Positions 1 through 64,000 of a stretch of DNA of 64,000 nucleotides are shown here, in pieces. Made by a program: the position numbers and the translations under genes. The notes beneath the pieces are model-generated. The model saw nothing but the letters and a program-made list of their open reading frames with translations, was not told the DNA's origin and did no database searches. Source of the stretch: Nanobdellota archaeon (GTDB lineage: Archaea; Nanobdellota; Nanobdellia; Parvarchaeales; Parvarchaeaceae); the NCBI GenBank assembly GCA_021846665.1, contig JAJZWM010000001.1, forward strand, positions 13,598 through 77,597, read 5' to 3'. Position 1 is the first letter of the stretch, and each line of letters starts with the position of its first letter.

Positions 1-2319
1 ATTACCAGAATCAGAATGTACAAGCAAAGCATTAGAAGTTCTTACAACATTGTTTGGAATACCAGATCCAGGATCATATATCCACATTCCCAATAAAGAA
101 TTATTAAAAGGACCATTTTCATAGCCTTGAGCTGATGAGAAAAGAGATTCTATAGGGATAGGATTTAAAGGGTAACCCTTATCAAATACATACATGTTGG
201 TATCAAAATTATTATTGTAATTTACCTGTATTACTCCAGTAGTGGCTGACATAGAAGAAAGAAAGTCCTGATATAACTCATAGGTTATACTTTCACTATT
301 TTCAGAGTTATAAAAGATAGTGCTTAAATTATTATTTCCATATAATGCAACAAGATATGGATCTTTTATTTTTGTGTTACCTACATTTTTAACAGTTATA
401 ACAAGATTAACCGAAGAAGAATTTGCATTAAATTCTGGACAATTTGTACCTATATCCTGAAGGAAAAGAGTAGAATCGGCTTCTGGATTAGATGGATTTT
501 TCTGTCCCTTAAATAAACCACAGTAATCACCAGCATTATTAGCTACGTAGATTGAATTAATCCAAGCATCTGTAACGTTCTGTGCATGTATTCCTGTTGA
601 AGTACATTTTATGTTATTTGCAAATATTCCATCCTCAAAATTTAGATACTGACTTGCACTTTTACTAAAACAGTTTGTATTGTTGAAAAAAGCATTACAA
701 GTTCCAATTGCAGTTGTGTAATTTTCAGATACAGTTGAGGGTATTATTCTAGTATAACTTGGTGAAGTATAAACTCCACTATTAGTATTAAAGTTTTCTC
801 CATAAAAGCAAAAACTATTCAAAGCAGTCAATGTAAAACTATTCTCAGGAGAAGAACTTGAATAACCCGGAGTAAATGAAGCGTTATACAACTGATTATT
901 CTTTAGATTATTTGATAACCATAACCTCTCATAAGAAATATTATTTATTGTCGATGGATTTTCAAAAGTGCAGCTACTTAATGTATTACCAGTACTAGAA
1001 TTCCAGGCACATATAGGGAATATACCATCAGTCCTAAACTGAAGGTAGATACCATTGTCATAATTAGGATAGTAAACTCCTTCCAGATCTGGAGAGGTAA
1101 AAGTATCTGCAGTTTGAGTGGTTATTACATCTTGTCCATATCTTAAACATGCACCGTGTGGGCCTTCTTCAGTACATATAGTTTGAGATCTAGAGGTATT
1201 TAATAATGAGGAAATACCTTTATTTGAGACATAAATTTCAACATTTGTAGAGTTACCTCCATAATAAGATAGAGATAGCGGGGTTAAAAAATCTGTAGAA
1301 ACGTTTAGGTATTGGATATCTCCGTTATTTCCTTTAGGAAACTGAGCATAATCAACAGATGGCATAGTATACCTAAAAGCAGGGCTTATTGACTGAACTT
1401 GGTATGCCAAAAGCGAATTAAATGAATCCACCCATGGATCATTTCCTAAGTTAAGGAGATATCCAAGAGCATAATCTGCGCCATAGGCATTCTGATTAGA
1501 AGACGCTAGAAAAACAGAAGGAGTAAAGCCACTTAGAGTTGATATATTATATAAAGTCCCTACAAAACCTAGGAAAGGTATATAATTGTTTATGAAAGTG
1601 GAACCGCATGAAACTGCAGGTATTATCAATGTACTTTTTGGTATACTGCCAGCGATATCAGGATAACCTGTAAAAGAATTATTTATAGCATAAATAAAGT
1701 CAGTTCCATCATAAGAATGTATAGTTGAGCTGCTCCAATCTATAAAGTTTTGATAAGGAAATTTTGGTGAAGGCAATTGATAGATATTCTGCGAGCTACC
1801 ATTACTTGTTGCTGAATAAAGATTTGAAAAGTTTACACCACCATTCTTTGGAAAATTGTTATCAGCCTGTGGAAAACCAAGGTAACCTACTAAGTTATTA
1901 AATGTAGAAGTCTTTGGACCGCCTCCACATGAAAATAAAGTAAACAAACTTAGACATAAATGAGTAGCGGCTGTTATCTTATTAACTGCACTACAGGAAT
2001 AACTACCTGAATTATCTGATATATTTCCAGGATAAAATTTCTCATTAAACCAGAAATTACTTTTATAGTAAATAGAAGTAGAGAAGACATACTCATTATC
2101 TATTATAGAACTAGATAGGTAAGGGCCATTGTAACTAGATGCTAAATTCAATAAAGGATTAGGAACGCTTGATATATTTATTAAATTTAAATTTTGAGAG
2201 GGATTAATAGACAAATTGTTATTTGATAAAATGATTATCCATCTATGCGCAATAAGTATAGATAAAACAACTATTAAGCAAATCATCAAAACTTCAGCAT
2301 ACACTTTTCTTTTATCCAT
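1..2319 (-). CDS. Large secreted/surface glycoprotein, N-terminal ~770 aa (C-terminus lies beyond the window start); last gene of the giant pilin-like operon
   Basis: Minus-strand frame opening with ATG at 2317-2319 (MDKRKVYAEVLMICLIVVLSILIAHRW...) and running off the window edge, so absent from the ORF track. N-terminal hydrophobic anchor. Very Asn/Ser/Thr-rich with many N-x-S/T sequons. Start lies 4 nt after the stop of the upstream 1141-aa gene. Confidence 0.6.
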   Translation of the reverse strand, partial: MDKRKVYAEVLMICLIVVLSILIAHRWIIILSNNNLSINPSQNLNLINISSVPNPLLNLASSYNGPYLSSSIIDNEYVFSTSIYYKSNFWFNEKFYPGNISDNSGSYSCSAVNKITAATHLCLSLFTLFSCGGGPKTSTFNNLVGYLGFPQADNNFPKNGGVNFSNLYSATSNGSSQNIYQLPSPKFPYQNFIDWSSSTIHSYDGTDFIYAINNSFTGYPDIAGSIPKSTLIIPAVSCGSTFINNYIPFLGFVGTLYNISTLSGFTPSVFLASSNQNAYGADYALGYLLNLGNDPWVDSFNSLLAYQVQSISPAFRYTMPSVDYAQFPKGNNGDIQYLNVSTDFLTPLSLSYYGGNSTNVEIYVSNKGISSLLNTSRSQTICTEEGPHGACLRYGQDVITTQTADTFTSPDLEGVYYPNYDNGIYLQFRTDGIFPICAWNSSTGNTLSSCTFENPSTINNISYERLWLSNNLKNNQLYNASFTPGYSSSSPENSFTLTALNSFCFYGENFNTNSGVYTSPSYTRIIPSTVSENYTTAIGTCNAFFNNTNCFSKSASQYLNFEDGIFANNIKCTSTGIHAQNVTDAWINSIYVANNAGDYCGLFKGQKNPSNPEADSTLFLQDIGTNCPEFNANSSSVNLVITVKNVGNTKIKDPYLVALYGNNNLSTIFYNSENSESITYELYQDFLSSMSATTGVIQVNYNNNFDTNMYVFDKGYPLNPIPIESLFSSAQGYENGPFNNSLLGMWIYDPGSGIPNNVVRTSNALLVHSDSGN

Positions 2320-2322
2320 AAA

Positions 2323-5300
2323 TCATGGCCAATTTGTATAAGTTTTCTTTCCTATTATAGTTAAATTAGGGTATAATGTACTAAAATCATTATATAATTC
2401 ATTTATATTAAAGCTTGGAGGATAAGCTGAATAAGTTCCATTAAGAAGTGTTAGCTTAAATGGATTAATATTTATACACGCAAATTCCTCGGAATAAAGA
2501 TTTAAAGATGAATTATAGATATAAGGTGGTATAGGTTCTGTATTTGAAAGATTTAATCCTAAACTAGAGTAATGTGCATTGAAATTATGCTGTTCATTAT
2601 TTGGATAAAAAAATGTAAAAGGCTGACTATTTGTGTTTAAAGCATAAAAGAAGGGAAAAACTGAAGAGCCATTATCAGAGAACTTTCCGTTATAAGAAGC
2701 GCCTTGTCCATAAACTATGTACAATTCATTAGGTACATTTTTTGTAAGGTTAATCCACAATAAACCGCCATCTATTAGTGCTGTTTGATTCCACCAGTAA
2801 AGCTGTGAAACATTATTATTTGAATAGACACCAAATATCTTTAAGTAACCCGGGATTAAATAACCAAAATTAAAATTACTATTGAGATTAATCTCGAGCT
2901 GAAAACTATTAGAAAAGGAAGATTGATTTAGAATAATCTCATTAAAGTAGGTGTTATTATTAGTTTTAAGTCCAAATGAACTATTTAAAGAAGGATTAAG
3001 TTCTGATGATGGTGCATAAGCTAATTCCTTTTCTATAGGTTTATAAAATGGGATATAATTACTAACAAAGGCATAATTTATAAGATCAGAAGAAGACTTA
3101 GAAGTGGTTGATATACCTAATAGATTAATAGCAGAGGTAATCTGAGTAGAATTACTATAAAAGTTACTTTGAAGATTAGAATCTAGGTATGCAGTAAGAT
3201 TACAACCGTTGTTATCAATGCAATAACGATTAAAACTTAATTCATTTTGTGTATTAGGTGAGATATGATCATTAGAACCGCCTAGTAAAGTTGCCGAATC
3301 GGCCCTTATAGAATAGTTATATAATCCATCCGGATTTTGTACTGAATTAAATGATGCTGAAATAACATTATTTGATAAATCCTCTCCGTTAGAAAAGAAA
3401 GCACTTATGCCTGCGTAAGGGCCAGTTGAATTAAATCCAACATTAAAACTGAAATTTATAGGTAGATTTAAAGATCCATTATACAATACAAATGTTCTAT
3501 TATAAAATGAAAATTTAGCTAAATCTGCCCCACCCCCATAAACTGAAACAAGTCTATAGTTACTGCTTTGAGAAGTTGTGAAATTTTTGTTGTTTATTAC
3601 AAAGTAATCTGGGCAGGTATTACTACTCGTTATCCAGTTCTTATAAGAAAAGCTAGAAACTTTATAGTATGGGCAAAAATATTGACCATTTGACATTTTA
3701 GTGCAGTATTCTCCTCTTGGAGCTGAACTAGTGGAATTTAGGTATTTTTCCATTGTATAATTACTTGTCTGTAGACTAGTAATACAAGTATGATTTAAGA
3801 ATAACTGAGAGATAATGGGAGCACAATTAATATAAGTTAAGTTATTCGTTATCAGAGCCTCGGAAAACCCTGGATATCCGGTAGAATAAGGTGATTTTTG
3901 TATACCGCATGCTTCAGTTGGTGTTAAACTTAGATCATTTTGATAGCCAAAATCTAATGAGATGGGTATTCCGAGTATTTCTTCGGAGAAATTTCCACTT
4001 ATAGGTAAACTCTTTACTGAATATGAATAATTTGATTTTACAGTGTAATTACTCGCATTTGCACAGGAACTTACCTCACTTGCATTTATAGATAAGTTTA
4101 AAACATTTATGTTAAAATTAACGCCCGAAAGAAAAGTTAATTCCTGTGGCATCTGCTGCTGTAACAAAGCAATAATATCTTGAGATAAAGTAGAAGAGAG
4201 CAAATTCCTACAATAAGTTAAATCCGAGCTATTTTGCTCACAATTATATATATAAGTTCCATAATACGGCTCCTTTACTCTGTTTAATTTATTCAAGAGA
4301 TAACTTGTTCCCTGCGGAGATCCAAGCTGCAGAATTAATGCAGAATACCAGTCATATTTTGGTTTACCATTTACTGACACAGTTTTAAGATTTACAGCAT
4401 TTATAGCATTTGATATATAATTGTCTATTTCATATTGGGCAAAACCTTCTATTTTCTGGTTGCCAATTGGAAAACTTTGATTTACAAATGATATCCCCAA
4501 CTGCATTAACTGGCTAAGATAATTATCACCAGTTATAGAATCAGAAAGCGTAAGGCAATTTTGTAAATTGTACTGTCCTTCATTATAATTTACACAAACT
4601 TGCGGTGAGTACAATGGAAACAAAGAATACGAAACATAGAGATTCTGATCATTTGGGAATAAAAGATTCTGTGTGCCTGAATTCTGTATACTATTTAGGA
4701 TATATTTATAATAAACGAACTGAGGCTGTATCCCAAACATAACATAATTTGTAGGTTTTATTGTAAATATCCCACTTGTATTTGAAGTTACTGAAAAAGT
4801 ATAGTTTGTACCATCAAAAATAAATCCGCTCTTTGAATCATTAAAAAGTTGTATTTTACTAGGTATATTATTTGCTTTATCATAGGATATAACACTGTTA
4901 AATGTGTATAAATTTTCATTTGGCATAGGAGTTAGATAAAATGAAGTAATACCAGATATTGTATTTGTGTAGATTATTGCCACATTTCCATTTGGAAATG
5001 TAAGTAGGCTATATTGGCTTGATGGGGAAAGTCCAGATCCTTTGAAAAAAGCGCTAACCGCAGTTGCCTGACTTATTACTCCAGAAAGAACATCCTGCAA
5101 AGGCATAGAAGTAAATTCCATATTTGATAGGTTAAAATTAACTCCTAAAGGAACATTATGACTAACATAAACACAACTACTAAATATCCATTTACATACT
5201 GAAAAGGTAGCCGATGAAGTATTATACTGAAATTGATATTTATTGCTCAAAAACGGAGCAGAGAGATTACTGAAAAAAATAGTATTATTATGATTAGAAA

Positions 5301-5748
5301 GATTAAGCACAAGATTAGACTGTATAGTTATATTAGATGAATTTACAATTTCAAATGAATTTTCACTCAGCAGCGTTTCAAGGCCGTATTCTATTAAATT
5401 GTTATTTGGAAGACAGATTTGGCCTGCCAAATTTCTCCAATAATAAACTTTGGGGATAGGCACAAACGGTAATGATTGAGAAGTATTTATATAGCCACAG
5501 TCCAGAGTACTCGGTTGCAATGTCAAGCCATCAAAAAGCTCTGCTTTCTGAAAATTATAATTCGCTTCTTGCATAAGATAATCTTTTAAAGCGAGTGTTT
5601 GATAGATACTATTTTGAGCGGTTATCTCTATTTTTGAGCTAAGTCCAACATTTCCTATATAACCAAAGGCATTAAGTGTTATATATATTGTAGCAGCGAC
5701 CATCCCAAGAACCACAATCATGTTTGCCTGTCCTTTAGTATTTAGCAT
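2323..5748 (-). CDS. Giant (1141 aa) type IV pilin-like surface protein with class III signal peptide
   Basis: N-terminus MLNTKGQ/ANMIVVLGMVAATIYI: basic residue, then G-Q, then a hydrophobic stretch, as in archaeal prepilin signal peptides. Remainder Asn-rich with dense N-glycosylation sequons. Tightly packed in an operon (stop/start spacing of a few nt). Confidence 0.7.
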   Translation of the reverse strand: MLNTKGQANMIVVLGMVAATIYITLNAFGYIGNVGLSSKIEITAQNSIYQTLALKDYLMQEANYNFQKAELFDGLTLQPSTLDCGYINTSQSLPFVPIPKVYYWRNLAGQICLPNNNLIEYGLETLLSENSFEIVNSSNITIQSNLVLNLSNHNNTIFFSNLSAPFLSNKYQFQYNTSSATFSVCKWIFSSCVYVSHNVPLGVNFNLSNMEFTSMPLQDVLSGVISQATAVSAFFKGSGLSPSSQYSLLTFPNGNVAIIYTNTISGITSFYLTPMPNENLYTFNSVISYDKANNIPSKIQLFNDSKSGFIFDGTNYTFSVTSNTSGIFTIKPTNYVMFGIQPQFVYYKYILNSIQNSGTQNLLFPNDQNLYVSYSLFPLYSPQVCVNYNEGQYNLQNCLTLSDSITGDNYLSQLMQLGISFVNQSFPIGNQKIEGFAQYEIDNYISNAINAVNLKTVSVNGKPKYDWYSALILQLGSPQGTSYLLNKLNRVKEPYYGTYIYNCEQNSSDLTYCRNLLSSTLSQDIIALLQQQMPQELTFLSGVNFNINVLNLSINASEVSSCANASNYTVKSNYSYSVKSLPISGNFSEEILGIPISLDFGYQNDLSLTPTEACGIQKSPYSTGYPGFSEALITNNLTYINCAPIISQLFLNHTCITSLQTSNYTMEKYLNSTSSAPRGEYCTKMSNGQYFCPYYKVSSFSYKNWITSSNTCPDYFVINNKNFTTSQSSNYRLVSVYGGGADLAKFSFYNRTFVLYNGSLNLPINFSFNVGFNSTGPYAGISAFFSNGEDLSNNVISASFNSVQNPDGLYNYSIRADSATLLGGSNDHISPNTQNELSFNRYCIDNNGCNLTAYLDSNLQSNFYSNSTQITSAINLLGISTTSKSSSDLINYAFVSNYIPFYKPIEKELAYAPSSELNPSLNSSFGLKTNNNTYFNEIILNQSSFSNSFQLEINLNSNFNFGYLIPGYLKIFGVYSNNNVSQLYWWNQTALIDGGLLWINLTKNVPNELYIVYGQGASYNGKFSDNGSSVFPFFYALNTNSQPFTFFYPNNEQHNFNAHYSSLGLNLSNTEPIPPYIYNSSLNLYSEEFACININPFKLTLLNGTYSAYPPSFNINELYNDFSTLYPNLTIIGKKTYTNWP

Positions 5749-6333
5749 TTAATTTATCACCCCATAAATAGTATAAGGCTTCGAAGGATCTGCAGGGTTA
5801 TAAACCTGCATACTACACTTTGAACTACCTGTAACACCTGCAGGTATTTGATTTAAGAAGACCTGCATCCCGAGTGCTTTTAATGTAGCAGATTCCTGTC
5901 CTGTCAAAACCTTAAAATTACTTAGAGAAAACCCAGAAAAATAACCTATAAAATCGCTATAAAGAGAAGAAGAATTATAAAGAGAGGTTTGAATATAATT
6001 GTAATTTGAATCGCATGCCCCACTGCAATTTGTTGAAAGATACTGCTCTTTATTTGAATTTGCAAGAGCGTACTGACTTGAGGCATGTAATGCCAACTGA
6101 GACAAAGCAAACGCATTATGAACATAGTATGTACTGTACATTGTATCCAAAGCAAAATTACATGAAAATGAGACTGGCTGTTGACTTACTGCCGTTAACA
6201 GATTTGCAGTAGCACTGTGCAATAAAGCAGATGCTATTACTGCTAACACTACTGCAGCTAATGGTGCTAAAACTAGGTCCAGCATAGTAAGCTGGCCTTT
6301 TTTGCTCACTCTAACTGTAAGGTGGAATTCCAT
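5749..6333 (-). CDS. Small pilin-like protein (class III signal peptide); probable true start at the internal Met (MEFHLTVRVSKKGQ/LTMLDLV...)
   Basis: SKKGQ/LTMLDLVLAPLAAVVLAVIASALL matches the archaeal prepilin pattern [KR]-G-Q followed by a hydrophobic helix with an acidic residue near +5. Mature part ~170 aa with paired Cys. The ORF-track version (to 6390) extends upstream through an overlap with the preceding gene. The ATG at 6333 overlaps the upstream gene by only ~22 nt. Confidence 0.6.
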   Translation of the reverse strand: MEFHLTVRVSKKGQLTMLDLVLAPLAAVVLAVIASALLHSATANLLTAVSQQPVSFSCNFALDTMYSTYYVHNAFALSQLALHASSQYALANSNKEQYLSTNCSGACDSNYNYIQTSLYNSSSLYSDFIGYFSGFSLSNFKVLTGQESATLKALGMQVFLNQIPAGVTGSSKCSMQVYNPADPSKPYTIYGVIN

Positions 6334-7117
6334 AAGTAACCTGAACCTGTAATACGCCGCTGTTTTGAAAAGTCGGCTGTCCTTGTGCATTAGTAAATTG
6401 TATTTCTACGGGAAAACTTTCGGTATATGTATTTTCAGCGTAGAATATAGACGCTAAAGCATACTGTGGAGCTATTTCTGTAGTAGAATGTTGGCCTACT
6501 GCAAGGATTATATTAAACTGAATAGCTCCTCCCGTAGCAATCATAATTGCCAAACTAGAAGCTAAGCTTGCACCCATCGCAGCGTATTCTGCATTTTTTG
6601 CATATTTTTCTATTAAAGCTTCTGTCTGCTGAAAGCTTTCTCCAAAGTTAAATTGATTATAATTAGAAAGATACAAAGAACCAGTTGGACCAAGCTCGTT
6701 TGGATTTTGAGTATCAAACAAAGTTAATGAAACGCCCGTTGCAGCCTCAAGGTCTGACTGTAAGGCAGGTATATCTGTCGCTCCTCCAAAATAAATGTAT
6801 TGCATGCAAGAAAGAAAATAATTTTCAATGAATTTATTTATATTTACTACTCCAGGTTCGGTGTATGAAGATGAATATAATGGTCCGCCTGGAGCATCAA
6901 GACTTGAATTATAATAAGATATCGTATTTTTATAAGCAAAGCAATTTGGAGAAGTTATTAACCTTGTACCTATACCTGCCGCAACAGATTCCGAGTTTGC
7001 AAAAACACTTGTGCTATTTATCTGAGAAACGCTAAAAGATAATACCACTAATAAGAGAGCAAATGCAACTATTAGTATACCTGCATTCAAAAAAGCCATC
7101 ATCTCAACTAATGCCAT
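6311..7117 (-). CDS. Membrane-anchored protein of the pilin-like operon (N-terminal and C-terminal hydrophobic segments)
   Basis: 268 aa. N-terminus MALVEMMAFLNAGILIVAFALLLVVLSF is hydrophobic. A second hydrophobic stretch (ASLASSLAIMIATGGAIQFNIILAVG) lies near the C-terminus. Located between two pilin-like genes. Confidence 0.5.
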   Translation of the reverse strand: MALVEMMAFLNAGILIVAFALLLVVLSFSVSQINSTSVFANSESVAAGIGTRLITSPNCFAYKNTISYYNSSLDAPGGPLYSSSYTEPGVVNINKFIENYFLSCMQYIYFGGATDIPALQSDLEAATGVSLTLFDTQNPNELGPTGSLYLSNYNQFNFGESFQQTEALIEKYAKNAEYAAMGASLASSLAIMIATGGAIQFNIILAVGQHSTTEIAPQYALASIFYAENTYTESFPVEIQFTNAQGQPTFQNSGVLQVQVTYGIPPYS

Positions 7118-7123
7118 TTTTGC

Positions 7124-9568
7124 TCAACTCCTTGAAAAGTAAGTTCCTCCGGATGAATTTGGATTGTTCGGATAAACCCCGAAAACTAAACTATTATAAA
7201 CATTTCTTATATTATAATCTGTTGTATTAGCTTGTTGTGTTTTTGTAAATTCTAATGTTACATTTGAATAATCTGTTTCGTAGTATGAAAGATTCGTATC
7301 ATATGCAGATATAGCTATCATGGGAGAAATTAAGAAATTATCTAAAGATGTCGATGTACCAACTTGAAGTTTGGGGATACTTTTTCCAATAAAAGATGCA
7401 ATTAAGGAAGCCACTGGAAAATCTACACCGAAATCAACTTTCAGTTTTGGTTGACCGCCACCTATGAAATTACCTGCAGATAGAAAGCTGTTTTGCCCTA
7501 GAAGGTTAGTTGCAGTTAACTGATTTGGAAAATCCATTACAGGAACAGAAAAACCAAATAATGAACCATTGTTTATATAGAAATCCGAGTTATCTCCCAT
7601 ATTTTCCAATTCTGATAATTCATTTTGGGTTAAGTTTATATTAACTTTTCCATCGCTTAAATTTGTAATATTAACACATGATATTGGTGCACCATATTCA
7701 GTAACATTAAATGAGGGATTATTGAAATTGTTTGTATCTATTATTGGAGAGCCGAAAGAATCAATAAGCATCCTGTATATACAAAGATTTACATCGTTTT
7801 TCTGATTAGAGATAGCTAATGATTCTCCTGGTGGCAATAAAATTGTTATGTTTTTACTGCTTGCTTTTGAATTAAAAAGATTGTTGAGTTCTGTTTGAAG
7901 TGTATGTGGAAATAAGGCATTATTTTTTGAGCAAAGGGTATTGTAAAGCCCTTGAGATATAGAAAATGAGATAGAACCGTTACCACTTGGCTGTATAAGA
8001 GTCCTTAAATTCTGCCCTGAGTCTGCTGCAGTCTGTGCCAGTTCACACATATCATTCATATCTGTTATCAAAGGAGTAGTAACTTGTGTTGGTCTACCGC
8101 TTGACTGGCCGTTAAGGTATACCTCCCCGCCATATCCTACAAAATATGTCCCCAAAGGAAGAACGCTATTCACTTTTGTATATAAATTTATAAGCGTGGT
8201 AGCTGCACCTAGCTCAGATGATATCGAAGAAAATGCAGATCCAACTCCATTTGAGGTATAAGTCTTTAAATTTAAAGGCTGGGATGGAAGACTTAAGCAA
8301 CTAGCGGTTCTAGCATAAACTAGAAATGCATTCTGTGCAAGGAAAAATGGGATAGAAAGTAATGGATCTTTTCCACTTGATGACAACGCGACTGAACCTA
8401 TTAATGAACTTGAAGAACTTAAAGAACCTGGGGCTGAAACACCAGAAATTGGAGTTCCATAAAGATTATTTGAAGAAGCTGTAACTGCTGCATTAGAAAG
8501 TTCTGATAAGACATTCTGCTTTACAGTAACCTGCTTTGAAGTAAAGAGAATTAAAGTATCCTTTCCAATACCTGAAGGCAAAGAATTTAATGTCTGCTCG
8601 CTTGATAACAACTGAGAGTATTGCTGTAATACATAATCTGCTGCTGCGTACTTAAACGGTAATGGTGCCTGTGTAAGATATGCTGAAGCTATCTGTTGAC
8701 TTATTGATACAGATGGCCCTGTCAAAGCCCCGATTTGATGTCCATTTACATAAATTCCTTTAGTAACAAAGGTATTTAGGTTTCTACTATTAGTACCAAA
8801 CCAAGCCTCTATTATAGGAATAGATACTAAAGCTACAGAAAGAGATGCTACAGCGGTTGGTATAAGTATTTTCATACTTGGCAAAGCATCTCTTATATTT
8901 GAAAGACTACTAGAAAGAAGAGAATCCTCTGGAAGGTCTTGAAAAACCATTTCGTTTGCTTTACTACCTACAGCTATCAACCCATCAGATAATGCACTTT
9001 TTATCTTATATGATAAAATACCAAATTTTGTAAGTCCGGAGCTTTTTAAGTCGTCTGAAAGTTCTCCACGTAAGGCCGCGTCTGATAATTGAGCCTGTTC
9101 CTGCAAGATCGAATCTGCTTCCGTTGTCGCCTCATCTTTTGTGATCTGCGCAGCTTCATCGGTAGCTTCTTTTGCGGCATCTTCAGACCCGCCAACCCCC
9201 CCAAAACCGTATCCTATCATGAAACAAAGAGCAACACTAAAAACATTTTTACCCGAATCCAGAGTAGGGCCATTAGTGTATGATACATTATATACTTTAG
9301 ACCCGCCTGCACAGGTATAAGCGGATATTGATGGATCCCAAGTACACAATGAACTGTTTCCAGCTAGAGTAATAGACATTGAGGAAGGGGCACTATACAA
9401 AGAATTTATTGAAAAACCTATATTATTAGCGAATAACTGCAAAGATCTTGCGCCATTTTGAAAGAAAAGCCCCTGCAAATTAGCAAAATAAACTCCTACT
9501 AAAAGAAAGGCAGCAGATAAGATAATAACTCCTATACCTATAACTATCTGCGCCTTCTTAGTCAACAT
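7124..9568 (-). CDS. Giant (814 aa) type IV pilin-like surface protein with class III signal peptide; first gene of operon
   Basis: N-terminus MLTKKAQ/IVIGIGVIILSAAFLLVGVYFA (K-K-A-Q then hydrophobic helix). Contains an acidic low-complexity linker (DEAAQITKDEATTEADSILQEQAQLSDAALRGELSDD) and an internal hydrophobic segment (MKILIPTAVASLSVALVSIPII). Ser/Asn-rich. Confidence 0.7.
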   Translation of the reverse strand: MLTKKAQIVIGIGVIILSAAFLLVGVYFANLQGLFFQNGARSLQLFANNIGFSINSLYSAPSSMSITLAGNSSLCTWDPSISAYTCAGGSKVYNVSYTNGPTLDSGKNVFSVALCFMIGYGFGGVGGSEDAAKEATDEAAQITKDEATTEADSILQEQAQLSDAALRGELSDDLKSSGLTKFGILSYKIKSALSDGLIAVGSKANEMVFQDLPEDSLLSSSLSNIRDALPSMKILIPTAVASLSVALVSIPIIEAWFGTNSRNLNTFVTKGIYVNGHQIGALTGPSVSISQQIASAYLTQAPLPFKYAAADYVLQQYSQLLSSEQTLNSLPSGIGKDTLILFTSKQVTVKQNVLSELSNAAVTASSNNLYGTPISGVSAPGSLSSSSSLIGSVALSSSGKDPLLSIPFFLAQNAFLVYARTASCLSLPSQPLNLKTYTSNGVGSAFSSISSELGAATTLINLYTKVNSVLPLGTYFVGYGGEVYLNGQSSGRPTQVTTPLITDMNDMCELAQTAADSGQNLRTLIQPSGNGSISFSISQGLYNTLCSKNNALFPHTLQTELNNLFNSKASSKNITILLPPGESLAISNQKNDVNLCIYRMLIDSFGSPIIDTNNFNNPSFNVTEYGAPISCVNITNLSDGKVNINLTQNELSELENMGDNSDFYINNGSLFGFSVPVMDFPNQLTATNLLGQNSFLSAGNFIGGGQPKLKVDFGVDFPVASLIASFIGKSIPKLQVGTSTSLDNFLISPMIAISAYDTNLSYYETDYSNVTLEFTKTQQANTTDYNIRNVYNSLVFGVYPNNPNSSGGTYFSRS

Positions 9569-9587
9569 AAAGAATTATAATTATGTT

Positions 9588-9606
9588 TAATATTTATCCT
9601 TTTTTA
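9588..9606 (-). promoter_or_regulatory. Candidate archaeal BRE/TATA promoter for the pilin-like operon (leaderless or near-leaderless)
   Basis: Minus-strand sequence AAAAAAGGATAAATATTAAACATAATTATAATTCTTT-ATG. It has a purine-rich BRE-like run plus an ATAAATAT TATA-like box ~30 nt upstream of the ATG at 9568. No SD is visible. Confidence 0.35.
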
Positions 9607-9629
9607 GATATTAATTAGTTTTATAAAAA

Positions 9630-10335
9630 TTAGAAAGTGTATTCTATCTCACTTTTAGAGCCACATTTTTCCTGAAATTGTTTAAATGCATTTTCTAGAT
9701 TATTTTTATAGTAGCTTTTTAGTTCTTCTGCAACTTTATGTGAAAACATTTTTGCTCTATAATAAAAATTTGAAAGAATCTGTTCAAATTTTTCCAGATT
9801 ATCAACTTTTATCTTTCGATTTTATTGAACTCTTCAGAATTTGCCCTCTTTGATAATAGACTTTTCCAAGTTTTCTCATCTTTTATAAATCTTGGGATAG
9901 CCAGCATTGCCTTCTCTTTAGGTATATACAAAAATAAAGCAGTTATAGCTGGACTTGAACTGTATTTTGCTTTGTAATTTTTAGCAGGATCTGGATATTC
10001 TTTAATAATATTTTGATATAGATAACCAGACTTTTGATGTAAAGCTGCTTCATATACTTTATCATAATTTACAGGTATCCCTGATTTTAAAAGACAATCA
10101 GATGTTGTTAAAAAATAAGTTGGATTTGATTTAATTAACTCGTCTTTACTTAATCTATAAACCTTCCCTTTTATTTTGTGCGTATCCTGGCCTTCAGAAT
10201 AGGTAAAACTTCTATATTTATCGCTGTTGAATCTAAGGAATCTAAAATAGCATCCATTGCACTTTCTAATTTAGAATCTTTGTATTTATGATATGCTTTA
10301 TCTGCTGCAAAGTTTATCAAATCAAATAATCCCAT
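9630..10335 (-). pseudogene. Frameshifted gene remnant (three consecutive open frames A, B, C in three different reading frames, ~235 codons in total)
   Basis: Frame A (MGLFDLINFAADKAYHKYKDSKLESAMDAILDSLDSTAINIEVLPILKARIRTK, 10335 to 10171) stops. Frame B opens ~40 codons before that stop and stays open ~150 codons without any ATG until near its end (ending at 9820). Frame C (..KVDNLEKFEQILSNFYYRAKMFSHKVAEELKSYYKNNLENAFKQFQEKCGSKSEIEYTF, ending at 9630) opens 2 codons before the frame B stop. Both switch points lie in A-runs. Long ATG-less open frames are improbable by chance in 70% AT DNA. Confidence 0.4.
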
Positions 10336-10385
10336 ATTCACTACTCGATTAGTACTAATTCTAACAGTGTAAAAAAACTTTAAAG

Positions 10386-10457
10386 CGCCCGGGGCAGGAT
10401 TCGAACCTGCAACGCCTTGGTTAACAGCCAAGTGCTCTGCCGTTGAGCTACTCGGGC
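10386..10457 (-). tRNA. tRNA-Asn (anticodon GTT)
   Basis: Hand-folded cloverleaf. Acceptor GCCCGAG/CCCGGGC has one A-C mismatch at 6:67. D arm GCTC..GAGC. Anticodon stem CTTGG/CCAAG with loop CTGTTAA. T arm GCAGG-TTCGAAT-CCTGC. Discriminator G. No encoded CCA. Confidence 0.8.
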
Positions 10458-10458
10458 A

Positions 10459-11655
10459 TCAATTTATAGATATTGATTTTGGAGACATATATTCTTTTAT
10501 TTTAAGCAATATAAATTTATTGAAATTTTCAACATTGTATTTTTTATCATAACAAATGAATTTTCCCACAATAAATACCTTTTTATGTACATTAATAAAA
10601 TTTTTTATTATATCAGTAGCGGAAAAAACTTCTGGGCCATATACTATTTTAGTTTTTGTCTTAGGCACATTTTTAACTTGAAGAAACAGAATTGCACTTT
10701 TTTCATTAAAATCGACATCAAAGGAGTATATCTCTATATCTTCTGCTTTAAGTTCTTTTATCAGCTTATCTAAATTCTTTACGTACTTTGAAAGGAAAAC
10801 GTCTCTTGGTTCTATTATCTTTGTATTAAAAATAAATAATTTTGTTCCACGTTCTTTAACTTCTTTTAGTACATTTGTCTTAATGCTTTTCTTTATAAAA
10901 AAGTCAAATGAAGGGGAGAGATAAAAACGCTTCATAGCAAGAACAAACTTAGATAGATTTTCTTCATTTACAGAAGCGCAGATATTCCTTTTTATATTAG
11001 TTGGATCAGAAAGAAAAATAGGGTAAATATTTTTATTAGAAGTTTTTCCAATTAAGATAGGAGGTTTCCATGAATTAACTGCTTCCATCAAAGCAGCAAA
11101 GCTTCCAAATTCCTTTATAAGTACCTCCAATGAATAACCTGAAAAACCATGCATATACGTCTCAGAACCATAACAATTATTGGCCTTACAGAATGCCTTT
11201 AAAATTATTACATCCTTTTTCTGTGAATTAGACAAAGAGGAATTTATATAATTTGAATGGAGGGTGGATAGATCTATAGAATTCTCAACTAAGTTTATAT
11301 CAGAAAAACGAAGAACTGGAACAATTTCTACTTTTATTCCATTAAATAATCCTTTAAAATATTTCCTTGTGCCAAAAGCAGGAATAAAATTTTTTGGGAC
11401 TAAAAATGACAAATTTTTCATTTCGCCTTCGGAATTAAATATTGCAAATACATCTATATCACTTTCATTTTTTATCCATGTTCCCTTCGCATAAGAACCA
11501 CTAAATCTAAACTCAACATTCACTTTCTTATTGCTTGCATTTTTATTTAATAAGCCCATTAATTCTTCTGCTATTTTATCAAGCCTAGATTTTTCTCTTT
11601 GAGAAGACACAAAAATAGAATATGCCCTATCAAATACTTTTTTAAACTTATCCAT
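10459..11655 (-). CDS. cca: CCA-adding enzyme (archaeal class I tRNA nucleotidyltransferase)
   Basis: 398 aa. Nucleotidyltransferase motif GSYAKGTWIKNESDIDVF (GS..G...D.D). Size and architecture are typical of archaeal Cca. Its stop lies 2 nt upstream of the tRNA-Asn 5' end on the same strand. Confidence 0.75.
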   Translation of the reverse strand: MDKFKKVFDRAYSIFVSSQREKSRLDKIAEELMGLLNKNASNKKVNVEFRFSGSYAKGTWIKNESDIDVFAIFNSEGEMKNLSFLVPKNFIPAFGTRKYFKGLFNGIKVEIVPVLRFSDINLVENSIDLSTLHSNYINSSLSNSQKKDVIILKAFCKANNCYGSETYMHGFSGYSLEVLIKEFGSFAALMEAVNSWKPPILIGKTSNKNIYPIFLSDPTNIKRNICASVNEENLSKFVLAMKRFYLSPSFDFFIKKSIKTNVLKEVKERGTKLFIFNTKIIEPRDVFLSKYVKNLDKLIKELKAEDIEIYSFDVDFNEKSAILFLQVKNVPKTKTKIVYGPEVFSATDIIKNFINVHKKVFIVGKFICYDKKYNVENFNKFILLKIKEYMSPKSISIN

Positions 11656-11725
11656 AGCAATATATCATTTGAAAGGTATTAATAAATTATATACCGCATA
11701 AAGTTATCATATAATAAAACATATA

Positions 11726-14425
11726 ATGGAAAGCATATCAACAAAATTAGAAAAAGTACTAAAAGAAGTTGGATTCACTGATCTTACAGAAATACAAAAA
11801 ATAGTTATCCCCAAAATAAAAAATGGGAAAAATATAATATTTAGAGCACCTACTGGCTATGGAAAAACCCTCGCAGCGTTTTTACCATTACTTGATAAGT
11901 TAGATCCTGACTCAGATGGGATACAACTTCTTTACATAACACCATTAAAATCATTAAACAGAGACATATTCAAAAATATAATAACAATAAGCAATAAAAT
12001 GGGGATAGAAGTTGATATAAGACATGGTGACACAACTGCATATGAGAGAGCAAATCAGTCGCGTATGCCACCGCATTGTCTAATAACAACGCCAGAAACT
12101 GTTCAATCAATAATGCTTAGCAAAAAACTAGTGGAAAAATTGAAAAATTTAAAGTATGTTATTGTAGATGAAATCCAAAGCTTGATGGAATCCAAGAGAG
12201 GAACTCAATTTTCAGTTGGACTTGAAAGACTTCGTAGAATTTCGAATTTTCAAGTGGTGGGAATAAGTGCAACAATAGCAGATTTCAAGGAAACAAAAGA
12301 ATATCTATCTGCTGAAGAAAGCGTTGAATTTACTGGTGAAAAGAAGTATGACATCGAAGTTGCTTATCCTAGTTTCAACAAAGAAGATGAGGAGATGGCC
12401 TCAAAAGAAAATGTAAGCAAACTTGTTGCAAACTCATTAAGGTACATAAGTGACGAAATAAAAAACTCAAAATCAACTATAATATTTACAAATACTAGAG
12501 AAACCGCTGAACTTTTAGGTTCTAGATTAAGTAAATTTCTTAAAGATAAAAAAATGGAAGTGCATCACAGTTCTCTTTCAAAAGAGGTTAGAATGGAGAT
12601 TGAAAATGCATTCAAATTAGGCAAGATAGATGTAATGATAGCTACAAGTTCTCTGGAACTTGGTATAGACATAGGAAACGTTGATTTAGTAATACAATAC
12701 ATGTCCCCAAGACAAGTAGTTAAACTTATACAAAGAGTAGGTAGATCAAATCACAATCAGATGGGTATAGCAAAAGGAAAGCTTGTTACAATAAATATAG
12801 ATGATTACTTAGAAAGCAAATCAATAGACAATTGCAGATTAAAAGGAAAGCTTGAAGTAATCTCACTTCCAGTTGAAAGCCTTGATATCCTTGCACACCA
12901 GATAGTTGGTTTAATAATAGATGGAGTACAAAAAAAAGATGATATATTCAAAGTAATAAAAAAAAGCTATGCTTACAAAGAACTAAAAAAAGAGAAATTT
13001 GAAGAAGTAATTGATTTTCTGATAAAACATTACATGATTAGATATTACGGAGAAGGGCTTATAAGAACCAAGAAGGGTCTGCTTTTTTATATAAACAATA
13101 TATCATCAATTCCTGATAGAAAAACCTATATTGTTATAGACAGCCAACTCAACAAAAAAATAGGAGTATTAGATGAAGAATTCGTAGCTGAAAATGGAAA
13201 GGAAGGAAACAATTTTATAATGCGCGGAGAAAACTGGAAAATAATAAAAATAGAAAATCAAAAAATAGAAGTTGTAAGAACAAGCAGCAGCATAGGAGCT
13301 ATACCTGCATGGGAAGGAGAGCTAATGCCAGTACATAGATTCGTAGCAGAAGAAGCCGCTAATTTAAGAGAAAAATACTCTGATAAGTTTTCTGTTTTGA
13401 AGGAACAAAAAGAAAATTTTGTTATTCCAAACTCAAAAAGAATAGTTATAGAAAAAGTTGATGACTATATAATAATCCATTCTACCTTTGGAAATATGAC
13501 AAACGAAGCAATTTCAAAAGTAGTAACATCTAAGATAACAGAGATAATTGGTGAAAGTGTTGTAAGTAAAGTTGATCCTTATAGAATAATGATAAAAACA
13601 TTCATACCTGCAGAAAAAATAAAGAACATGCTTGTAAATTTAGATGATATTGAAAAAAGAATAAAAGAAAGCATAAAGCGAACATCTCTATATGAATATA
13701 GATTTCTTAATGTAGCAAAAAGATTCGGAATTATAAACAAATATGCCGATTTTACAAAGATGAGATTAAGAAGCCTTGTAGAAATGTATGATAACAGCAT
13801 AGTAGAAGAAGAAACATTTAAAGAGATTTTTTCTAGCAAGATAGATATAAAATCTGCCGAGGATTTACTTGATAGAATAAATAAAGGAGAGATAGAAATT
13901 ATTGTAAATAAAGGTGAAGCCTCGCCTCTTACTTATGAAGGACTAGAAAGTAGTTACGGTGGTTCTATAATAAAACCTGAAGAGGCAAAAAAGGTGCTAA
14001 GGCAGCTTGTTCTTGAAAGAATAGAAAATACGGAAATATTCATGCAGTGCATGAACTGCGGATATAAGATAGGTGGAATGCTAGTAAAAAACACAGAAGG
14101 GATAAAATGTCCTAAATGTAAAGCAAGATATATTGGGTTCTACAAAATAAAGCAGAAGGATATCTATGAAAAGGCATTAAAGAAGGCGCTTAAAAATAAA
14201 AAATTAAATAAAGAGGAGAGGTTATTATTTGAAAGTGTTAAACAAAATGGCGCATTATACCTTGGCTATGACAAAAAGGCATGTATAGTAAGTTCAGCTT
14301 ATGGAATAGGTGCAAAAACAGCAAGTAGAATTTTATCTTCATACAGCAAAAACGAAGATGAACTTATAGATAAGATAATTGAAGCAGAAAAAAATTATAT
14401 AGAAACAAAGGAATACTGGAAATAA
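11726..14425 (+). CDS. Lhr-like ATP-dependent DEAD/DEAH-box helicase (COG1201-type) with C-terminal zinc ribbon
   Basis: 899 aa. Walker A APTGYGKTLAAFLPLL. DExx box VIVDEIQSL. SAT-like ISAT. Helicase C motifs HHSSLSKEVR and QRVGRSNH. C-terminal CMNCGYK...CPKCK zinc ribbon. Confidence 0.6.
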   Translation: MESISTKLEKVLKEVGFTDLTEIQKIVIPKIKNGKNIIFRAPTGYGKTLAAFLPLLDKLDPDSDGIQLLYITPLKSLNRDIFKNIITISNKMGIEVDIRHGDTTAYERANQSRMPPHCLITTPETVQSIMLSKKLVEKLKNLKYVIVDEIQSLMESKRGTQFSVGLERLRRISNFQVVGISATIADFKETKEYLSAEESVEFTGEKKYDIEVAYPSFNKEDEEMASKENVSKLVANSLRYISDEIKNSKSTIIFTNTRETAELLGSRLSKFLKDKKMEVHHSSLSKEVRMEIENAFKLGKIDVMIATSSLELGIDIGNVDLVIQYMSPRQVVKLIQRVGRSNHNQMGIAKGKLVTINIDDYLESKSIDNCRLKGKLEVISLPVESLDILAHQIVGLIIDGVQKKDDIFKVIKKSYAYKELKKEKFEEVIDFLIKHYMIRYYGEGLIRTKKGLLFYINNISSIPDRKTYIVIDSQLNKKIGVLDEEFVAENGKEGNNFIMRGENWKIIKIENQKIEVVRTSSSIGAIPAWEGELMPVHRFVAEEAANLREKYSDKFSVLKEQKENFVIPNSKRIVIEKVDDYIIIHSTFGNMTNEAISKVVTSKITEIIGESVVSKVDPYRIMIKTFIPAEKIKNMLVNLDDIEKRIKESIKRTSLYEYRFLNVAKRFGIINKYADFTKMRLRSLVEMYDNSIVEEETFKEIFSSKIDIKSAEDLLDRINKGEIEIIVNKGEASPLTYEGLESSYGGSIIKPEEAKKVLRQLVLERIENTEIFMQCMNCGYKIGGMLVKNTEGIKCPKCKARYIGFYKIKQKDIYEKALKKALKNKKLNKEERLLFESVKQNGALYLGYDKKACIVSSAYGIGAKTASRILSSYSKNEDELIDKIIEAEKNYIETKEYWK

Positions 14426-14477
14426 ATAAAATTAATTTATACAAAAATAAATACGGATTTTCAATTATAATATAAAA

Positions 14478-15176
14478 TCAAACAAAGATATCATTTACAT
14501 TGTGATCTTTTCCATGAGAAACACATATTAAGTCTGGTGTTAATTCCTTTATTCTGTTAATACTATTTATAAGAGAGACATAATCTTCAAAGAATGGGGG
14601 TGTTTCAAGTCTTTTATCAGTTCCCTGTAATAAATCACCGACTATTACTATCTTTGAATCTACAAGGTATATAGATATAGAATCTTTTGTATGCCCTGGT
14701 GTTTCTATTATCTTTGCACTTATTCCAAGCTCTTTTGGGAATATCCCCTCTTTAAGCTTCATATCAGGCTTTACATACTTTGGTTTCATGAATTTAGCTA
14801 CTATAGGTAACAAATAAACAAAAAATTTATTCTTAAATGATTTTGAATTTGATACTGGCATTAAAATACCTTTAGTACCATCAACGTATGGTATACCTTT
14901 TTCACTTATCCCCAAGTGAGCATTACTCATCTTCTGCAAGACATAAGCACTTCCAAAATGGTCCATATGAGAATGTGTTAACAGGATATATTTTATATCA
15001 CTAACAGATCTGCCTATACTATTTATATATGTAATTATTTTTTTCTCACTGTTTGGCAAACCTGTATCTACTAATATCAGACCATCTTTAGATTCTATAA
15101 GAAAAACTTTAACATATCCAAGATTTATTTCATGCAACTGGTCGTTTATCTTTACTCCTAAAATTTTCTTAGCCAT
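14478..15176 (-). CDS. MBL-fold metallo-hydrolase
   Basis: 232 aa. Motif LLTHSHMDHFG (H-x-H-x-D-H) and downstream His/Asp ligands (TPGHTKDS, CVSHG). Confidence 0.7.
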   Translation of the reverse strand: MAKKILGVKINDQLHEINLGYVKVFLIESKDGLILVDTGLPNSEKKIITYINSIGRSVSDIKYILLTHSHMDHFGSAYVLQKMSNAHLGISEKGIPYVDGTKGILMPVSNSKSFKNKFFVYLLPIVAKFMKPKYVKPDMKLKEGIFPKELGISAKIIETPGHTKDSISIYLVDSKIVIVGDLLQGTDKRLETPPFFEDYVSLINSINRIKELTPDLICVSHGKDHNVNDIFV

Positions 15177-15309
15177 ATCTTATATATAAATAAAGTATAC
15201 CTCGATATATAACTTTGTTACAAAATAACTGTTGTATAGAAAGGATCTTAAAACTAATTCTTTCTATTTTTTTATTGAGAAAAGATCCGAATCTATATAC
15301 AATTAACAT
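15169..15309 (-). CDS. Small upstream ORF (46 aa, MLIVYRFGSFLNKKIERISF...) overlapping the start of the MBL hydrolase gene; paralogous to the uORF at 16088..16174
   Basis: ATG sits 26 nt downstream of the TATA-like box ATAAATAG, so it would be leaderless. Its N-terminal 14 aa are conserved with the second uORF, with synonymous third-position changes. Its stop overlaps the ATG-GCT-AAG start of the downstream gene. Confidence 0.35.
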   Translation of the reverse strand: MLIVYRFGSFLNKKIERISFKILSIQQLFCNKVIYRGILYLYIRYG

Positions 15310-15356
15310 ATCGTTATTTTATTTCTTCTGCTATTTATGTTTTCCAGTTTTAATTT
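15305..15356. repeat. Intergenic repeat copy A (aacatatcgttattttatttcttctgctatttatgttttccagttttaattt)
   Basis: Direct comparison with 16170..16219 (aacatattgttattttacctctcttgctatttatgtttttaatttttcag). ~85% identity over ~45 nt. Same orientation and same distance upstream of two adjacent minus-strand genes. Confidence 0.7.
15325..15345 (-). promoter_or_regulatory. Candidate BRE/TATA promoter (AAAACATAAATAGCA on minus strand), copy 1 of a duplicated element
   Basis: Near-identical ~40-nt element also at 16170..16209. TATA-like ATAAATAG is centred ~26 nt upstream of the uORF ATG. Confidence 0.4.
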
Positions 15357-15498
15357 AGTCCTATTCCGTTTACAACAAATCGATTTTAAAATGTTAATAG
15401 AAAGTTATTAATAAATTATTTATGAAATAAAAGCGCTCAGAAGCTACCCTAATCTTCATTGCAAAGCTCAGCAGGTGTTCATTTCATCATTGCGCAGA

Positions 15499-16044
15499 TT
15501 AATTCAAATTAATCCTCGGAATTGTAGTTGAATTATTTGAAGAATTTCCAGAGGTAAAAAATACTAGTATAAAAGTAGAATTTGAATCTATAGATGAAAA
15601 CTTAACATCTGAGGGTAATAAAGGTGTATTTGAACCATCTTGAATAAGAAACCATGAAGTACCTTCACTTGAATTAGCACATAATGGCCCAGTAAACTGT
15701 TTTGAAAACATACACTGTATGTTTCCATTTGATATATTATAAGTAATATTTTCCTGAGTTAACATACTTTCTGTTAACTGCAACATGTTTGAGATGTTGT
15801 CTGCTATTAAATTTGAAACCGGCACTGCTGATGAATAAGCTATCAGATCATCAGATACTCCACTTTGAACTGATATTGGATTGCCTAGATATGAGGAATT
15901 AGGATTTAATACACTAGCAGGAACTGCAATAGCATAAGTTATTGGCGCTGTACTCGATACATGTGGAAAGAAAAAAAAGATTGAGGATACAAAAGCTATC
16001 GCTATGAATAATGCTAATGCCTGTTTCAACCTTACATTTACCAT
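15499..16044 (-). CDS. Small secreted protein (Sec-type signal peptide), Asn/Ser-rich
   Basis: 181 aa. N-terminus MVNVRLKQALALFIAIAFVSSIFFFFPHVSS/TAP. Many N-x-S/T sequons. No recognisable domain. Confidence 0.5.
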   Translation of the reverse strand: MVNVRLKQALALFIAIAFVSSIFFFFPHVSSTAPITYAIAVPASVLNPNSSYLGNPISVQSGVSDDLIAYSSAVPVSNLIADNISNMLQLTESMLTQENITYNISNGNIQCMFSKQFTGPLCANSSEGTSWFLIQDGSNTPLLPSDVKFSSIDSNSTFILVFFTSGNSSNNSTTIPRINLN

Positions 16045-16087
16045 ATATTTACCTTATTTGAATTTATTTACTGCGACATCCAAAATT

Positions 16088-16174
16088 CTATAATGTGGGT
16101 TCTCGTATTGTACGCTGCAGAACTAGTTCCTGCTTCTCATTGAGATGCCCCCTAAATTTGTATGATGTCAACAT
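16088..16174 (-). CDS. Small upstream ORF (28 aa, MLTSYKFRGHLNEKQELVLQRTIREPTL), paralog of the uORF at 15169..15309
   Basis: ATG 26 nt downstream of the duplicated TATA-like element. An SD-like GAGAGGT lies upstream. N-terminus conserved with uORF A. Confidence 0.3.
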   Translation of the reverse strand: MLTSYKFRGHLNEKQELVLQRTIREPTL

Positions 16175-16219
16175 ATTGTTATTTTACCTCTCTTGCTATT
16201 TATGTTTTTAATTTTTCAG
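16170..16219. repeat. Intergenic repeat copy B
   Basis: See copy A (15305..15356). Confidence 0.7.
16190..16210 (-). promoter_or_regulatory. Candidate BRE/TATA promoter, copy 2 of the duplicated element
   Basis: Minus-strand AAAAACATAAATAGCAAGAGAGGTAAAATAACAAT-ATG. Same architecture as copy 1. Confidence 0.4.
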
Positions 16220-16278
16220 TTAGCTTTCTATTTCACAGTTAAAGCATACAGGTTTTCCGCTCAACTTTGATAAAAAAT

Positions 16279-17631
16279 TTATTTGATTAAAGCGTAACCT
16301 ATAAACGCAACTATAAGTATTATTATTAACCCTATTAAAAAGGGAATTGGAGAAAAGGCAATCATTGCTAATAGAACTGCAAATACAAAGAAACCAAACA
16401 ATGCTCGTGAATAATTCCTCTTCTTTGAATAAACGTAACCATATCCAAATGCAAAGAAAATGAATGCTGCTGCAAATGCAAGTGCACTTATTATTATGAG
16501 TGACAAATAACTGAAAACGCCTGAATTAACAATTACAGGCGCAAATATAGTTATTAAAATTATTGGAACGGCTGCAGTTATAAGAAGTTTAAGATTTTCA
16601 TCTCTCTGAAGAAAAGAAGGCATCAAACCATCTTTAGATACATTATCTAATGTTCTATTTGAAGCATTAATTAATGCGAATGCTGTTAACAGCATTACTA
16701 TTATTGACAAGGCTACCATAATGTATTCAACCCCTATTCCAAATGGTGCAGATATTATATTTGCTGTGAATATATTAGCGGTAGGAACACTTGATAATAT
16801 CGGATAAATCAGTTTACCAACTGCTGCTGAATTTTCTGCCGCATAAACGAAAGTCTGCACCAGCCCAAAAAGTACTATTGCCGTTATTATTATAGCCAAT
16901 AGAGCCTTAGCAACGTCAGTTCTCTTTTCGCCCTTGTAAACAATAGAGGCTCCTTCAAACCCTCCGTACATCCACAGTATAAGAAGTAAACCAAACAGGA
17001 ATAAAGGCGTTGAAACTGGTAAAACATAAGATATTTGCACTCCTGCAGGAGCAGTAGTCTTACTTGATAAGAAAGCTATTACCCCAAGAGCTATAAGAAG
17101 CAGAATGAAGAATATTTTTAATGCTCCAGCAAAATTTAAAGTTCTTCTTGCTTTATTATAGAACATTAATATCCACATTATAACAAATATAATATCAACA
17201 ATTGCTATTGAAGTGAAAGGGCTTAATCTAAAGAAAAGGGAAAGTTCGCCAACAGAAGCTATGCCAGCAGCTGTTATAGTTATTATAAATGAAACTAAAA
17301 GAAGAAATGCAAATATGAATGAATATTCTTTTGTAACCGTATTCTTAAGAAAATTATAAGGATCATGATTATGTGTTATACTTATATCATATATCAGCAT
17401 CCCAATCAAAAGAGCAAGGAATCCTGCGCCAATAACAAGATAAATTGAGAGAGCTCCTCCATAAACTAAAGCAATAAAAAGCGGGATAACTAATACTCCT
17501 AAACCGATTACACCAGCAAGACCATGCAGATACAGCTCGAAAAACGAATGAATTTTCTCTTTCTTTTTAACAACCTTAGTCGTGGCTTTGCTTCTACTTA
17601 TTTTTGTCTTCTTCTTTGTTTTTTTCTGCAT
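16279..17631 (-). CDS. APC-family amino acid/polyamine permease
   Basis: 450 aa with ~12 predicted TM helices. Lys-rich cytoplasmic N-terminus. Overall APC-transporter-like hydrophobicity pattern. Confidence 0.6.
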   Translation of the reverse strand: MQKKTKKKTKISRSKATTKVVKKKEKIHSFFELYLHGLAGVIGLGVLVIPLFIALVYGGALSIYLVIGAGFLALLIGMLIYDISITHNHDPYNFLKNTVTKEYSFIFAFLLLVSFIITITAAGIASVGELSLFFRLSPFTSIAIVDIIFVIMWILMFYNKARRTLNFAGALKIFFILLLIALGVIAFLSSKTTAPAGVQISYVLPVSTPLFLFGLLLILWMYGGFEGASIVYKGEKRTDVAKALLAIIITAIVLFGLVQTFVYAAENSAAVGKLIYPILSSVPTANIFTANIISAPFGIGVEYIMVALSIIVMLLTAFALINASNRTLDNVSKDGLMPSFLQRDENLKLLITAAVPIILITIFAPVIVNSGVFSYLSLIIISALAFAAAFIFFAFGYGYVYSKKRNYSRALFGFFVFAVLLAMIAFSPIPFLIGLIIILIVAFIGYALIK

Positions 17632-17660
17632 ATTATAATAATAATTATATGCTATTTAAA

Positions 17661-19049
17661 TCATTTGTATTTGCTTTCTCGTTTACTTGCATCTGTCAAA
17701 AGTACAAATTCTGCATTTCTCCTGAATTCCACTAAGTTTTTAGAATTAAGATAAGTCATTGAGGACCTTAACCCTCCAATAAGATTGTTTACTATCTTTA
17801 TAACACTCCCTTTATAGGGTATAAGGGTCTCAGTTCCTTCAGGTGTATAACCCTCTAAATCGGCCGCTTCCTCTGTTCTTAATACCTTGTCTGAAAAAGC
17901 GTTTATTGAAGCCATACCCCTATAAAACTTATAATTTGCATTCTCTTTTGTTATTACTATTCCAGGGCTTTCATCTGTTCCAGCGAACAGCCCTCCAATC
18001 ATTACACTATCTGCACCTGCAGCGATTGCCTTTGCAAAATCTGCTGACTTACTAACCCCCCCATCTGCTATTATATTAATACCATTTTTTGCACACTCTA
18101 TTATCGCACTTAATTGTGGGTAACCAACACCAGCTACAGGTCTAGTAAGACATGCGCCACCTGGCCCTATACCAACCTTTACACAGTCAGCGCCTGCTTT
18201 TTTAAGGTTCAGAACGCCCTCTTTAGTTGCAACGTTTCCTGCCACTACGGTTATACCTAATTTCTTAACTTCTTTCACTACTTCTGCAGTTTTCTGTAAA
18301 TAGCCGTTTGCAACATCAACTACTATAAAGTCAGCATCGGCTTCAACTAATGCCTTTGCTCTATCTAGATAATCACTTCCTATACCTATTGAGCCGCCAA
18401 CAATTAATCGGCCATTCTTATCCTTTGATGCTTTCGAATAACCATCCAAAAGCTTTACATCCTTTGAGGTTATCATTCCAGTTAAATTACCTTCTTTGTC
18501 TACTAAAGGCAACTTTTCTATCTTATTTTTATACATTAATTTCTTTGCATCATCTAATGAAATTCCCTTATGTGAGGTTATAACATCTTTTGTCATAAGC
18601 TCGCTTACCTTCTTATTCATGTCTTCCTCGAACTCAAAATCTCTTCTTGTTATTATTCCAATAAGTTTACCTTTTTCTACGACAGGAAAGCTGGTAACCT
18701 TTTTTTCGTTTACAAGCTCCCTTACTTTTCCTATTGGAAAATCCTTATCCACAACATAAGGCTTCTCTATGACTATGTTCTGCTCTCTCTTTACCCTTGT
18801 TATCTCAAGAACTTCATTTTCTATGGAATTAAAACGGTGTATTATGCCAACTCCTCCTATTTTAGCCATGGCTATTGCCATTGTATGCTCTGTAACAGTA
18901 TCCATATTTGAGCTTATTAACGGTATACTAAGTTTTATTTTATCGGATATATATGTGGAAGTATCTACCTGCCATCTTGAATTTACAGAAGAAACCTTTG
19001 GAACTAGCAGTACATCATCAAATGTGAATTTATCTTTAATAATCTTCAT
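17661..19049 (-). CDS. guaB: Inosine-5'-monophosphate dehydrogenase
   Basis: 462 aa. N-terminal [10 protein letters not shown]. Tandem CBS pair inserted in the TIM barrel. Catalytic loop [25 protein letters not shown]-terminal EGYTPEG...YKGS. Confidence 0.9.
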
Positions 19050-19269
19050 ACCAAAAAATATAAAGAAAGTATTAGGTTATAAAGCTTTAATTTATATAGT
19101 ATTAAACTAATCTTAAATCTAACTTCTATTTTTATATTAAATTTTATCCTATAATAATTCTAGAAACCTTATTCTTAACTAATAAAAGATAATTGTATTA
19201 AAAAATTACAATCTTATTATAAAAGTTAATAGTTTAAATGCAAAGCTTTTATTTTAGACTATTGTTAAA

Positions 19270-19342
19270 TATCATTTATGGGCCGATGGCGCAATTGGCA
19301 ACGCGCTCCCCTTGCACGGGAGAGACTGTGGGTTCAAATCCC
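19270..19342 (+). tRNA. tRNA-Ala (anticodon TGC)
   Basis: Acceptor GGGCCGA/TCGGTCC with the G3-U70 alanine identity pair. Anticodon stem CTCCC/GGGAG, loop CTTGCAC. T arm GTGGG-TTCAAAT-CCCAT. Discriminator A. Confidence 0.85.
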
Positions 19343-19401
19343 ATTCGGTCCACTTTTATTTCAAAGATAAAAACTTTAAAGGTTAACTGCTTACAAAATG
19401 A

Positions 19402-19992
19402 ATGGATTACTATAAAAAAGGAGAAGAAAGATTCGGTTTTATTTCATCTAGGATTTATTCTATCGGTTCTTCAAAAGCAATGAAGGGATTCTATTCTTTT
19501 GTAGCAAAGGACATAAAAAGATACAGGCCAAAAAGAATACTTGATGTAGGAGCTGGACCTGGAGATCTTGCTATTATTCTAAGTAAAATGAAAGACGTAG
19601 AGATATACTGCGTTGACCCTTCCTATTCGATGAAAAGAATAGCTAAAAAGAAATTTACAAGAGATAGAATAAAAAACGTAAGATATGAGCTTGGAAGTAG
19701 TCGTAATATTCCGTTTAATGAAAAATTTGATGTAATAGTTACAACAATATCTTTTCATCACTGGAAAGAAAAAGAGAAGAGCATAAATTATCTGCTAAAA
19801 AAACTGAATAAAAAAGGCATTTTTATAATATATGAATTCTGCTACGACAAGCTAAATTCTATACAAAAAATTTCAATAGGAAAGCACAGCCTTTCTATTA
19901 AGGAAGCCGAAAGCTATAGATTCAAAGGATACAAGAAAAGCAAAGAGATAATAAATAAAATTATAAAATTATCATTTGCAAAGCAGTCTTAA
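19402..19992 (+). CDS. Class I SAM-dependent methyltransferase
   Basis: 196 aa. Motif I ILDVGAGPGDLA. Acidic residue at the end of beta-2 (EIYCVDPS). Flanked by tRNA-Ala and tRNA-Ile. Confidence 0.65.
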   Translation: MDYYKKGEERFGFISSRIYSIGSSKAMKGFYSFVAKDIKRYRPKRILDVGAGPGDLAIILSKMKDVEIYCVDPSYSMKRIAKKKFTRDRIKNVRYELGSSRNIPFNEKFDVIVTTISFHHWKEKEKSINYLLKKLNKKGIFIIYEFCYDKLNSIQKISIGKHSLSIKEAESYRFKGYKKSKEIINKIIKLSFAKQS

Positions 19993-20017
19993 ACATATAA
20001 ATAATAAAGTGATAAAT

Positions 20018-20091
20018 TATAGTTTAAGGTCTGGTAGCTTAGCCCGGTGGAGCGTTCGACTGATAATCGAAAGGTCGGGAGTCCAAATCTC
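20018..20091 (+). tRNA. tRNA-Ile (anticodon GAT)
   Basis: Acceptor GGTCTGG/CCAGACC. D arm AGCTTAGCCCGGTGGAGCG. Anticodon stem TTCGA/TCGAA with loop CTGATAA. T arm GGGAG-TCCAAAT-CTCCC. Discriminator A. Confidence 0.85.
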
Positions 20092-20223
20092 CCCCAGACC
20101 ACTTTTTAAGTACAATAGTCTAAATTACAACTACAAAATAATGCTAGTTATTGGCTTTTTACAAATTTTTGAACTAAAACTGAATAAAAATAAGTTTAAA
20201 TCAGTTGAAAAATTAATATTGAA

Positions 20224-21441
20224 ATGAATTTCATAGCGATAGAAAAAAACACTGCAAAAAACATTGAAAAACAGGCTATAGAGATAGTAGAAAGAAAAGG
20301 GCTTGGTCATCCAGATTACTTAGCAGATTCGATAGCAGAGAAATTCTCAGTAAATCTTTCTAAGTATTACATTGAGCATTTTGGTAGGATATTACACCAT
20401 AACGTTGACAAATTAGAAGTAATAGGCGGTGAGACCCAGCCTGCGTTCAACGGAGGAAAAATAATAAAACCGATAACAATCCTTTTTTCCGGACGAGCAA
20501 CAGGTGTTGTAAACAATGAAAAAGTTCCATTAAAAGAACTTGCCGAAAAATCTGCAAAAGACTGGATAAAACAAAACATAAGATTTTTGGATCCGGAACA
20601 GTTAAGATATTTATTTGAAACAGACAATGGTTCTATTAATCTAACAGATGCCTTTAAAAGGAACGGAAAACCTGGTTCGAATGATACTTCATTTGCGGTT
20701 GGTTATTTCCCATATAGTGTACTAGAAAGCTTAGTATTGAAAACAGAGAACTATTTGAATTCAACTGAATTCAAATCAAAATTTCAGTTTTCTGGCGAAG
20801 ATATAAAGATAATGGGAGTAAGACTAAAAAACAAGATAAAAATAACTATAGCTATGGCAATGGTAGACCGTTTTATCTCATCAGAAGAGGATTATTTCAA
20901 GAAGAAAAATGAAGTTACCGAAGCAGCATTATCATACATTAAACAGTTGAATGAAAGATTAGAAAATGAAAACATTATAAATCAAAAAAGAAAGATAGAA
21001 CTTGCAGTAAATGGTATGGATAAAAAAGGTAGAGGCATAAACGGCTGTTACCTTACTGTTACAGGATTAAGCGCTGAAAGCGGAGATGACGGCGCTGTAG
21101 GCAGAGGAAATCGTGTAAATGGCCTGATAACCCCTAATAGAACCATGACATTAGAAGCTGCAGCTGGTAAGAACCCTGTGAACCATATAGGAAAAATATA
21201 CAGTATTTTTTCATTTGATATTGCTAAAAAAATATATGATAGATTTGGATTAAAAAGTCAGATAAAGATGGTTGGAAGAATAGGCAACGACTTAAGCAAA
21301 CCTCTAGCATTTTCCCTGATATTAGAAGAAAAAATTGATAAAGACAAGAAAAAAGAAATAATCAATTTTATAAACGAAGAACTGTCAGGTATAAATGAAA
21401 TTACAAACAAAATAGTAGAAGAGAAGTTTAGCGTTTGTTGA
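20224..21441 (+). CDS. mat: Archaeal-type S-adenosylmethionine synthetase (methionine adenosyltransferase)
   Basis: 405 aa. N-terminal [17 protein letters not shown] (GHPD motif of archaeal MAT). ~400 aa length typical of the archaeal family. Confidence 0.8.
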
Positions 21442-22529
21442 TTTTTATGGATGAATTTGAGATACTTAACCTTATAAACTACTTAGAGGGTATAAAAGGA
21501 AGACACACAGAGCTAGTAACTGTTTACGTACCTGGAGGTTTCAACTTAGATTTAATACGTTCACAATTGGCAGATGAAAAAAGCACTGCAACAAATATAA
21601 AGGACAGAAATAACAGAAAAAACGTAATAGATGCACTAGAAAAGATAATGAATGAACTTAAGCTTATAAAGAGTACTCCTGAGAATGGTCTAGTAATATT
21701 CTGCGGCAATACATCTGAAAGAGAGGGTGAACCTGACATAAAGATTTGGGATATAATCCCTCCTGTTAAATCGGACATAAGGCTTTACCGCTGCGACCAA
21801 AGATTTATAACAGAACCTTTAAAACAGATGTACCACCAGGAAAATGCATATGCCTTAATAGTTCTTGACTTAAGAGAAGCTACGTTTGGTACACTTGAAG
21901 GATCAAGAATAGATGTTCTAAAGCACATTAAATCTCTGGTTCCTGGAAAATTCTCAAAGGGAGGCCAGTCAGCAATGCGTTTCTCAAGAGAAAGAGAAGG
22001 ATTAATAAGAGACTTCTATAAGGAGATAGCTGATACTGCAAAAGACTTATTCTTTAACAAAGATCTTAAGGGGATAATAATAGGTGGACCCGGGCCTGCC
22101 AAAGATAATTTTATCGAAAGCGGCTATCTTATAACAAACCTTAAAAACTTGATAAAAGGGGTAAGAAGCATAAGCTATACAGATGAGAGTGGACTGCGTG
22201 AATTAGTTGAAAAAAGCAAGGATATACTTGCAAATGAAAGGATAACCATAGAAAAAGAGTATGTTCAGAAATTATTAAGTAGTATAGCAAGAAATGATAA
22301 CCTTTCAACTTATGGGGAAGAAGCAGTAAGGAAAGAGCTTGAAAGTGATAACGTTGATACTCTTTTAATTTCTACAGGAATAGAAGAAAACAAAAGAAAT
22401 GAATTTTATTATCTTGGGAAAGGAAAGAATATTAATGTTGAGCTTATATCAAAAGATTCAAGTGACGGACAGCAGCTTTTTAACTTAGGAGGAGTAGCTG
22501 CATTTCTTAAACGACCATCAAGACAGTGA
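21435..22529 (+). CDS. prf1: Peptide chain release factor aRF1 (eRF1 family)
   Basis: 364 aa. GGQ motif (KFSKGGQSAMRFSR). Domain 1 has NIKD where NIKS is expected (TATNIKDRNNRK). eRF1-like three-domain length. Confidence 0.75.
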   Translation: MLIFMDEFEILNLINYLEGIKGRHTELVTVYVPGGFNLDLIRSQLADEKSTATNIKDRNNRKNVIDALEKIMNELKLIKSTPENGLVIFCGNTSEREGEPDIKIWDIIPPVKSDIRLYRCDQRFITEPLKQMYHQENAYALIVLDLREATFGTLEGSRIDVLKHIKSLVPGKFSKGGQSAMRFSREREGLIRDFYKEIADTAKDLFFNKDLKGIIIGGPGPAKDNFIESGYLITNLKNLIKGVRSISYTDESGLRELVEKSKDILANERITIEKEYVQKLLSSIARNDNLSTYGEEAVRKELESDNVDTLLISTGIEENKRNEFYYLGKGKNINVELISKDSSDGQQLFNLGGVAAFLKRPSRQ

Positions 22530-22569
22530 TACACAAAAGGATTAAATATGTTTAGCTCCAGAAAAACTT

Positions 22570-23142
22570 ATGGATCTAACAATAAATGATAGCAAAAGCA
22601 TAAAAAGAATTATAAATGAAACGCTTTCAAAATATCTTGAACCAGAAGATAAAGAAAGAGTATATAATTATCTTTTAATGAAAAATGAAAGAACAGGTAA
22701 CCTAATACACGCATTAAATGATATTTTAATAAAAAGTGATTATTCCAGAAAAATAAAGGATATAGTAGAAAGAATAAATGATGAACTTTCATCAAAACTT
22801 ACAGTAGAAATGAACGCAAAGGATATACACTTAAAGGAAAATGAAAGTTTTATTTTAACAGTAAAAATAAAAAACAACTTTGATATCCCATTAGTTTTTG
22901 AAATAAAACTTGAGGATAGGGATAATTTCCTTCCTATAATATATGATAGAATACAGGATTCTTATTTCAATGAATTTTCTGAAGAAAGAATAATAGACAG
23001 TGATGAAACTAAAGAAATAAAATTTAAGATAGGAAGCAATGAAAAGGCAAAAATAGGATCTACCCTTCTTTTCTTAGTCATAAAATCAAAAGAGATAGAA
23101 GGTTTAAACCTTATATCAAGGATAAAGGTAGAAATCGCTTAA
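22570..23142 (+). CDS. Hypothetical protein
   Basis: 190-aa ORF, Lys/Glu/Ile-rich. No recognisable motif. Plausible by position and codon usage only. Confidence 0.35.
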   Translation: MDLTINDSKSIKRIINETLSKYLEPEDKERVYNYLLMKNERTGNLIHALNDILIKSDYSRKIKDIVERINDELSSKLTVEMNAKDIHLKENESFILTVKIKNNFDIPLVFEIKLEDRDNFLPIIYDRIQDSYFNEFSEERIIDSDETKEIKFKIGSNEKAKIGSTLLFLVIKSKEIEGLNLISRIKVEIA

Positions 23143-23256
23143 GCCTTTTGATTTATTATTCTATAAAGTGTTGTCTTAAATTTATTCTCATCTTTTCTAT
23201 CTTTTCTCGTGCTTTTTCTTTTCAAAGCCAGCTTTTTCCTTAAAAGATTTGCCATA

Positions 23257-23790
23257 TCACATCCTCACCCAATTAACCTCATAGTAGGTAACTGAACCTT
23301 CATCGTCAACTACCCCCATAAGGAGTCTTTTTCTTACACTGTGAGCTACCCTATTCATTGCCGAAAAATTCAGCATTGTCAGGCTCTCATGCTCATCAGA
23401 GCAGTACAGTATCCATTCCGCATGTTCTTTGCCCGGAATAGAACCTTTATTATACACTCTAAAATCGCCACCGTATTTAAATGCTGTCTTTGGTAGATAA
23501 CCCATGTTTCTAAGGTCTGTAAAAACTAAATATCTTATCCAGAACCTTTTTTGTTTCTTTTTTGCCATTTCTAGCAATTCGTGAAACTTCAATTCTTTTC
23601 CTTTCTTGTCGTATATTTTAAGCTCTTTTCTTTCATTCAAATAAACTGCTTCTTCTATTGATAATTCTAGTTTTCCATTTACAAAAGCTCCAAAATTACC
23701 TTTATTAGAAAAAGTAGAAGCTAAAGCCTGATCATTTATTATAACTTTGCTACCCACAAAAATAGTCTCTTTTTCTTTGGTTTTTTTCAT
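23257..23790 (-). CDS. endA: tRNA-splicing endonuclease
   Basis: 177 aa, homotetramer-type size. C-terminal catalytic domain motifs YLPKTAFKYGGDFRVY, HAEWILYC, NRVAHSVRKRLLMGVV. Confidence 0.75.
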   Translation of the reverse strand: MKKTKEKETIFVGSKVIINDQALASTFSNKGNFGAFVNGKLELSIEEAVYLNERKELKIYDKKGKELKFHELLEMAKKKQKRFWIRYLVFTDLRNMGYLPKTAFKYGGDFRVYNKGSIPGKEHAEWILYCSDEHESLTMLNFSAMNRVAHSVRKRLLMGVVDDEGSVTYYEVNWVRM

Positions 23791-23851
23791 ATGTATTATA
23801 AATAATAGCAGTATATTTATTTATATAAACAGAAACATTTAGCTGATAAAC

Positions 23852-24577
23852 ATGGAAATAAAAGAAGGAGATATATACATTTGCAAAGTAAGAAAACTAC
23901 TACAACATGGTATAATTGTAACAATAGGAAATGAAGAAAAGGAAGGATTTATTCACATATCAGAGCTAAGCAAGAGATGGGTAAGAGACGTTAAAGATAT
24001 TGCTAAGGAAGGAGATGTATTAGTCTGCAAAGTAATTACATTAGGTCAGTCTCCCGAGCTTTCTATAAAGAGAGTAACAGATAGTGAAAAGAGAGAAGCT
24101 TTAAGAGAATGGTCGATAGAGAACAGACTTATAAAATTAATTGAAAAATTCTACAAGAAAGATGATGATAAACTAAAGGAGCAGATTATCAAAAAATATG
24201 GTTCTATTTTCAATTTCTATGAAATGCTTTCAAAAAATGGAAAAGATGAACTAGAAAACTTAAAACTAAATAAAGAGGTTATCAATGAACTACTTGATTT
24301 CGTGAAAAAAACCAAAAAGAAAGTAATCATAAAAAACCAGCTTGAACTGAAAACATACGAAGAAAATGGCGTGGAGAAGATAAAAGAAGTATTAAACGAG
24401 TGTGCAAAAAATAAAGGTGTTTCCATAAAGTACATAAAAGCACCAGTTTATATGATGACAATAGATTTAGACGATACTAAAAAGACATTAAATGAGAATA
24501 AAAAGCTCCTTGAACTTATTAGTAAAAAAAGCAAGGCATCAAACATTGATTTCAAATACACAGAAATAAGGCAGTAA
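23852..24577 (+). CDS. eif2a: Translation initiation factor 2 alpha subunit (aIF2-alpha)
   Basis: 241 aa. N-terminal S1 domain (GDIYICKVRKLLQHGIIVTI...EGFIHISELSKRWVRDVKDIAKEGDVLVCKVI...LSIKRV) followed by a helical domain. Followed by Nop10 as in many archaea. Confidence 0.8.
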   Translation: MEIKEGDIYICKVRKLLQHGIIVTIGNEEKEGFIHISELSKRWVRDVKDIAKEGDVLVCKVITLGQSPELSIKRVTDSEKREALREWSIENRLIKLIEKFYKKDDDKLKEQIIKKYGSIFNFYEMLSKNGKDELENLKLNKEVINELLDFVKKTKKKVIIKNQLELKTYEENGVEKIKEVLNECAKNKGVSIKYIKAPVYMMTIDLDDTKKTLNENKKLLELISKKSKASNIDFKYTEIRQ

Positions 24578-24578
24578 T

Positions 24579-24746
24579 TATGGAAAGGATAAGATTCTGT
24601 ATCAATTGCAATAGATATACTCTTAAGAAAATCTGCCCAGTATGTGGTAATCAAACTGAAATAAATGCGCCACAGAAATACTCAAAAGATGAGACTGTTG
24701 CTTATTATAGAAGAAGAATAAAAAAGGAGTCATTAAATATACATGA
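24579..24746 (+). CDS. nop10: H/ACA ribonucleoprotein component Nop10 (not in the ORF track, <60 aa)
   Basis: 55 aa MERIRFCINCNRYTLKKICPVCGNQTEINAPQKYSKDETVAYYRRRIKK.., matching the Nop10 zinc-ribbon C-x2-C...C-P-x-C-G pattern. ATGA overlap with the next gene. Conserved aIF2alpha-Nop10 pairing. Confidence 0.7.
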
Positions 24747-25903
24747 AAGTAACTAATGTAAAATCTGTATATTACGAGATAGTAAAACACAAAAATGAAA
24801 TTAAAAAGGTAGTAGATTACGTTAAAAAAGGAGATATCAACGGATTTACTCCACCATCTGCACTTGTCGGAGAATATAATTATCCTAATATATCTGTTGG
24901 AGTAATATTCACTAACGACAATGAAGCACAGATATACGATGCACCTAAATTATGGTCCGCTAATAACTTTAAAGTAGAGGATGTTTTTTCACTTAGAACA
25001 AAACTTATAAACGCGTCTAAAAATTTCAATGTAAATAATACCAATTTAGAGGAACTTGAAAGAATAAGGCTTGCAGTAATATCCTCAAATGAACTAAATG
25101 TTGATCTAAAAGTATCCAGTGTAAATCTACCAAAAATAGATAACAATGACTTTTATCAGCACGGAGTAAAAACCAAACTAGAAAAGTTCAAAATAAATGA
25201 CAATTTCAAGATAGACAAAAGAATAGAAAAAATTTATTATGATAAGGATATGAAAGCGCAGGACGGAATAAAATTTCTGTACAATTCTGAAATAGACGAA
25301 AATAAAATAAGCAAAATATTAAGTGTCGGAGCAATGGGTGTAAAAAGAAAACTTGTTCCAACAAAATGGTCTATAACCGCAGTAGATGATTCGCTAGGAA
25401 AAGAAGAAATCGAAAAAATTAAAGAATTTAAGAAAGGAGAGGATTATCGTATACAGACTGGACAATTCCTTGGAAACCACTTCACATTTTTGTTTTTAAA
25501 AGGGCCTTGGTCATTTGAACTTATTGAAACATGGAATAGAGATTCTAACAATGTTTTTATGGGTAACGGAGACTATGAGTTTTATAATGGAAGAAAAGAA
25601 TATGTAAAGAACACTGCTGGAGCATACTACGCAATAAGACTTGCAGTTCTCGAAAAGCTTATGCAATTAAAAGAACAGTATTCTGTACTAGTTGTAAGAG
25701 AGATACTACCAGAGTACTTTGTTCCTTTAGGAGTTTGGGTAGTGAGAGAAGGCGCTAGAAAAGTGCTAGAAAATGAAAGTCTCTCTGTTTCAGATATGCA
25801 AACAGCTTTAGAAATTACTAAATCTAAAATTTTATTTCCAGCAAACTTGGAAAAAAGAAGCAAATTAATAACCATGCTTAAAACGCAAACTACTCTAATT
25901 TAA
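24743..25903 (+). CDS. Conserved hypothetical protein (function unknown), co-transcribed with aIF2-alpha and Nop10
   Basis: 386 aa ORF. Start overlaps the Nop10 stop (ATGA). No motif I can assign with confidence. Confidence 0.45.
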   Translation: MKVTNVKSVYYEIVKHKNEIKKVVDYVKKGDINGFTPPSALVGEYNYPNISVGVIFTNDNEAQIYDAPKLWSANNFKVEDVFSLRTKLINASKNFNVNNTNLEELERIRLAVISSNELNVDLKVSSVNLPKIDNNDFYQHGVKTKLEKFKINDNFKIDKRIEKIYYDKDMKAQDGIKFLYNSEIDENKISKILSVGAMGVKRKLVPTKWSITAVDDSLGKEEIEKIKEFKKGEDYRIQTGQFLGNHFTFLFLKGPWSFELIETWNRDSNNVFMGNGDYEFYNGRKEYVKNTAGAYYAIRLAVLEKLMQLKEQYSVLVVREILPEYFVPLGVWVVREGARKVLENESLSVSDMQTALEITKSKILFPANLEKRSKLITMLKTQTTLI

Positions 25904-26619
25904 GCTATTAGCTTAAAATGAACGAGTATCCTGTTAAGTGTTATCGATGTTATAAAAGTTATTATAAGGTAAGCCCAATACCAGTTAAGTTCGTTTCCTA
26001 TTAATGGCAAGCTAAATGGAAGCTTAGTAATTATAAATGTATTAGGTGTAAATTCCACCTTTGATGAATTAAGAGCTATTGTCTGTACTTTTGATTTACC
26101 AACTAATGAAAAGGATTTGTTGTATACTTTTCCGTTTGTTGAAAGAAAAAGAGTACACGGGCCAGTTTTTGTTACATTTGCGGTCATCTTAAGTGCCGTG
26201 TCATTCGAGAATATTGAAACATTACTATGGCCATTAAATGTTACGCAGTTATTTGTGGAAAAAAGTGTTCCGTTTATATTTCCAGAGAATACTGCTGTTA
26301 TCGGTGAGCCAATAGCTACTGGAGCATAACTAAAATATGAAGACATTAAAAGGAAAATTACCAGAAATGGAACAAAAGTTATAAAAGTTGGTTTCATTGA
26401 CTGCTTCATTATTTTCGAATTTTCAGCCATTAATTCACTGTAAGTTGGCTTGAATTCTGGATGATCAGGCTTCATTCCCTTCATTTTAACCTGCAATTCC
26501 TTTATTTTTGCTTTGCTAGTTCTAACCATCTCATGATCTACTATAAGAAGATAAGCTATCTGACCAGAGGCCCCTACAGCTATCGAAATTAATATTACAG
26601 CAATAACTCCTATATTCAT
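25900..26619 (-). CDS. YidC/Oxa1/EMC3-like membrane protein insertase (archaeal DUF106 family) with an enlarged glycosylated loop
   Basis: 239 aa. TM1 (NIGVIAVILISIAVGA). Amphipathic/coiled segment (KAKIKELQVKMKGMKPDHPEFKPTYSELMAENSKIMKQSMKP), then TM2 and TM3. ~110-aa Asn-rich insertion between TM2 and TM3. Sits immediately after secY, as DUF106 genes do in Euryarchaeota. Confidence 0.55.
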   Translation of the reverse strand: MNIGVIAVILISIAVGASGQIAYLLIVDHEMVRTSKAKIKELQVKMKGMKPDHPEFKPTYSELMAENSKIMKQSMKPTFITFVPFLVIFLLMSSYFSYAPVAIGSPITAVFSGNINGTLFSTNNCVTFNGHSNVSIFSNDTALKMTANVTKTGPCTLFLSTNGKVYNKSFSLVGKSKVQTIALNSSKVEFTPNTFIITKLPFSLPLIGNELNWYWAYLIITFITSITLNRILVHFKLIA

Positions 26620-26658
26620 ATCTTTTAACTTATTTTCTTATAGTAAATAAACTTATCC

Positions 26659-28068
26659 CTATTCTACTGTATTGCCGACTAGCTTGTCTTTTATAGGTTT
26701 GAATTCATCCCCATTGTCCTGCTGCAGTGAGAAGTAGAACTGGTATATTATCATTACTATAAGAAGTATTCCTATGCCTTCTGTTAATGTATCCAGAAAA
26801 GCTGCAAGAGCTGCGACTAATCCAGTAAGTGCTCCACCTAATATAGCCAAGGGAATTATATACCTCTTGAATATATCCACGAGCACCCTCTCATCTCTTC
26901 TAAAGCCAGGCATAGATAAACCTGATTCCATAAGCTGCTTTACTACAGATCTTGGATCCTGGCCACCCAGATACATCCATACATAAGAGAAGGCGGCAGC
27001 ACCAATAACTAGTATAACTGTGTAAATGATCATAGACTCTATTTCTAGTGCTGTTATTCCAGTAGTTACTGCACTTGTGTAAAGCTGTTGTATTGTCGGT
27101 GGTGAAAGATAAGCCGCTAAACCTCCTGTTGCAACTTCCTGTGTTCCAAATGCTGTTGATTCTGTAGTAAATGTTCCAAGGATATTTATTCCAGCATGAG
27201 ATAATGTCAAACCGAAAAACTGCACACCTGCAACCATTGAAACTATTAATACAATCGGTATTATGCTTGTATAAAACAATGATACTGGCCACCTTATGGA
27301 GTAACCTCTTAATCTTCCAAAAGAAAGAGGAAGCTCAACCTTTATTGATTGAAGCCATATAGCAACTGCAAACAATGCGACTGTGGATATAACTGTTATT
27401 ATTGGAAATACAGCATTCAATGGTATACCAGCAATAAATGCTTCTATTATTGAAGGTATTGCTCCTATGGGGGTTATAAATGGATTAAATGCGGTATTTA
27501 TTAGTTGTAACGATATACCCGCAAGTATGAAAAGACTTATTCCCGAACCTATTCCCCACTTACTTACCACTTCATCCATGAAAAGAAGTATCACACCTGC
27601 TATGAAAAGTTGAATAAACATGACTAATGGAAAGAATATTCCAGGACCTGCCGGTGTAAGTGCTCCGCTAAATACATAAACGCCATTCTCTATAGCTATA
27701 AAAGCAAAGGCGGCAAGCTTCTGTATCCCTTGGAAAGTGACTCTGCCTTCCTTAGTTGCTGTGTCTATATTTATTATCTTTGTTCCTTGAAGCATCTGTA
27801 TTATAATACTAGCACTTACTATTGGCCCTATACCCAAAGAAAGCAATGAACCAAAGTGTGAAGCTATAAGAACCTGAAGTATCTCAAAATTAAGACTGTA
27901 AGATTTGCTTACACCAAATAAAGGTACAAAGGACATTACTATAAAAAGAACAACTATGACAAAGGTCCACTCCATCTTTGTCTTCAGATCCAGTTTCTTT
28001 TCTGGAACTGTTACTGCTGGCAGATTCGAGATGAATTTCTTAACTTTCTCATTCATATACTTCGCCAC
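26659..28068 (-). CDS. secY: Preprotein translocase subunit SecY
   Basis: 469 aa with 10 TM helices. Position after L15 in the spc-like cluster. Characteristic SecY hydrophobicity pattern and conserved segments (GIGPIVSASIIIQ, GGLAAY). Confidence 0.9.
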   Translation of the reverse strand: MAKYMNEKVKKFISNLPAVTVPEKKLDLKTKMEWTFVIVVLFIVMSFVPLFGVSKSYSLNFEILQVLIASHFGSLLSLGIGPIVSASIIIQMLQGTKIINIDTATKEGRVTFQGIQKLAAFAFIAIENGVYVFSGALTPAGPGIFFPLVMFIQLFIAGVILLFMDEVVSKWGIGSGISLFILAGISLQLINTAFNPFITPIGAIPSIIEAFIAGIPLNAVFPIITVISTVALFAVAIWLQSIKVELPLSFGRLRGYSIRWPVSLFYTSIIPIVLIVSMVAGVQFFGLTLSHAGINILGTFTTESTAFGTQEVATGGLAAYLSPPTIQQLYTSAVTTGITALEIESMIIYTVILVIGAAAFSYVWMYLGGQDPRSVVKQLMESGLSMPGFRRDERVLVDIFKRYIIPLAILGGALTGLVAALAAFLDTLTEGIGILLIVMIIYQFYFSLQQDNGDEFKPIKDKLVGNTVE

Positions 28069-28450
28069 CGTTGGCTAATATATCATCCTTAGCCTTTACG
28101 GAGGCCTTTCCATACACAGCCAACTTAAATTTTTCATCCTTAAATTTACCACATATCTTAGAATATCCTAGGTCTCTAAGCCTTATTTCATATCTATCGT
28201 TATCCATCTTTATTTTTTCCTTCTTTTTAAGTGATTCTATTAAGCTACCAACATCTTTTAAATTCAAAGGAACTTTTTTAATACTTGAATAACTATAAGT
28301 GTGGGTATTTGTACGGAAAGAGATCATTTTCTGTTGTCCTCTTTTTCCTCCTCCTGCCTTTCCTACTCCTCCCCTGTTTCCAGCATGTCTAGTTCTTTTG
28401 CCGGATCCTCTTCCAGCAGTTGAACTTCCTCTCAAATGCTTTCTTTTCAT
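28049..28450 (-). CDS. rpl15: Ribosomal protein uL15
   Basis: Gly/Arg-rich N-terminus RGSSTAGRGSGKRTRHAGNRGGVGKAGGGKRG. Operon position. Confidence 0.85.
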   Translation of the reverse strand: MKRKHLRGSSTAGRGSGKRTRHAGNRGGVGKAGGGKRGQQKMISFRTNTHTYSYSSIKKVPLNLKDVGSLIESLKKKEKIKMDNDRYEIRLRDLGYSKICGKFKDEKFKLAVYGKASVKAKDDILANGGEVYE

Positions 28451-28896
28451 ATCATCCTATCCAAAAGTTCATTTATTTTATCTCCTCTATAGCCAAATAC
28501 ACCTTTTAAGGAGAATGGGGTTTTTTTGCCCTTTCTCTCAAAGCCTTTTATAGGCGGATGTAAATTAAATATATTCTTGATACCTAAATCTGCTACTTTT
28601 TTCTCTCCTTTTATAAAAGACTCTGAAAATGAATTTATTTCAGGTTCCTTCATCTCTATTCTTTTCTTATTACTTATCCTTCCTCTCTTAAGTAATAATT
28701 TAGATAATGTCTTAGCATCTATCTCACCATAGGTTACAACGCTATCTATTATATTTAGTATCCCTTTATTTTGAGGGGAATTATCAACTAGTACGCACGA
28801 GTAAAGTTTTTTTAGTCCAAATACCTTTAAGCCGTCCTTTATGGCCTTGTTCTTTCCTATATCTGTTCTTATCTTTATTACTGCAAGTTTTTCCAT
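28447..28896 (-). CDS. rpl30: Ribosomal protein uL30
   Basis: 149 aa. LAVIKIRTDIGKNKAIKDGLKVFGLKKLYSCVLV pattern and operon position. Confidence 0.8.
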   Translation of the reverse strand: MEKLAVIKIRTDIGKNKAIKDGLKVFGLKKLYSCVLVDNSPQNKGILNIIDSVVTYGEIDAKTLSKLLLKRGRISNKKRIEMKEPEINSFSESFIKGEKKVADLGIKNIFNLHPPIKGFERKGKKTPFSLKGVFGYRGDKINELLDRMI

Positions 28897-28897
28897 T

Positions 28898-29644
28898 TTA
28901 TCCTTTTATTCCCAAGTTTTCTTTTTCCTTATCAAAAAACCTATAATAATTAAGAGATTTTAATGCCTCAAAAGTTGCATAGCCTATATTTATTCTTGTA
29001 TTCGTCTGTCCATTTACCTTTGACCATACATCTTTTATCCCAGCAAGTTTCATTATAGTTTTTATATCGTCCATAACGCAAAAACTTATCCCCTTTGGGG
29101 CAGGTAGAAGAGTTACAACTACAGAACCACATTTTCCAGAAACTTTGAATGGAATTGAATGACTACCATGACATGCACACTCCCAGCTACCACATCCTCT
29201 CAGTATACTTATTATATTTAATTTAGCGTTCTTAAGTGCTTTCTCCTTTGCAATTACGGATTCCAGGCCTCTTCCTTTTCCTATACCTATATGACCATTT
29301 CCATCACCAATTACAGCCATTGCAGAAAAATGCTGTCTCTTAGCCTTTGCAGTTACCTTCTGTGTATTCCTTATTACCCTTCTTTTTCCTCCTCCGAGCT
29401 TACCTTTTGACTGACCAACATAAAGAAAATCTACCTGAAGATTTGGTATAAGGAAATCAACTATCTGTGGCTCAAGAATCTTAAGGTGCTTTTCCAGTAT
29501 TTCATCTATATCCTTTATCTCTCCGCTCTTAACCGCTTTCCCAAGTTCAGTTTTAAATTCGTAAGTCCTTCCAGCATAAACGGGATTTGCAGCTGCCTCT
29601 CTGCTCTCAACAACTTTTTTATCTACAACTTCTTCATTTTCCAT
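28898..29644 (-). CDS. rps5: Ribosomal protein uS5
   Basis: dsRBD and S5 domain motifs (VIGDGNGHIGIGKGRGLESVIAKEKA). Operon position. Confidence 0.85.
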   Translation of the reverse strand: MENEEVVDKKVVESREAAANPVYAGRTYEFKTELGKAVKSGEIKDIDEILEKHLKILEPQIVDFLIPNLQVDFLYVGQSKGKLGGGKRRVIRNTQKVTAKAKRQHFSAMAVIGDGNGHIGIGKGRGLESVIAKEKALKNAKLNIISILRGCGSWECACHGSHSIPFKVSGKCGSVVVTLLPAPKGISFCVMDDIKTIMKLAGIKDVWSKVNGQTNTRINIGYATFEALKSLNYYRFFDKEKENLGIKG

Positions 29645-30143
29645 TCTTTATATTCTCCAGTGTTTTATTAAAGTCTTCCCTTATATTTTTAATTTTATCT
29701 CCTACTGCTGAGAATTGATTTCCTTTTCTGTTATCGTAGTAACTGGATATATGTTCTCCATATAAACGTTTCTCATCGATTTTTATATCATCTGAATGAA
29801 CATCTACGCCAAAATCATGTAGGCCTTTCATTACGTAGTATATGAAACTATTTTCTTTTAAAGTTCTATTTCCTTTATCTAGTATAGCTTCCTTTACGTT
29901 TGATTTTTTACCTAATAAATAACCTATTAGATATGAAGCAGATGAATTTTTACTGCTAAAGTTCCAGCCAAACTTCTTTAAATCATTTCCTCTTACCATC
30001 GCTATCGTTTTATCCCCTTCTTCACTGTATTGTACAATATGCGCTATCACTGCTTTATCTGTCTTTCTGACTACTAATCTTGGTATGCCAGACTTTAGCA
30101 ATTCAAGCCTTTTTCTGTAATTAGTTCTTTTTGTATTTTTCAT
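29634..30143 (-). CDS. rpl18: Ribosomal protein uL18
   Basis: 169 aa. RLVVRKTDKAVIAHIV...GNDLKKFGW pattern. Operon position. Confidence 0.8.
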   Translation of the reverse strand: MKNTKRTNYRKRLELLKSGIPRLVVRKTDKAVIAHIVQYSEEGDKTIAMVRGNDLKKFGWNFSSKNSSASYLIGYLLGKKSNVKEAILDKGNRTLKENSFIYYVMKGLHDFGVDVHSDDIKIDEKRLYGEHISSYYDNRKGNQFSAVGDKIKNIREDFNKTLENIKNGK

Positions 30144-30589
30144 TGTCCTACCTTCTTCATTCCTTCAATATAATTTCTCATGTGGTTAACACTGTGAAAT
30201 GAATTTCCTTTTATCTTTTTATATAGCTGTCTGAATTCTTTCTTGTCTATCTTTCCCTGTTTCCTCTGCTTGAAAAGTTCATTTCTAAGCGCCCTTACTT
30301 TATCTATCCATTCAAAGTCCATTCTTGCAGATTTTTCTCCTTTCCTACTACCTATCCCTTTTCTATGTCCTCTTCTCTTCTTTTCATGGAGAACTCTGGC
30401 CCTTGCTCTGGACTGACCTACGAGTTCCTTTTTCTTTATTGTTCCCTTTGAGATAAGACTCTCTATATCTGCTCTTGTTATAGCTTCCTTTATGTCCTTA
30501 AACTTTGATGGATCTAGCCAAACTCTAGCTTCTCCAACATTTAAAACATTACTGGCTATCCTTCTTTGCGTTTTCAATTTCCCTTGCAT
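30140..30589 (-). CDS. rpl19e: Ribosomal protein eL19
   Basis: LKTQRRIASNVLNVGEARVWLDP N-terminus typical of L19e. Operon position. Confidence 0.85.
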   Translation of the reverse strand: MQGKLKTQRRIASNVLNVGEARVWLDPSKFKDIKEAITRADIESLISKGTIKKKELVGQSRARARVLHEKKRRGHRKGIGSRKGEKSARMDFEWIDKVRALRNELFKQRKQGKIDKKEFRQLYKKIKGNSFHSVNHMRNYIEGMKKVGQ

Positions 30590-30899
30590 AATTTATCACC
30601 ATTATCTTCTTTTCCTTGCATTTATTATATATTAATTTTCTCTTTAATGCACCTACTGATTTTCCGATTACAGCAATGTTTGTATCGTTTAATTTTTCAA
30701 CGTCTTTTAAGTTGAATATCCTTACTGGTATTTTACCTGCAATTCTGCCTCTCTTTGAAACAGGAGACATAAAACCTTTTGAAGGCATTTTTTTATGTCC
30801 TTTCTTACCTACTTTTGTCTTATTCTTCTTACCTGTTGGTTTTCTCCATGAATTACCAACTCTTTTAAGTTTTCTAGCATCGTGTTTTGTAAATTCCAT
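30549..30899 (-). CDS. rpl32e: Ribosomal protein eL32
   Basis: 116 aa, basic. KRVGNSWRKPTGKKNKTKVGKKGHKKMPSKGF pattern. Operon position. Confidence 0.8.
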   Translation of the reverse strand: MEFTKHDARKLKRVGNSWRKPTGKKNKTKVGKKGHKKMPSKGFMSPVSKRGRIAGKIPVRIFNLKDVEKLNDTNIAVIGKSVGALKRKLIYNKCKEKKIMVINYAREIENAKKDSQ

Positions 30900-30901
30900 A
30901 A

Positions 30902-31423
30902 TTAAGGTTTCTTAGTTATAAATACCCCATCCTTAAATACCCTTCTGTCTTTATTTTTTATCTGTATTTTAGATTCTATTGTGCCTGCTAATTGTCCTAC
31001 TTTATATTTGTCTATTCCAGATATTATTATTTTGTTTCCTTTTACCTCTACTTTTAAATCTTCTGGTACCTGTATCTCTCTTGGTTTTCTTTCTCCTACA
31101 AAATTTTCTACTGATATTTTATTTCCATTGAGCTTTAAAGAAGCTGGAAAGTGCATGTAAACTAACTCTAATTCTGCTGTATATCTTTCAGTTACTCCTT
31201 TTATCATATTTCTCACATTTGCTGCCAATGTTCCTGCAATGGATTTCTGAAACTTATTATCTTTTTCTGCTTCAATGAAAAGGGTATTGTCTTTCTTCTC
31301 TACTTTCAAAAAAGGATGTACTATTTCGGTATGCAATTCTCCTTCCTTTCCTTTAACAGTTATATTACTTCCGTTAAGTTCCAGATTTACTCCTGTTAAA
31401 TCAACCTTAAATTTAGTAGACAT
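30902..31423 (-). CDS. rpl6: Ribosomal protein uL6
   Basis: 173 aa. Two-repeat L6 fold pattern (VKGKEGELHTEIVHPFLKVEKKDN...). Operon position. Confidence 0.8.
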   Translation of the reverse strand: MSTKFKVDLTGVNLELNGSNITVKGKEGELHTEIVHPFLKVEKKDNTLFIEAEKDNKFQKSIAGTLAANVRNMIKGVTERYTAELELVYMHFPASLKLNGNKISVENFVGERKPREIQVPEDLKVEVKGNKIIISGIDKYKVGQLAGTIESKIQIKNKDRRVFKDGVFITKKP

Positions 31424-31799
31424 AAGCTAAAAGGCTACCTCCTATCATTAATCGTTTCGCTTCTTCGTTTGTGATTACTCCTTTATTTGTAGACAAAAGT
31501 ATTAAGCCAAAGCCCAAAGCAGGTAAGTACCTTTTCTCATATTTTACTATATCTCCTGCTTTTATTGGTATTCTAGGCCTTATAGCCTTACATTCATTTA
31601 AGTGCTCATTTATATCTATTTTTACGAATCCGCCTCTTACATCATTTATTATCTCGTAATTGTCAATGTATCCTCCTTTTTTGATAAGTTCCAAGAGATT
31701 AATTAAAAGCTTGCTATTTGGACTCACAACGCAGGATTTCTTACCTACTTTTCTTGCAACGTTTATAGTATTGAATATAGTTGAAAGTGAATCTACCAT
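31413..31799 (-). CDS. rps8: Ribosomal protein uS8
   Basis: 128 aa. LSTIFNTINVARKVGKKSCVV N-terminus. Operon position. Confidence 0.85.
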   Translation of the reverse strand: MVDSLSTIFNTINVARKVGKKSCVVSPNSKLLINLLELIKKGGYIDNYEIINDVRGGFVKIDINEHLNECKAIRPRIPIKAGDIVKYEKRYLPALGFGLILLSTNKGVITNEEAKRLMIGGSLLAYVY

Positions 31800-31801
31800 A
31801 A

Positions 31802-32038
31802 TTATGCCTCCTTTCCGTACTTTTTAAATCCAAGATCGGGAGCGATCTCTCTAAAGCACTGTCTACAGTAGTTAAGGCCATGTATCTTTATGTGGCCCTC
31901 TGCCCTATTACAACGTATACATAAATGTGCTCTTCTGTCATGCGGCTGCATCTTATGTTTGTTGAATTTTATAAATCTGGCTCTCTTTGCTGGATTGGTT
32001 GAATGTACCTTTAATATTTTTTCGAATTGAGTTTCCAT
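31802..32038 (-). CDS. rps14: Ribosomal protein uS14 (zinc-binding type); true start possibly at the internal Met
   Basis: C-terminal [35 protein letters not shown] zinc-ribbon motif. The 78-aa ORF is longer than a typical archaeal S14 (~50-60 aa). Confidence 0.8.
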
Positions 32039-32044
32039 GATTCT

Positions 32045-32596
32045 TTAAATAACCTTCACATTATATTTATTCTTTATGAATTCTACTGCCTCATCTTTTT
32101 TAATTAGATGTGACTTACCTATATTAGATTTATTCCTTCTTTTAGTTATACCAAATCCTCTTCTAGATAATGTAACATTTACTGAAAGTCCAACTATACC
32201 TATCGTATAATCATATTTAGCCCCAGGTATATGTATATATTCTTTTATTCCAAAAGATAAATTACCCTTTTCATCGAAATTAGAGTCCTTTATAGAGTTC
32301 TCAACCGCAGTAAACATTCTTTTTAATACTTCCTCAGCAGCCTGTTTTCTTAAAGTTGTCTTTACTCCTATCTCAAGCCCAGGCCTTAATCCCCATTCAG
32401 GTATTCTTTTTTTAGTCTCTGTCTTTACTACCTTCGAACCTGAAATCTGCTCTAACAAACTCCTTATTTTTTCAAGTCTTTCTCCAGGCTCTCCTACTCC
32501 TATGTTCAACGTAACCTTTTCAACAAAGATATCTCTCATTTTATTTTCCATATTATAAAACCATACAAGATTTAATTGATGAAACGAAGTCACCAT
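32045..32596 (-). CDS. rpl5: Ribosomal protein uL5 (probable true start at the internal MENKMRD.., ~32551)
   Basis: VKTTLRKQAAEEVLKRMF...FGIKEYIHIPGAKYD pattern. Operon position between S4e and S14. Confidence 0.85.
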   Translation of the reverse strand: MVTSFHQLNLVWFYNMENKMRDIFVEKVTLNIGVGEPGERLEKIRSLLEQISGSKVVKTETKKRIPEWGLRPGLEIGVKTTLRKQAAEEVLKRMFTAVENSIKDSNFDEKGNLSFGIKEYIHIPGAKYDYTIGIVGLSVNVTLSRRGFGITKRRNKSNIGKSHLIKKDEAVEFIKNKYNVKVI

Positions 32597-33215
32597 CTTT
32601 TCCAGAAACTAAAACAAAGTAACCATTAATCTCCTTTATTTTTCCTGTTCTTCCCGCATTTTTACCGTTAAAAATTATGACTTCTTTCCCCTGTTCAAAA
32701 GGTATTCTGTCTTTTATCTTACCACTAGAGAGGTCCAATACTATAGAGTCATTTATTTCTATGCCTCCCTTTTCAGCTACGATGTTCCTTGCATCACTCG
32801 TAAAAAGTATGTCCTTTGAGCCTTTTCCTTTGTACTTTGACATTATCTTTACTTTTTTACTGTCTACCTTTTCATCCTGCTTTACTGCAATTATTTTTCC
32901 TTTTTCATTTAGCCATACAAGAAAATAATCATCTTTGATGTTTACAATATCGGAGAAACCTACAGCATATTTCTCTTCCTTTATTTTTTTACCGTCTACC
33001 GAAACAAACCCTGCTTTTATCAAGTACCTAGCTTCTCTTGCATTTCCAGCTATATTTAGCACATCTCTTAAAAAGCCCAATATAGATACACCCTGTCTGG
33101 AACTATGTTTTCCTGGAAGTGGCTTTACATAATACTTGTATTTTTTCCTAGGTATAACTAAAGAATTGGTAACTGCACTTCTCTTAAGATGTTTCGATTC
33201 ACCGTGTCTTGCCAT
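32553..33215 (-). CDS. rps4e: Ribosomal protein eS4
   Basis: 220 aa. ARHGESKHLKRSAV N-terminus. S4 and KOW-like segments. Operon position. Confidence 0.85.
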   Translation of the reverse strand: MARHGESKHLKRSAVTNSLVIPRKKYKYYVKPLPGKHSSRQGVSILGFLRDVLNIAGNAREARYLIKAGFVSVDGKKIKEEKYAVGFSDIVNIKDDYFLVWLNEKGKIIAVKQDEKVDSKKVKIMSKYKGKGSKDILFTSDARNIVAEKGGIEINDSIVLDLSSGKIKDRIPFEQGKEVIIFNGKNAGRTGKIKEINGYFVLVSGKDGDFVSSIKSCMVL

Positions 33216-33591
33216 AAGACTCTATTTTCTCTAACCTCCTTGCATCGGACAGATTAAGATCTGTTATTATTAAAGCCGATGGTCTAATTTTAAAAGGAAC
33301 CTTATTTCCTTTCTTCGTTATGTTCTTAGCTGAATCAATACTTACTTTTAACTGTTTCGTATAGACTTTATCTACCTTTCCTTCCTTTCCCTTAAACTTT
33401 CCTCTTGTAATTAATACAGTATCTCCTTTTTTCAACAGTACATTCCTTGTTTTATATTTTGCTCTTAACTCCTTTGATAAATGAACAGAAATCATCTTTC
33501 TTTTTATATGCAAAGGAGCATTTGTTCTGTATTTTCTCTGCTTCTTAGGAGAAGTACTCGAAACCCAATGTCTGCTAAAATTATTTTTCAT
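33199..33591 (-). CDS. rpl24: Ribosomal protein uL24
   Basis: KOW motif KKGDTVLITRGKFKGKEGKVDKV. Operon position. Confidence 0.85.
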   Translation of the reverse strand: MKNNFSRHWVSSTSPKKQRKYRTNAPLHIKRKMISVHLSKELRAKYKTRNVLLKKGDTVLITRGKFKGKEGKVDKVYTKQLKVSIDSAKNITKKGNKVPFKIRPSALIITDLNLSDARRLEKIESYGKTR

Positions 33592-34019
33592 ACAATCTTC
33601 GAAGCTATCTTAGTTATATTAGGGAAACGTATAGAAATCTCCCTAGCTATCGGCCCTCTTATAATAGTGCCCTGAGGTTCATATTTGTCTATATCTTTAA
33701 CTATTGCACATGCATTATCCTCAAACGAAACTCTCGTACCATCATGCCTTCTATATTCTTTTCTTTGTCTTACGACTACTGCTGGAAACTTCTTATGAAC
33801 TGTATCAGGTGAACCTTTCTTTACAACAACAAATATTGTATCTCCGATTCCGCACTTTGGCTGCCTGTCTTTTACACCGTGATAATTCCTTATGTTTACG
33901 ACCTTTACTATCTTTGCTCCGGAATTATCAGCTACCATTATCCAACTTCCCACATTTATAGATTTAGAGATCTTTGCTCTTATTGCCTTTAAACCGGCTC
34001 CCTTCCTTCCTGTTCCCAT
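33588..34019 (-). CDS. rpl14: Ribosomal protein uL14
   Basis: ADNSGAKIVKVVNI...GDTIFVVVKKG pattern. Operon position. Confidence 0.9.
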   Translation of the reverse strand: MGTGRKGAGLKAIRAKISKSINVGSWIMVADNSGAKIVKVVNIRNYHGVKDRQPKCGIGDTIFVVVKKGSPDTVHKKFPAVVVRQRKEYRRHDGTRVSFEDNACAIVKDIDKYEPQGTIIRGPIAREISIRFPNITKIASKIV

Positions 34020-34020
34020 A

Positions 34021-34335
34021 TCACTCTAATTTCCTCACAACTACAAACCTTTTCCATCTACTTATTGGTCTTGTTTCATATATCACTACTTTATCATTTA
34101 ATTTTGCTGATATGCACTCTGGATTATGAGCAAGCACTCTACTTCTTATCTTTACATATCTATCGTATTTTCCTAACCTTCTAAAAACCGTCCAGCTTAC
34201 TGTAACGGTTTTATCAGCTTTAGCAGAAGTAACTATTCCTTCAAACCTTCTACCATGAACCCTTAACTGTCCATGATACGGGCAATGAATATCATTGCAG
34301 CTATTCTCTGGCTTCTTCAAATCTTCATAAAGCAT
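34021..34335 (-). CDS. rps17: Ribosomal protein uS17
   Basis: GIVTSAKADKTVTVSWTVFRRLGKYDRYVKIRSRVLAHNPE pattern. Operon position. Confidence 0.85.
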   Translation of the reverse strand: MLYEDLKKPENSCNDIHCPYHGQLRVHGRRFEGIVTSAKADKTVTVSWTVFRRLGKYDRYVKIRSRVLAHNPECISAKLNDKVVIYETRPISRWKRFVVVRKLE

Positions 34336-34534
34336 ATTCCCATGGCCTCATATTTATATCATTTCCATTCACTTTTATTTCTTTTTTATTCATATGTACT
34401 ATAAATCTGTTTCCATCCTTTATAACTCTTCTTATACCACTTACTGTTTCAAGTAGCAAAGTATTTTTCGTTTCATCTATTACTTTACCTTCCAAATTTT
34501 TCCCTATTACTTTCAATTTAAATCCTATCAGCAT
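34325..34534 (-). CDS. rnp1: RNase P protein component 1 (Rpp29/Pop4 family), unusually short (69 aa)
   Basis: GKVIDETKNTLLLETVSGIRRVIKDGNRFIVHMNKKEIKVNGNDINMRPWEYAL matches the Sm-like core of archaeal Rpp29 (G-K-I-I-D-E-T-x-N-T-L..). Canonical position upstream of S17. Confidence 0.65.
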   Translation of the reverse strand: MLIGFKLKVIGKNLEGKVIDETKNTLLLETVSGIRRVIKDGNRFIVHMNKKEIKVNGNDINMRPWEYAL

Positions 34535-34585
34535 TAGCTATCTTAAAATATTTAAATTTAAAAATGTTTTCAAACAGCAAATAAA

Positions 34586-34849
34586 TCAAATTAAACCTAG
34601 TTGTGTGGCAACATCCATGGCCTGGAATTCTGGCTTTAACTTTACTACTGCTACCTTTCTGGAATCCATCCTATTTATTATGTTTATGCTTTCAACCTTT
34701 GCTTTAAGCAAAGCTTCTACTTCTTTCTTTATTAATATCTTGTTTGAATCTTTTGATACTATAAATGAAAGCTTGTTTTCAGTCTGCATTAATCTTGTAG
34801 ATTTTTCACCACTTAAAACACTTATTAGATATTTTAAATTTTCTTCCAT
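34586..34849 (-). CDS. rpl23: Ribosomal protein uL23
   Basis: 87 aa. EKSTRLMQTENKLSFIVSKDSNKILIKKEVEALLKAKVESINIIN...KVAVVKLKPEFQAMDVATQLGLI matches uL23. Follows L4. Confidence 0.8.
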   Translation of the reverse strand: MEENLKYLISVLSGEKSTRLMQTENKLSFIVSKDSNKILIKKEVEALLKAKVESINIINRMDSRKVAVVKLKPEFQAMDVATQLGLI

Positions 34850-34851
34850 AT

Positions 34852-35637
34852 TTACCTGAGATTTTCAATTGCCCCTTTTGTCCATACAATCAGTCTTCCT
34901 GGCCTGCCTGCCTGTGAAACATCAATCATTGATAACGCCGATGGATTTGTAACCTTTATATTTAGATTTGAAAATGCACTTGGAGCCTTCTCATTTTCTT
35001 TCACAACAAGAACTATGCCTAATCTTTTTCTGTATTTTCTTCCTCTTAGTTTTCCCTTCCCACTCCTTATAGTTTTCTTCATTATTCTATCAAGCTCTGC
35101 ACTTAGACCTATAGAAGAGAGCAGATTTTTTGCTTCTTTTGTCTTTTTCACTGTTATTGCAGAATCATCTACAACTATTGGTAGTTCCTTTATTCCATCA
35201 ATAGAATGAAACATTGAAACCTGTTTTATATCGGCAGATGCTGCTATGCCCATTTTAATTGCAAGTTTTCTTTCCTTCTTATTTATTTCCTTTACCAGTC
35301 TTTTATCAGCTTGTGGAGGATGTGCTTCTCTTCCACCGACAGTATTTGGAGCAACTGCACCTACATAACTAAAATTAGTACCTACCCTAGAAAGAGTTTT
35401 TCTTGGTGTTCTATCTAAACCTCTTCCATAGCTTGTTTTAAAAGCTCTTCTTCTTTTTGTAAGCTCCGCTACATTTCTTTTACCTGCCATCGGATCTGTA
35501 TATTTTAGCTGGAACTTTTTAGACTGTTCTGCAAGAAATGCTTTTTTAAATGTAGTATAGTTGAACTCTGTGCTGAATACTTCTGGCAATTTAATCTCTC
35601 CACTTTCCTTACCGTCAGACGAAAATACTTTTACCAT
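34852..35637 (-). CDS. rpl4: Ribosomal protein uL4
   Basis: 261 aa. AGKRNVAELTKRRRAFKTSYGRGLDRTPRK...PPQADKRL pattern. Operon position. Confidence 0.85.
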   Translation of the reverse strand: MVKVFSSDGKESGEIKLPEVFSTEFNYTTFKKAFLAEQSKKFQLKYTDPMAGKRNVAELTKRRRAFKTSYGRGLDRTPRKTLSRVGTNFSYVGAVAPNTVGGREAHPPQADKRLVKEINKKERKLAIKMGIAASADIKQVSMFHSIDGIKELPIVVDDSAITVKKTKEAKNLLSSIGLSAELDRIMKKTIRSGKGKLRGRKYRKRLGIVLVVKENEKAPSAFSNLNIKVTNPSALSMIDVSQAGRPGRLIVWTKGAIENLR

Positions 35638-35638
35638 A

Positions 35639-36589
35639 TCACTTCAATAATGTTATTTTTACCGGTTCAGCCTTTCTTGTAGGTCTTATTGCTTTTCTCA
35701 TTATAATTAGTCTGCTAGCACTTCCTGGAACTGAACCCTTTAAGACTATAGCATTGCCCTTTAAGTTGCCATAGTTTTTATATCCACTAGGTATATTTAC
35801 TTCCTGGGGATCTTTTACAACCTTGAATACAAATTTATTATATTCAACCCTAGAATTAAAACCTAATCTACCATGCTGTGGGACTGTATACTGAACCTTT
35901 GCCATTGTTTCTGCACCCAGGTTACCAGCTTTTCTTCTAGATTTACTAGCATGCACAGGATATATCTTTACACCGTAACGCTTTACGGATCCCTGAAAAC
36001 CTTTACCTTTTGTTATTGCACCTACATCAACAAAAGTACCATCTTTTATGACTGAAGAAACTTCTATTGATTTACTTAAAAAATTCTTTGCGGTCTCTAA
36101 TTTTTCATCGAAATTTCCGCCTACTGCCAATTCGAATATCTCTGGTTTTTTCTTTAGGCCTATAGACCATGGCTGTGTAGCTACTAGTAAACGTAGATCA
36201 TTGGCTTTTCCTTTAAAATCATCTACACTTTTATTATTTTCTTTAAATTTCACCTTTCTCTGAACGTATTTGTTTATATTTGTTCCCCAGCTTTCTCCAA
36301 CAGTTATTCCATTATTGTAGAATCTTACTGCACAGACTAACAAAGGTGGACATTCAATTACAGTTGCATTTGTCATTACTTCCATTTTAAATGTAGGTGA
36401 ACTTTTGTTAGAATCAATATAAACGAGCTGTATCATTCCAGCTTTATAGCCGGCAAATCCCCCTATTTCCCCTTTTTCTAGATCCTTAAAATTGTTAACT
36501 GTATTATAAGGTCGTTTACTCTTTCTTATAGGGTAATACTGCAAACTTCCTCTTCTAGGAGTACTCTTCTTCGTTATCTGATGTCCCAT
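35639..36589 (-). CDS. rpl3: Ribosomal protein uL3
   Basis: 316 aa. FAGYKAGMIQLV...VTKGKGFQGSVKRYGV motifs. First gene of the cluster. Confidence 0.9.
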   Translation of the reverse strand: MGHQITKKSTPRRGSLQYYPIRKSKRPYNTVNNFKDLEKGEIGGFAGYKAGMIQLVYIDSNKSSPTFKMEVMTNATVIECPPLLVCAVRFYNNGITVGESWGTNINKYVQRKVKFKENNKSVDDFKGKANDLRLLVATQPWSIGLKKKPEIFELAVGGNFDEKLETAKNFLSKSIEVSSVIKDGTFVDVGAITKGKGFQGSVKRYGVKIYPVHASKSRRKAGNLGAETMAKVQYTVPQHGRLGFNSRVEYNKFVFKVVKDPQEVNIPSGYKNYGNLKGNAIVLKGSVPGSASRLIIMRKAIRPTRKAEPVKITLLK

Positions 36590-36728
36590 AATTTAATTGC
36601 AATTGTTTTATTTACTGATATAGATTTTTTACGTTTAAATAGATTAACATTTAAGCTTATATTTCATTTAACATATAAATTCTTTCAATTTCACCATTAT
36701 ATAGGTTTTTTTATTAAAAATCTTATAT

Positions 36729-38069
36729 TTAAAAACTTATTATCCTTATGTTCTCTGTTGAATTTTCACTCAATGATAGACCTGAAATAACTATAGCTTT
36801 TTTTATGCCGTACTCCTTAGCTATCTTAAGAAGGTTTCCCTCTGCTTTTTCCAGGCTTTCCACAGAGATACCTTTAACATTTTTGCTGAAGGATAACTTA
36901 GAGAAAGCCATTTTGTTGTTTGTAATAGCAAAGATATCCAATTGGAGGTGGTGTCTTGAAAGCCTAAATGCACTTCTACCAGAAGGAGTAAATGTTATTA
37001 TCTTGTTTATCTTAGTGTTTATGACTAGGTCTATCACTGAATTTAATATTGCGTCATGTATATCCTCTATCTTATATCTTTTTATAATACCAGAATAATG
37101 ATATTTTTCTATTATTCTTTTTAGCATTGATACAGCCTTTAAAGGATAAACCCCTATTGCTGTTTCTTCTGAAAGCATAACAGCATCTGTTCCTTCGTCT
37201 ATAGCAGTGAAAACGTCATCCGCCTCTGCTCTGGTTGGCATTACGTTATTTGTCATAGATTCAAGCATTTGCGTAGCCGTTATAACAGGCTTGCTATTTT
37301 CATTACATAGTGCTAAAAGTCTCTTTTGAACTTCCGGCAAATCCGCAATATCTATATTTAAACCTAGATCCCCTCTAGCAATCATTATAACATCGGCTAC
37401 TCTTACTATCTCTTTAAAATTTTTTACTGCTTCTATCCTTTCTATCTTTGCTATCAAAACGCTTTTTTCTCCTGCTATTTTCCTAGCATTCTCTATATCT
37501 TTTGCACTTGATATAAAAGACAAAGCAAAGGTATTTATACCCAAGCTTAGACCGAATTTTATTCCTTCTTCATCTTTCTTTGTTGGATATCTACCGGGAT
37601 AGGAAATTCCCTTAAAATTTATACTCTGCTCATTAAGTAAAACGCCATTATTTAAGGCCTTTGCAACTAAAAGACCCATCTCCTTTCTCATTGGCTTAAA
37701 TTCTATCTTGCCATCCGATAAAAGGAGCTTGCTTTTCATATTTATTCTTTTTATTATTTCGTCTGATACTTGTATCTGCCCATTCTTACCAAAGGTGTAT
37801 TCCGTTCCTTCCTTTATCTCTATTTTATCCCCATGAACTTTTCCTGTTCTAAGTTTAGGCCCTGGTAAATCAAAAAGCATTAGAACGTTCCTTTTTGTTT
37901 CTTCTTCTACTTTCCTAACGTTCGCAACTACTCTTGTAAAATACTCATTATCACCATGCGATAAATTAAATCTGAATACGTCTACTCCTTTAAGAACCAT
38001 CTTTTTAAGCATTTCGTAACTGTCACATGCTGGACCAATTGTTACTACTGTTTTAATCCTGCTTACCAT
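36729..38069 (-). CDS. pyk: Pyruvate kinase
   Basis: 446 aa. N-terminal KTVVTIGPACDSYEMLKKMVLKGVDVFRFNLSHG. MIARGDLG motif. Barrel and C-terminal domain arrangement. Confidence 0.85.
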   Translation of the reverse strand: MVSRIKTVVTIGPACDSYEMLKKMVLKGVDVFRFNLSHGDNEYFTRVVANVRKVEEETKRNVLMLFDLPGPKLRTGKVHGDKIEIKEGTEYTFGKNGQIQVSDEIIKRINMKSKLLLSDGKIEFKPMRKEMGLLVAKALNNGVLLNEQSINFKGISYPGRYPTKKDEEGIKFGLSLGINTFALSFISSAKDIENARKIAGEKSVLIAKIERIEAVKNFKEIVRVADVIMIARGDLGLNIDIADLPEVQKRLLALCNENSKPVITATQMLESMTNNVMPTRAEADDVFTAIDEGTDAVMLSEETAIGVYPLKAVSMLKRIIEKYHYSGIIKRYKIEDIHDAILNSVIDLVINTKINKIITFTPSGRSAFRLSRHHLQLDIFAITNNKMAFSKLSFSKNVKGISVESLEKAEGNLLKIAKEYGIKKAIVISGLSLSENSTENIRIISF

Positions 38070-38100
38070 AGTTATCTTAAAATCTACAAGAATTTATACA

Positions 38101-41100
38101 TTAATTTACCTGTCCATTCAATGGGCCGATACTTTGAACGGGCATGATTCCATTAGGAGGATATGCTCTTGCTATAAGCCACCTAACATAGTTATAATCG
38201 TAACCCCCCCCTGTTCCGGCTGCAACCATTAAAGTAGGATAATTAAAAGCGGAAGGTATAGAGCCACTCATCGAAATTGGGATGTTTATATCAGAGAAAT
38301 TAGAAATAGAAGAGGATTTATTAATTACCCCTGCTTCTACAGTTGTACTACTACTTACTATTAATTTTTCAGTATAAGTTTGTGGAGTTATTGAAGGTAA
38401 GTTATTAACTGTAGAGATAATTTTATTATTCACGTTGTCCAATATTGCCGGTAAATATTTACCTGAACAATTCATCCCAACAGGTTCTACCATTAACATA
38501 ACTGAATCAGCAGATGCAACATTTCCACCACCGCATGTAACAACCGGTGCTCCGGTAACTGATGAAGTATCACCAAATAAGGAAAGAATCTCTCCATCGG
38601 TTGGACTGTCTCCGCCATAGAAATTCCAAGAGTATTCAACAATTACCGGCTCTTCTGGTAATTGATTTGGAGGTAGTATATGAGTCCCCTCACTTGGTGT
38701 ATCATTTGTCATCTCTATACCATTAGGAGTAGCTACAGGAGTAAAGCTACCACCTGTTACATAAGGTGTCCAACCATCAAAACCAGAAGTATTAAGGAAA
38801 TCTCCATAGGATAAAAATACATTTTGTCCATCATCATATTCCCCATATATTGATGATAATTGAGGAGATTCACCATCATTAGTTTTATTAAACAGACTTA
38901 TATTTGGTAACGCAAAACCCATGAATGCAACATAAGATTCTCTAGGTTGTAGATTACCTAACTTCAGCCAATAATTTGTTGAAGTACTAGCAGACGAAAC
39001 GCCATTAAATGTAATATTGTTTATTGATAAAGTATTATGACCATTCTGCTGATTCCCATTTCCAGATAGAAGATACCATGCAATTAATCCAGAGCTATTT
39101 AAAGGTGATCCTGCAACGCCTTCATCATAAAGAAGAGCTACCTTTGAAGGTGAAAATACCTGATTATAAAACTGAACATTTGATATATACCCCTTGAAAT
39201 AGAAATTACTGTTATTTGTATTTGCCCAATTATTAGTATACCCTTCACCGATAGTCCAGTAAGTTGGAGAACAAGTTTGTGGTGTACCAGAATAAGTTGC
39301 TATTTCTATTCCATTTAAGTACAAAATCTGTTGTGAGGATGTTTGTACAATTGTGACAGAATTCCACTTTCCATTAGCTACAAAATGATTCGTATTAAAC
39401 GGCTGAGAACCTACCCAATCACCACCTGCCAAATCTCCGTTTTTATTTACATATATAATTGGGCTATAACAGCCTCCAGAAGAAACTTGCTTTAAATCAC
39501 CATTCCATAGAACAACACCATCACTGGTTGTCTTAAACCAAGCACTTATAGTAAATGTACCTGCTGTACCAAAAGGGTAATTCTCTGGTAGATTTGCATA
39601 GCTATTTGCGCCATTGAAATAAGCCAGGTCCCCTGAACTTAACCATGAAGGAATAACACTTCCACTTGGTGAGAAAAATTCAACGTTACTAAGGGTGTTA
39701 TTTTCAAAGATATTATAATCAAAAGAATTTATTGATAAGTTATCCTGGAATACATTAGGAGTTGCAGATGATTGAAGATTTGTTATAAATACCGGTACAA
39801 ATTCCTTCACATTTTTAGGTATATTAGCTACTGCCTCCCAGTAGGTTTGATTTGCCAGATTTGATTGATTAGAAAAAACAGTTATGTTATACAAACCTGC
39901 AGACAAAGGCTTTTGATAAGATAGACTTGCAGAACCTAAAGGGACTGCTACAGAACCGTTTATCATTAAACCTATATGACTAGCATGTATACCAAAAGCC
40001 GTTATATTCGTTATATCTCCAGAAGCTATACCATTATTTCCGTCTTTAACTCCATTTACAAAAACAGTAATCTGCGGTTCTATAGGACCAAAAGTTACAG
40101 AAGGCATAACTCCATTTGGAGGAGCGGAGGGAGAGTAATAATCTATTGCATTATTAGACCACATTGCCGTATAAGCGCCACCGCCATCTTCATAATAATC
40201 TAATTCTATTCTCTGTGTTCCAATTGAAGAGATAGTACCTAAATAAGTTGTAAAGCCTTCGGTATGCCATTGACTTACAAGATTATTTGGATTTGATGTT
40301 CCGCCTAACCAATAAGCTCCATTTCCTCCTGCAGGAGATGTTGAATAACCTAATGCTATACCATCGTCAGAACCTACGTAGAATGTTGTAGATGAATTAA
40401 CCTCAGCCCAGCCTATTGCCTTTATTATCCATGAATTTCCTGTATTTGATACGGGGGGATTTGGATAAGCTGCCCCGCCACTGTATCCTTCCTGATAATT
40501 CATTATTACATTACTTTCAGTTGTTCCATCTACATCTTGTGAACTGCCAATAGGGGAGGTATAAAATGGTTTAGTTGATGAAGACATTGGTGCACATGAA
40601 TTTATTGTAACGCCGTTGTTTAAGGCAGCTGCATACACATTATTCTGGTAACTTCCACTATTACAAGCCCCACTTGGATCGAAGTAAATTTGATACTCTA
40701 AGCCTTTATTCATAACGTTGCCTATATCATCATATTCACCATATGTTGAAGAAAGCTGCGGTGCTTCACCATCATTAACATTGTTAAATAAATTTGTGGA
40801 CTTGGATGCAAAACCCATATAAACTGTTATAGAAGACCTAACAGGTATACCACTGATTTTAAGCCAATAAACTGAACTTGTAGCTGTATTAGAATTTCCA
40901 GATTCTAGCCATGAATTTATAATTGTTCCATTGGGATAAAAGAATTCTACATTCTGTAGGTTAGACGCTTCATACTGCTGATAATTCGCAGAATTAACAA
41001 CTACTTCCTGCTGAAAAGGAGAAGAAGTTGAAATTGATTGATTATTTTTTATAGTCAAAGGAACAAAATTTAAAATACCTTTAGGAATCAGCAGAAGTTG

Positions 41101-41799
41101 TTGCGGAAGAAAACATGATGGGCTTATTATATTAAGAGAGCTAACATATATTTCAGCAACTGAATTTGGAGGGAATTGACCGCCATTACTAGGAGTTATA
41201 CTACCAGAGTAATAACCAGATAAAGTGCTTTCATTCTGCTCTGCCACCATTTTGTTATCATTATATATTATGATAGTAAAATTCACGTCACCAACTAAAT
41301 TACCGTTAGTATCAAGAAAAGAAACGTTATAAAGAATACTTGAAGGATTATAAATATAGGAAGTTGAAATGTAGGATATTGGTAAATCCATAGATATTTG
41401 TGCTTCTGGCCTACCGTTCTCTTTTACAAGTGTTACTCTACCAACGTAAGTTCCAGAACTTACTGGAAGTTCCCCCGTTGTATACAAAGATAATGATTGA
41501 GAGGCTTCTTCTCCCCCAAATGACAAAGATACAGATGTATTACAAATTGAAGAAACCAAATTTAAACCTGGAGAAGAAAAACTGAATTGCTGCGAGGAAC
41601 CAACAGCGCTTTCAGATAATGAATTTACTGCATTTGCTATGCTTTTAGCCGCCAATTGAAGATCTTGTGAAGTACCTGCTGAATTGTAACCTATCTGGTA
41701 GTATATAGCATATGATATAGCTGCACCAAGTATAAATATAGCTATACCCATTACTAACAGATATTCTAAGGAAGACTGGCTTTTTGATCCAATTTGCAT
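38101..41799 (-). CDS. Giant (1232 aa) class III signal-peptide surface protein. Internally duplicated. Two DUF2341-like modules, the second interrupted by a concanavalin A/LamG-like domain
   Basis: N-terminus MQIGSKSQ/SSLEYLLVMGIAIFILGAAISYAIYY (archaeal pilin-like Q-x-x-L-E-Y-L-L motif). Module 1 at ~aa 245-364 (PLTIKNNQSISTSSPFQQ...NVEFFYPNGTIINSWLESG...VYWLKISGIP...VYMGF...DGEAPQLSSTYGEYDD). Module 2 at ~aa 668-995 with an inserted FTISAWFKTTSDGVVLWNG LamG-like segment. Two occurrences of the PPNG-[VI]-MP-x-x-x-x-GP motif (aa ~560 and ~1215). Confidence 0.7.
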   Translation of the reverse strand: MQIGSKSQSSLEYLLVMGIAIFILGAAISYAIYYQIGYNSAGTSQDLQLAAKSIANAVNSLSESAVGSSQQFSFSSPGLNLVSSICNTSVSLSFGGEEASQSLSLYTTGELPVSSGTYVGRVTLVKENGRPEAQISMDLPISYISTSYIYNPSSILYNVSFLDTNGNLVGDVNFTIIIYNDNKMVAEQNESTLSGYYSGSITPSNGGQFPPNSVAEIYVSSLNIISPSCFLPQQLLLIPKGILNFVPLTIKNNQSISTSSPFQQEVVVNSANYQQYEASNLQNVEFFYPNGTIINSWLESGNSNTATSSVYWLKISGIPVRSSITVYMGFASKSTNLFNNVNDGEAPQLSSTYGEYDDIGNVMNKGLEYQIYFDPSGACNSGSYQNNVYAAALNNGVTINSCAPMSSSTKPFYTSPIGSSQDVDGTTESNVIMNYQEGYSGGAAYPNPPVSNTGNSWIIKAIGWAEVNSSTTFYVGSDDGIALGYSTSPAGGNGAYWLGGTSNPNNLVSQWHTEGFTTYLGTISSIGTQRIELDYYEDGGGAYTAMWSNNAIDYYSPSAPPNGVMPSVTFGPIEPQITVFVNGVKDGNNGIASGDITNITAFGIHASHIGLMINGSVAVPLGSASLSYQKPLSAGLYNITVFSNQSNLANQTYWEAVANIPKNVKEFVPVFITNLQSSATPNVFQDNLSINSFDYNIFENNTLSNVEFFSPSGSVIPSWLSSGDLAYFNGANSYANLPENYPFGTAGTFTISAWFKTTSDGVVLWNGDLKQVSSGGCYSPIIYVNKNGDLAGGDWVGSQPFNTNHFVANGKWNSVTIVQTSSQQILYLNGIEIATYSGTPQTCSPTYWTIGEGYTNNWANTNNSNFYFKGYISNVQFYNQVFSPSKVALLYDEGVAGSPLNSSGLIAWYLLSGNGNQQNGHNTLSINNITFNGVSSASTSTNYWLKLGNLQPRESYVAFMGFALPNISLFNKTNDGESPQLSSIYGEYDDGQNVFLSYGDFLNTSGFDGWTPYVTGGSFTPVATPNGIEMTNDTPSEGTHILPPNQLPEEPVIVEYSWNFYGGDSPTDGEILSLFGDTSSVTGAPVVTCGGGNVASADSVMLMVEPVGMNCSGKYLPAILDNVNNKIISTVNNLPSITPQTYTEKLIVSSSTTVEAGVINKSSSISNFSDINIPISMSGSIPSAFNYPTLMVAAGTGGGYDYNYVRWLIARAYPPNGIMPVQSIGPLNGQVN

Positions 41800-41803
41800 A
41801 AGA

Positions 41804-42409
41804 TTAATTATCCTTTATATTAAAGAACTTATCAACAATCTTATTTATTCTTTGACTTACCTCTTCGACTGTGCCTTTAGCATTCACTTTTTTGAGATGA
41901 AACTCCTTTGCTATTGACAGATATGCTTGTCTAACTTTTGATATCTTTTCAACGTTGCCAAAAAGCTGTATACCGTCTACTTGTTTTTCGGCTCTTAATA
42001 AGGAAGTTTTAGGATCTAAATCCAAATATATACCTAAATCTGGTTTCCTAAAACTTATGTTTACAGAACGAAGCCATTTATAATTTATATTAGACGCAAA
42101 ACCATATGCTAAAGTTGAGAAGAAATATCTGTCACATACTACAATAAAACCATCCTGCATTGCAGGCTCTATTTCCGTATCTAAATGATGCGCCCTATCG
42201 GCACAGAAAATAAGCTGCAGAGCTTTATCTGAAAGATTAAGTTCTTTGTTTAATGCCGCCTTTGATATTCCTCCTAAAATACCATTTGTTGGTTCCTTTG
42301 TCAAAAGAACCTTGAATCCTCTGGATCTTAAATACTCTGCCAGAAGAACTGACTGTGTGCCTTTTCCAGCATTATCTATTCCTTCTATTACTATAAATTT
42401 TCCTTTCAT
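41804..42409 (-). CDS. tmk: Thymidylate kinase
   Basis: 201 aa. P-loop IEGIDNAGKGTQS. DRYFFSTLAYG (DRY...S..AY). Lid region. PDLGIYLD. Confidence 0.75.
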   Translation of the reverse strand: MKGKFIVIEGIDNAGKGTQSVLLAEYLRSRGFKVLLTKEPTNGILGGISKAALNKELNLSDKALQLIFCADRAHHLDTEIEPAMQDGFIVVCDRYFFSTLAYGFASNINYKWLRSVNISFRKPDLGIYLDLDPKTSLLRAEKQVDGIQLFGNVEKISKVRQAYLSIAKEFHLKKVNAKGTVEEVSQRINKIVDKFFNIKDN

Positions 42410-42411
42410 AG

Positions 42412-43020
42412 TTAATCAATAGCTTTTTTTATTAAATAAGATATCTCTTCTATGCTTTTGCTCCCGTCTATCTCTTCCCAGGATTTAGCATAAAAACTCT
42501 CATTTTTTAATTTATCATAAAAAGTTGAAACATTGAAAAGAAAATTTTTATTGCTTTCAAATTTGTCGACATCCATCTTTCCCTTCTGTTTTTCCTTTCT
42601 CTGCATTGAGATATCAACAGGTACATTTACGTAAAACACTTTATCTACTACTGGCATATCTAAAAGCTTTACAATTTCTTTTCCATTTTCATAAGAAAAG
42701 CCACCTGCTGATTGATAAGCTATAGTAGAAAAGAAGAATCTATCTATTATAATATAACTTCCATTATTTACATCTTCTATTATATTACTTCTATCCTTTA
42801 CCATATCAATTATGTAAAGCATAAAAAGCTCATCTACTTTTAGGTTTATCTTTTTATATAGAAATGATTTTATCCTTTCCCCATAAATAGAAGAATAATC
42901 GGGATAAGAATATATTGAAACCTTCTTTCCTTCTTTTTCCAGTGTTTCTTTTAAAATTTTGGCTTGTGTAGCTTTCCCAGCACCATCTATTCCTTCTATT
43001 ACTATTATTTTTCCAGCCAT
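42412..43020 (-). CDS. Thymidylate kinase paralog (second Tmk-family nucleoside monophosphate kinase)
   Basis: 202 aa. P-loop IEGIDGAGKATQA. DRFFFSTIAYQ. Tandem with tmk and directly upstream of PolD DP1 (1-3 nt gaps). Confidence 0.65.
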   Translation of the reverse strand: MAGKIIVIEGIDGAGKATQAKILKETLEKEGKKVSIYSYPDYSSIYGERIKSFLYKKINLKVDELFMLYIIDMVKDRSNIIEDVNNGSYIIIDRFFFSTIAYQSAGGFSYENGKEIVKLLDMPVVDKVFYVNVPVDISMQRKEKQKGKMDVDKFESNKNFLFNVSTFYDKLKNESFYAKSWEEIDGSKSIEEISYLIKKAID

Positions 43021-43021
43021 C

Positions 43022-44458
43022 CTATACCTCCTTCAAACCCTTTTTATATGCCTGTACTTTATCCCCAAGAAAATCAAGTATCTGGAAACTTTTATCACGC
43101 ATGTTCACTACAGGAACCTTTGCTACATCTGGATCCATACCATATTTTTTCTGGTAAGAAGTTTGGTACTGCCAACATGATGAATTTATAAGCACTGTTC
43201 CTTTGTAAATAGACGCAAGAGTCTTATGTATGTGCCCAGTAGCATATATGTCTGGAGTTTCTTCTATAACAAGATAATCTCTTGGTAAAGGCATTAATTG
43301 CGTTGAGCCATGTGAAGGTGCTAAGTGCCTTGACTTAAGATGTATTTTCATTATGTTTTCTATATCCTCTGCATTCATTTTACTGTATTTCGGTATCTTA
43401 TTCGCATAGTAAGGTATACTAAAGCCATGATATGAAAGCAAATTAATCTTTGCTTTTCCCACAACTAGATTAACTTGATATGGATTTGAAAGGAAAACGG
43501 CATTTTTCAATTTGTACAGGCTTTCTGCAAAAGTTTTATCCAGTTTTGGTTGGGGCTCTGCAATATGTGTAGCATCGTGGTTACCTTGTGACAAAATCAA
43601 CTTTATGTTTTTTGGTATTCTGTCAAGAAAGCTATAAAGTTTATCATATTGACCTTTAAGGTCAGATATAGCAAGTTCTTTTTCCTGGTCAGGGTATACG
43701 CCTATACCATCTATCAAATCACCATTTAGAACAATAAATTTCACTAACTTAGCTATGTTTGAGTACTCAGGTATCTCTCCATTTATCCATTTTATAAACC
43801 TTTCAAAAGCATCATTTACAAATAGTTTTGAACCGACATGTATATCCGATAAGAATAATATAAACGTATCATCTATCTCTTGCTTTACTTTTTCTCTCAT
43901 TTGTATTTCTGGGAAAACTATATCCTTTACAAATATTGCATCATTGTATTTTCTTCCAGTTATCATCACAACCTGATCTTCAAGAATTTCCTGATTAGAA
44001 TTTGTTATTATAGCTTTATAACTACCGGTATTATCCTCTACATCTAATATTGTGTATTTTTTAATAGGACTAATAGAAACAGATGAAACCATAACTATTG
44101 ATTTTATATCAGAACTCTGTGGCATGTTCTTTATATTTGATAAGGATAGCAGTCCAGATCTGTCCTTGCTCATCAATATTGTCTTTAATCTGTTGAACCT
44201 GTCGTTAAAATAATTTACCCAGTTTGGAGGCTTTGACTCAGATATTTCCCCTTCATAGTTTTTTATTATCTCTATACTTGAATCTGTACTAGCTTCTCCG
44301 TCATATAAATTATGAAAAGTGTTTATATCCAGAAAATTTATATTTTTTTCTTTAAGTGAGCTTATTAGTCCACTAACGTCAGGAATATTGATATCCTTTA
44401 TTGATGAATCTACAAGTATTCCATTTGAAAATAGAGTATTTAGTTGATCTTCATCCAT
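43022..44458 (-). CDS. polB1/dp1: DNA polymerase II (PolD) small subunit DP1
   Basis: 478 aa. Calcineurin-like phosphoesterase motifs FLSDIHVGS, LNGDLIDG, QGNHDA, TGHIHK. OB-fold region upstream. Confidence 0.8.
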   Translation of the reverse strand: MDEDQLNTLFSNGILVDSSIKDINIPDVSGLISSLKEKNINFLDINTFHNLYDGEASTDSSIEIIKNYEGEISESKPPNWVNYFNDRFNRLKTILMSKDRSGLLSLSNIKNMPQSSDIKSIVMVSSVSISPIKKYTILDVEDNTGSYKAIITNSNQEILEDQVVMITGRKYNDAIFVKDIVFPEIQMREKVKQEIDDTFILFLSDIHVGSKLFVNDAFERFIKWINGEIPEYSNIAKLVKFIVLNGDLIDGIGVYPDQEKELAISDLKGQYDKLYSFLDRIPKNIKLILSQGNHDATHIAEPQPKLDKTFAESLYKLKNAVFLSNPYQVNLVVGKAKINLLSYHGFSIPYYANKIPKYSKMNAEDIENIMKIHLKSRHLAPSHGSTQLMPLPRDYLVIEETPDIYATGHIHKTLASIYKGTVLINSSCWQYQTSYQKKYGMDPDVAKVPVVNMRDKSFQILDFLGDKVQAYKKGLKEV

Positions 44459-44539
44459 AATATTTAACCACCAATCAATACTATCTCAACAGCAATAAAT
44501 ATATGTTTGCTCCTTTACTTTTTACAAAAATACAACGCA

Positions 44540-46309
44540 TTAAATTCTCTTAACTAGATCAATACCTAAAAAATAAGAAAGATTTTCTACAATTGTTTTA
44601 AATGATGACACCAGAAGCAGTCTTTCCTTCTCCCTTTTATCCCCTAATATCCTATTCTTTTCATAAAACGCATTGAAAACATCTGCTATTCTGTGCAAGT
44701 ATTCGCACACGAGATTAGGTTTAAGATTAGATATTGCATCGTCCAAAACATTTTCCCAAAGAAATATCTCCTTTATGAATTTTGCTTCATTTTCATCAAA
44801 TGAAATATTATCATAATCATTAGTATTTGCCTTATTAAGTATGCTCAATGCTCTTGAATAACTGTAATTTATGTAAACTGCGCTATCCCCTTTCAAAGAT
44901 GTAGCATCATTTATATCGAATACCACCATTTTTGACGGAGAAAATTTTAATACATAATACCTGATCACGTTTGATGCTATTGCCTTAGCGGAATCCTTAT
45001 CTATATTTCTGCCGCTTTTTTCTGCTTCTTCTATAACTCTATTTTTTATTTTTTCAACTAAGTCATCAAATTCAACTGTTATACCCTTTCTACCGCTCAT
45101 TCTCATGAACTTTTCGTCTGTACTTATCCCAAGATAAGATGCAGTATCCTTGGAAATTGAAACAGGCTCATAACTATAATGATTGTAGGAACCTTTCCCT
45201 GCAGATCTCTCTATTATGGACTTAACAGCATTCTGCTCTGCATTTTGAGCGGAGTCTGTCAAGGTAAATGACATATCTATTTTTTTAATGTCAAATTCAT
45301 TACCATCTTTATTTGAAATAAGAATATCAGTTCCATCAAAATTTGAAGAGAACTTTTTGTATCTTATCTTTTCTTCAAGTATGCTGTGCTTTATCATTGC
45401 ATATGCGATGTCTTTAGCTATGTATAGAGCAGTTCCATCTGATCTTGTAAATGTTATTTCATTACCATCTATATTACTTACTATGCAGCCTTTATTTTTC
45501 TCACTTTCAGAAACAGCTGCTATTCCGTCTTTTATAAGTTTGTCCAATGCCGCTTTTACTATACCTTCACCCAGTATATAACGCTCTAAATCTAGAAGAT
45601 CATACTTTATTTTTTCGCCAACCAATGTAGAAAGTTGTGCAAGCAAAACCTTGTTTACTATTGAATCCAAAAACTTCAAGGTATCATTATCCCCTTCTTC
45701 TATCTTTAGAAGCACTTCCTTTCTTTTTTCAAGTAAAGATTTATCCTTCTCATAGTCTTCATTAACTTCTTTGTATATCTTCGAGCAGTAAATATCGAAC
45801 TTCTCATCAGTTTCCTGTTTCTTGTTAAGATACTTAAAGCCAACAATTATATCGGCTACCTGTGCACCTGTATCCTCAATAAAATTTGATGTTATAACGT
45901 TTGCAGAGCTGTAAATAAGTGCTTTTCTAATGAATTCTCCTATATATGAATTTCTCATGTGGCCAATGTGCAAAGCCTTATTTGGGTTTACAGAAGTATG
46001 CTCAAGTCTTACTGTTTTACCAGAAAATGAATTTTTAACGTTTTTTAGTTCTATTTTACTTAGTATTTTTTCATTCTTTTCAAACTCATCAAAATCTAGA
46101 TCTATATTTATATATGAGTTCAACGCCACTACTTTCTTTATGTACTTTGATTCTATTTTCTTTGCGATTTCATCTGCAAATGATATTGGATCTTTACCAT
46201 TGCTCTTTGCATACTTTATACAACTAAATGATATATCAGAGAACTGGCTAGAAGTTATTTCTGCCCATTCAGGTAAATTCAGTTTTTCCTTTAATTCTTG
46301 AAATTTCAT
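44540..46309 (-). CDS. argS: Arginyl-tRNA synthetase
   Basis: 589 aa. Class I HIGH motif in the context SVNPNKALHIGHMRNSYIGEF typical of ArgRS. C-terminal anticodon-binding (DALR-like) helical domain. Confidence 0.8.
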   Translation of the reverse strand: MKFQELKEKLNLPEWAEITSSQFSDISFSCIKYAKSNGKDPISFADEIAKKIESKYIKKVVALNSYINIDLDFDEFEKNEKILSKIELKNVKNSFSGKTVRLEHTSVNPNKALHIGHMRNSYIGEFIRKALIYSSANVITSNFIEDTGAQVADIIVGFKYLNKKQETDEKFDIYCSKIYKEVNEDYEKDKSLLEKRKEVLLKIEEGDNDTLKFLDSIVNKVLLAQLSTLVGEKIKYDLLDLERYILGEGIVKAALDKLIKDGIAAVSESEKNKGCIVSNIDGNEITFTRSDGTALYIAKDIAYAMIKHSILEEKIRYKKFSSNFDGTDILISNKDGNEFDIKKIDMSFTLTDSAQNAEQNAVKSIIERSAGKGSYNHYSYEPVSISKDTASYLGISTDEKFMRMSGRKGITVEFDDLVEKIKNRVIEEAEKSGRNIDKDSAKAIASNVIRYYVLKFSPSKMVVFDINDATSLKGDSAVYINYSYSRALSILNKANTNDYDNISFDENEAKFIKEIFLWENVLDDAISNLKPNLVCEYLHRIADVFNAFYEKNRILGDKREKERLLLVSSFKTIVENLSYFLGIDLVKRI

Positions 46310-46471
46310 ATTTTATAGATGCTTTTTTCTTTATTTATAAAGTTTTAAAGCTTTACTACAATTATAACTAATAAAATAAACTTATGCTGCTTTATTATAG
46401 TAGCGATAATATCTGCTAAGAAAGGTTTATATAGGTATTTAATCATATATAGACTATAAATTTTAAAGGGG

Positions 46472-46792
46472 TTGAATAAAAAGATAAAAATGACAGAAGT
46501 TTGTCCAGTTTGTGGTCTTCCAAAAGACCTTTGTATCTGCGGGACCATTTCGCAGGAAACGCAGAAAATAAAAATTTACACTAAAAAAGTTTCTTTTAAA
46601 AAGATGGTTACTATTATAAGTGGCTTGGATCCAAAAGCCGTTAATATAAAAGATCTAACAAAAGTATTAAAGACAAAGATAGCCTGCGGCGGAACCTTTA
46701 AAGACGGTATTATAGAATTGCAGGGAGAACATGTAGATAAAGTAAAGGATATACTTATAAAACAGGGTTTTCCAGAGACTTCCTTTTCTTAG
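46472..46792 (+). CDS. sui1: Translation initiation factor SUI1 (aSUI1/eIF1); true start possibly at MTEVCP (46490)
   Basis: CPVCGLPKDLCIC...QKIKIYTKKVSFKKMVTIISGLD...KIACGGTFKDGIIELQGEHVDKVKDILIKQGF closely matches archaeal SUI1. Confidence 0.85.
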   Translation: MNKKIKMTEVCPVCGLPKDLCICGTISQETQKIKIYTKKVSFKKMVTIISGLDPKAVNIKDLTKVLKTKIACGGTFKDGIIELQGEHVDKVKDILIKQGFPETSFS

Positions 46793-48240
46793 ATTAACTT
46801 ATTAAATAAGTTTTCTCCACGTTCTACCTTTGTTGTAAATTCTCTGAAAACTGCATCTGATAATAACTGTGGTTTTATGCCTAATTTCTTTTCTATTTTC
46901 TCTGCAGTTGATGGCATAAACGGTTTTAAAAATATTGTAGATATCCTTATTGCCTCCAAGGAATTGTAAAGCACATTCGCCAAGTCCTTGCCTTGTAATT
47001 TCCAGGGTTCCTTATCATTTACGTATTTATTTATTCTTCTTATTCCTTCAAATATAAGATTTAATGCTGAGTACAAATCTTTTTTCTCAAAGCTTTCAAT
47101 TATCTCCTGCTTTTTTATAAAATCCTCTGTTTCTGTATTACCTTCTATTTTACCTTCGAACCTTTCAGCAATTGTCAAAACTCTAGCAACTAGATTACTT
47201 AAATCAGCCATTAGCTCTCCATTTATTCTTCCCTTTAATGCTGATTCTGAAAAATCCCCATCTTCCCACGTTGGTTTCTCTCTCAATAAAAAATACCTAA
47301 ATGCATCTGCAGAATATTTATCGGCCATTTCTATAGGATCTACAACATTTCCAATGGACTTACTCATTTTCCTACCTTCAACCGTCCACCAACCATGTGC
47401 CATTATATTCTTTGGCAGAGGTAAACCTGCAGATAGAAGCATTGCTGGCCATATTACTGAATGGAACCATACTATTTCTTTCCCTACTAAATGAATATCA
47501 GCTGGCCAAAATTCCTTAAATTCACTACCATCCGGCCAATTTAAGGCACTTAAATAATTAAGTAATGCATCAAACCACACATAAATAGAATGACTTTCAT
47601 CGAATGGAAATTTTATCCCCCAAGAAACACTCTTTCTTGTTATATCTAAATCCTTCAATTCCCCCTTAAGTCTGCTTAATATTTCATTTGCACTCTTTTC
47701 TGGTATTATTAAACCGTTTTCTATAAGATTCATTATCTGTTCCTTGTATTTGCTTAACCTAAAGAAGTAAGCCTCTTCCTTTATCTTTTGAACATCCCTG
47801 CCGCAGTCGGGGCATTTCCCATTTACAAGTTCACTTTCAGTTATATACCTTTCATCTGGCAAGCAGTAAAATCCCTCATATTCTCCCTTGTAAATATCTC
47901 CATTATCCCATACCTTTTTTATAAATTCCTTTACTGCTAATTCATGATATTCATCAGTAGTACGTATGAACTTGTCATAAGAGATATTGAGCTTTTCCCA
48001 GGAATCTTTATATCTCTGTGAATTTTCATCAACAAGCTCCTTCGGAGTTTTATGCTTGTCTGCTGCAGCTTTTTCTATCTTACCCCCATGCTCATCAGTT
48101 CCCGTCAGAAAAAAAACTTTTTCATTTTTTAATCTATGCCATCTTGCAAATACATCCGCAATTATAGTAGTATATGCATGCCCTATGTGCGGTTTGTCGT
48201 TGACATAGTAAATTGGAGTAGTTACGTAAAATTTTTCCAT
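46789..48240 (-). CDS. metG: Methionyl-tRNA synthetase (short form)
   Basis: 483 aa. HIGH (PHIGHAYT). KMSKS (KMSKSIGNVV). Zinc knuckle CPDCGRD. Anticodon-binding helical domain. Confidence 0.9.
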   Translation of the reverse strand: MEKFYVTTPIYYVNDKPHIGHAYTTIIADVFARWHRLKNEKVFFLTGTDEHGGKIEKAAADKHKTPKELVDENSQRYKDSWEKLNISYDKFIRTTDEYHELAVKEFIKKVWDNGDIYKGEYEGFYCLPDERYITESELVNGKCPDCGRDVQKIKEEAYFFRLSKYKEQIMNLIENGLIIPEKSANEILSRLKGELKDLDITRKSVSWGIKFPFDESHSIYVWFDALLNYLSALNWPDGSEFKEFWPADIHLVGKEIVWFHSVIWPAMLLSAGLPLPKNIMAHGWWTVEGRKMSKSIGNVVDPIEMADKYSADAFRYFLLREKPTWEDGDFSESALKGRINGELMADLSNLVARVLTIAERFEGKIEGNTETEDFIKKQEIIESFEKKDLYSALNLIFEGIRRINKYVNDKEPWKLQGKDLANVLYNSLEAIRISTIFLKPFMPSTAEKIEKKLGIKPQLLSDAVFREFTTKVERGENLFNKLI

Positions 48241-48257
48241 TATTCTTGATTTACCTA

Positions 48258-48333
48258 TAAATTATTATAGCGGAGGTGGGATTTGAACCACACGACCTCT
48301 GGGTTATGAGCCCAGCGAGCACTCCTGGCTGCT
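48258..48333 (-). tRNA. Initiator tRNA-Met (anticodon CAT)
   Basis: A1:U72 acceptor pair (AGCGGAG/CTCCGCT). Three consecutive G:C pairs closing the anticodon stem (CTGGG/CCCAG). Loop CTCATAA. Discriminator A. T stem GTG(T)GG/CCCAC carries one bulged U. Located 18 nt from the metG start. Confidence 0.65.
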
Positions 48334-48429
48334 CTACTCCGCTTTGATTTATTTAATAGTTTCTCTTTATTTAATAACTTTTACAAAACTATAAAATAGT
48401 TATTTAAACTATGCACTCTTTCTAATTTT

Positions 48430-49065
48430 ATGTCCATAGTCATATCTCTCGGTGGCTCGTTTATATTCGACAAAAAAAGAGATACGTCTTTACTTTTTAA
48501 TAAATTAAAAAAATTAAATGAAAAATTCCTTGTTATAACCGGCGGAGGGCCGATAGCACGAGAATATATTGACTTCTCTAAAGAGTTCAATCTTAATGAA
48601 AAGGAACTACATACCGTAGGCATAAAGTGCACACATATAAATGCATGGGTGATGTCAAAGGCCTTCAAGACAGATTATACAGATGAAGACCCTAGAAAGA
48701 TAAAGATAAACAAAAAAATAACACTTACAGGTGGTTACCTTCCAGGGTGGACAACTGATACTTGCTCAGCTTATGCCGCAGTTTCAACTCATTCTAATGT
48801 TATATTCAACATGTCAAAAGAAACAGGAGTTTACGATAAAGATCCTAGAAAATTTAAGGATGTAAAACTTCTAAAAAACGTAAGCTTTGAAAAGCTTTAT
48901 ACCCTTACAAGAGGAAAACGTGTACCTGGTATGAACTTTATATTTGATCCATTAGCAGCAAAGATATGCAAAAAGAACAATATAACTGTTATAGTTACAA
49001 ATGATATTGAAGATATAAAGAGATACCTTGAAAATAAGGAGATAAACGGAACTATTGTAAGATAG
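48430..49065 (+). CDS. pyrH: Uridylate (UMP) kinase, archaeal type
   Basis: 211 aa amino-acid-kinase fold. N-terminal IVISLGGSFIF. GGGPIAREYID. TGGYLPGWTTDTCSAYAA. Confidence 0.8.
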   Translation: MSIVISLGGSFIFDKKRDTSLLFNKLKKLNEKFLVITGGGPIAREYIDFSKEFNLNEKELHTVGIKCTHINAWVMSKAFKTDYTDEDPRKIKINKKITLTGGYLPGWTTDTCSAYAAVSTHSNVIFNMSKETGVYDKDPRKFKDVKLLKNVSFEKLYTLTRGKRVPGMNFIFDPLAAKICKKNNITVIVTNDIEDIKRYLENKEINGTIVR

Positions 49066-49096
49066 ACTTATATACTACTATATATATTATTCTAAA

Positions 49097-51145
49097 ATGC
49101 AACTGATAATAGCAGAAAAAAGCACTGCTGCAGAAACTATTGCAAAAAACCTTGCAGAAACAAAGATAAAAACAGAGGAATTTGGACCAGTAAAGGTTTG
49201 GTATACAAAGATAAACGGTGAAGAAACGGTTGTGATGCCATTAAAAGGCCACATTAAAAATGTAAGATATCCAGAGACATTCAAAAAATGGAATGAAGAA
49301 ACTTTAATGAAAATGATCGATGCAAAACTTGTTTATACTCCTGCTGCAGAGGAAAATATTGCTGTAATAAAAAAATTCGCCAAAAAAGCAGACAAAATAA
49401 TAATAGCAACAGACTATGATACTGAAGGTGAATCGATAGGATTTGAAGCAATTAATGTAGCAAGAGAAGAAAACGACAAAGCAAAAATATACCGAAGTGT
49501 ATTTTCATCACTTACTTCAAAGGAATTAACAGAGGCATTTAAAAACCTGCAAAAGCCAAATAAGAGCCTTTCAGATAGTGCAGATGCCAGAAGAGAAATT
49601 GATCTTATATTAGGTGCAGTTTTAACAAGATTTATATCGCTTGCAGCCGAAAGACTCGGAAATTCATTTTTATCTATAGGCAGGGTGCAAACCCCTACTC
49701 TTGCCCTTATAGTGAGCAGAGACGCTGAGAGAAGAGCATTTAAACCGGAGAAGTACTGGAGATTTGTAGCTACATTACAAAAAGGAGAGTCAACATTTAT
49801 AGCTGAATACAAAGATGGAAAAATATTTGATGAGAAAACCGCGGAAAAACTCAGAAAGATAAAAAAAGAGAAAAATGCTAATGTAACAAAGGTTGAAAAG
49901 AAAAGAAAGAAAGTAAGTCCTCCAAAGCCTTTTAACACGACTTCTTTCCTAAGAAGCGCAGCTGCAATAGGCTTTTCAGTACCAAATGCCATGCGTATAG
50001 TTCAAGGTTTGTACATGAAGGGTTATGTTTCTTACCCTAGAACAGACAGTGAGGTTTACCCACCTACTTTGGATTTAAGAGAGATACTTAATGAATTAAG
50101 CAATTCAAATGCATACTCAAAGACAGTAACAGAAATATTGAAAAAGCCTTTTAACCCTTCTAAGGGAAAAGAAGCAAAAGACCACCCACCAGTACATCCT
50201 GTAAAATTGCCTTCTGAAAAACTTAACCCACAGGAAGCAAAAATATTTGATTTAATAAGCAGGAGATTTCTTGCCACTTTATCTGAAGAATCTGAAGAAG
50301 AAGTAATATCTATAAAAATGGATATAAAAGGAAATGAATTTGCAGCTAGAGGTAGCAGGATACTTGAACCAGGATGGAGGTCGATTTATATCTTTTCAAA
50401 ATATGAAGAAAATATACTTCCAGAGATAAAAGAAGGAGAAAACTTAAAGATAAAAGGAATGGAAGAAATTGAGGACTTCACTACCCCTCCTGGAAATTAT
50501 TCTCAAGGTGCAATATTAAAAATAATGGAGGATCTAAACCTAGGTACGAAAGCTACGAGACCAGAAATTCTTAAGAAACTTATGGAGAGAAGGTACATCT
50601 CAGCAAGTAGAACTCTTATACCAAGTGAGGTAGCATTTGCCGTTATAGAAAACATGAAAAAAGTATCGAATGATATAACTGGGCCTGAACTAACTGCAAT
50701 TATTGAGAAAGAAATGAAAAAAGTGGAGGAAGGCCAGAAGAAAAAAGAAGAAGTAGTTGATGAATCTAGAGAGATGCTCAGAGAAGTACTGAAAAAACTA
50801 CAGAGTAAAAGGAAAGAGATAAAAGAGCTTATGCATAAGGCCCTTCTGCAGCAATATATATTCGGAACATGCCCAAAAAGTGGTGGAAAATTAAAACTAG
50901 TAGTATCAAAGAAAAGTCATAAACGTTTTGTAGGTTGTAGTGATTATCCAAAATGTCATTTCGGAATGCCTTTGCCACAGTCAGGCTATTTTTTCATATC
51001 TCCACAAACCTGTCCAAAATGCGGAATACACATGATAGAATGGCATGCAAAAGGAAGTAAGAGAACCTACATTTTCTGCGTAAACCCTGCATGCAAAGTT
51101 GAAAAGAAAGAAAAAGCTAGTGTAAAAGAAAAAGCTAAAAAATAA
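49097..51145 (+). CDS. topA: DNA topoisomerase I (type IA)
   Basis: 682 aa. Toprim N-terminus (LIIAEKSTAAETIAKNL...IIATDYDTEGESIGFE). Active-site region GRVQTPTLALIVSRD. C-terminal C4 zinc ribbons (CPKSGGK...CSDYPKC, CPKCG...C). Confidence 0.85.
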   Translation: MQLIIAEKSTAAETIAKNLAETKIKTEEFGPVKVWYTKINGEETVVMPLKGHIKNVRYPETFKKWNEETLMKMIDAKLVYTPAAEENIAVIKKFAKKADKIIIATDYDTEGESIGFEAINVAREENDKAKIYRSVFSSLTSKELTEAFKNLQKPNKSLSDSADARREIDLILGAVLTRFISLAAERLGNSFLSIGRVQTPTLALIVSRDAERRAFKPEKYWRFVATLQKGESTFIAEYKDGKIFDEKTAEKLRKIKKEKNANVTKVEKKRKKVSPPKPFNTTSFLRSAAAIGFSVPNAMRIVQGLYMKGYVSYPRTDSEVYPPTLDLREILNELSNSNAYSKTVTEILKKPFNPSKGKEAKDHPPVHPVKLPSEKLNPQEAKIFDLISRRFLATLSEESEEEVISIKMDIKGNEFAARGSRILEPGWRSIYIFSKYEENILPEIKEGENLKIKGMEEIEDFTTPPGNYSQGAILKIMEDLNLGTKATRPEILKKLMERRYISASRTLIPSEVAFAVIENMKKVSNDITGPELTAIIEKEMKKVEEGQKKKEEVVDESREMLREVLKKLQSKRKEIKELMHKALLQQYIFGTCPKSGGKLKLVVSKKSHKRFVGCSDYPKCHFGMPLPQSGYFFISPQTCPKCGIHMIEWHAKGSKRTYIFCVNPACKVEKKEKASVKEKAKK

Positions 51146-51180
51146 CTGATAGTAAAAAACTATCAGCATTAAAAAGTTCT

Positions 51181-52452
51181 TTAAGTTTTAGCTACGAGAT
51201 CTATGCATCTTCCAGCTGCTATTGTTAAACCCATGTCCCTAATTGCAAAACCGGCAAGTTGAGGTATAACATCAGCTTTCTCGATTGAAAGAGGTTTAAG
51301 AGGCTCCAAAACAACTATTGCAGCATCACCTTGCTTAATTGTTGCAGGATTCTCCTCTGCTGTTTGTCCTGTCTTAGGATCAAGTCTCTTAAGTATCTTC
51401 TTGAACTTTACTGGAACCTGTGCAGTATGTGCATGAAGTACCGGACTATATCCTGCAGATATAGCTGTTGGATGGTTAAGAACAATTATCTGGGCAGTAA
51501 ACTCAGTTGCAACTGTTGGTGGAGCTGACACTGATCCAACGACATCTCCTCTTTTTACCTGTTCTTTTTCAATGCCTCTGACGTTGAAACCTATATTGTC
51601 ACCAGGTATAGCTTGATCAAGATTCTGGTAGTGCATTTGTATCGACTTTACATCAGCTGTAACATGTGAAGGCTCGAATATTATCTTGTCTCCTGGTTTC
51701 ATAATACCACTTACAACTTTACCTACTGGAACTGTTCCTACCCCCTGTATTGAATAAACATCTTCTATTGGTATTCTTAATGGCAATTGTGTAGGTCTGT
51801 CTGGTAAAGGCAAATTATTCAAAGCTTCTAACAATGTTGGGCCTGTATACCAAGGCATCTTATCGCTTTTAACCTTAAGATTCTCACCATTCTTTGAGGA
51901 AATAGGTATATAGTTAAGACTTTCAGCATTAGGATACGATGCTTTAACGGTTTTTATTACTGATTCTTTTACTTCTTTGTACTTAGCCTCATCATAGTTC
52001 AAAAGATCCATCTTATTCATTGCAATTATAAGGTTCTTTATACCAAAGACTCTTGCCAAATAAACGTGCTCTCTAGTCTGCTGCATTACTCCTTCTTTAG
52101 CATCAACAACCAATACAGCTGCATCTGCTTCAGAAGCTCCTGTAATCATATTTTTAATAAAGTCAACGTGCCCTGGAGCATCGATTATGGTAAATTCATA
52201 TTTATCTGTAACAAATTTTTCGTGACTAAGGTCTATTGTTACTCCTTTCTTTCTTTCTTCACCAGAAGTATCTAAGAAATAAGCGAACTCGAAGTCTACT
52301 TTTCCTAAAGTTTCAATGTCCTTCTGAATTCTTGCTTTATCTTGCTCACTAAAGCTTCCTGTCTCATAAAGCAACCTTCCTACTGTTGTAGACTTACCTG
52401 AGTCTACGTGCCCTATGAAAATCAAATTCATGTGTGGTTTTGTTTCTGCCAT
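51181..52452 (-). CDS. tuf: Translation elongation factor 1-alpha
   Basis: 423 aa. G1 GHVDSGKST. G3 DAPGH. G4 NKMD. ERKKGVTIDLSHEKFVTDKYEFTIIDAPGHVDFIKNMITGASEADAAVLVV is near-canonical EF-1alpha. Confidence 0.9.
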   Translation of the reverse strand: MAETKPHMNLIFIGHVDSGKSTTVGRLLYETGSFSEQDKARIQKDIETLGKVDFEFAYFLDTSGEERKKGVTIDLSHEKFVTDKYEFTIIDAPGHVDFIKNMITGASEADAAVLVVDAKEGVMQQTREHVYLARVFGIKNLIIAMNKMDLLNYDEAKYKEVKESVIKTVKASYPNAESLNYIPISSKNGENLKVKSDKMPWYTGPTLLEALNNLPLPDRPTQLPLRIPIEDVYSIQGVGTVPVGKVVSGIMKPGDKIIFEPSHVTADVKSIQMHYQNLDQAIPGDNIGFNVRGIEKEQVKRGDVVGSVSAPPTVATEFTAQIIVLNHPTAISAGYSPVLHAHTAQVPVKFKKILKRLDPKTGQTAEENPATIKQGDAAIVVLEPLKPLSIEKADVIPQLAGFAIRDMGLTIAAGRCIDLVAKT

Positions 52453-52459
52453 GTTTTAT

Positions 52460-52465
52460 CCTCCT
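52460..52465 (-). promoter_or_regulatory. Shine-Dalgarno-like GGAGG ribosome binding site for tuf
   Basis: Minus strand AAAAGGAGGATAAAAC-ATG. GGAGG sits 7 nt upstream of the start codon. Most other genes here show no SD and look leaderless. Confidence 0.5.
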
Positions 52466-52757
52466 TTTATTAAATTTATCAAATTTTAATATACTATAAA
52501 GAAGTATTTATTATTTAAATCTTTTGGTATTACAAAATATCTTTTATATTTAAATTATAAAGATTAAAATAATAAAATTTTTCAACTAAATAAAAATTTA
52601 TATGTTAATTACCTAAATTTGTTTTACTTATAACAAATTAATTATAAACATTTAAAAGTAAATAAATCTCCTTTAATTATTAATTAGATTTCAAATATTA
52701 GAAACAACAGAAAAATATTATTATTTTATTCACAATAAAAATTTTATTAAATCTAAA

Positions 52758-55700
52758 TTAACTCTCTAAAGCAACAACTGCATCATTTGGTGAAGAACAT
52801 TGTCCTCCGCCGCTACCCGTTCCTCCTGAAACTGAATATATGCCGACAGGCAGGTTTATATTAGTTGCAGCTGAGGATATACACCAATTAGTAGTGCTTT
52901 CAGATGAGATACTTGTACCAGTTAAGGTATTTGTTAAATCATAAGTTATATAATCAGGTGAACCTGCTGCCCAATAAATATTCGCATTGCCTCCCGACCA
53001 AGTAACTGCAAAATCATAGTTCTGGTTATTATTACCAGTAATATCTGCATACCCTACTGGAGTTATTCCCCCAAAACTTGTAGATGGCATTGAACCACCT
53101 GGAGGATAATCCCTGGCGAATATCCAATTATAGAAAATTTTTTCTGCATACTTACCAGCTATTCCAGTATATGAAAGTGAAGCGAAGTAAAGTGGGCCAG
53201 ACAATGTAAACCCTGTATTTAAGGAAGTAGAATATCCTGTCCCACTATTAACGTATTCTGGTAAATTACCAACATAAGAAGCATAAGATGAACCACCAGT
53301 ATATGTTAGTTCTGCATAATCCCAATTTGAATTTGCTACACCATTTTCATTATTTCCTTCAGAATATGTACCTCCCCTAGCTACGCCGGTACAGTATGTA
53401 TGTATACCACATGAATACCTATATGTATACACATAATCATCTTTGGCATAATCTTGGTATTCTAGATAACATGTTGAAGAACTACAATCATTAACATTAA
53501 CTCCTCCAGACTGAGTACCTATACCATAATAAGAATTATAGTTTCCATTACTGTCATTAGTTAAACCTAATACACCATTATCTGAACCTAATGCGTTTTC
53601 TATATTAAAGTTAGTTTCTAATATCAATGGAGAATTTGAAAAACTAGAATCACTATAAGCCGTCATAACAGAACCTCCTGCAGGTGAACCTATAGAACCA
53701 TCTAAATAAATAGCGGTTATAGATTCACCTGAATTATAAGAAACAGAAGGATGACTAAAACTAATAGAAACGGAATCGAAATTAGTACTAAAACCAGATG
53801 TACTTGATTCACCATTCAAATAAAAGTTAAAAACATTTCCGCCATTATCATATTCTCCGTATGTACTGGATAATTGAGGAGCTTCTCCTACCTGACCAGG
53901 ATACTGTGAAAAGAAATTTGTTGATGGAAGACCAAAGCCCATATATATAACTGCAGTGGAGTATGAGCCTATAGAGAAGGGAAGACTAAGCCAGTAAGTT
54001 GTGCTGCTGTAAGTACTATTACCGAGTTCTAACCATGAAGATATTATCTGACCCGAAGATGTGAAGAAAAGAACATTCTGCATGTTATTACTTTCAAATT
54101 CACCGTAATTATTTGCATTAAATTCTATCCTCTGCTGAAAACCATTAGAAGTTGACTGAGATTGAGAATTATCTATAGTTATAGGAACATAAAAGATTAC
54201 TCCTGATGGAACGGAAGTTGGAGACTGCTGAGAATAATCTATATTGCTATTTGTACCTGCAAGAACTGAAGATGGAGAGTTTGACTGCGTGTACTTTTGA
54301 CCTGATGATGTTAATAAATCGCCAGGTATATATACACTTTCAGTTCCTGGAATTGAACTTGCAGACAAAGATGTTGAGCTTCCAGTAGGTTCATTTGAAC
54401 CAATTATCACTGCCCAGTTTGTCCCACTGCTTAGACCGCTCTCTGTAAATGTGGTAACACAGTCCCAGTAATTTACACTAAATATATTTATACTCCCTTC
54501 TAAATATCCTACGCTTGTAGCATTATAATTACACCCAGTATTTTCTACATTCGCCTGAGTCACAGGCTCATAAGAAACTGTAGTTATTCCTGTAGTAGTT
54601 ATTGGTATTGAATTTGTCACTGAAGAATATGAAGACTGTGCACCAGTATATGTTACTCTCCAATCATAAGAATTGTAGGAAGAAGGCAATCCTGAACTAA
54701 AGATAGTTACACATGTCCATGGTGTAAACTGTACTGTATCGCCCATCTGCACCGATGATAAAGCAGAACTGCAATCAAGATTATCACTTACTGCACTAGC
54801 AGAATAGCTTTCAACAGTAACTACATTATTTCTTTTAAATACAGCATTGCTGCCTACACTTAAAAATGAGTCTGTAGATCCATTATAAGATGCATTCCAT
54901 TTACCGCCTGATGGCAGAGCTGTTTCAGTGAATGTTGTAGTACAGCTCCATGGATTGAAGTTATTTCCTGATGAGCCCTGCTGAGCTGTTGTTGAACTTG
55001 TGCAATTCAATTCATTCAAAGGATAGCCTGATGATGAAGCTCTATAATAGGACACTACAGGTATATTTGTCTGTAATATTGATATTGCACCGCCTGTAGA
55101 AACCGTAGGACTAGAAGAACCATCATAATTTGTTATATACCACTGCTTTCCTGAAGGTAAGCCTGTTTCTGTAAAGGTTGTAGTACAGTTCCATGCGCTG
55201 AATGTGTAGCTGCTGCCTAATCTTACTGAAGGGTTATTATATGAAACACATGCAAGATTGTCACTTTTAGCAGTTGCAGTGTAATAAACCTGTGCATTAT
55301 TGATATTATCTGTCTTTATGTTTATTGCCGAGCCTGTGGAATTGCTTTTAGTTGTTCCATTGAATGTTACTTGCCAATTCTGATTGGAAGGCAATCCTGT
55401 TTCTGTAAAGGTTGTAGTACAGTTTGAAGTGAATGCTATTATATCCCTTACCCCCGTTGAATGATAGCCTGATGAAGGTACTGGCTTACTGATACAGCCC
55501 TGATATGTAACCGAGGGAACTGAAAAATAGTAATTACCAAAGGGTAAATTGAAGGAAACGTTGTCTTTTATGCTTGAAACTATTGTTGAATTTGTTGATG
55601 TATTGTAATTTACAGTAAATGTACTGCCATACGGCAATCCTTTCTCTATGAAATAAGTTAACTGGTTGTTTATTGGTATTGCGCCACTTACTAACGTAGA

Positions 55701-56165
55701 TGATACTGTACCGTTTGATACTTCATATATGCTTGATTTATAGGGTGTAAATGATATCTGTACCTTTGAAATATAACTTGTTGTAGGTATACTCACAGGT
55801 ACTCTGCACAGAGTAGATTGGCCGGTTGATATTATGCTATCCAGGCAGTAGAAGGTCGTATATGTATTTCCATTGACATTTACTGTTATACCTGTAACAT
55901 TTATAAACTGATTGTAATTGTTTGTTATCTTGACTACCATCATTGTTGAATTTGCTTCTGCCGCCTGCATTGTTATTCCTTTAAAACCGCTTATTATTGT
56001 AGGTGCTGCCGGTACTTTGAAAACTCCTAATGAGAAAAGTATTACCAATACTAACACTATTATGATTAGAACCCAGCCCCAGCTCATTAAATAATCCAGT
56101 GCTGCCTGAGCACTTCTTCCCTTACTAATAGTTTTTCTAGTTTTTTTATTTATAGTGGAAGGCAT
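52758..56165 (-). CDS. Giant (1135 aa) class III signal-peptide surface protein with 5-6 tandem Cys-bounded Ig-like repeats, one DUF2341-like module and a Cys-rich C-terminal region
   Basis: N-terminus ...SKGRSAQ/AALDYLMSWGWVLIIIVLVLVILFSLGVF matches the archaeal pilin N-terminal consensus (A-Q-x-A-[LM]-[ED]-Y-L-M-[ST]-[WY]-G-W..). Repeats contain W-[ND]-C-T-T-T-F-T-E-[TS]-G-L-P-S-G at aa ~170-620. Module PITIDNSQSQSTSNGFQQ...NVLFFTSSGQIISSWLELG...YWLSLP...IYMGF...GEAPQLSSTYGEYDNGGNVF at aa ~662-782. C-terminal FARDYPPGGSMP motif is shared with the 1232-aa protein. Confidence 0.7.
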   Translation of the reverse strand: MPSTINKKTRKTISKGRSAQAALDYLMSWGWVLIIIVLVLVILFSLGVFKVPAAPTIISGFKGITMQAAEANSTMMVVKITNNYNQFINVTGITVNVNGNTYTTFYCLDSIISTGQSTLCRVPVSIPTTSYISKVQISFTPYKSSIYEVSNGTVSSTLVSGAIPINNQLTYFIEKGLPYGSTFTVNYNTSTNSTIVSSIKDNVSFNLPFGNYYFSVPSVTYQGCISKPVPSSGYHSTGVRDIIAFTSNCTTTFTETGLPSNQNWQVTFNGTTKSNSTGSAINIKTDNINNAQVYYTATAKSDNLACVSYNNPSVRLGSSYTFSAWNCTTTFTETGLPSGKQWYITNYDGSSSPTVSTGGAISILQTNIPVVSYYRASSSGYPLNELNCTSSTTAQQGSSGNNFNPWSCTTTFTETALPSGGKWNASYNGSTDSFLSVGSNAVFKRNNVVTVESYSASAVSDNLDCSSALSSVQMGDTVQFTPWTCVTIFSSGLPSSYNSYDWRVTYTGAQSSYSSVTNSIPITTTGITTVSYEPVTQANVENTGCNYNATSVGYLEGSINIFSVNYWDCVTTFTESGLSSGTNWAVIIGSNEPTGSSTSLSASSIPGTESVYIPGDLLTSSGQKYTQSNSPSSVLAGTNSNIDYSQQSPTSVPSGVIFYVPITIDNSQSQSTSNGFQQRIEFNANNYGEFESNNMQNVLFFTSSGQIISSWLELGNSTYSSTTYWLSLPFSIGSYSTAVIYMGFGLPSTNFFSQYPGQVGEAPQLSSTYGEYDNGGNVFNFYLNGESSTSGFSTNFDSVSISFSHPSVSYNSGESITAIYLDGSIGSPAGGSVMTAYSDSSFSNSPLILETNFNIENALGSDNGVLGLTNDSNGNYNSYYGIGTQSGGVNVNDCSSSTCYLEYQDYAKDDYVYTYRYSCGIHTYCTGVARGGTYSEGNNENGVANSNWDYAELTYTGGSSYASYVGNLPEYVNSGTGYSTSLNTGFTLSGPLYFASLSYTGIAGKYAEKIFYNWIFARDYPPGGSMPSTSFGGITPVGYADITGNNNQNYDFAVTWSGGNANIYWAAGSPDYITYDLTNTLTGTSISSESTTNWCISSAATNINLPVGIYSVSGGTGSGGGQCSSPNDAVVALES
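54300..55660. repeat. Intragenic tandem repeats (~230-bp period) encoding the TFTETGLPSG Ig-like domains
   Basis: DNA-level recurrence of cctgtttctgtaaaggttgtagtacag (55167-55193, 55396-55422) and variant ctgtttcagtgaatgttgtagtacag (~54925-54950). Confidence 0.7.
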
Positions 56166-56261
56166 ATTATAATGATGTAATTTCCTCTATAAATAATTAT
56201 AATATATAAGATAATAAGTCATAGAGAAAAAGATAAAATACCTTGATTACTTAACATATGA

Positions 56262-57548
56262 ATGGAGTATTATATAAAAGACATAAAAAAAGCGGAATTT
56301 GAAGGCAAAGAAATTGAATTAAACGGTTTTGTAAATAGCATAAGAAAAGGCAAAAACAATTCTTTTCTAATATTAAGAGACCCCAGCGGAACTATACAAT
56401 GTGTAAGTCATTCAACAGATAAAAGTTTCCAAGATGTAAACAAAATAACAAGAGAATCAGCTATAAAAATAAAAGGAAAATTAAGAAAAGATGAGAGAGC
56501 TGAAGGTGGTTATGAGATTGCAATAGAGGATTTAAATATATACTCAATTGCTGAGCCTTATCCACTAAAAAAAGGCCATAAAAAAGTTTTTCTTTTTGAT
56601 AACCGTCACTTATGGCTTAGAAGTCCAAAAATGACTGCTATAATGAAAATAAGATCAACAGTATTTTCTTCAATACATGAATTTTTCTCATCGAATGGAT
56701 TCTATGAAATTCAATCACCGTCTTTCGTAGGAGGAAGCGTTGAAGGAGGTTCTACTTTATTTGAAACGAATTATTTTGAAAAGAAAGCATACTTAACACA
56801 GAGCTGGCAACTATACGCCGAAGCAATGGTTGATGCATTATGGAAAATTTATACTGTTGCTCCTTCATTTAGAGCAGAAAAAAGCAGAACTTGGCGTCAC
56901 TTGACTGAGTTTTGGCATGCCGAAGCCGAAGTTGCGTTTAAAACAAACGAAGAAGTCATGGATATAGAAGAAAAACTCATTAAATATATAGTAAAAAACG
57001 TTCTAATAAATAACGCAGATGAATTAAAATTACTAAAAAGAGATACTACTGTTCTTGAAAATGTTGTTAACAAGCCTTTTCTTAGAATGAAATACGAAGA
57101 AGTAATAGACCTAGCAAATAAAAATGGCCTTAAACTTGAGTACGGTGCTGATTTAGGAGCAGATGAAGAAAGAGCAATAACATCTAAACTTGATATACCT
57201 ATTTTTTCAATGAATTACCCTATAGAATTAAAACCGTTCTATCACAAACCAGACCCAAAAGACAATAAACATGTTTTATGCAATGATCTTTTAGCGCCAG
57301 AGGGTTATGGAGAGGTTATAGGCGGCGGACAAAGAGTTGATGATAAGGAAACTCTTCTTAAAAGATTGAAGGATGAAGGACTAAATGAAGAAGACTATGA
57401 ATGGTATATTGACATTAGAAGATATGGCGCAATACCACATTCAGGATTTGGGCTTGGAGTAGACCGGCTAGTAATGTGGATTTGCAAACTTCCACACATA
57501 ATGTATGCTGTCCCATTCCCAAGAACACCTAGAAGATTAAATCCATAG
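56262..57548 (+). CDS. asnS: Class IIb aminoacyl-tRNA synthetase, most likely asparaginyl-tRNA synthetase (AsnRS/AspRS family)
   Basis: 428 aa. N-terminal OB fold. Motif 2 region TVAPSFRAEKSRTWRHLTEFWHAEAEVAF (RHL-x-EFW as in AsnRS rather than AspRS). Motif 3 GFGLGVDRLVMWI. C-terminal FPRTPRRL. Confidence 0.6.
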   Translation: MEYYIKDIKKAEFEGKEIELNGFVNSIRKGKNNSFLILRDPSGTIQCVSHSTDKSFQDVNKITRESAIKIKGKLRKDERAEGGYEIAIEDLNIYSIAEPYPLKKGHKKVFLFDNRHLWLRSPKMTAIMKIRSTVFSSIHEFFSSNGFYEIQSPSFVGGSVEGGSTLFETNYFEKKAYLTQSWQLYAEAMVDALWKIYTVAPSFRAEKSRTWRHLTEFWHAEAEVAFKTNEEVMDIEEKLIKYIVKNVLINNADELKLLKRDTTVLENVVNKPFLRMKYEEVIDLANKNGLKLEYGADLGADEERAITSKLDIPIFSMNYPIELKPFYHKPDPKDNKHVLCNDLLAPEGYGEVIGGGQRVDDKETLLKRLKDEGLNEEDYEWYIDIRRYGAIPHSGFGLGVDRLVMWICKLPHIMYAVPFPRTPRRLNP

Positions 57549-57639
57549 TTACTTTTAATTGAAGCTAAGGTATACTTAACATTTAAATTTCTTATTTTGT
57601 AACAAAAAGTAATTTAAACTAGCCAATGCAATAAAATAT

Positions 57640-58197
57640 ATGGATAAAGCAAAAGAGAAAAATGAAAGTAAGTCAGAGCAAAACATTAAAAAAACGCCAA
57701 TTACTTTTATATTAGCTATTGTTTCTGGAGCAATAGCAGTAATATCCGGGATACTTACAATAGTAAAAAACCTTTCAATATTGACATTTAATTCACAAAG
57801 CGTTTTAAGTGCAGCAAATAGTACAGCAAATTCTACTACATTACAATATCTAAGTCTTGCATTAAATGGTGTTTCAGGCGTAAAAAATGGAATAATTGTC
57901 CTTGGCCCATTACTCATAATTGCAGGGATATTTATGATAATTGCAGCTTTTTACCTTAAATCAAAAAACAGAGAAACAAGAAACTTCGGAACATTTTTGG
58001 TTTTTCTTTTCAGTCTTTTTGCCATACTTGGATTATTAATATATGTTCCATTCGACTCTCTTTCTATTTTGGTTTTAGTCTATTTTCCACTTACTACAAT
58101 AGGAAGCATAACCTATGCTTTAATAGTCATATATATTATAATAGGGATAATAACAGGTGCACTTGCTTTACTAAAAGATAAAAGATATTTATCTTAA
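57640..58197 (+). CDS. Integral membrane protein (4 TM), function unknown
   Basis: 185 aa. Lys/Glu-rich N-terminus then four hydrophobic helices. Preferred over the overlapping antisense ORF 57576..57917 on hydropathy and orientation with the downstream gene. Confidence 0.5.
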   Translation: MDKAKEKNESKSEQNIKKTPITFILAIVSGAIAVISGILTIVKNLSILTFNSQSVLSAANSTANSTTLQYLSLALNGVSGVKNGIIVLGPLLIIAGIFMIIAAFYLKSKNRETRNFGTFLVFLFSLFAILGLLIYVPFDSLSILVLVYFPLTTIGSITYALIVIYIIIGIITGALALLKDKRYLS

Positions 58198-58217
58198 AAA
58201 ATACTTGAATAAAGACT

Positions 58218-59303
58218 ATGAACAACGCAAAGATAATGACGAAAAAGGTAGTAACAGTTGAAATTAACACTAGCATAGAAAAAGCTCTTGAGATAATGGA
58301 TTTAAGAAAGATAAAAGAATTGCCGGTAGTGCAGAATAAAAAATATGTAGGTTTAATAGTTTATTATGATATCCTGTCAAGAGACATTAACAAAAGCTTG
58401 AAAGCTGGAGATTTTATTAAAAAAGCACCGGCTATCCTGCCAAAGGACAGCATAGGCAGAACAATAAGCATAATGCAGGATTCTGGAGTCGGAGCTCTGC
58501 CAGTAGTAGATGAAGATAAAAAAGTAATAGGGATAGTTTCAGATTTTGATGTATTAAAGCTTTTGATAAATGATAGAATATTTGATTCATTTAAGGTTGA
58601 AGATGTAGTTATAAAGCGATTTCCAATACTTAGAACTGATGACACAATAGGAAGAGCACAAAAATTAGCGGCAATAAACCGTATTGATAATTTACCGATA
58701 GTAGATAATTTTGGCAAACTTGTTGGGCAAGTTTCAACGTCTGATATATTAAGTTATATCTTTGAGAAGAAACTGACTAGAACTAGGGGCAAAAAGGATC
58801 CGCATAGAGATGAAAAGTTACCTACTGAAAGAAACATAATGGAAATAGCTAAAGCAGAAATACCTAAACTAAATCTTACCCTGAATCTAAGAAGAGCGCT
58901 TGAACTCATGCTTAGCTCAAAAATAAAGAGTGGTATAGTTATAGATAATAATGGCAAACCTGTTGGTATACTGAGCAGGCTTAAGATTTTAGACTTACTA
59001 AATGGAAAAAACATAGGAGAAAACGTAGATTTAACAATTTCTGGGGATTATGATTGGGACTTTGTAATTTTAGTAAGAAATGAAATAAATAAAAGAGAAA
59101 GATTTCTTGTTAATTCGGTGGGTATAAAAAGCATAAGAATAAATGTGAAGAAAATAAAGAAAGCTGCGGATCAATATCAAATAAATATGCTTGCGATGGG
59201 CAAAAAGAGATATAATATAAAAGCAGATGGCATTTCTAAAGAGATGATATTCGAAGAGATAGTAGACAAACTTGATAGTGCTTTAGAAAGAATTAAGGAT
59301 TAA
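58218..59303 (+). CDS. CBS-domain protein (four CBS motifs in two Bateman pairs)
   Basis: 361 aa. Repeated CBS-like segments (MTKKVVTVEINTSIEKALEIM...LPVV..., GALPVVDEDKKVIGIVSDFDVLK, NLPIVDNFGKLVGQVSTSDIL, SGIVIDNNGKPVGILSRLKIL). Confidence 0.7.
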   Translation: MNNAKIMTKKVVTVEINTSIEKALEIMDLRKIKELPVVQNKKYVGLIVYYDILSRDINKSLKAGDFIKKAPAILPKDSIGRTISIMQDSGVGALPVVDEDKKVIGIVSDFDVLKLLINDRIFDSFKVEDVVIKRFPILRTDDTIGRAQKLAAINRIDNLPIVDNFGKLVGQVSTSDILSYIFEKKLTRTRGKKDPHRDEKLPTERNIMEIAKAEIPKLNLTLNLRRALELMLSSKIKSGIVIDNNGKPVGILSRLKILDLLNGKNIGENVDLTISGDYDWDFVILVRNEINKRERFLVNSVGIKSIRINVKKIKKAADQYQINMLAMGKKRYNIKADGISKEMIFEEIVDKLDSALERIKD

Positions 59304-62300
59304 AAAGAAAGAAGAGAGGTCTGTTTTTCTATCTTTTCTCCGAATATACTATTTAATTCGACATCGAGCAAATGAAGTTCATCTGCAAGATATGGAGAGA
59401 TGTGATATTTCTGTGCTATATCTAAAGAGATTGAAAGATACTTTTTTATGTTTCCCTCACTGGAAGTAAGCACAAGGTTACCCCCGCATTTCAAACATTT
59501 TCCAATAAGAGGCGCTCTTCTATATCTTTCATTGCATTTGACGCAACGAAACTCCTGAGTTCCGAATCTACGCAAATTTCCTTTTATATCTTTTATGAAA
59601 TGCTTATCTATTATTATTTTTGCAACGTCTGAAACATCTACTGCTCTTATTTTTTCCTGTAATGACATCTGTGCTGATACCTTTTCAAGCATTGTTCCTA
59701 GTGTTTTATAAGATGAAACGTTAACCCCGTCATTTATATCTTCCGTATCATGTGTAAAGAATATTGTTTTGTAAGGATCACTGAATATATCCTTTACCTG
59801 CATTATCTTAACGTCCGAAGGTTTTGCATAATTCAGTGTGGCTTCATAAAACTCTACAGGATATTTATCTACAATATCCAGATTATACGCTTCCGAATCT
59901 ATACTTTCAAGGTCAAGCTTTGATGAGATAACTAGGGGAGAGTCCATATATCTTGCACCCCTAGAGTCAGGAAGCAAGCCTCTATCAAAATTAAGCAACA
60001 TGTCTGTTAAAAGCATTAGTGCAGCTTCATCTCCATCGCAGTTCCTACGCATTGCAGCGTGGAAAAATGGGTGAGCAAATAAGCCCTGTGTTTTCGAGAA
60101 ACCTATTATTCTGCCAACCGTTCCAGAAGAGGTATGTGGAGCTAAACCTATAACTAGCTTTCCTACTAAATCCTCCTTAGAATTTACATTCATTATGCTA
60201 TCTACTTTATAGTACCTTGTTAAAAGTTCATCTATGAACTTAGATACTCTTGAAAAAACTTCGGCTGCGTTTTCATTCATGTTACCAAAAGTGGGAAGAA
60301 TTATATCCTGCTGCTTTAATTGTAGTATCTGTTCTTTATCCTCAAGCTCTTTACCATAAATATCATGGGTATACCCTAATTCTTTAAGTCTACTTATACT
60401 CGTACTAACTTCTTTTGGCTTGAAATGAGTTATTGGCACTTCTATTGCATCGAATCTAATTGTTCCGTCTTTGTTTACATTCAAATTATTAATTGCACGT
60501 AATATTCCTTTTTCCAATGGCTCTATATCTCCATTAGAATTAAAAACACCTTTAACTCCTTTTATTACAGCGGGTCTGTCTTTTATTTCAAGTTTATTAA
60601 ATGCCCTGTCAAGATATTCCTTTAAATTTATTTTTTGCTTTGCTTTTTGAACAGTAGGTTTACCATGATGAAACATATCTGTAGTTTTAGTCCCACATAT
60701 TCTGCAGTACCTTATTCTTTTTGTTTCTAAACCACATATATCACATTTTGCAAATATGCTTTCTCTTTTACAATTCTCACAGTAAAAAAGCCCATATTCT
60801 GCAAGGACAGTTTCTTTTTGAGCTGCAACAATTACGTTCCTTGATGCACCGCCGCTTTCTCCTATTGGAAATATAACATTTGGATTTGTATCCATCTCTC
60901 TCATCTTTGCCTTTTCAGGCCTACCTAACCTTCCACCTATGAAAGTACCAGCTATATCCATTATTTTTAATTTGGATATATTGCTTAAAAGCTCCAAATT
61001 TGAAAAATTTTGGCCAATTTTCAAAAGAATTGTATCAAAATTATAGTTTCCATACCCAATAGTAAACAGAAATGAGTCTGCATTGTCTATCACTATACTG
61101 TTTCCTTTTAAGTAATGCTCGATAGCTATAATTTCAAGTATTCTTTTTATTTCAGCATTAAATGGAAGTATAAGTATTTTATATGCAGATCCAGGTATTT
61201 CGTTTTGATACTCTATTTTTGCATTTGTATTGACATATTCTATAAGATCAGTTAATTGCTTGTAACTTATCTGTGACCAAAAATATAAGAATTTTGGATG
61301 TAATGGAATAGAGTATTTCAACGAGAAGTCCTTGTATTCTGAAAAACTACTAAGCTTTTTGGCTTCTTTTATTGCTTCTTCCCCTTTACTTTCAACTATC
61401 CTATCCCACCATTCGCTTACAAAAGGAGAAGGCATTAATAAATGTCCCTGCTCTGAAAAGTCTCCGTAATTAAACAGTATATCTCCTACGTATAATATTT
61501 CTTCTATTTCATTAAGGGATTGTTCTGCTTGTTTAACTGTATTTATTCTCTTTACAGAACCATTCTTTAGCTTTACTATCGGACCATCAATCGTTGAACA
61601 AGGAGTTACAGCACATGCTTTTCCAGGAAGCTCAACCCTTAATTGAGAGCCAGTAGCAATAAAATTAGAGAGTATCCTATTTGTAGCCGGATTTATTGAA
61701 GCGGCTGCAAGGCCTGAAGTTCTGCTCCTACCATAATGTAGTCTAAATCCACCGCTTGTAAGGGGATAAGAAAAAACTGGCCTACCTGCTGCTAATTCTT
61801 CAATATAACGATAATTTGGTAGCACTTTCTGTGTAGTATTATTCTCCTTTTCATTTGCGCTCTTTTCTGCATGTGAAAGTTCTTTCAATTTTAAGTAATC
61901 TGGTAAAAATGCAAAATCATCTTCTATATTATAGTTTTTTGCAAAACCTTTCATTAATTTATTTACTTTATTTGATTTTTGTGCAAAGCCTTCACAGAGT
62001 ACTAAACACATACCTCCTCTTATTCTATTAGTTTTTATCCTTGGTAAGTCTTTGTATGCAGACACTTCTCTTTCACTTGTCGGATCACCTTCGATCTCTA
62101 TAGGTATATTCTTAAGTAGAAAATCTAATTCATTCAAACTAGGAAGGTACTGTAACCTCGCTTCATAATCATTATAATCGGTAACTTCAACTTTTATCCT
62201 GCTTATCTCTTGTTCTGTTGCATCATATTTACCATAACCAAAGTTAGCTCTAAGAGCGTCTGCTATAACTACAACAGATGCTGCGGCCGTACCTCCTGCC

Positions 62301-62731
62301 CCTCGTATTGGGCCACCAAAATGACATGCAAAGTATTCTTTTCCATCCATCCTTTTCTTAAACTCGAGCTTTACAAAACCTTCTAGCGGTGCAGAAACTA
62401 TTCCAGAAGTTATATAAGCAAGCCCTACTCTTATTCCCATTTCTATTGCATCGTGTATATTTTCAAATTTAACGAACTTTGATTCAGCAGTCGCTATTGC
62501 ACTGTCAATTGCGACCCTCCAGTCATTTGGCCCGTATTTCTTCTCTTTTTCCCTTATAAAATCTGCAAGACCACTTTTTATCAGCTTTGAATTTAGAACA
62601 GAAAGCAAACCCTCTATCCTATCTGCAACATCCGAAGCTAAAGGTATGTTTATAGGTTTTAATCTTCCTATGATTTCATATTGTTTTTTAACCTCAGCAG
62701 TTATTTGGTTATGATAAGAATCTGTTTCCAT
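59300..62731 (-). CDS. polC/dp2: DNA polymerase II (PolD) large subunit DP2
   Basis: 1143 aa. N-terminal ...EYFACHFGGPIRGAGGTAAASVVVIADALR. Zinc-finger CENCKRES..CDICG and CRICGTKT. Catalytic region RNCDGDEAALMLLTDMLLNFDRGLLP. C-terminal CVKCNERYRRAPLIGKCLKCGG. No intein. Confidence 0.9.
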   Translation of the reverse strand: METDSYHNQITAEVKKQYEIIGRLKPINIPLASDVADRIEGLLSVLNSKLIKSGLADFIREKEKKYGPNDWRVAIDSAIATAESKFVKFENIHDAIEMGIRVGLAYITSGIVSAPLEGFVKLEFKKRMDGKEYFACHFGGPIRGAGGTAAASVVVIADALRANFGYGKYDATEQEISRIKVEVTDYNDYEARLQYLPSLNELDFLLKNIPIEIEGDPTSEREVSAYKDLPRIKTNRIRGGMCLVLCEGFAQKSNKVNKLMKGFAKNYNIEDDFAFLPDYLKLKELSHAEKSANEKENNTTQKVLPNYRYIEELAAGRPVFSYPLTSGGFRLHYGRSRTSGLAAASINPATNRILSNFIATGSQLRVELPGKACAVTPCSTIDGPIVKLKNGSVKRINTVKQAEQSLNEIEEILYVGDILFNYGDFSEQGHLLMPSPFVSEWWDRIVESKGEEAIKEAKKLSSFSEYKDFSLKYSIPLHPKFLYFWSQISYKQLTDLIEYVNTNAKIEYQNEIPGSAYKILILPFNAEIKRILEIIAIEHYLKGNSIVIDNADSFLFTIGYGNYNFDTILLKIGQNFSNLELLSNISKLKIMDIAGTFIGGRLGRPEKAKMREMDTNPNVIFPIGESGGASRNVIVAAQKETVLAEYGLFYCENCKRESIFAKCDICGLETKRIRYCRICGTKTTDMFHHGKPTVQKAKQKINLKEYLDRAFNKLEIKDRPAVIKGVKGVFNSNGDIEPLEKGILRAINNLNVNKDGTIRFDAIEVPITHFKPKEVSTSISRLKELGYTHDIYGKELEDKEQILQLKQQDIILPTFGNMNENAAEVFSRVSKFIDELLTRYYKVDSIMNVNSKEDLVGKLVIGLAPHTSSGTVGRIIGFSKTQGLFAHPFFHAAMRRNCDGDEAALMLLTDMLLNFDRGLLPDSRGARYMDSPLVISSKLDLESIDSEAYNLDIVDKYPVEFYEATLNYAKPSDVKIMQVKDIFSDPYKTIFFTHDTEDINDGVNVSSYKTLGTMLEKVSAQMSLQEKIRAVDVSDVAKIIIDKHFIKDIKGNLRRFGTQEFRCVKCNERYRRAPLIGKCLKCGGNLVLTSSEGNIKKYLSISLDIAQKYHISPYLADELHLLDVELNSIFGEKIEKQTSLLSF

Positions 62732-62791
62732 ATTTAACTAAAATTATATGACTTACACAATTAAAACATTATTGCTAAAAACAAAGAAGTG

Positions 62792-62865
62792 GGCCGCGAA
62801 GGGGATTTGAACCCCTGTCTAAAGGGCCACAGCCTTTTATTCTGCCTAGCTAAACTATCGCGGCC
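62792..62865 (-). tRNA. tRNA-His (anticodon GTG) with genomically encoded G-1
   Basis: 8-bp acceptor stem G(-1)GCCGCGA/TCGCGGCC. The extra 5' G pairs with discriminator C73. D stem GTTT/GAAT (two G-U pairs). Anticodon stem AAAGG/CCTTT with loop CTGTGGC. T arm AGGGG-TTCAAAT-CCCCT. Confidence 0.7.
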
Positions 62866-62946
62866 ATTTTGCATTAAATATATTAAATCAGTATTATATT
62901 ATTAATAGTTGATATATAATTATAGTTCAATAAGCTGGCAGATATT

Positions 62947-64000
62947 ATGGAAAAAAAGGAGGTAGAAGAGATAATTAAGAGAAAAATGAATGAAAACCCT
63001 AAAGAACTTATACCTATTGATTCGCTCATTGAATTAGGGTTAAAAAGATATAAATGCAAAGTCTGTGGCAAGAATTTTTGGAGTTTCACTGAAAAAGACA
63101 AATGCGGAGATGTTGACTGTATAGGTGAGTATACTTTCTTCAACAAAAATATATCCTCTTTAAAAGCAAGCTACGAGGAGATATGGAAAGATTTCTCATA
63201 TTTTTTTAAAAAAACAAAGCATAAAGAAATAAAACGCTATCCTGTTGTTGCCAGATGGAGAGATGATATATATTTTGTAGAAGCTGCTATAGATGATTTT
63301 GCACCATATGTAATAAAAGGCGTTGCAGAACCACCTGCGAACCCACTAGTTATACCACAGATATGTTTAAGATTCAATGATATAAACAACGTTGGATTAT
63401 CTGGTAGGCACCTTACAAGTTTCATAATGGCAGAAGAAGCTGCATTCAATACAAAAAAGAAGAAAACATACTTTGACAACGAAGCAATAAAATACATAAC
63501 AAATTGGATTTTAAATGGGCTTAAAATAAAAAAGGAAGAATTGACATTTATAGAAGATGCGTGGGCTGGAGCCGGATACGCTGGCAGCTGCCTTGAATAC
63601 TTTGCTGGCGGTCTTGAACTTGGAAACCAGGTTTACATGCGTTATGTTATAAATGATAACAAATTAGAAGGGATTCCTACAAAAACAATAGATATGGGCG
63701 CAGGTCTTGAGAGATGGTCTTGGGTTGTTAACAATACCCCTACAATATACGAGGCAACTTTTCCTAAAGTTATAGAATTCATTAAAAGTAAAGTAGGAGT
63801 AAATTATGACAATGAAAAGATAAAAAAAGCATATGAATACATTGGAAAAATGGACTTTGAAAAGACAAGAATAGAGGATGCGATAAAAGCCATAGCAGAA
63901 GAAACAAAAACTGACGAAGAAGAAATAAAAAAATTACTTAGTGATATGCAAGCGATTTATTCCATTGCAGATCACAGCAGAACTTTATTAGTAGCAATAC
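62947..64000 (+). CDS. alaS: Alanyl-tRNA synthetase, N-terminal part (runs off window end)
   Basis: Open frame from ATG 62947 to the window end, so not in the ORF track. Archaeal AlaRS N-terminal signature ...KRYKCKVCGKNFWSFTEKDKCGDVDCIGEYTF...RYPVVARWRDDIYFVEAAIDDF...HLTSFIMAEEAAFN...GAGLERWSWV. Confidence 0.85.
   Translation, partial: MEKKEVEEIIKRKMNENPKELIPIDSLIELGLKRYKCKVCGKNFWSFTEKDKCGDVDCIGEYTFFNKNISSLKASYEEIWKDFSYFFKKTKHKEIKRYPVVARWRDDIYFVEAAIDDFAPYVIKGVAEPPANPLVIPQICLRFNDINNVGLSGRHLTSFIMAEEAAFNTKKKKTYFDNEAIKYITNWILNGLKIKKEELTFIEDAWAGAGYAGSCLEYFAGGLELGNQVYMRYVINDNKLEGIPTKTIDMGAGLERWSWVVNNTPTIYEATFPKVIEFIKSKVGVNYDNEKIKKAYEYIGKMDFEKTRIEDAIKAIAEETKTDEEEIKKLLSDMQAIYSIADHSRTLLVAI

Follow-up and report, generated by a model that had tools for sequence, protein, structure and literature searches.

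A pilin-like gene between tuf and asnS

The gene under study lies on the minus strand of the 64-kb stretch of DNA analysed here (the window). According to the ORF listing it is complete, with 1135 codons and a stop codon, and encodes a 1135-aa protein (Table 1). An identical protein (P0001) is present in independent assemblies, and matches come from Candidatus Parvarchaeota, ARMAN-4 and ARMAN-5. The source is a tiny Parvarchaeota/ARMAN archaeon of acid mines. Serine, threonine, asparagine and glycine together make up 46% of the protein, which has few charged residues. N-glycosylation sequons are not enriched, with 16 observed against ~27 expected by our estimate from composition.

A previous reading of this DNA from the sequence alone (the sequence-only reading) had placed the gene between tuf and asnS, and its neighbours are indeed EF-1alpha (tuf) and asparagine-tRNA ligase (asnS). 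The same reading had put the gene behind a 300-bp spacer of >85% AT. The length and composition of this spacer hold, but it runs from the stop codon of the gene to the start of tuf and is thus downstream, not upstream. The tuf ATG is preceded by GGAGG.

The gene sits amid housekeeping genes. The window ORFs scanned include no gene for a prepilin peptidase (A24), a pilus ATPase or a TadC/FlaJ platform, and the context of the orthologue P0005/P0013 is likewise without genes for these three components. One relative, P0040, lies in a cluster that also holds a second giant paralogue, four small genes of pilin-like type and, 6 kb away, a Peptidase_A24 gene. flaHIJ and pilin genes have been reported in Parvarchaeales MAGs (PMC10134863). 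Elsewhere in the window, further genes whose products have pilin-like N-termini are clustered at positions <1..9568.

Table 1 Features of the gene, its product and the surrounding DNA. Positions are those of the window; aa numbers refer to the 1135-aa protein unless stated otherwise.
Feature	Position	Strand	Basis or remark
Complete gene	52758..56165	-	ORF listing; identical protein P0001 in independent assemblies
Basic leader, aa 1-19 (MPSTINKKTRKTISKGRSA); removal predicted	56109..56165	-	Leader unconserved, 3-35 aa in relatives; pLDDT <50
Core of the class III (prepilin-type) signal with the hydrophobic helix at the N-terminus, aa 20-50 (QAALDYLMSWGWVLIIIVLVLVILFSLGVFK); Q20 = +1, D24 = +5	56016..56108	-	Alignment, AlphaFold, +1/+5 rule
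N-terminal beta-sandwich domain, aa 51-165, pilin/archaellin/FlaF-like; conserved Cys107, Cys120	55671..56015	-	
Stalk, six tandem ~80-aa Ig-like repeats, aa 166-639 (W-x-C-T-T-T-F-T-E-x-G-L-P-S-G)	54249..55670	-	Unit alignment, HMM, pLDDT, Foldseek, Cys co-occurrence
Whole head, aa 652-1035, predicted concanavalin-A-like lectin/glucanase jelly roll	53061..54212	-	
DUF2341-related module, aa 652-785, N-terminal part of head	53811..54212	-	52% identity to paralogue aa 238-364; PF10102-bearing homologues; pLDDT 70-89
Replaceable cassette within head, aa ~786-1020	53106..53810	-	Drop in DNA and protein identity versus syntenic L062
R-D-Y-P-P-G-G-S-M-P motif, aa 1018-1027, hallmark end of DUF2341/ConA unit	53085..53114	-	Invariant residues in alignment
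Extra C-terminal tail domain, aa 1036-1135, Cys1095 and Cys1123	52761..53060	-	Only in close orthologues/paralogues
AT-rich intergenic spacer, 305 bp, 87.9% AT	52453..52757	.	Composition; 3' of the 1135-aa gene, 5' of tuf
1232-aa protein with a shared module; carries a class III signal (SKS|QSSLEYLLVMG) and a pair of DUF2341/ConA units, of which the second is split by Laminin_G_3	38101..41799	-	

A class III signal and a pilin-like N-terminal domain

The N-terminus of the protein reads ...KGRSAQAALDYLMSWGWVLIIIVLVLVILFSLGVF. It combines the features of a class III signal: a basic leader, Gln at +1, an acidic residue (Glu/Asp) at +5 and a hydrophobic run (aa 27-49). In an alignment of 39 relatives, Q20, L26 and W31 are invariant, and family conservation begins exactly at Q20, after leaders of 3-35 aa. 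The first ~30 residues of the predicted mature protein, including the +1 Q and the D/E that relatives carry at +5, are the best-conserved stretch of the family.

The N-terminus had already been read as pilin-like from the sequence, and the invariance of Q20 together with the onset of conservation at this residue agrees with that assignment. The predicted processing site, however, has to be moved. Because conservation starts exactly at Q20 (+1, with D24 at +5), prepilin-type cleavage is expected before this glutamine and not, as previously proposed, after it. In the experimentally studied, EppA-processed DUF361 pilins of M. maripaludis, Gln is likewise +1 and Glu +5 (PMC3875500). Residues -2/-1 are S-A, where [KR]-G is usual, and the 19-aa leader exceeds the common length of 5-13 aa. 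Neither the Pfam model PF04021 (Class_IIIsignal/DUF361) nor an NCBIfam pilin model matched the whole protein or its N-terminal 63-168 aa at E <= 10, where the PF04021 profile is short and HMMER filters may lose weak matches.

AlphaFold predicts a helix (aa 20-45) followed by a beta-sandwich of the archaeal pilin/archaellin type (aa 57-158). In fold, the two resemble archaeal pilins, archaellins and FlaF/FlaG. The best structural match of the N-terminal domain is FlaF, a membrane-anchored stator protein rather than a filament subunit.

Six tandem repeats linked by predicted junction disulfides

The stalk is built of six units of ~78-84 aa (aa 166-243, 244-321, 322-402, 403-479, 480-563 and 564-639), in line with the ~80-aa tandem repeats of the sequence-only reading. 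The units share 20-44% pairwise identity, are almost Lys-free, and each match the family HMM with E values of 1e-15 to 5e-28. A C-[TV]-T-[TI]-F motif recurs at aa 249, 327, 408, 485 and 569, while unit 1 has YFIEKGLPYG, without the Cys. Discrete folding of the repeats had been set beforehand as a refutation test; the units are predicted as separate, all-beta sandwich domains with pLDDT mostly >90. In Foldseek comparisons the stalk resembles those of bacterial adhesins and pilins, which are likewise built of tandem Ig-like domains (E down to 2.8e-9). The ~230-bp periodicity noted in the underlying DNA was recovered at 234-243 bp, but it is detectable only across the ~60-nt motif region (67-80% identity), and Tandem Repeats Finder called no repeat in this DNA.

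The repeats have no match in Pfam (library copy used) or the PDB. They point to a large repeat family, of about 7,900 cluster representatives, with neither a Pfam model in that library copy nor a solved structure. Some proteins built of the stalk repeat carry the label 'thermopsin' or DUF7619 in some sources. Naming the repeat after thermopsin or DUF7619 (PF24595, a ~130-aa CnaA-like isopeptide domain) was rejected, as no match was found at E <= 10 in the local Pfam copy for the repeat units or for P0240, P0241, P0252 and P0253.

The protein contains 18 Cys, which give nine putative near-neighbour pairs. Cys co-occurrence (phi) is 0.92-0.94 for pairs that span a junction between units versus 0.45-0.62 for pairs within a unit. 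This indicates disulfides between a Cys late in unit n and the Cys opening unit n+1, 18-31 residues apart across the junction, and the predicted bonds, of ~21-25 residues, are 224-249, 306-327, 388-408, 465-485 and 545-569. The units had been described as Cys-bounded and each stapled by a disulfide; the co-occurrence instead argues for pairs straddling the junctions, with no staple across each unit. Nor is the tail Cys-rich as claimed: the final 100 aa contain two Cys only (1095 and 1123), and four others (894, 899, 919 and 925) lie within the head.

A predicted lectin-type head

The head is predicted to adopt a ConA-like jelly-roll beta-sandwich. Non-catalytic lectins, carbohydrate-binding modules and phage receptor-binding domains are equally good structural matches, and a GH16-type E-x-D-x-x-E catalytic motif is absent from the head. 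The model, built on 15 sequences with a mean pLDDT of 59.8, is of moderate confidence, too low to identify a cleft or infer a binding site.

The N-terminal part of the head had been recognised as DUF2341-like. It is 40-53% identical to many proteins that carry PF10102, and the protein has no match of its own to Pfam DUF2341 (PF10102). The module is therefore termed DUF2341-related on the strength of its PF10102-bearing homologues. It was also said to recur, as residues ~662-782, in the 1232-aa protein of the window, and an alignment of aa 652-780 with aa 238-364 of that protein (52% identity, E 9e-32) bears this out. The same residues match a second copy there, interrupted by the Laminin_G_3 insertion. 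The R-x-YPP-x-G-x-MP motif reported for both proteins is found as ARDYPPGGSMPS at aa 1017-1028 and as ARAYPPNGIMP at the C-terminus of the 1232-aa protein. Within the motif, no aligned sequence departs from R379, P382, P383, G385 and M387 (numbered along the C-terminal query), and R-x-R-A-Y-P-P-N-G-V-M-P-S-V-S-F-G-S-V is the C-terminus of most relatives. The extra ~100-aa tail beyond the motif is predicted with low confidence to contain beta structure (pLDDT 30-56).

The two window proteins had been regarded as a paralogous family. What they have in common is the type of signal, a single module and a single motif, but their overall architecture differs: FTE-GLP repeats are missing from the 1232-aa protein, and its N-terminal domain is unrelated to that of the 1135-aa protein. 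The 1232-aa protein scores 18.5 bits for PF10102, under the Pfam gathering cut-off of 23.4. The true paralogues of the 1135-aa protein are other Parvarchaeota proteins that have residues 1-~600 in common with it but carry different heads, and there are several of them per genome.

The centre of the head is dimorphic among strains

At the syntenic strain locus L062, the DNA is 99-100% identical save for ~700 bp of the head (aa ~789-1020). The identity drops to 27-65%, with indels, from about 53800 to 53190, and it then rises to 85% at 53187-53038 and to 95-98% at 53037 to 52590. The encoded protein is 45-69% identical in this cassette versus 97-98% in the flanks. A ~235-aa segment occurs as two discrete alleles among strains that are otherwise 99-100% identical at the locus, and both alleles recur in independent assemblies. 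The nearest cassette (75-80% aa identity, 78% DNA identity) belongs to the paralogue P0121, at another locus.

The indels, the low DNA identity and the likeness to the cassette of a paralogue point to replacement by recombination with diverged family members, not to mutagenesis by a diversity-generating retroelement (DGR). DGR variation, confined to substitutions at template adenines and free of indels, does not fit the 15-76 gap columns per 150 or the 27-65% DNA identity. The dimorphic segment marks where specificity may reside.

A proposed model and its alternatives

Based on these predictions, we lean towards the view that the protein is an adhesin displayed on the surface of the Parvarchaeota (ARMAN) cell, modular and type IV pilin-like, with a lectin on a stalk. 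The two alternative versions of a head segment in otherwise identical strains make it a candidate host-attachment molecule. According to this model, a prepilin peptidase (peptidase A24) would cut off the leader before Q20, and the mature N-terminal helix would retain the protein in the membrane. The helix would most likely also let a type IV pilus-like assembly machinery take up the protein as a bulky subunit, either minor or at the tip, comparable to the bacterial modular pilins PilB and PilC. The repeats would form a stalk of 25-30 nm by our estimate. At every junction a disulfide would close the last hairpin of the preceding unit and clamp it, and such clamps would suit an oxidising habitat of pH ~1. 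The stalk would hold out the lectin-type head to bind glycans of Thermoplasmatales partner cells or of the biofilm matrix. Paralogues would retain residues 1-~600 and swap heads, while recombination with diverged relatives would replace the central head and may thereby alter specificity or antigenicity.

The same stalked lectin may also never enter a filament. Its N-terminal helix would then serve as a membrane anchor only, with or without cleavage of the leader, and the protein would stand in the envelope as a monomer or oligomer, similar to FlaF/FlaG and the Sulfolobus bindosome proteins. The solitary position of the gene among housekeeping genes with no assembly machinery within 64 kb is consistent with such a role, as is the size of the mature protein (~1116 residues), which is too bulky except at a filament tip. 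However, the conservation of the first ~30 mature residues exceeds the need of a plain anchor, and the relative P0040 adjoins small pilin-like genes and a prepilin peptidase. We regard an anchor-only role as possible but doubtful.

Two further alternatives concern what the protein does at the surface. The head could be a cell-tethered enzyme, a GH16/PL7-like glycanase or lyase that frees sugars from biofilm polymers or the host glycocalyx, and no lectin. In Thermoplasmata the stalk repeat type is indeed joined to proteases and hydrolase-like domains, e.g. Pro-kumamolisin, some of them labelled 'thermopsin'. The missing E-x-D-x-x-E type motif, the equally good matches to non-catalytic proteins and a head model too uncertain to reveal a cleft render an enzyme improbable. 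Less probable still, to the point of being hardly credible, is a structural, non-adhesive role in the ARMAN cell wall, as an envelope or S-layer-type protein. ARMAN cells do possess a distinct wall, and the large, Ser/Thr/Asn/Gly-rich (46%), charge-poor protein resembles envelope proteins of acidophiles. Several paralogues per genome with differing heads argue against this, the dimorphic cassette is ill-suited to a lattice-forming protein, and the signal is of class III rather than Sec, with no C-terminal anchor.

Extending the adhesin model, one may speculate about a host-recognition system of ARMAN/Parvarchaeota, in which an invariant handle of pilin and stalk (aa 1-~600) carries interchangeable heads, recombination between paralogues exchanges, at the locus studied, the core with which the lectin head binds its ligand, and the stalk repeat was acquired from the lineage of the host and later reinforced by the junction disulfide. 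We consider this wider scheme unlikely as it stands. If it were true, strains of one species would differ in the Thermoplasmatales surface glycans that they grip, or in the viruses that grip them.

To our knowledge, no adhesin has been identified to date for ARMAN-type cells. With a predicted processing site, a confident repeat model, a lectin-type head and a dimorphic segment, the family offers concrete candidates for how DPANN nano-archaea recognise and hold their hosts. The predicted disulfide clamps in an archaeon of acid habitats suggest a possible alternative to the isopeptide bonds of bacterial adhesin stalks.

Comparison with known systems

DUF2341 proteins of archaeal type IV pilus loci have already been proposed as tip adhesins (Makarova, Koonin and Albers 2016, PMC4858521). 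The 1135-aa protein shares with these large secreted proteins a DUF2341-related module, and with the archaeal DUF361-type pilins (Methanococcus Epd; PMC4858521) the +1 Gln, the acidic +5 residue and the hydrophobic helix. In contrast to both, its gene lies outside a pilus locus, it has no Pfam match of its own, a six-domain stalk separates the pilin domain from the head, the -1 residue is Ala/Ser rather than Gly, and it comes from DPANN archaea rather than methanogens. Small archaeal proteins of ~400-530 aa (QSALEYMMTYGWAIL... to ...RTRAYPPNGVMPSVSFGSVS; Micrarchaeota, Parvarchaeota, Nitrososphaerales and others) have the same N-terminal signal type and are colinear with the head (aa 650-1035) at 28-34% identity, with the same terminal motif. 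They stop at this motif and have no stalk, whereas the 1135-aa protein inserts six repeats and adds the 100-aa tail.

Thermoplasmata secrete multi-repeat proteins with a homologous ~78-aa repeat (V-T-F-T-E-S-G-L-P-S-G-T-x-W-S-V) that lacks the two Cys and is joined to beta-propellers, sedolisin/kumamolisin-type proteases or other domains. Among the matches listed, most of these proteins show no BLAST alignment to the N-terminal pilin region of the 1135-aa protein. By fold, the predicted tandem beta-sandwich stalk with a distal ConA-like domain (AlphaFold model, Foldseek) resembles fibrillar adhesins such as the B. anthracis TIE protein (6fwv), Streptococcus PitA/T-antigens, the RII repeats of the Marinomonas ice-binding adhesin and the B repeats of staphylococcal SdrD, in which tandem ~80-100-aa beta-sandwiches project a distal binding domain. 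Covalent stabilisation of each domain is a common feature, provided by isopeptide, ester or thioester bonds or by Ca2+ in fibrillar adhesins and by predicted disulfides here. Fibrillar adhesins are anchored by a C-terminal sortase or other sorting signal, the archaeal protein by an N-terminal pilin helix.

The domain order, with a signal, a pilin moiety and an additional module on one polypeptide, is that of modular type IV pilins. S. sanguinis PilC (pilin and ConA-like lectin) and PilB (pilin and vWA) similarly graft an adhesive module onto a pilin moiety with a class III signal (PMC9934059, PMC8179133), and PilC, located at the pilus tip, binds glycans through its ConA-like lectin module (PMC9934059). 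No sequence similarity to PilC or PilB was detected (no PDB sequence match), although the head is predicted to belong to the same ConA-like lectin/glucanase superfamily as the PilC module. The pilin domains differ as well, being beta-sandwiches in archaea versus an alpha-beta roll in bacteria, and a ~475-aa stalk parts module from pilin domain, unlike in PilB/PilC. Cryo-ET has visualised Velcro-like, string-like and pili-like contacts between ARMAN and Thermoplasmatales cells (PMC4110969). The modular pilin-like adhesin is thus a kind of protein already known, of which the present combination, predicted wholly in silico, appears to be a variant.

Gene location and composition

The 1135-aa protein is encoded by an uninterrupted ORF that, as the sequence-only reading had it, lies between the genes for EF-1alpha and asparagine-tRNA ligase, with just 96 bp separating its ATG from the divergent asnS. 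The AT-rich spacer behind which the gene had been placed is real, but it sits downstream of the gene, upstream of tuf. Candidatus Parvarchaeota/ARMAN metagenome-assembled genomes contain an identical protein as well as close relatives, which places the window in that DPANN lineage. Ser, Thr, Gly and Asn together make up 46% of the protein, charged residues are few and there are 18 Cys; its 16 N-x-S/T sequons fall below the ~27 estimated from composition, and therefore no sequon enrichment is claimed. Neither the whole protein nor any of four pieces had a match in Pfam or NCBIfam, PDB sequence searches with the protein, a head profile and a repeat profile returned nothing significant, and every named match bears either a 'hypothetical' annotation or a generic domain label.

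Features of the 1135-aa protein and of the window (nucleotides unless marked aa)
Feature	Position	Strand	Remark
Gene of the 1135-aa protein, uninterrupted ORF	52758..56165	-	ORF listing
EF-1alpha (tuf)	51181..52452	-	flanks the gene
Asparagine-tRNA ligase (asnS)	56262..57548	+	flanks the gene
AT-rich spacer, 305 bp, 87.9% AT	52453..52757		downstream of the gene, upstream of tuf; composition
Repeat unit 1	aa 166-243		unit alignment
Repeat unit 2	aa 244-321		unit alignment
Repeat unit 3	aa 322-402		unit alignment
Repeat unit 4	aa 403-479		unit alignment
Repeat unit 5	aa 480-563		unit alignment
Repeat unit 6	aa 564-639		unit alignment
Gene of the 1232-aa protein	38101..41799	-	two DUF2341/ConA-type units
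Tandem ~200-aa genes	41804..42409, 42412..43020	-	directly upstream of the 1232-aa protein gene
Five-gene run	<1..9568	-	consecutive genes
ORF in run	7124..9568	-	
ORF in run	6311..7117	-	
ORF in run	5749..6390	-	
ORF in run	2323..5748	-	
ORF in run	<1..2322	-	runs off window start

A pilin-like N-terminus

Among 39 aligned relatives, the leader before Q20 spans 3 to 35 residues and is unconserved, and family conservation starts exactly at Q20 with Q-[AST]-[AV]-[LV]-[DE]-[YFS]-L-x-[ST]-[WY]-G-W, in which Q20, L26 and W31 are invariant. In the experimentally studied DUF361 pilins of M. maripaludis, the signal stops before a conserved +1 Gln, and a +5 Glu is conserved (PMC3875500). Q20 and D24 occupy these +1 and +5 positions, so the cut proposed earlier, after the Q, is one residue off. 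Prepilin-type cleavage before Q20 would give the predicted mature N-terminus QAALDYLMSWGW. At the -1 position Ala or Ser is commoner in the family than Gly, and none of the curated profiles (Pfam Class_IIIsignal, NCBIfam) matches this N-terminus. The fold matches of the N-terminal model include FlaG, Methanospirillum archaellin and the P. arsenaticum pilin, which, judging by aligned lengths, probably belong to the helix and N-domain; if they do, the pilin-like character of the N-terminus holds at the level of both sequence logic and fold.

A repeat stalk with predicted junction disulfides

The six repeat units share 20-44% pairwise identity, and each matches the family HMM (E 1e-15 to 5e-28). 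The ~230-bp periodicity noted in the DNA is reflected in spacings of 234-243 bp, but recurrence is limited to the ~60 nt coding for the motif; Tandem Repeats Finder reported no array in the repeat region of the gene because the repeats are too diverged in DNA. In the structure model the units are separate all-beta domains with pLDDT mostly above 90, bearing out the discrete domains expected of them. Foldseek relates the array to stalks built of tandem Ig-like domains in bacterial adhesins and pilins (B. anthracis TIE protein, PitA, T-antigens, ice-binding adhesin RII repeats, UafA and SdrD B repeats), with further matches to macroglobulin and FN3 arrays. The ~78-aa F-T-E-x-G-L-P repeat has no match in the Pfam copy used and none in the PDB by sequence. 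Run against 1.84 billion proteins, a profile built from 63 diverse units found 7,855 cluster representatives, and the highest number of units, 44, is in a protein of 3552 aa; the repeat-family proteins from this search are P0335-P0468. In Thermoplasmata proteins the repeat occurs in a Cys-free form, joined to beta-propellers, kumamolisin-type proteases and other domains. The names 'thermopsin precursor' and 'DUF7619', given to repeat-only fragments in some sources, were not reproduced with the local Pfam copy and were rejected. The suggested check for copy-number variation found none among orthologues, all of which have six units; paralogues have 4-9.

The units had been described as Cys-bounded and disulfide-stapled. 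When their two conserved Cys columns were tabulated over 926 units, the late Cys of one unit and the early Cys of the next were both present in 310 cases, both absent in 58 and discordant in 8 (phi 0.92), versus 99 discordant cases for the two Cys inside one nominal unit (phi 0.45). A redundancy control on 78 proteins, non-redundant at 70% identity, gave 156/48/5 (both/neither/discordant; phi 0.94) for the junction-spanning pair and 146/54/41 (phi 0.62) for the within-unit pair, and the late Cys stands alone in 33 of the 35 Cys-bearing first units of this set. Paired Cys lie mostly 18-31 residues apart (mode 21). These co-occurrence statistics thus favour pairs across unit junctions and predict stalk disulfides 224-249, 306-327, 388-408, 465-485 and 545-569. 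Junction pairing accounts for all stalk Cys and also for the lack of the early Cys in unit 1 and of the late one in unit 6. Each predicted disulfide would close the last hairpin of a unit, and W-x-C would structurally be part of the preceding unit.

Head, tail and DUF2341 relatives

Residues 652-780 share 52% identity with aa 238-364 of the 1232-aa protein and additionally match a second copy there that is split by a Laminin_G_3 insertion. In a search with aa 640-1135, many archaeal proteins of 400-530 aa aligned colinearly with residues ~650-1035, at 28-34% identity. These proteins start with QSALEYMMTYGWAIL-type class III signals, often contain Pfam DUF2341 and stop exactly at ...R-x-R-A-Y-P-P-N-G-V-M-P-S-V-S-F-G-S-V. 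The R-x-YPP-x-G-x-MP motif is therefore the normal C-terminal end of a DUF2341/ConA unit. After it the 1135-aa protein adds a ~100-aa tail, which was said to be Cys-rich and holds two Cys only.

The 400-530-aa family is very widespread (Micrarchaeota, Parvarchaeota, Nitrososphaerales, Thermoproteota; proteins P0142-P0228, loci L064-L143), ends in a near-invariant ...RTRAYPPNGVMPSVSFGSVS and has at least 521 confirmed relatives in JGI metagenomes. Within the 1232-aa protein, the first of the two units is closed by an internal PSAPPNGVMPS motif (~556-566), and a complete Laminin_G_3 domain (aa 729-888) lies between the halves of the second (aa 655-727 and 936-995). Judged by sequence alone, the two tandem genes upstream of it, with GIDxAGKxTQ P-loop N-termini, look like duplicated thymidylate-kinase-like genes.

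A replaceable head cassette

The locus of the orthologue P0002 in another strain (L062) is syntenic, with PolD large subunit, CBS protein, 185-aa membrane protein, AsnRS, the giant gene and EF-1alpha; synteny is not conserved in more distant orthologues. Over ~6.4 kb the two loci share 99-100% DNA identity in most 150-column windows and 93-98% in a few. Across the cassette region (~53800..53190) identity is just 27-65%, with many indels; it rises to 85% at 53187-53038 and to 95-98% between 53037 and 52590. At the protein level, identity is 97-100% by region over aa 1-785, 45-69% over aa 786-1035 and 97% over aa 1036-1135. Three further stretches outside the cassette, 54249..54398, 53800..53948 and 56649..56798, show 93-97% identity where the background is 99-100%. 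Two of these lie next to the end of the repeat region and the start of the head, and all three may be footprints of more recombination.

The cassette is nearest to the version in P0121 (75-80% aa identity, 78% DNA), a paralogue at another locus type (acetyltransferase-Usp-MFS) whose flanks are only 64% and 30% identical. In independent assemblies the 1135-aa allele has four full-length copies and the 1173/1169-aa allele three, and since both versions recur, the difference between them is no assembly artefact. The divergence covers even stretches with conserved protein sequence and includes indels, which speaks for a segment imported by recombination from a diverged family member and against local hypermutation or a DGR; the indels were the ground for rejecting DGR mutagenesis. 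The 64-kb window contains no silent donor copy. No close head variants were found in JGI metagenomes, where a profile scan gave distant DUF2341 proteins only, and population-level cassette diversity is judged from cluster members only.

Family and genomic context

The 1135-aa and 1232-aa proteins had been grouped as a paralogous family. They do have signal type, DUF2341 module and terminal motif in common, but nothing more is shared. The real paralogous family is the Parvarchaeota set with a common N-terminal part: in BLAST mapping, many Parvarchaeota proteins match residues 1 to ~420-640 at 52-74% identity and differ beyond that at the C-terminus (YVTN/PQQ-like beta-propellers, DUF2341 units and others). 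Long matches are limited to Parvarchaeota or 'Nanoarchaeota' MAGs, with two or three such genes per species-representative genome. In species-representative MAGs, contig ends cut many family members within or just past the conserved N-terminal/repeat region (L003, L005, L013, L014, L017, L020, L022, L027, L029 and L030), which suggests that assemblies break at the multi-copy handle; the number of copies per genome is therefore probably underestimated.

The run of at least five genes at the window start encodes proteins that lack Pfam matches, are rich in Ser/Thr/Asn/Gly and contain Cys. A short basic leader is present in at least three, together with a KG|Q- or KA|Q-type hydrophobic helix resembling class III signals (MLTKKA|QIVIGIG..., ..KKG|QLTMLDLV..., MLNTKG|QANMIVVLG...), and the run may be a minor-pilin or pilus-associated operon. 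At another locus (L061, ENA contig k141_1465196, 8736..22745), P0040 is encoded by a gene more distantly related within the family. Behind it come four small pilin-like genes, a gene for a Peptidase_A24 (prepilin peptidase) and another giant paralogue, which starts RRSQSALEFLITYGWMIILIV.

Discussion

Drawing all functional statements from sequence and predicted structure, we consider, with modest confidence, that the 1135-aa protein is best explained as a modular type IV pilin-like, disulfide-clamped stalked lectin adhesin. In the main rival, which we regard as possible but rather unlikely, the same protein is a stalk anchored in the membrane and is at no stage built into a filament. Genes for a pilus ATPase, a platform protein or a prepilin peptidase were not found among the scanned ORFs of the 64-kb window. 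The head model is only moderately confident (mean pLDDT 59.8; DUF2341 part 70-89), and its fold matches include galectin-like YesU, GH16 enzymes, CBM66 and phage receptor-binding domains. The head contains no GH16-type catalytic motif, and an enzymatic head seems improbable; a role in an envelope lattice is more improbable still. Both are less likely than an adhesin or a membrane-anchored stalk.

Several published findings are relevant to the proposed stalked adhesin. Parvarchaeales MAGs are reported to have flaHIJ and pilin genes (PMC10134863). For DUF2341 proteins of Methanococcus pilus loci a role as PilY1-like tip adhesins has been proposed (PMC4858521), the modular pilin PilC of S. sanguinis is located at the tip and has a ConA-like lectin module (PMC9934059), and cryo-ET of AMD biofilms describes Velcro-like, string-like and pili-like contacts between ARMAN and Thermoplasmatales (PMC4110969). 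The searchable literature has no description of a protein that combines a pilin handle, a Pfam- and PDB-absent repeat stalk with predicted disulfides at the unit junctions and a lectin head whose cassette is dimorphic. Class III signals, DUF2341/ConA heads, Ig-like stalks and modular pilins are each familiar types of element, and the protein is of value mainly because it offers a concrete candidate for host recognition in DPANN archaea.
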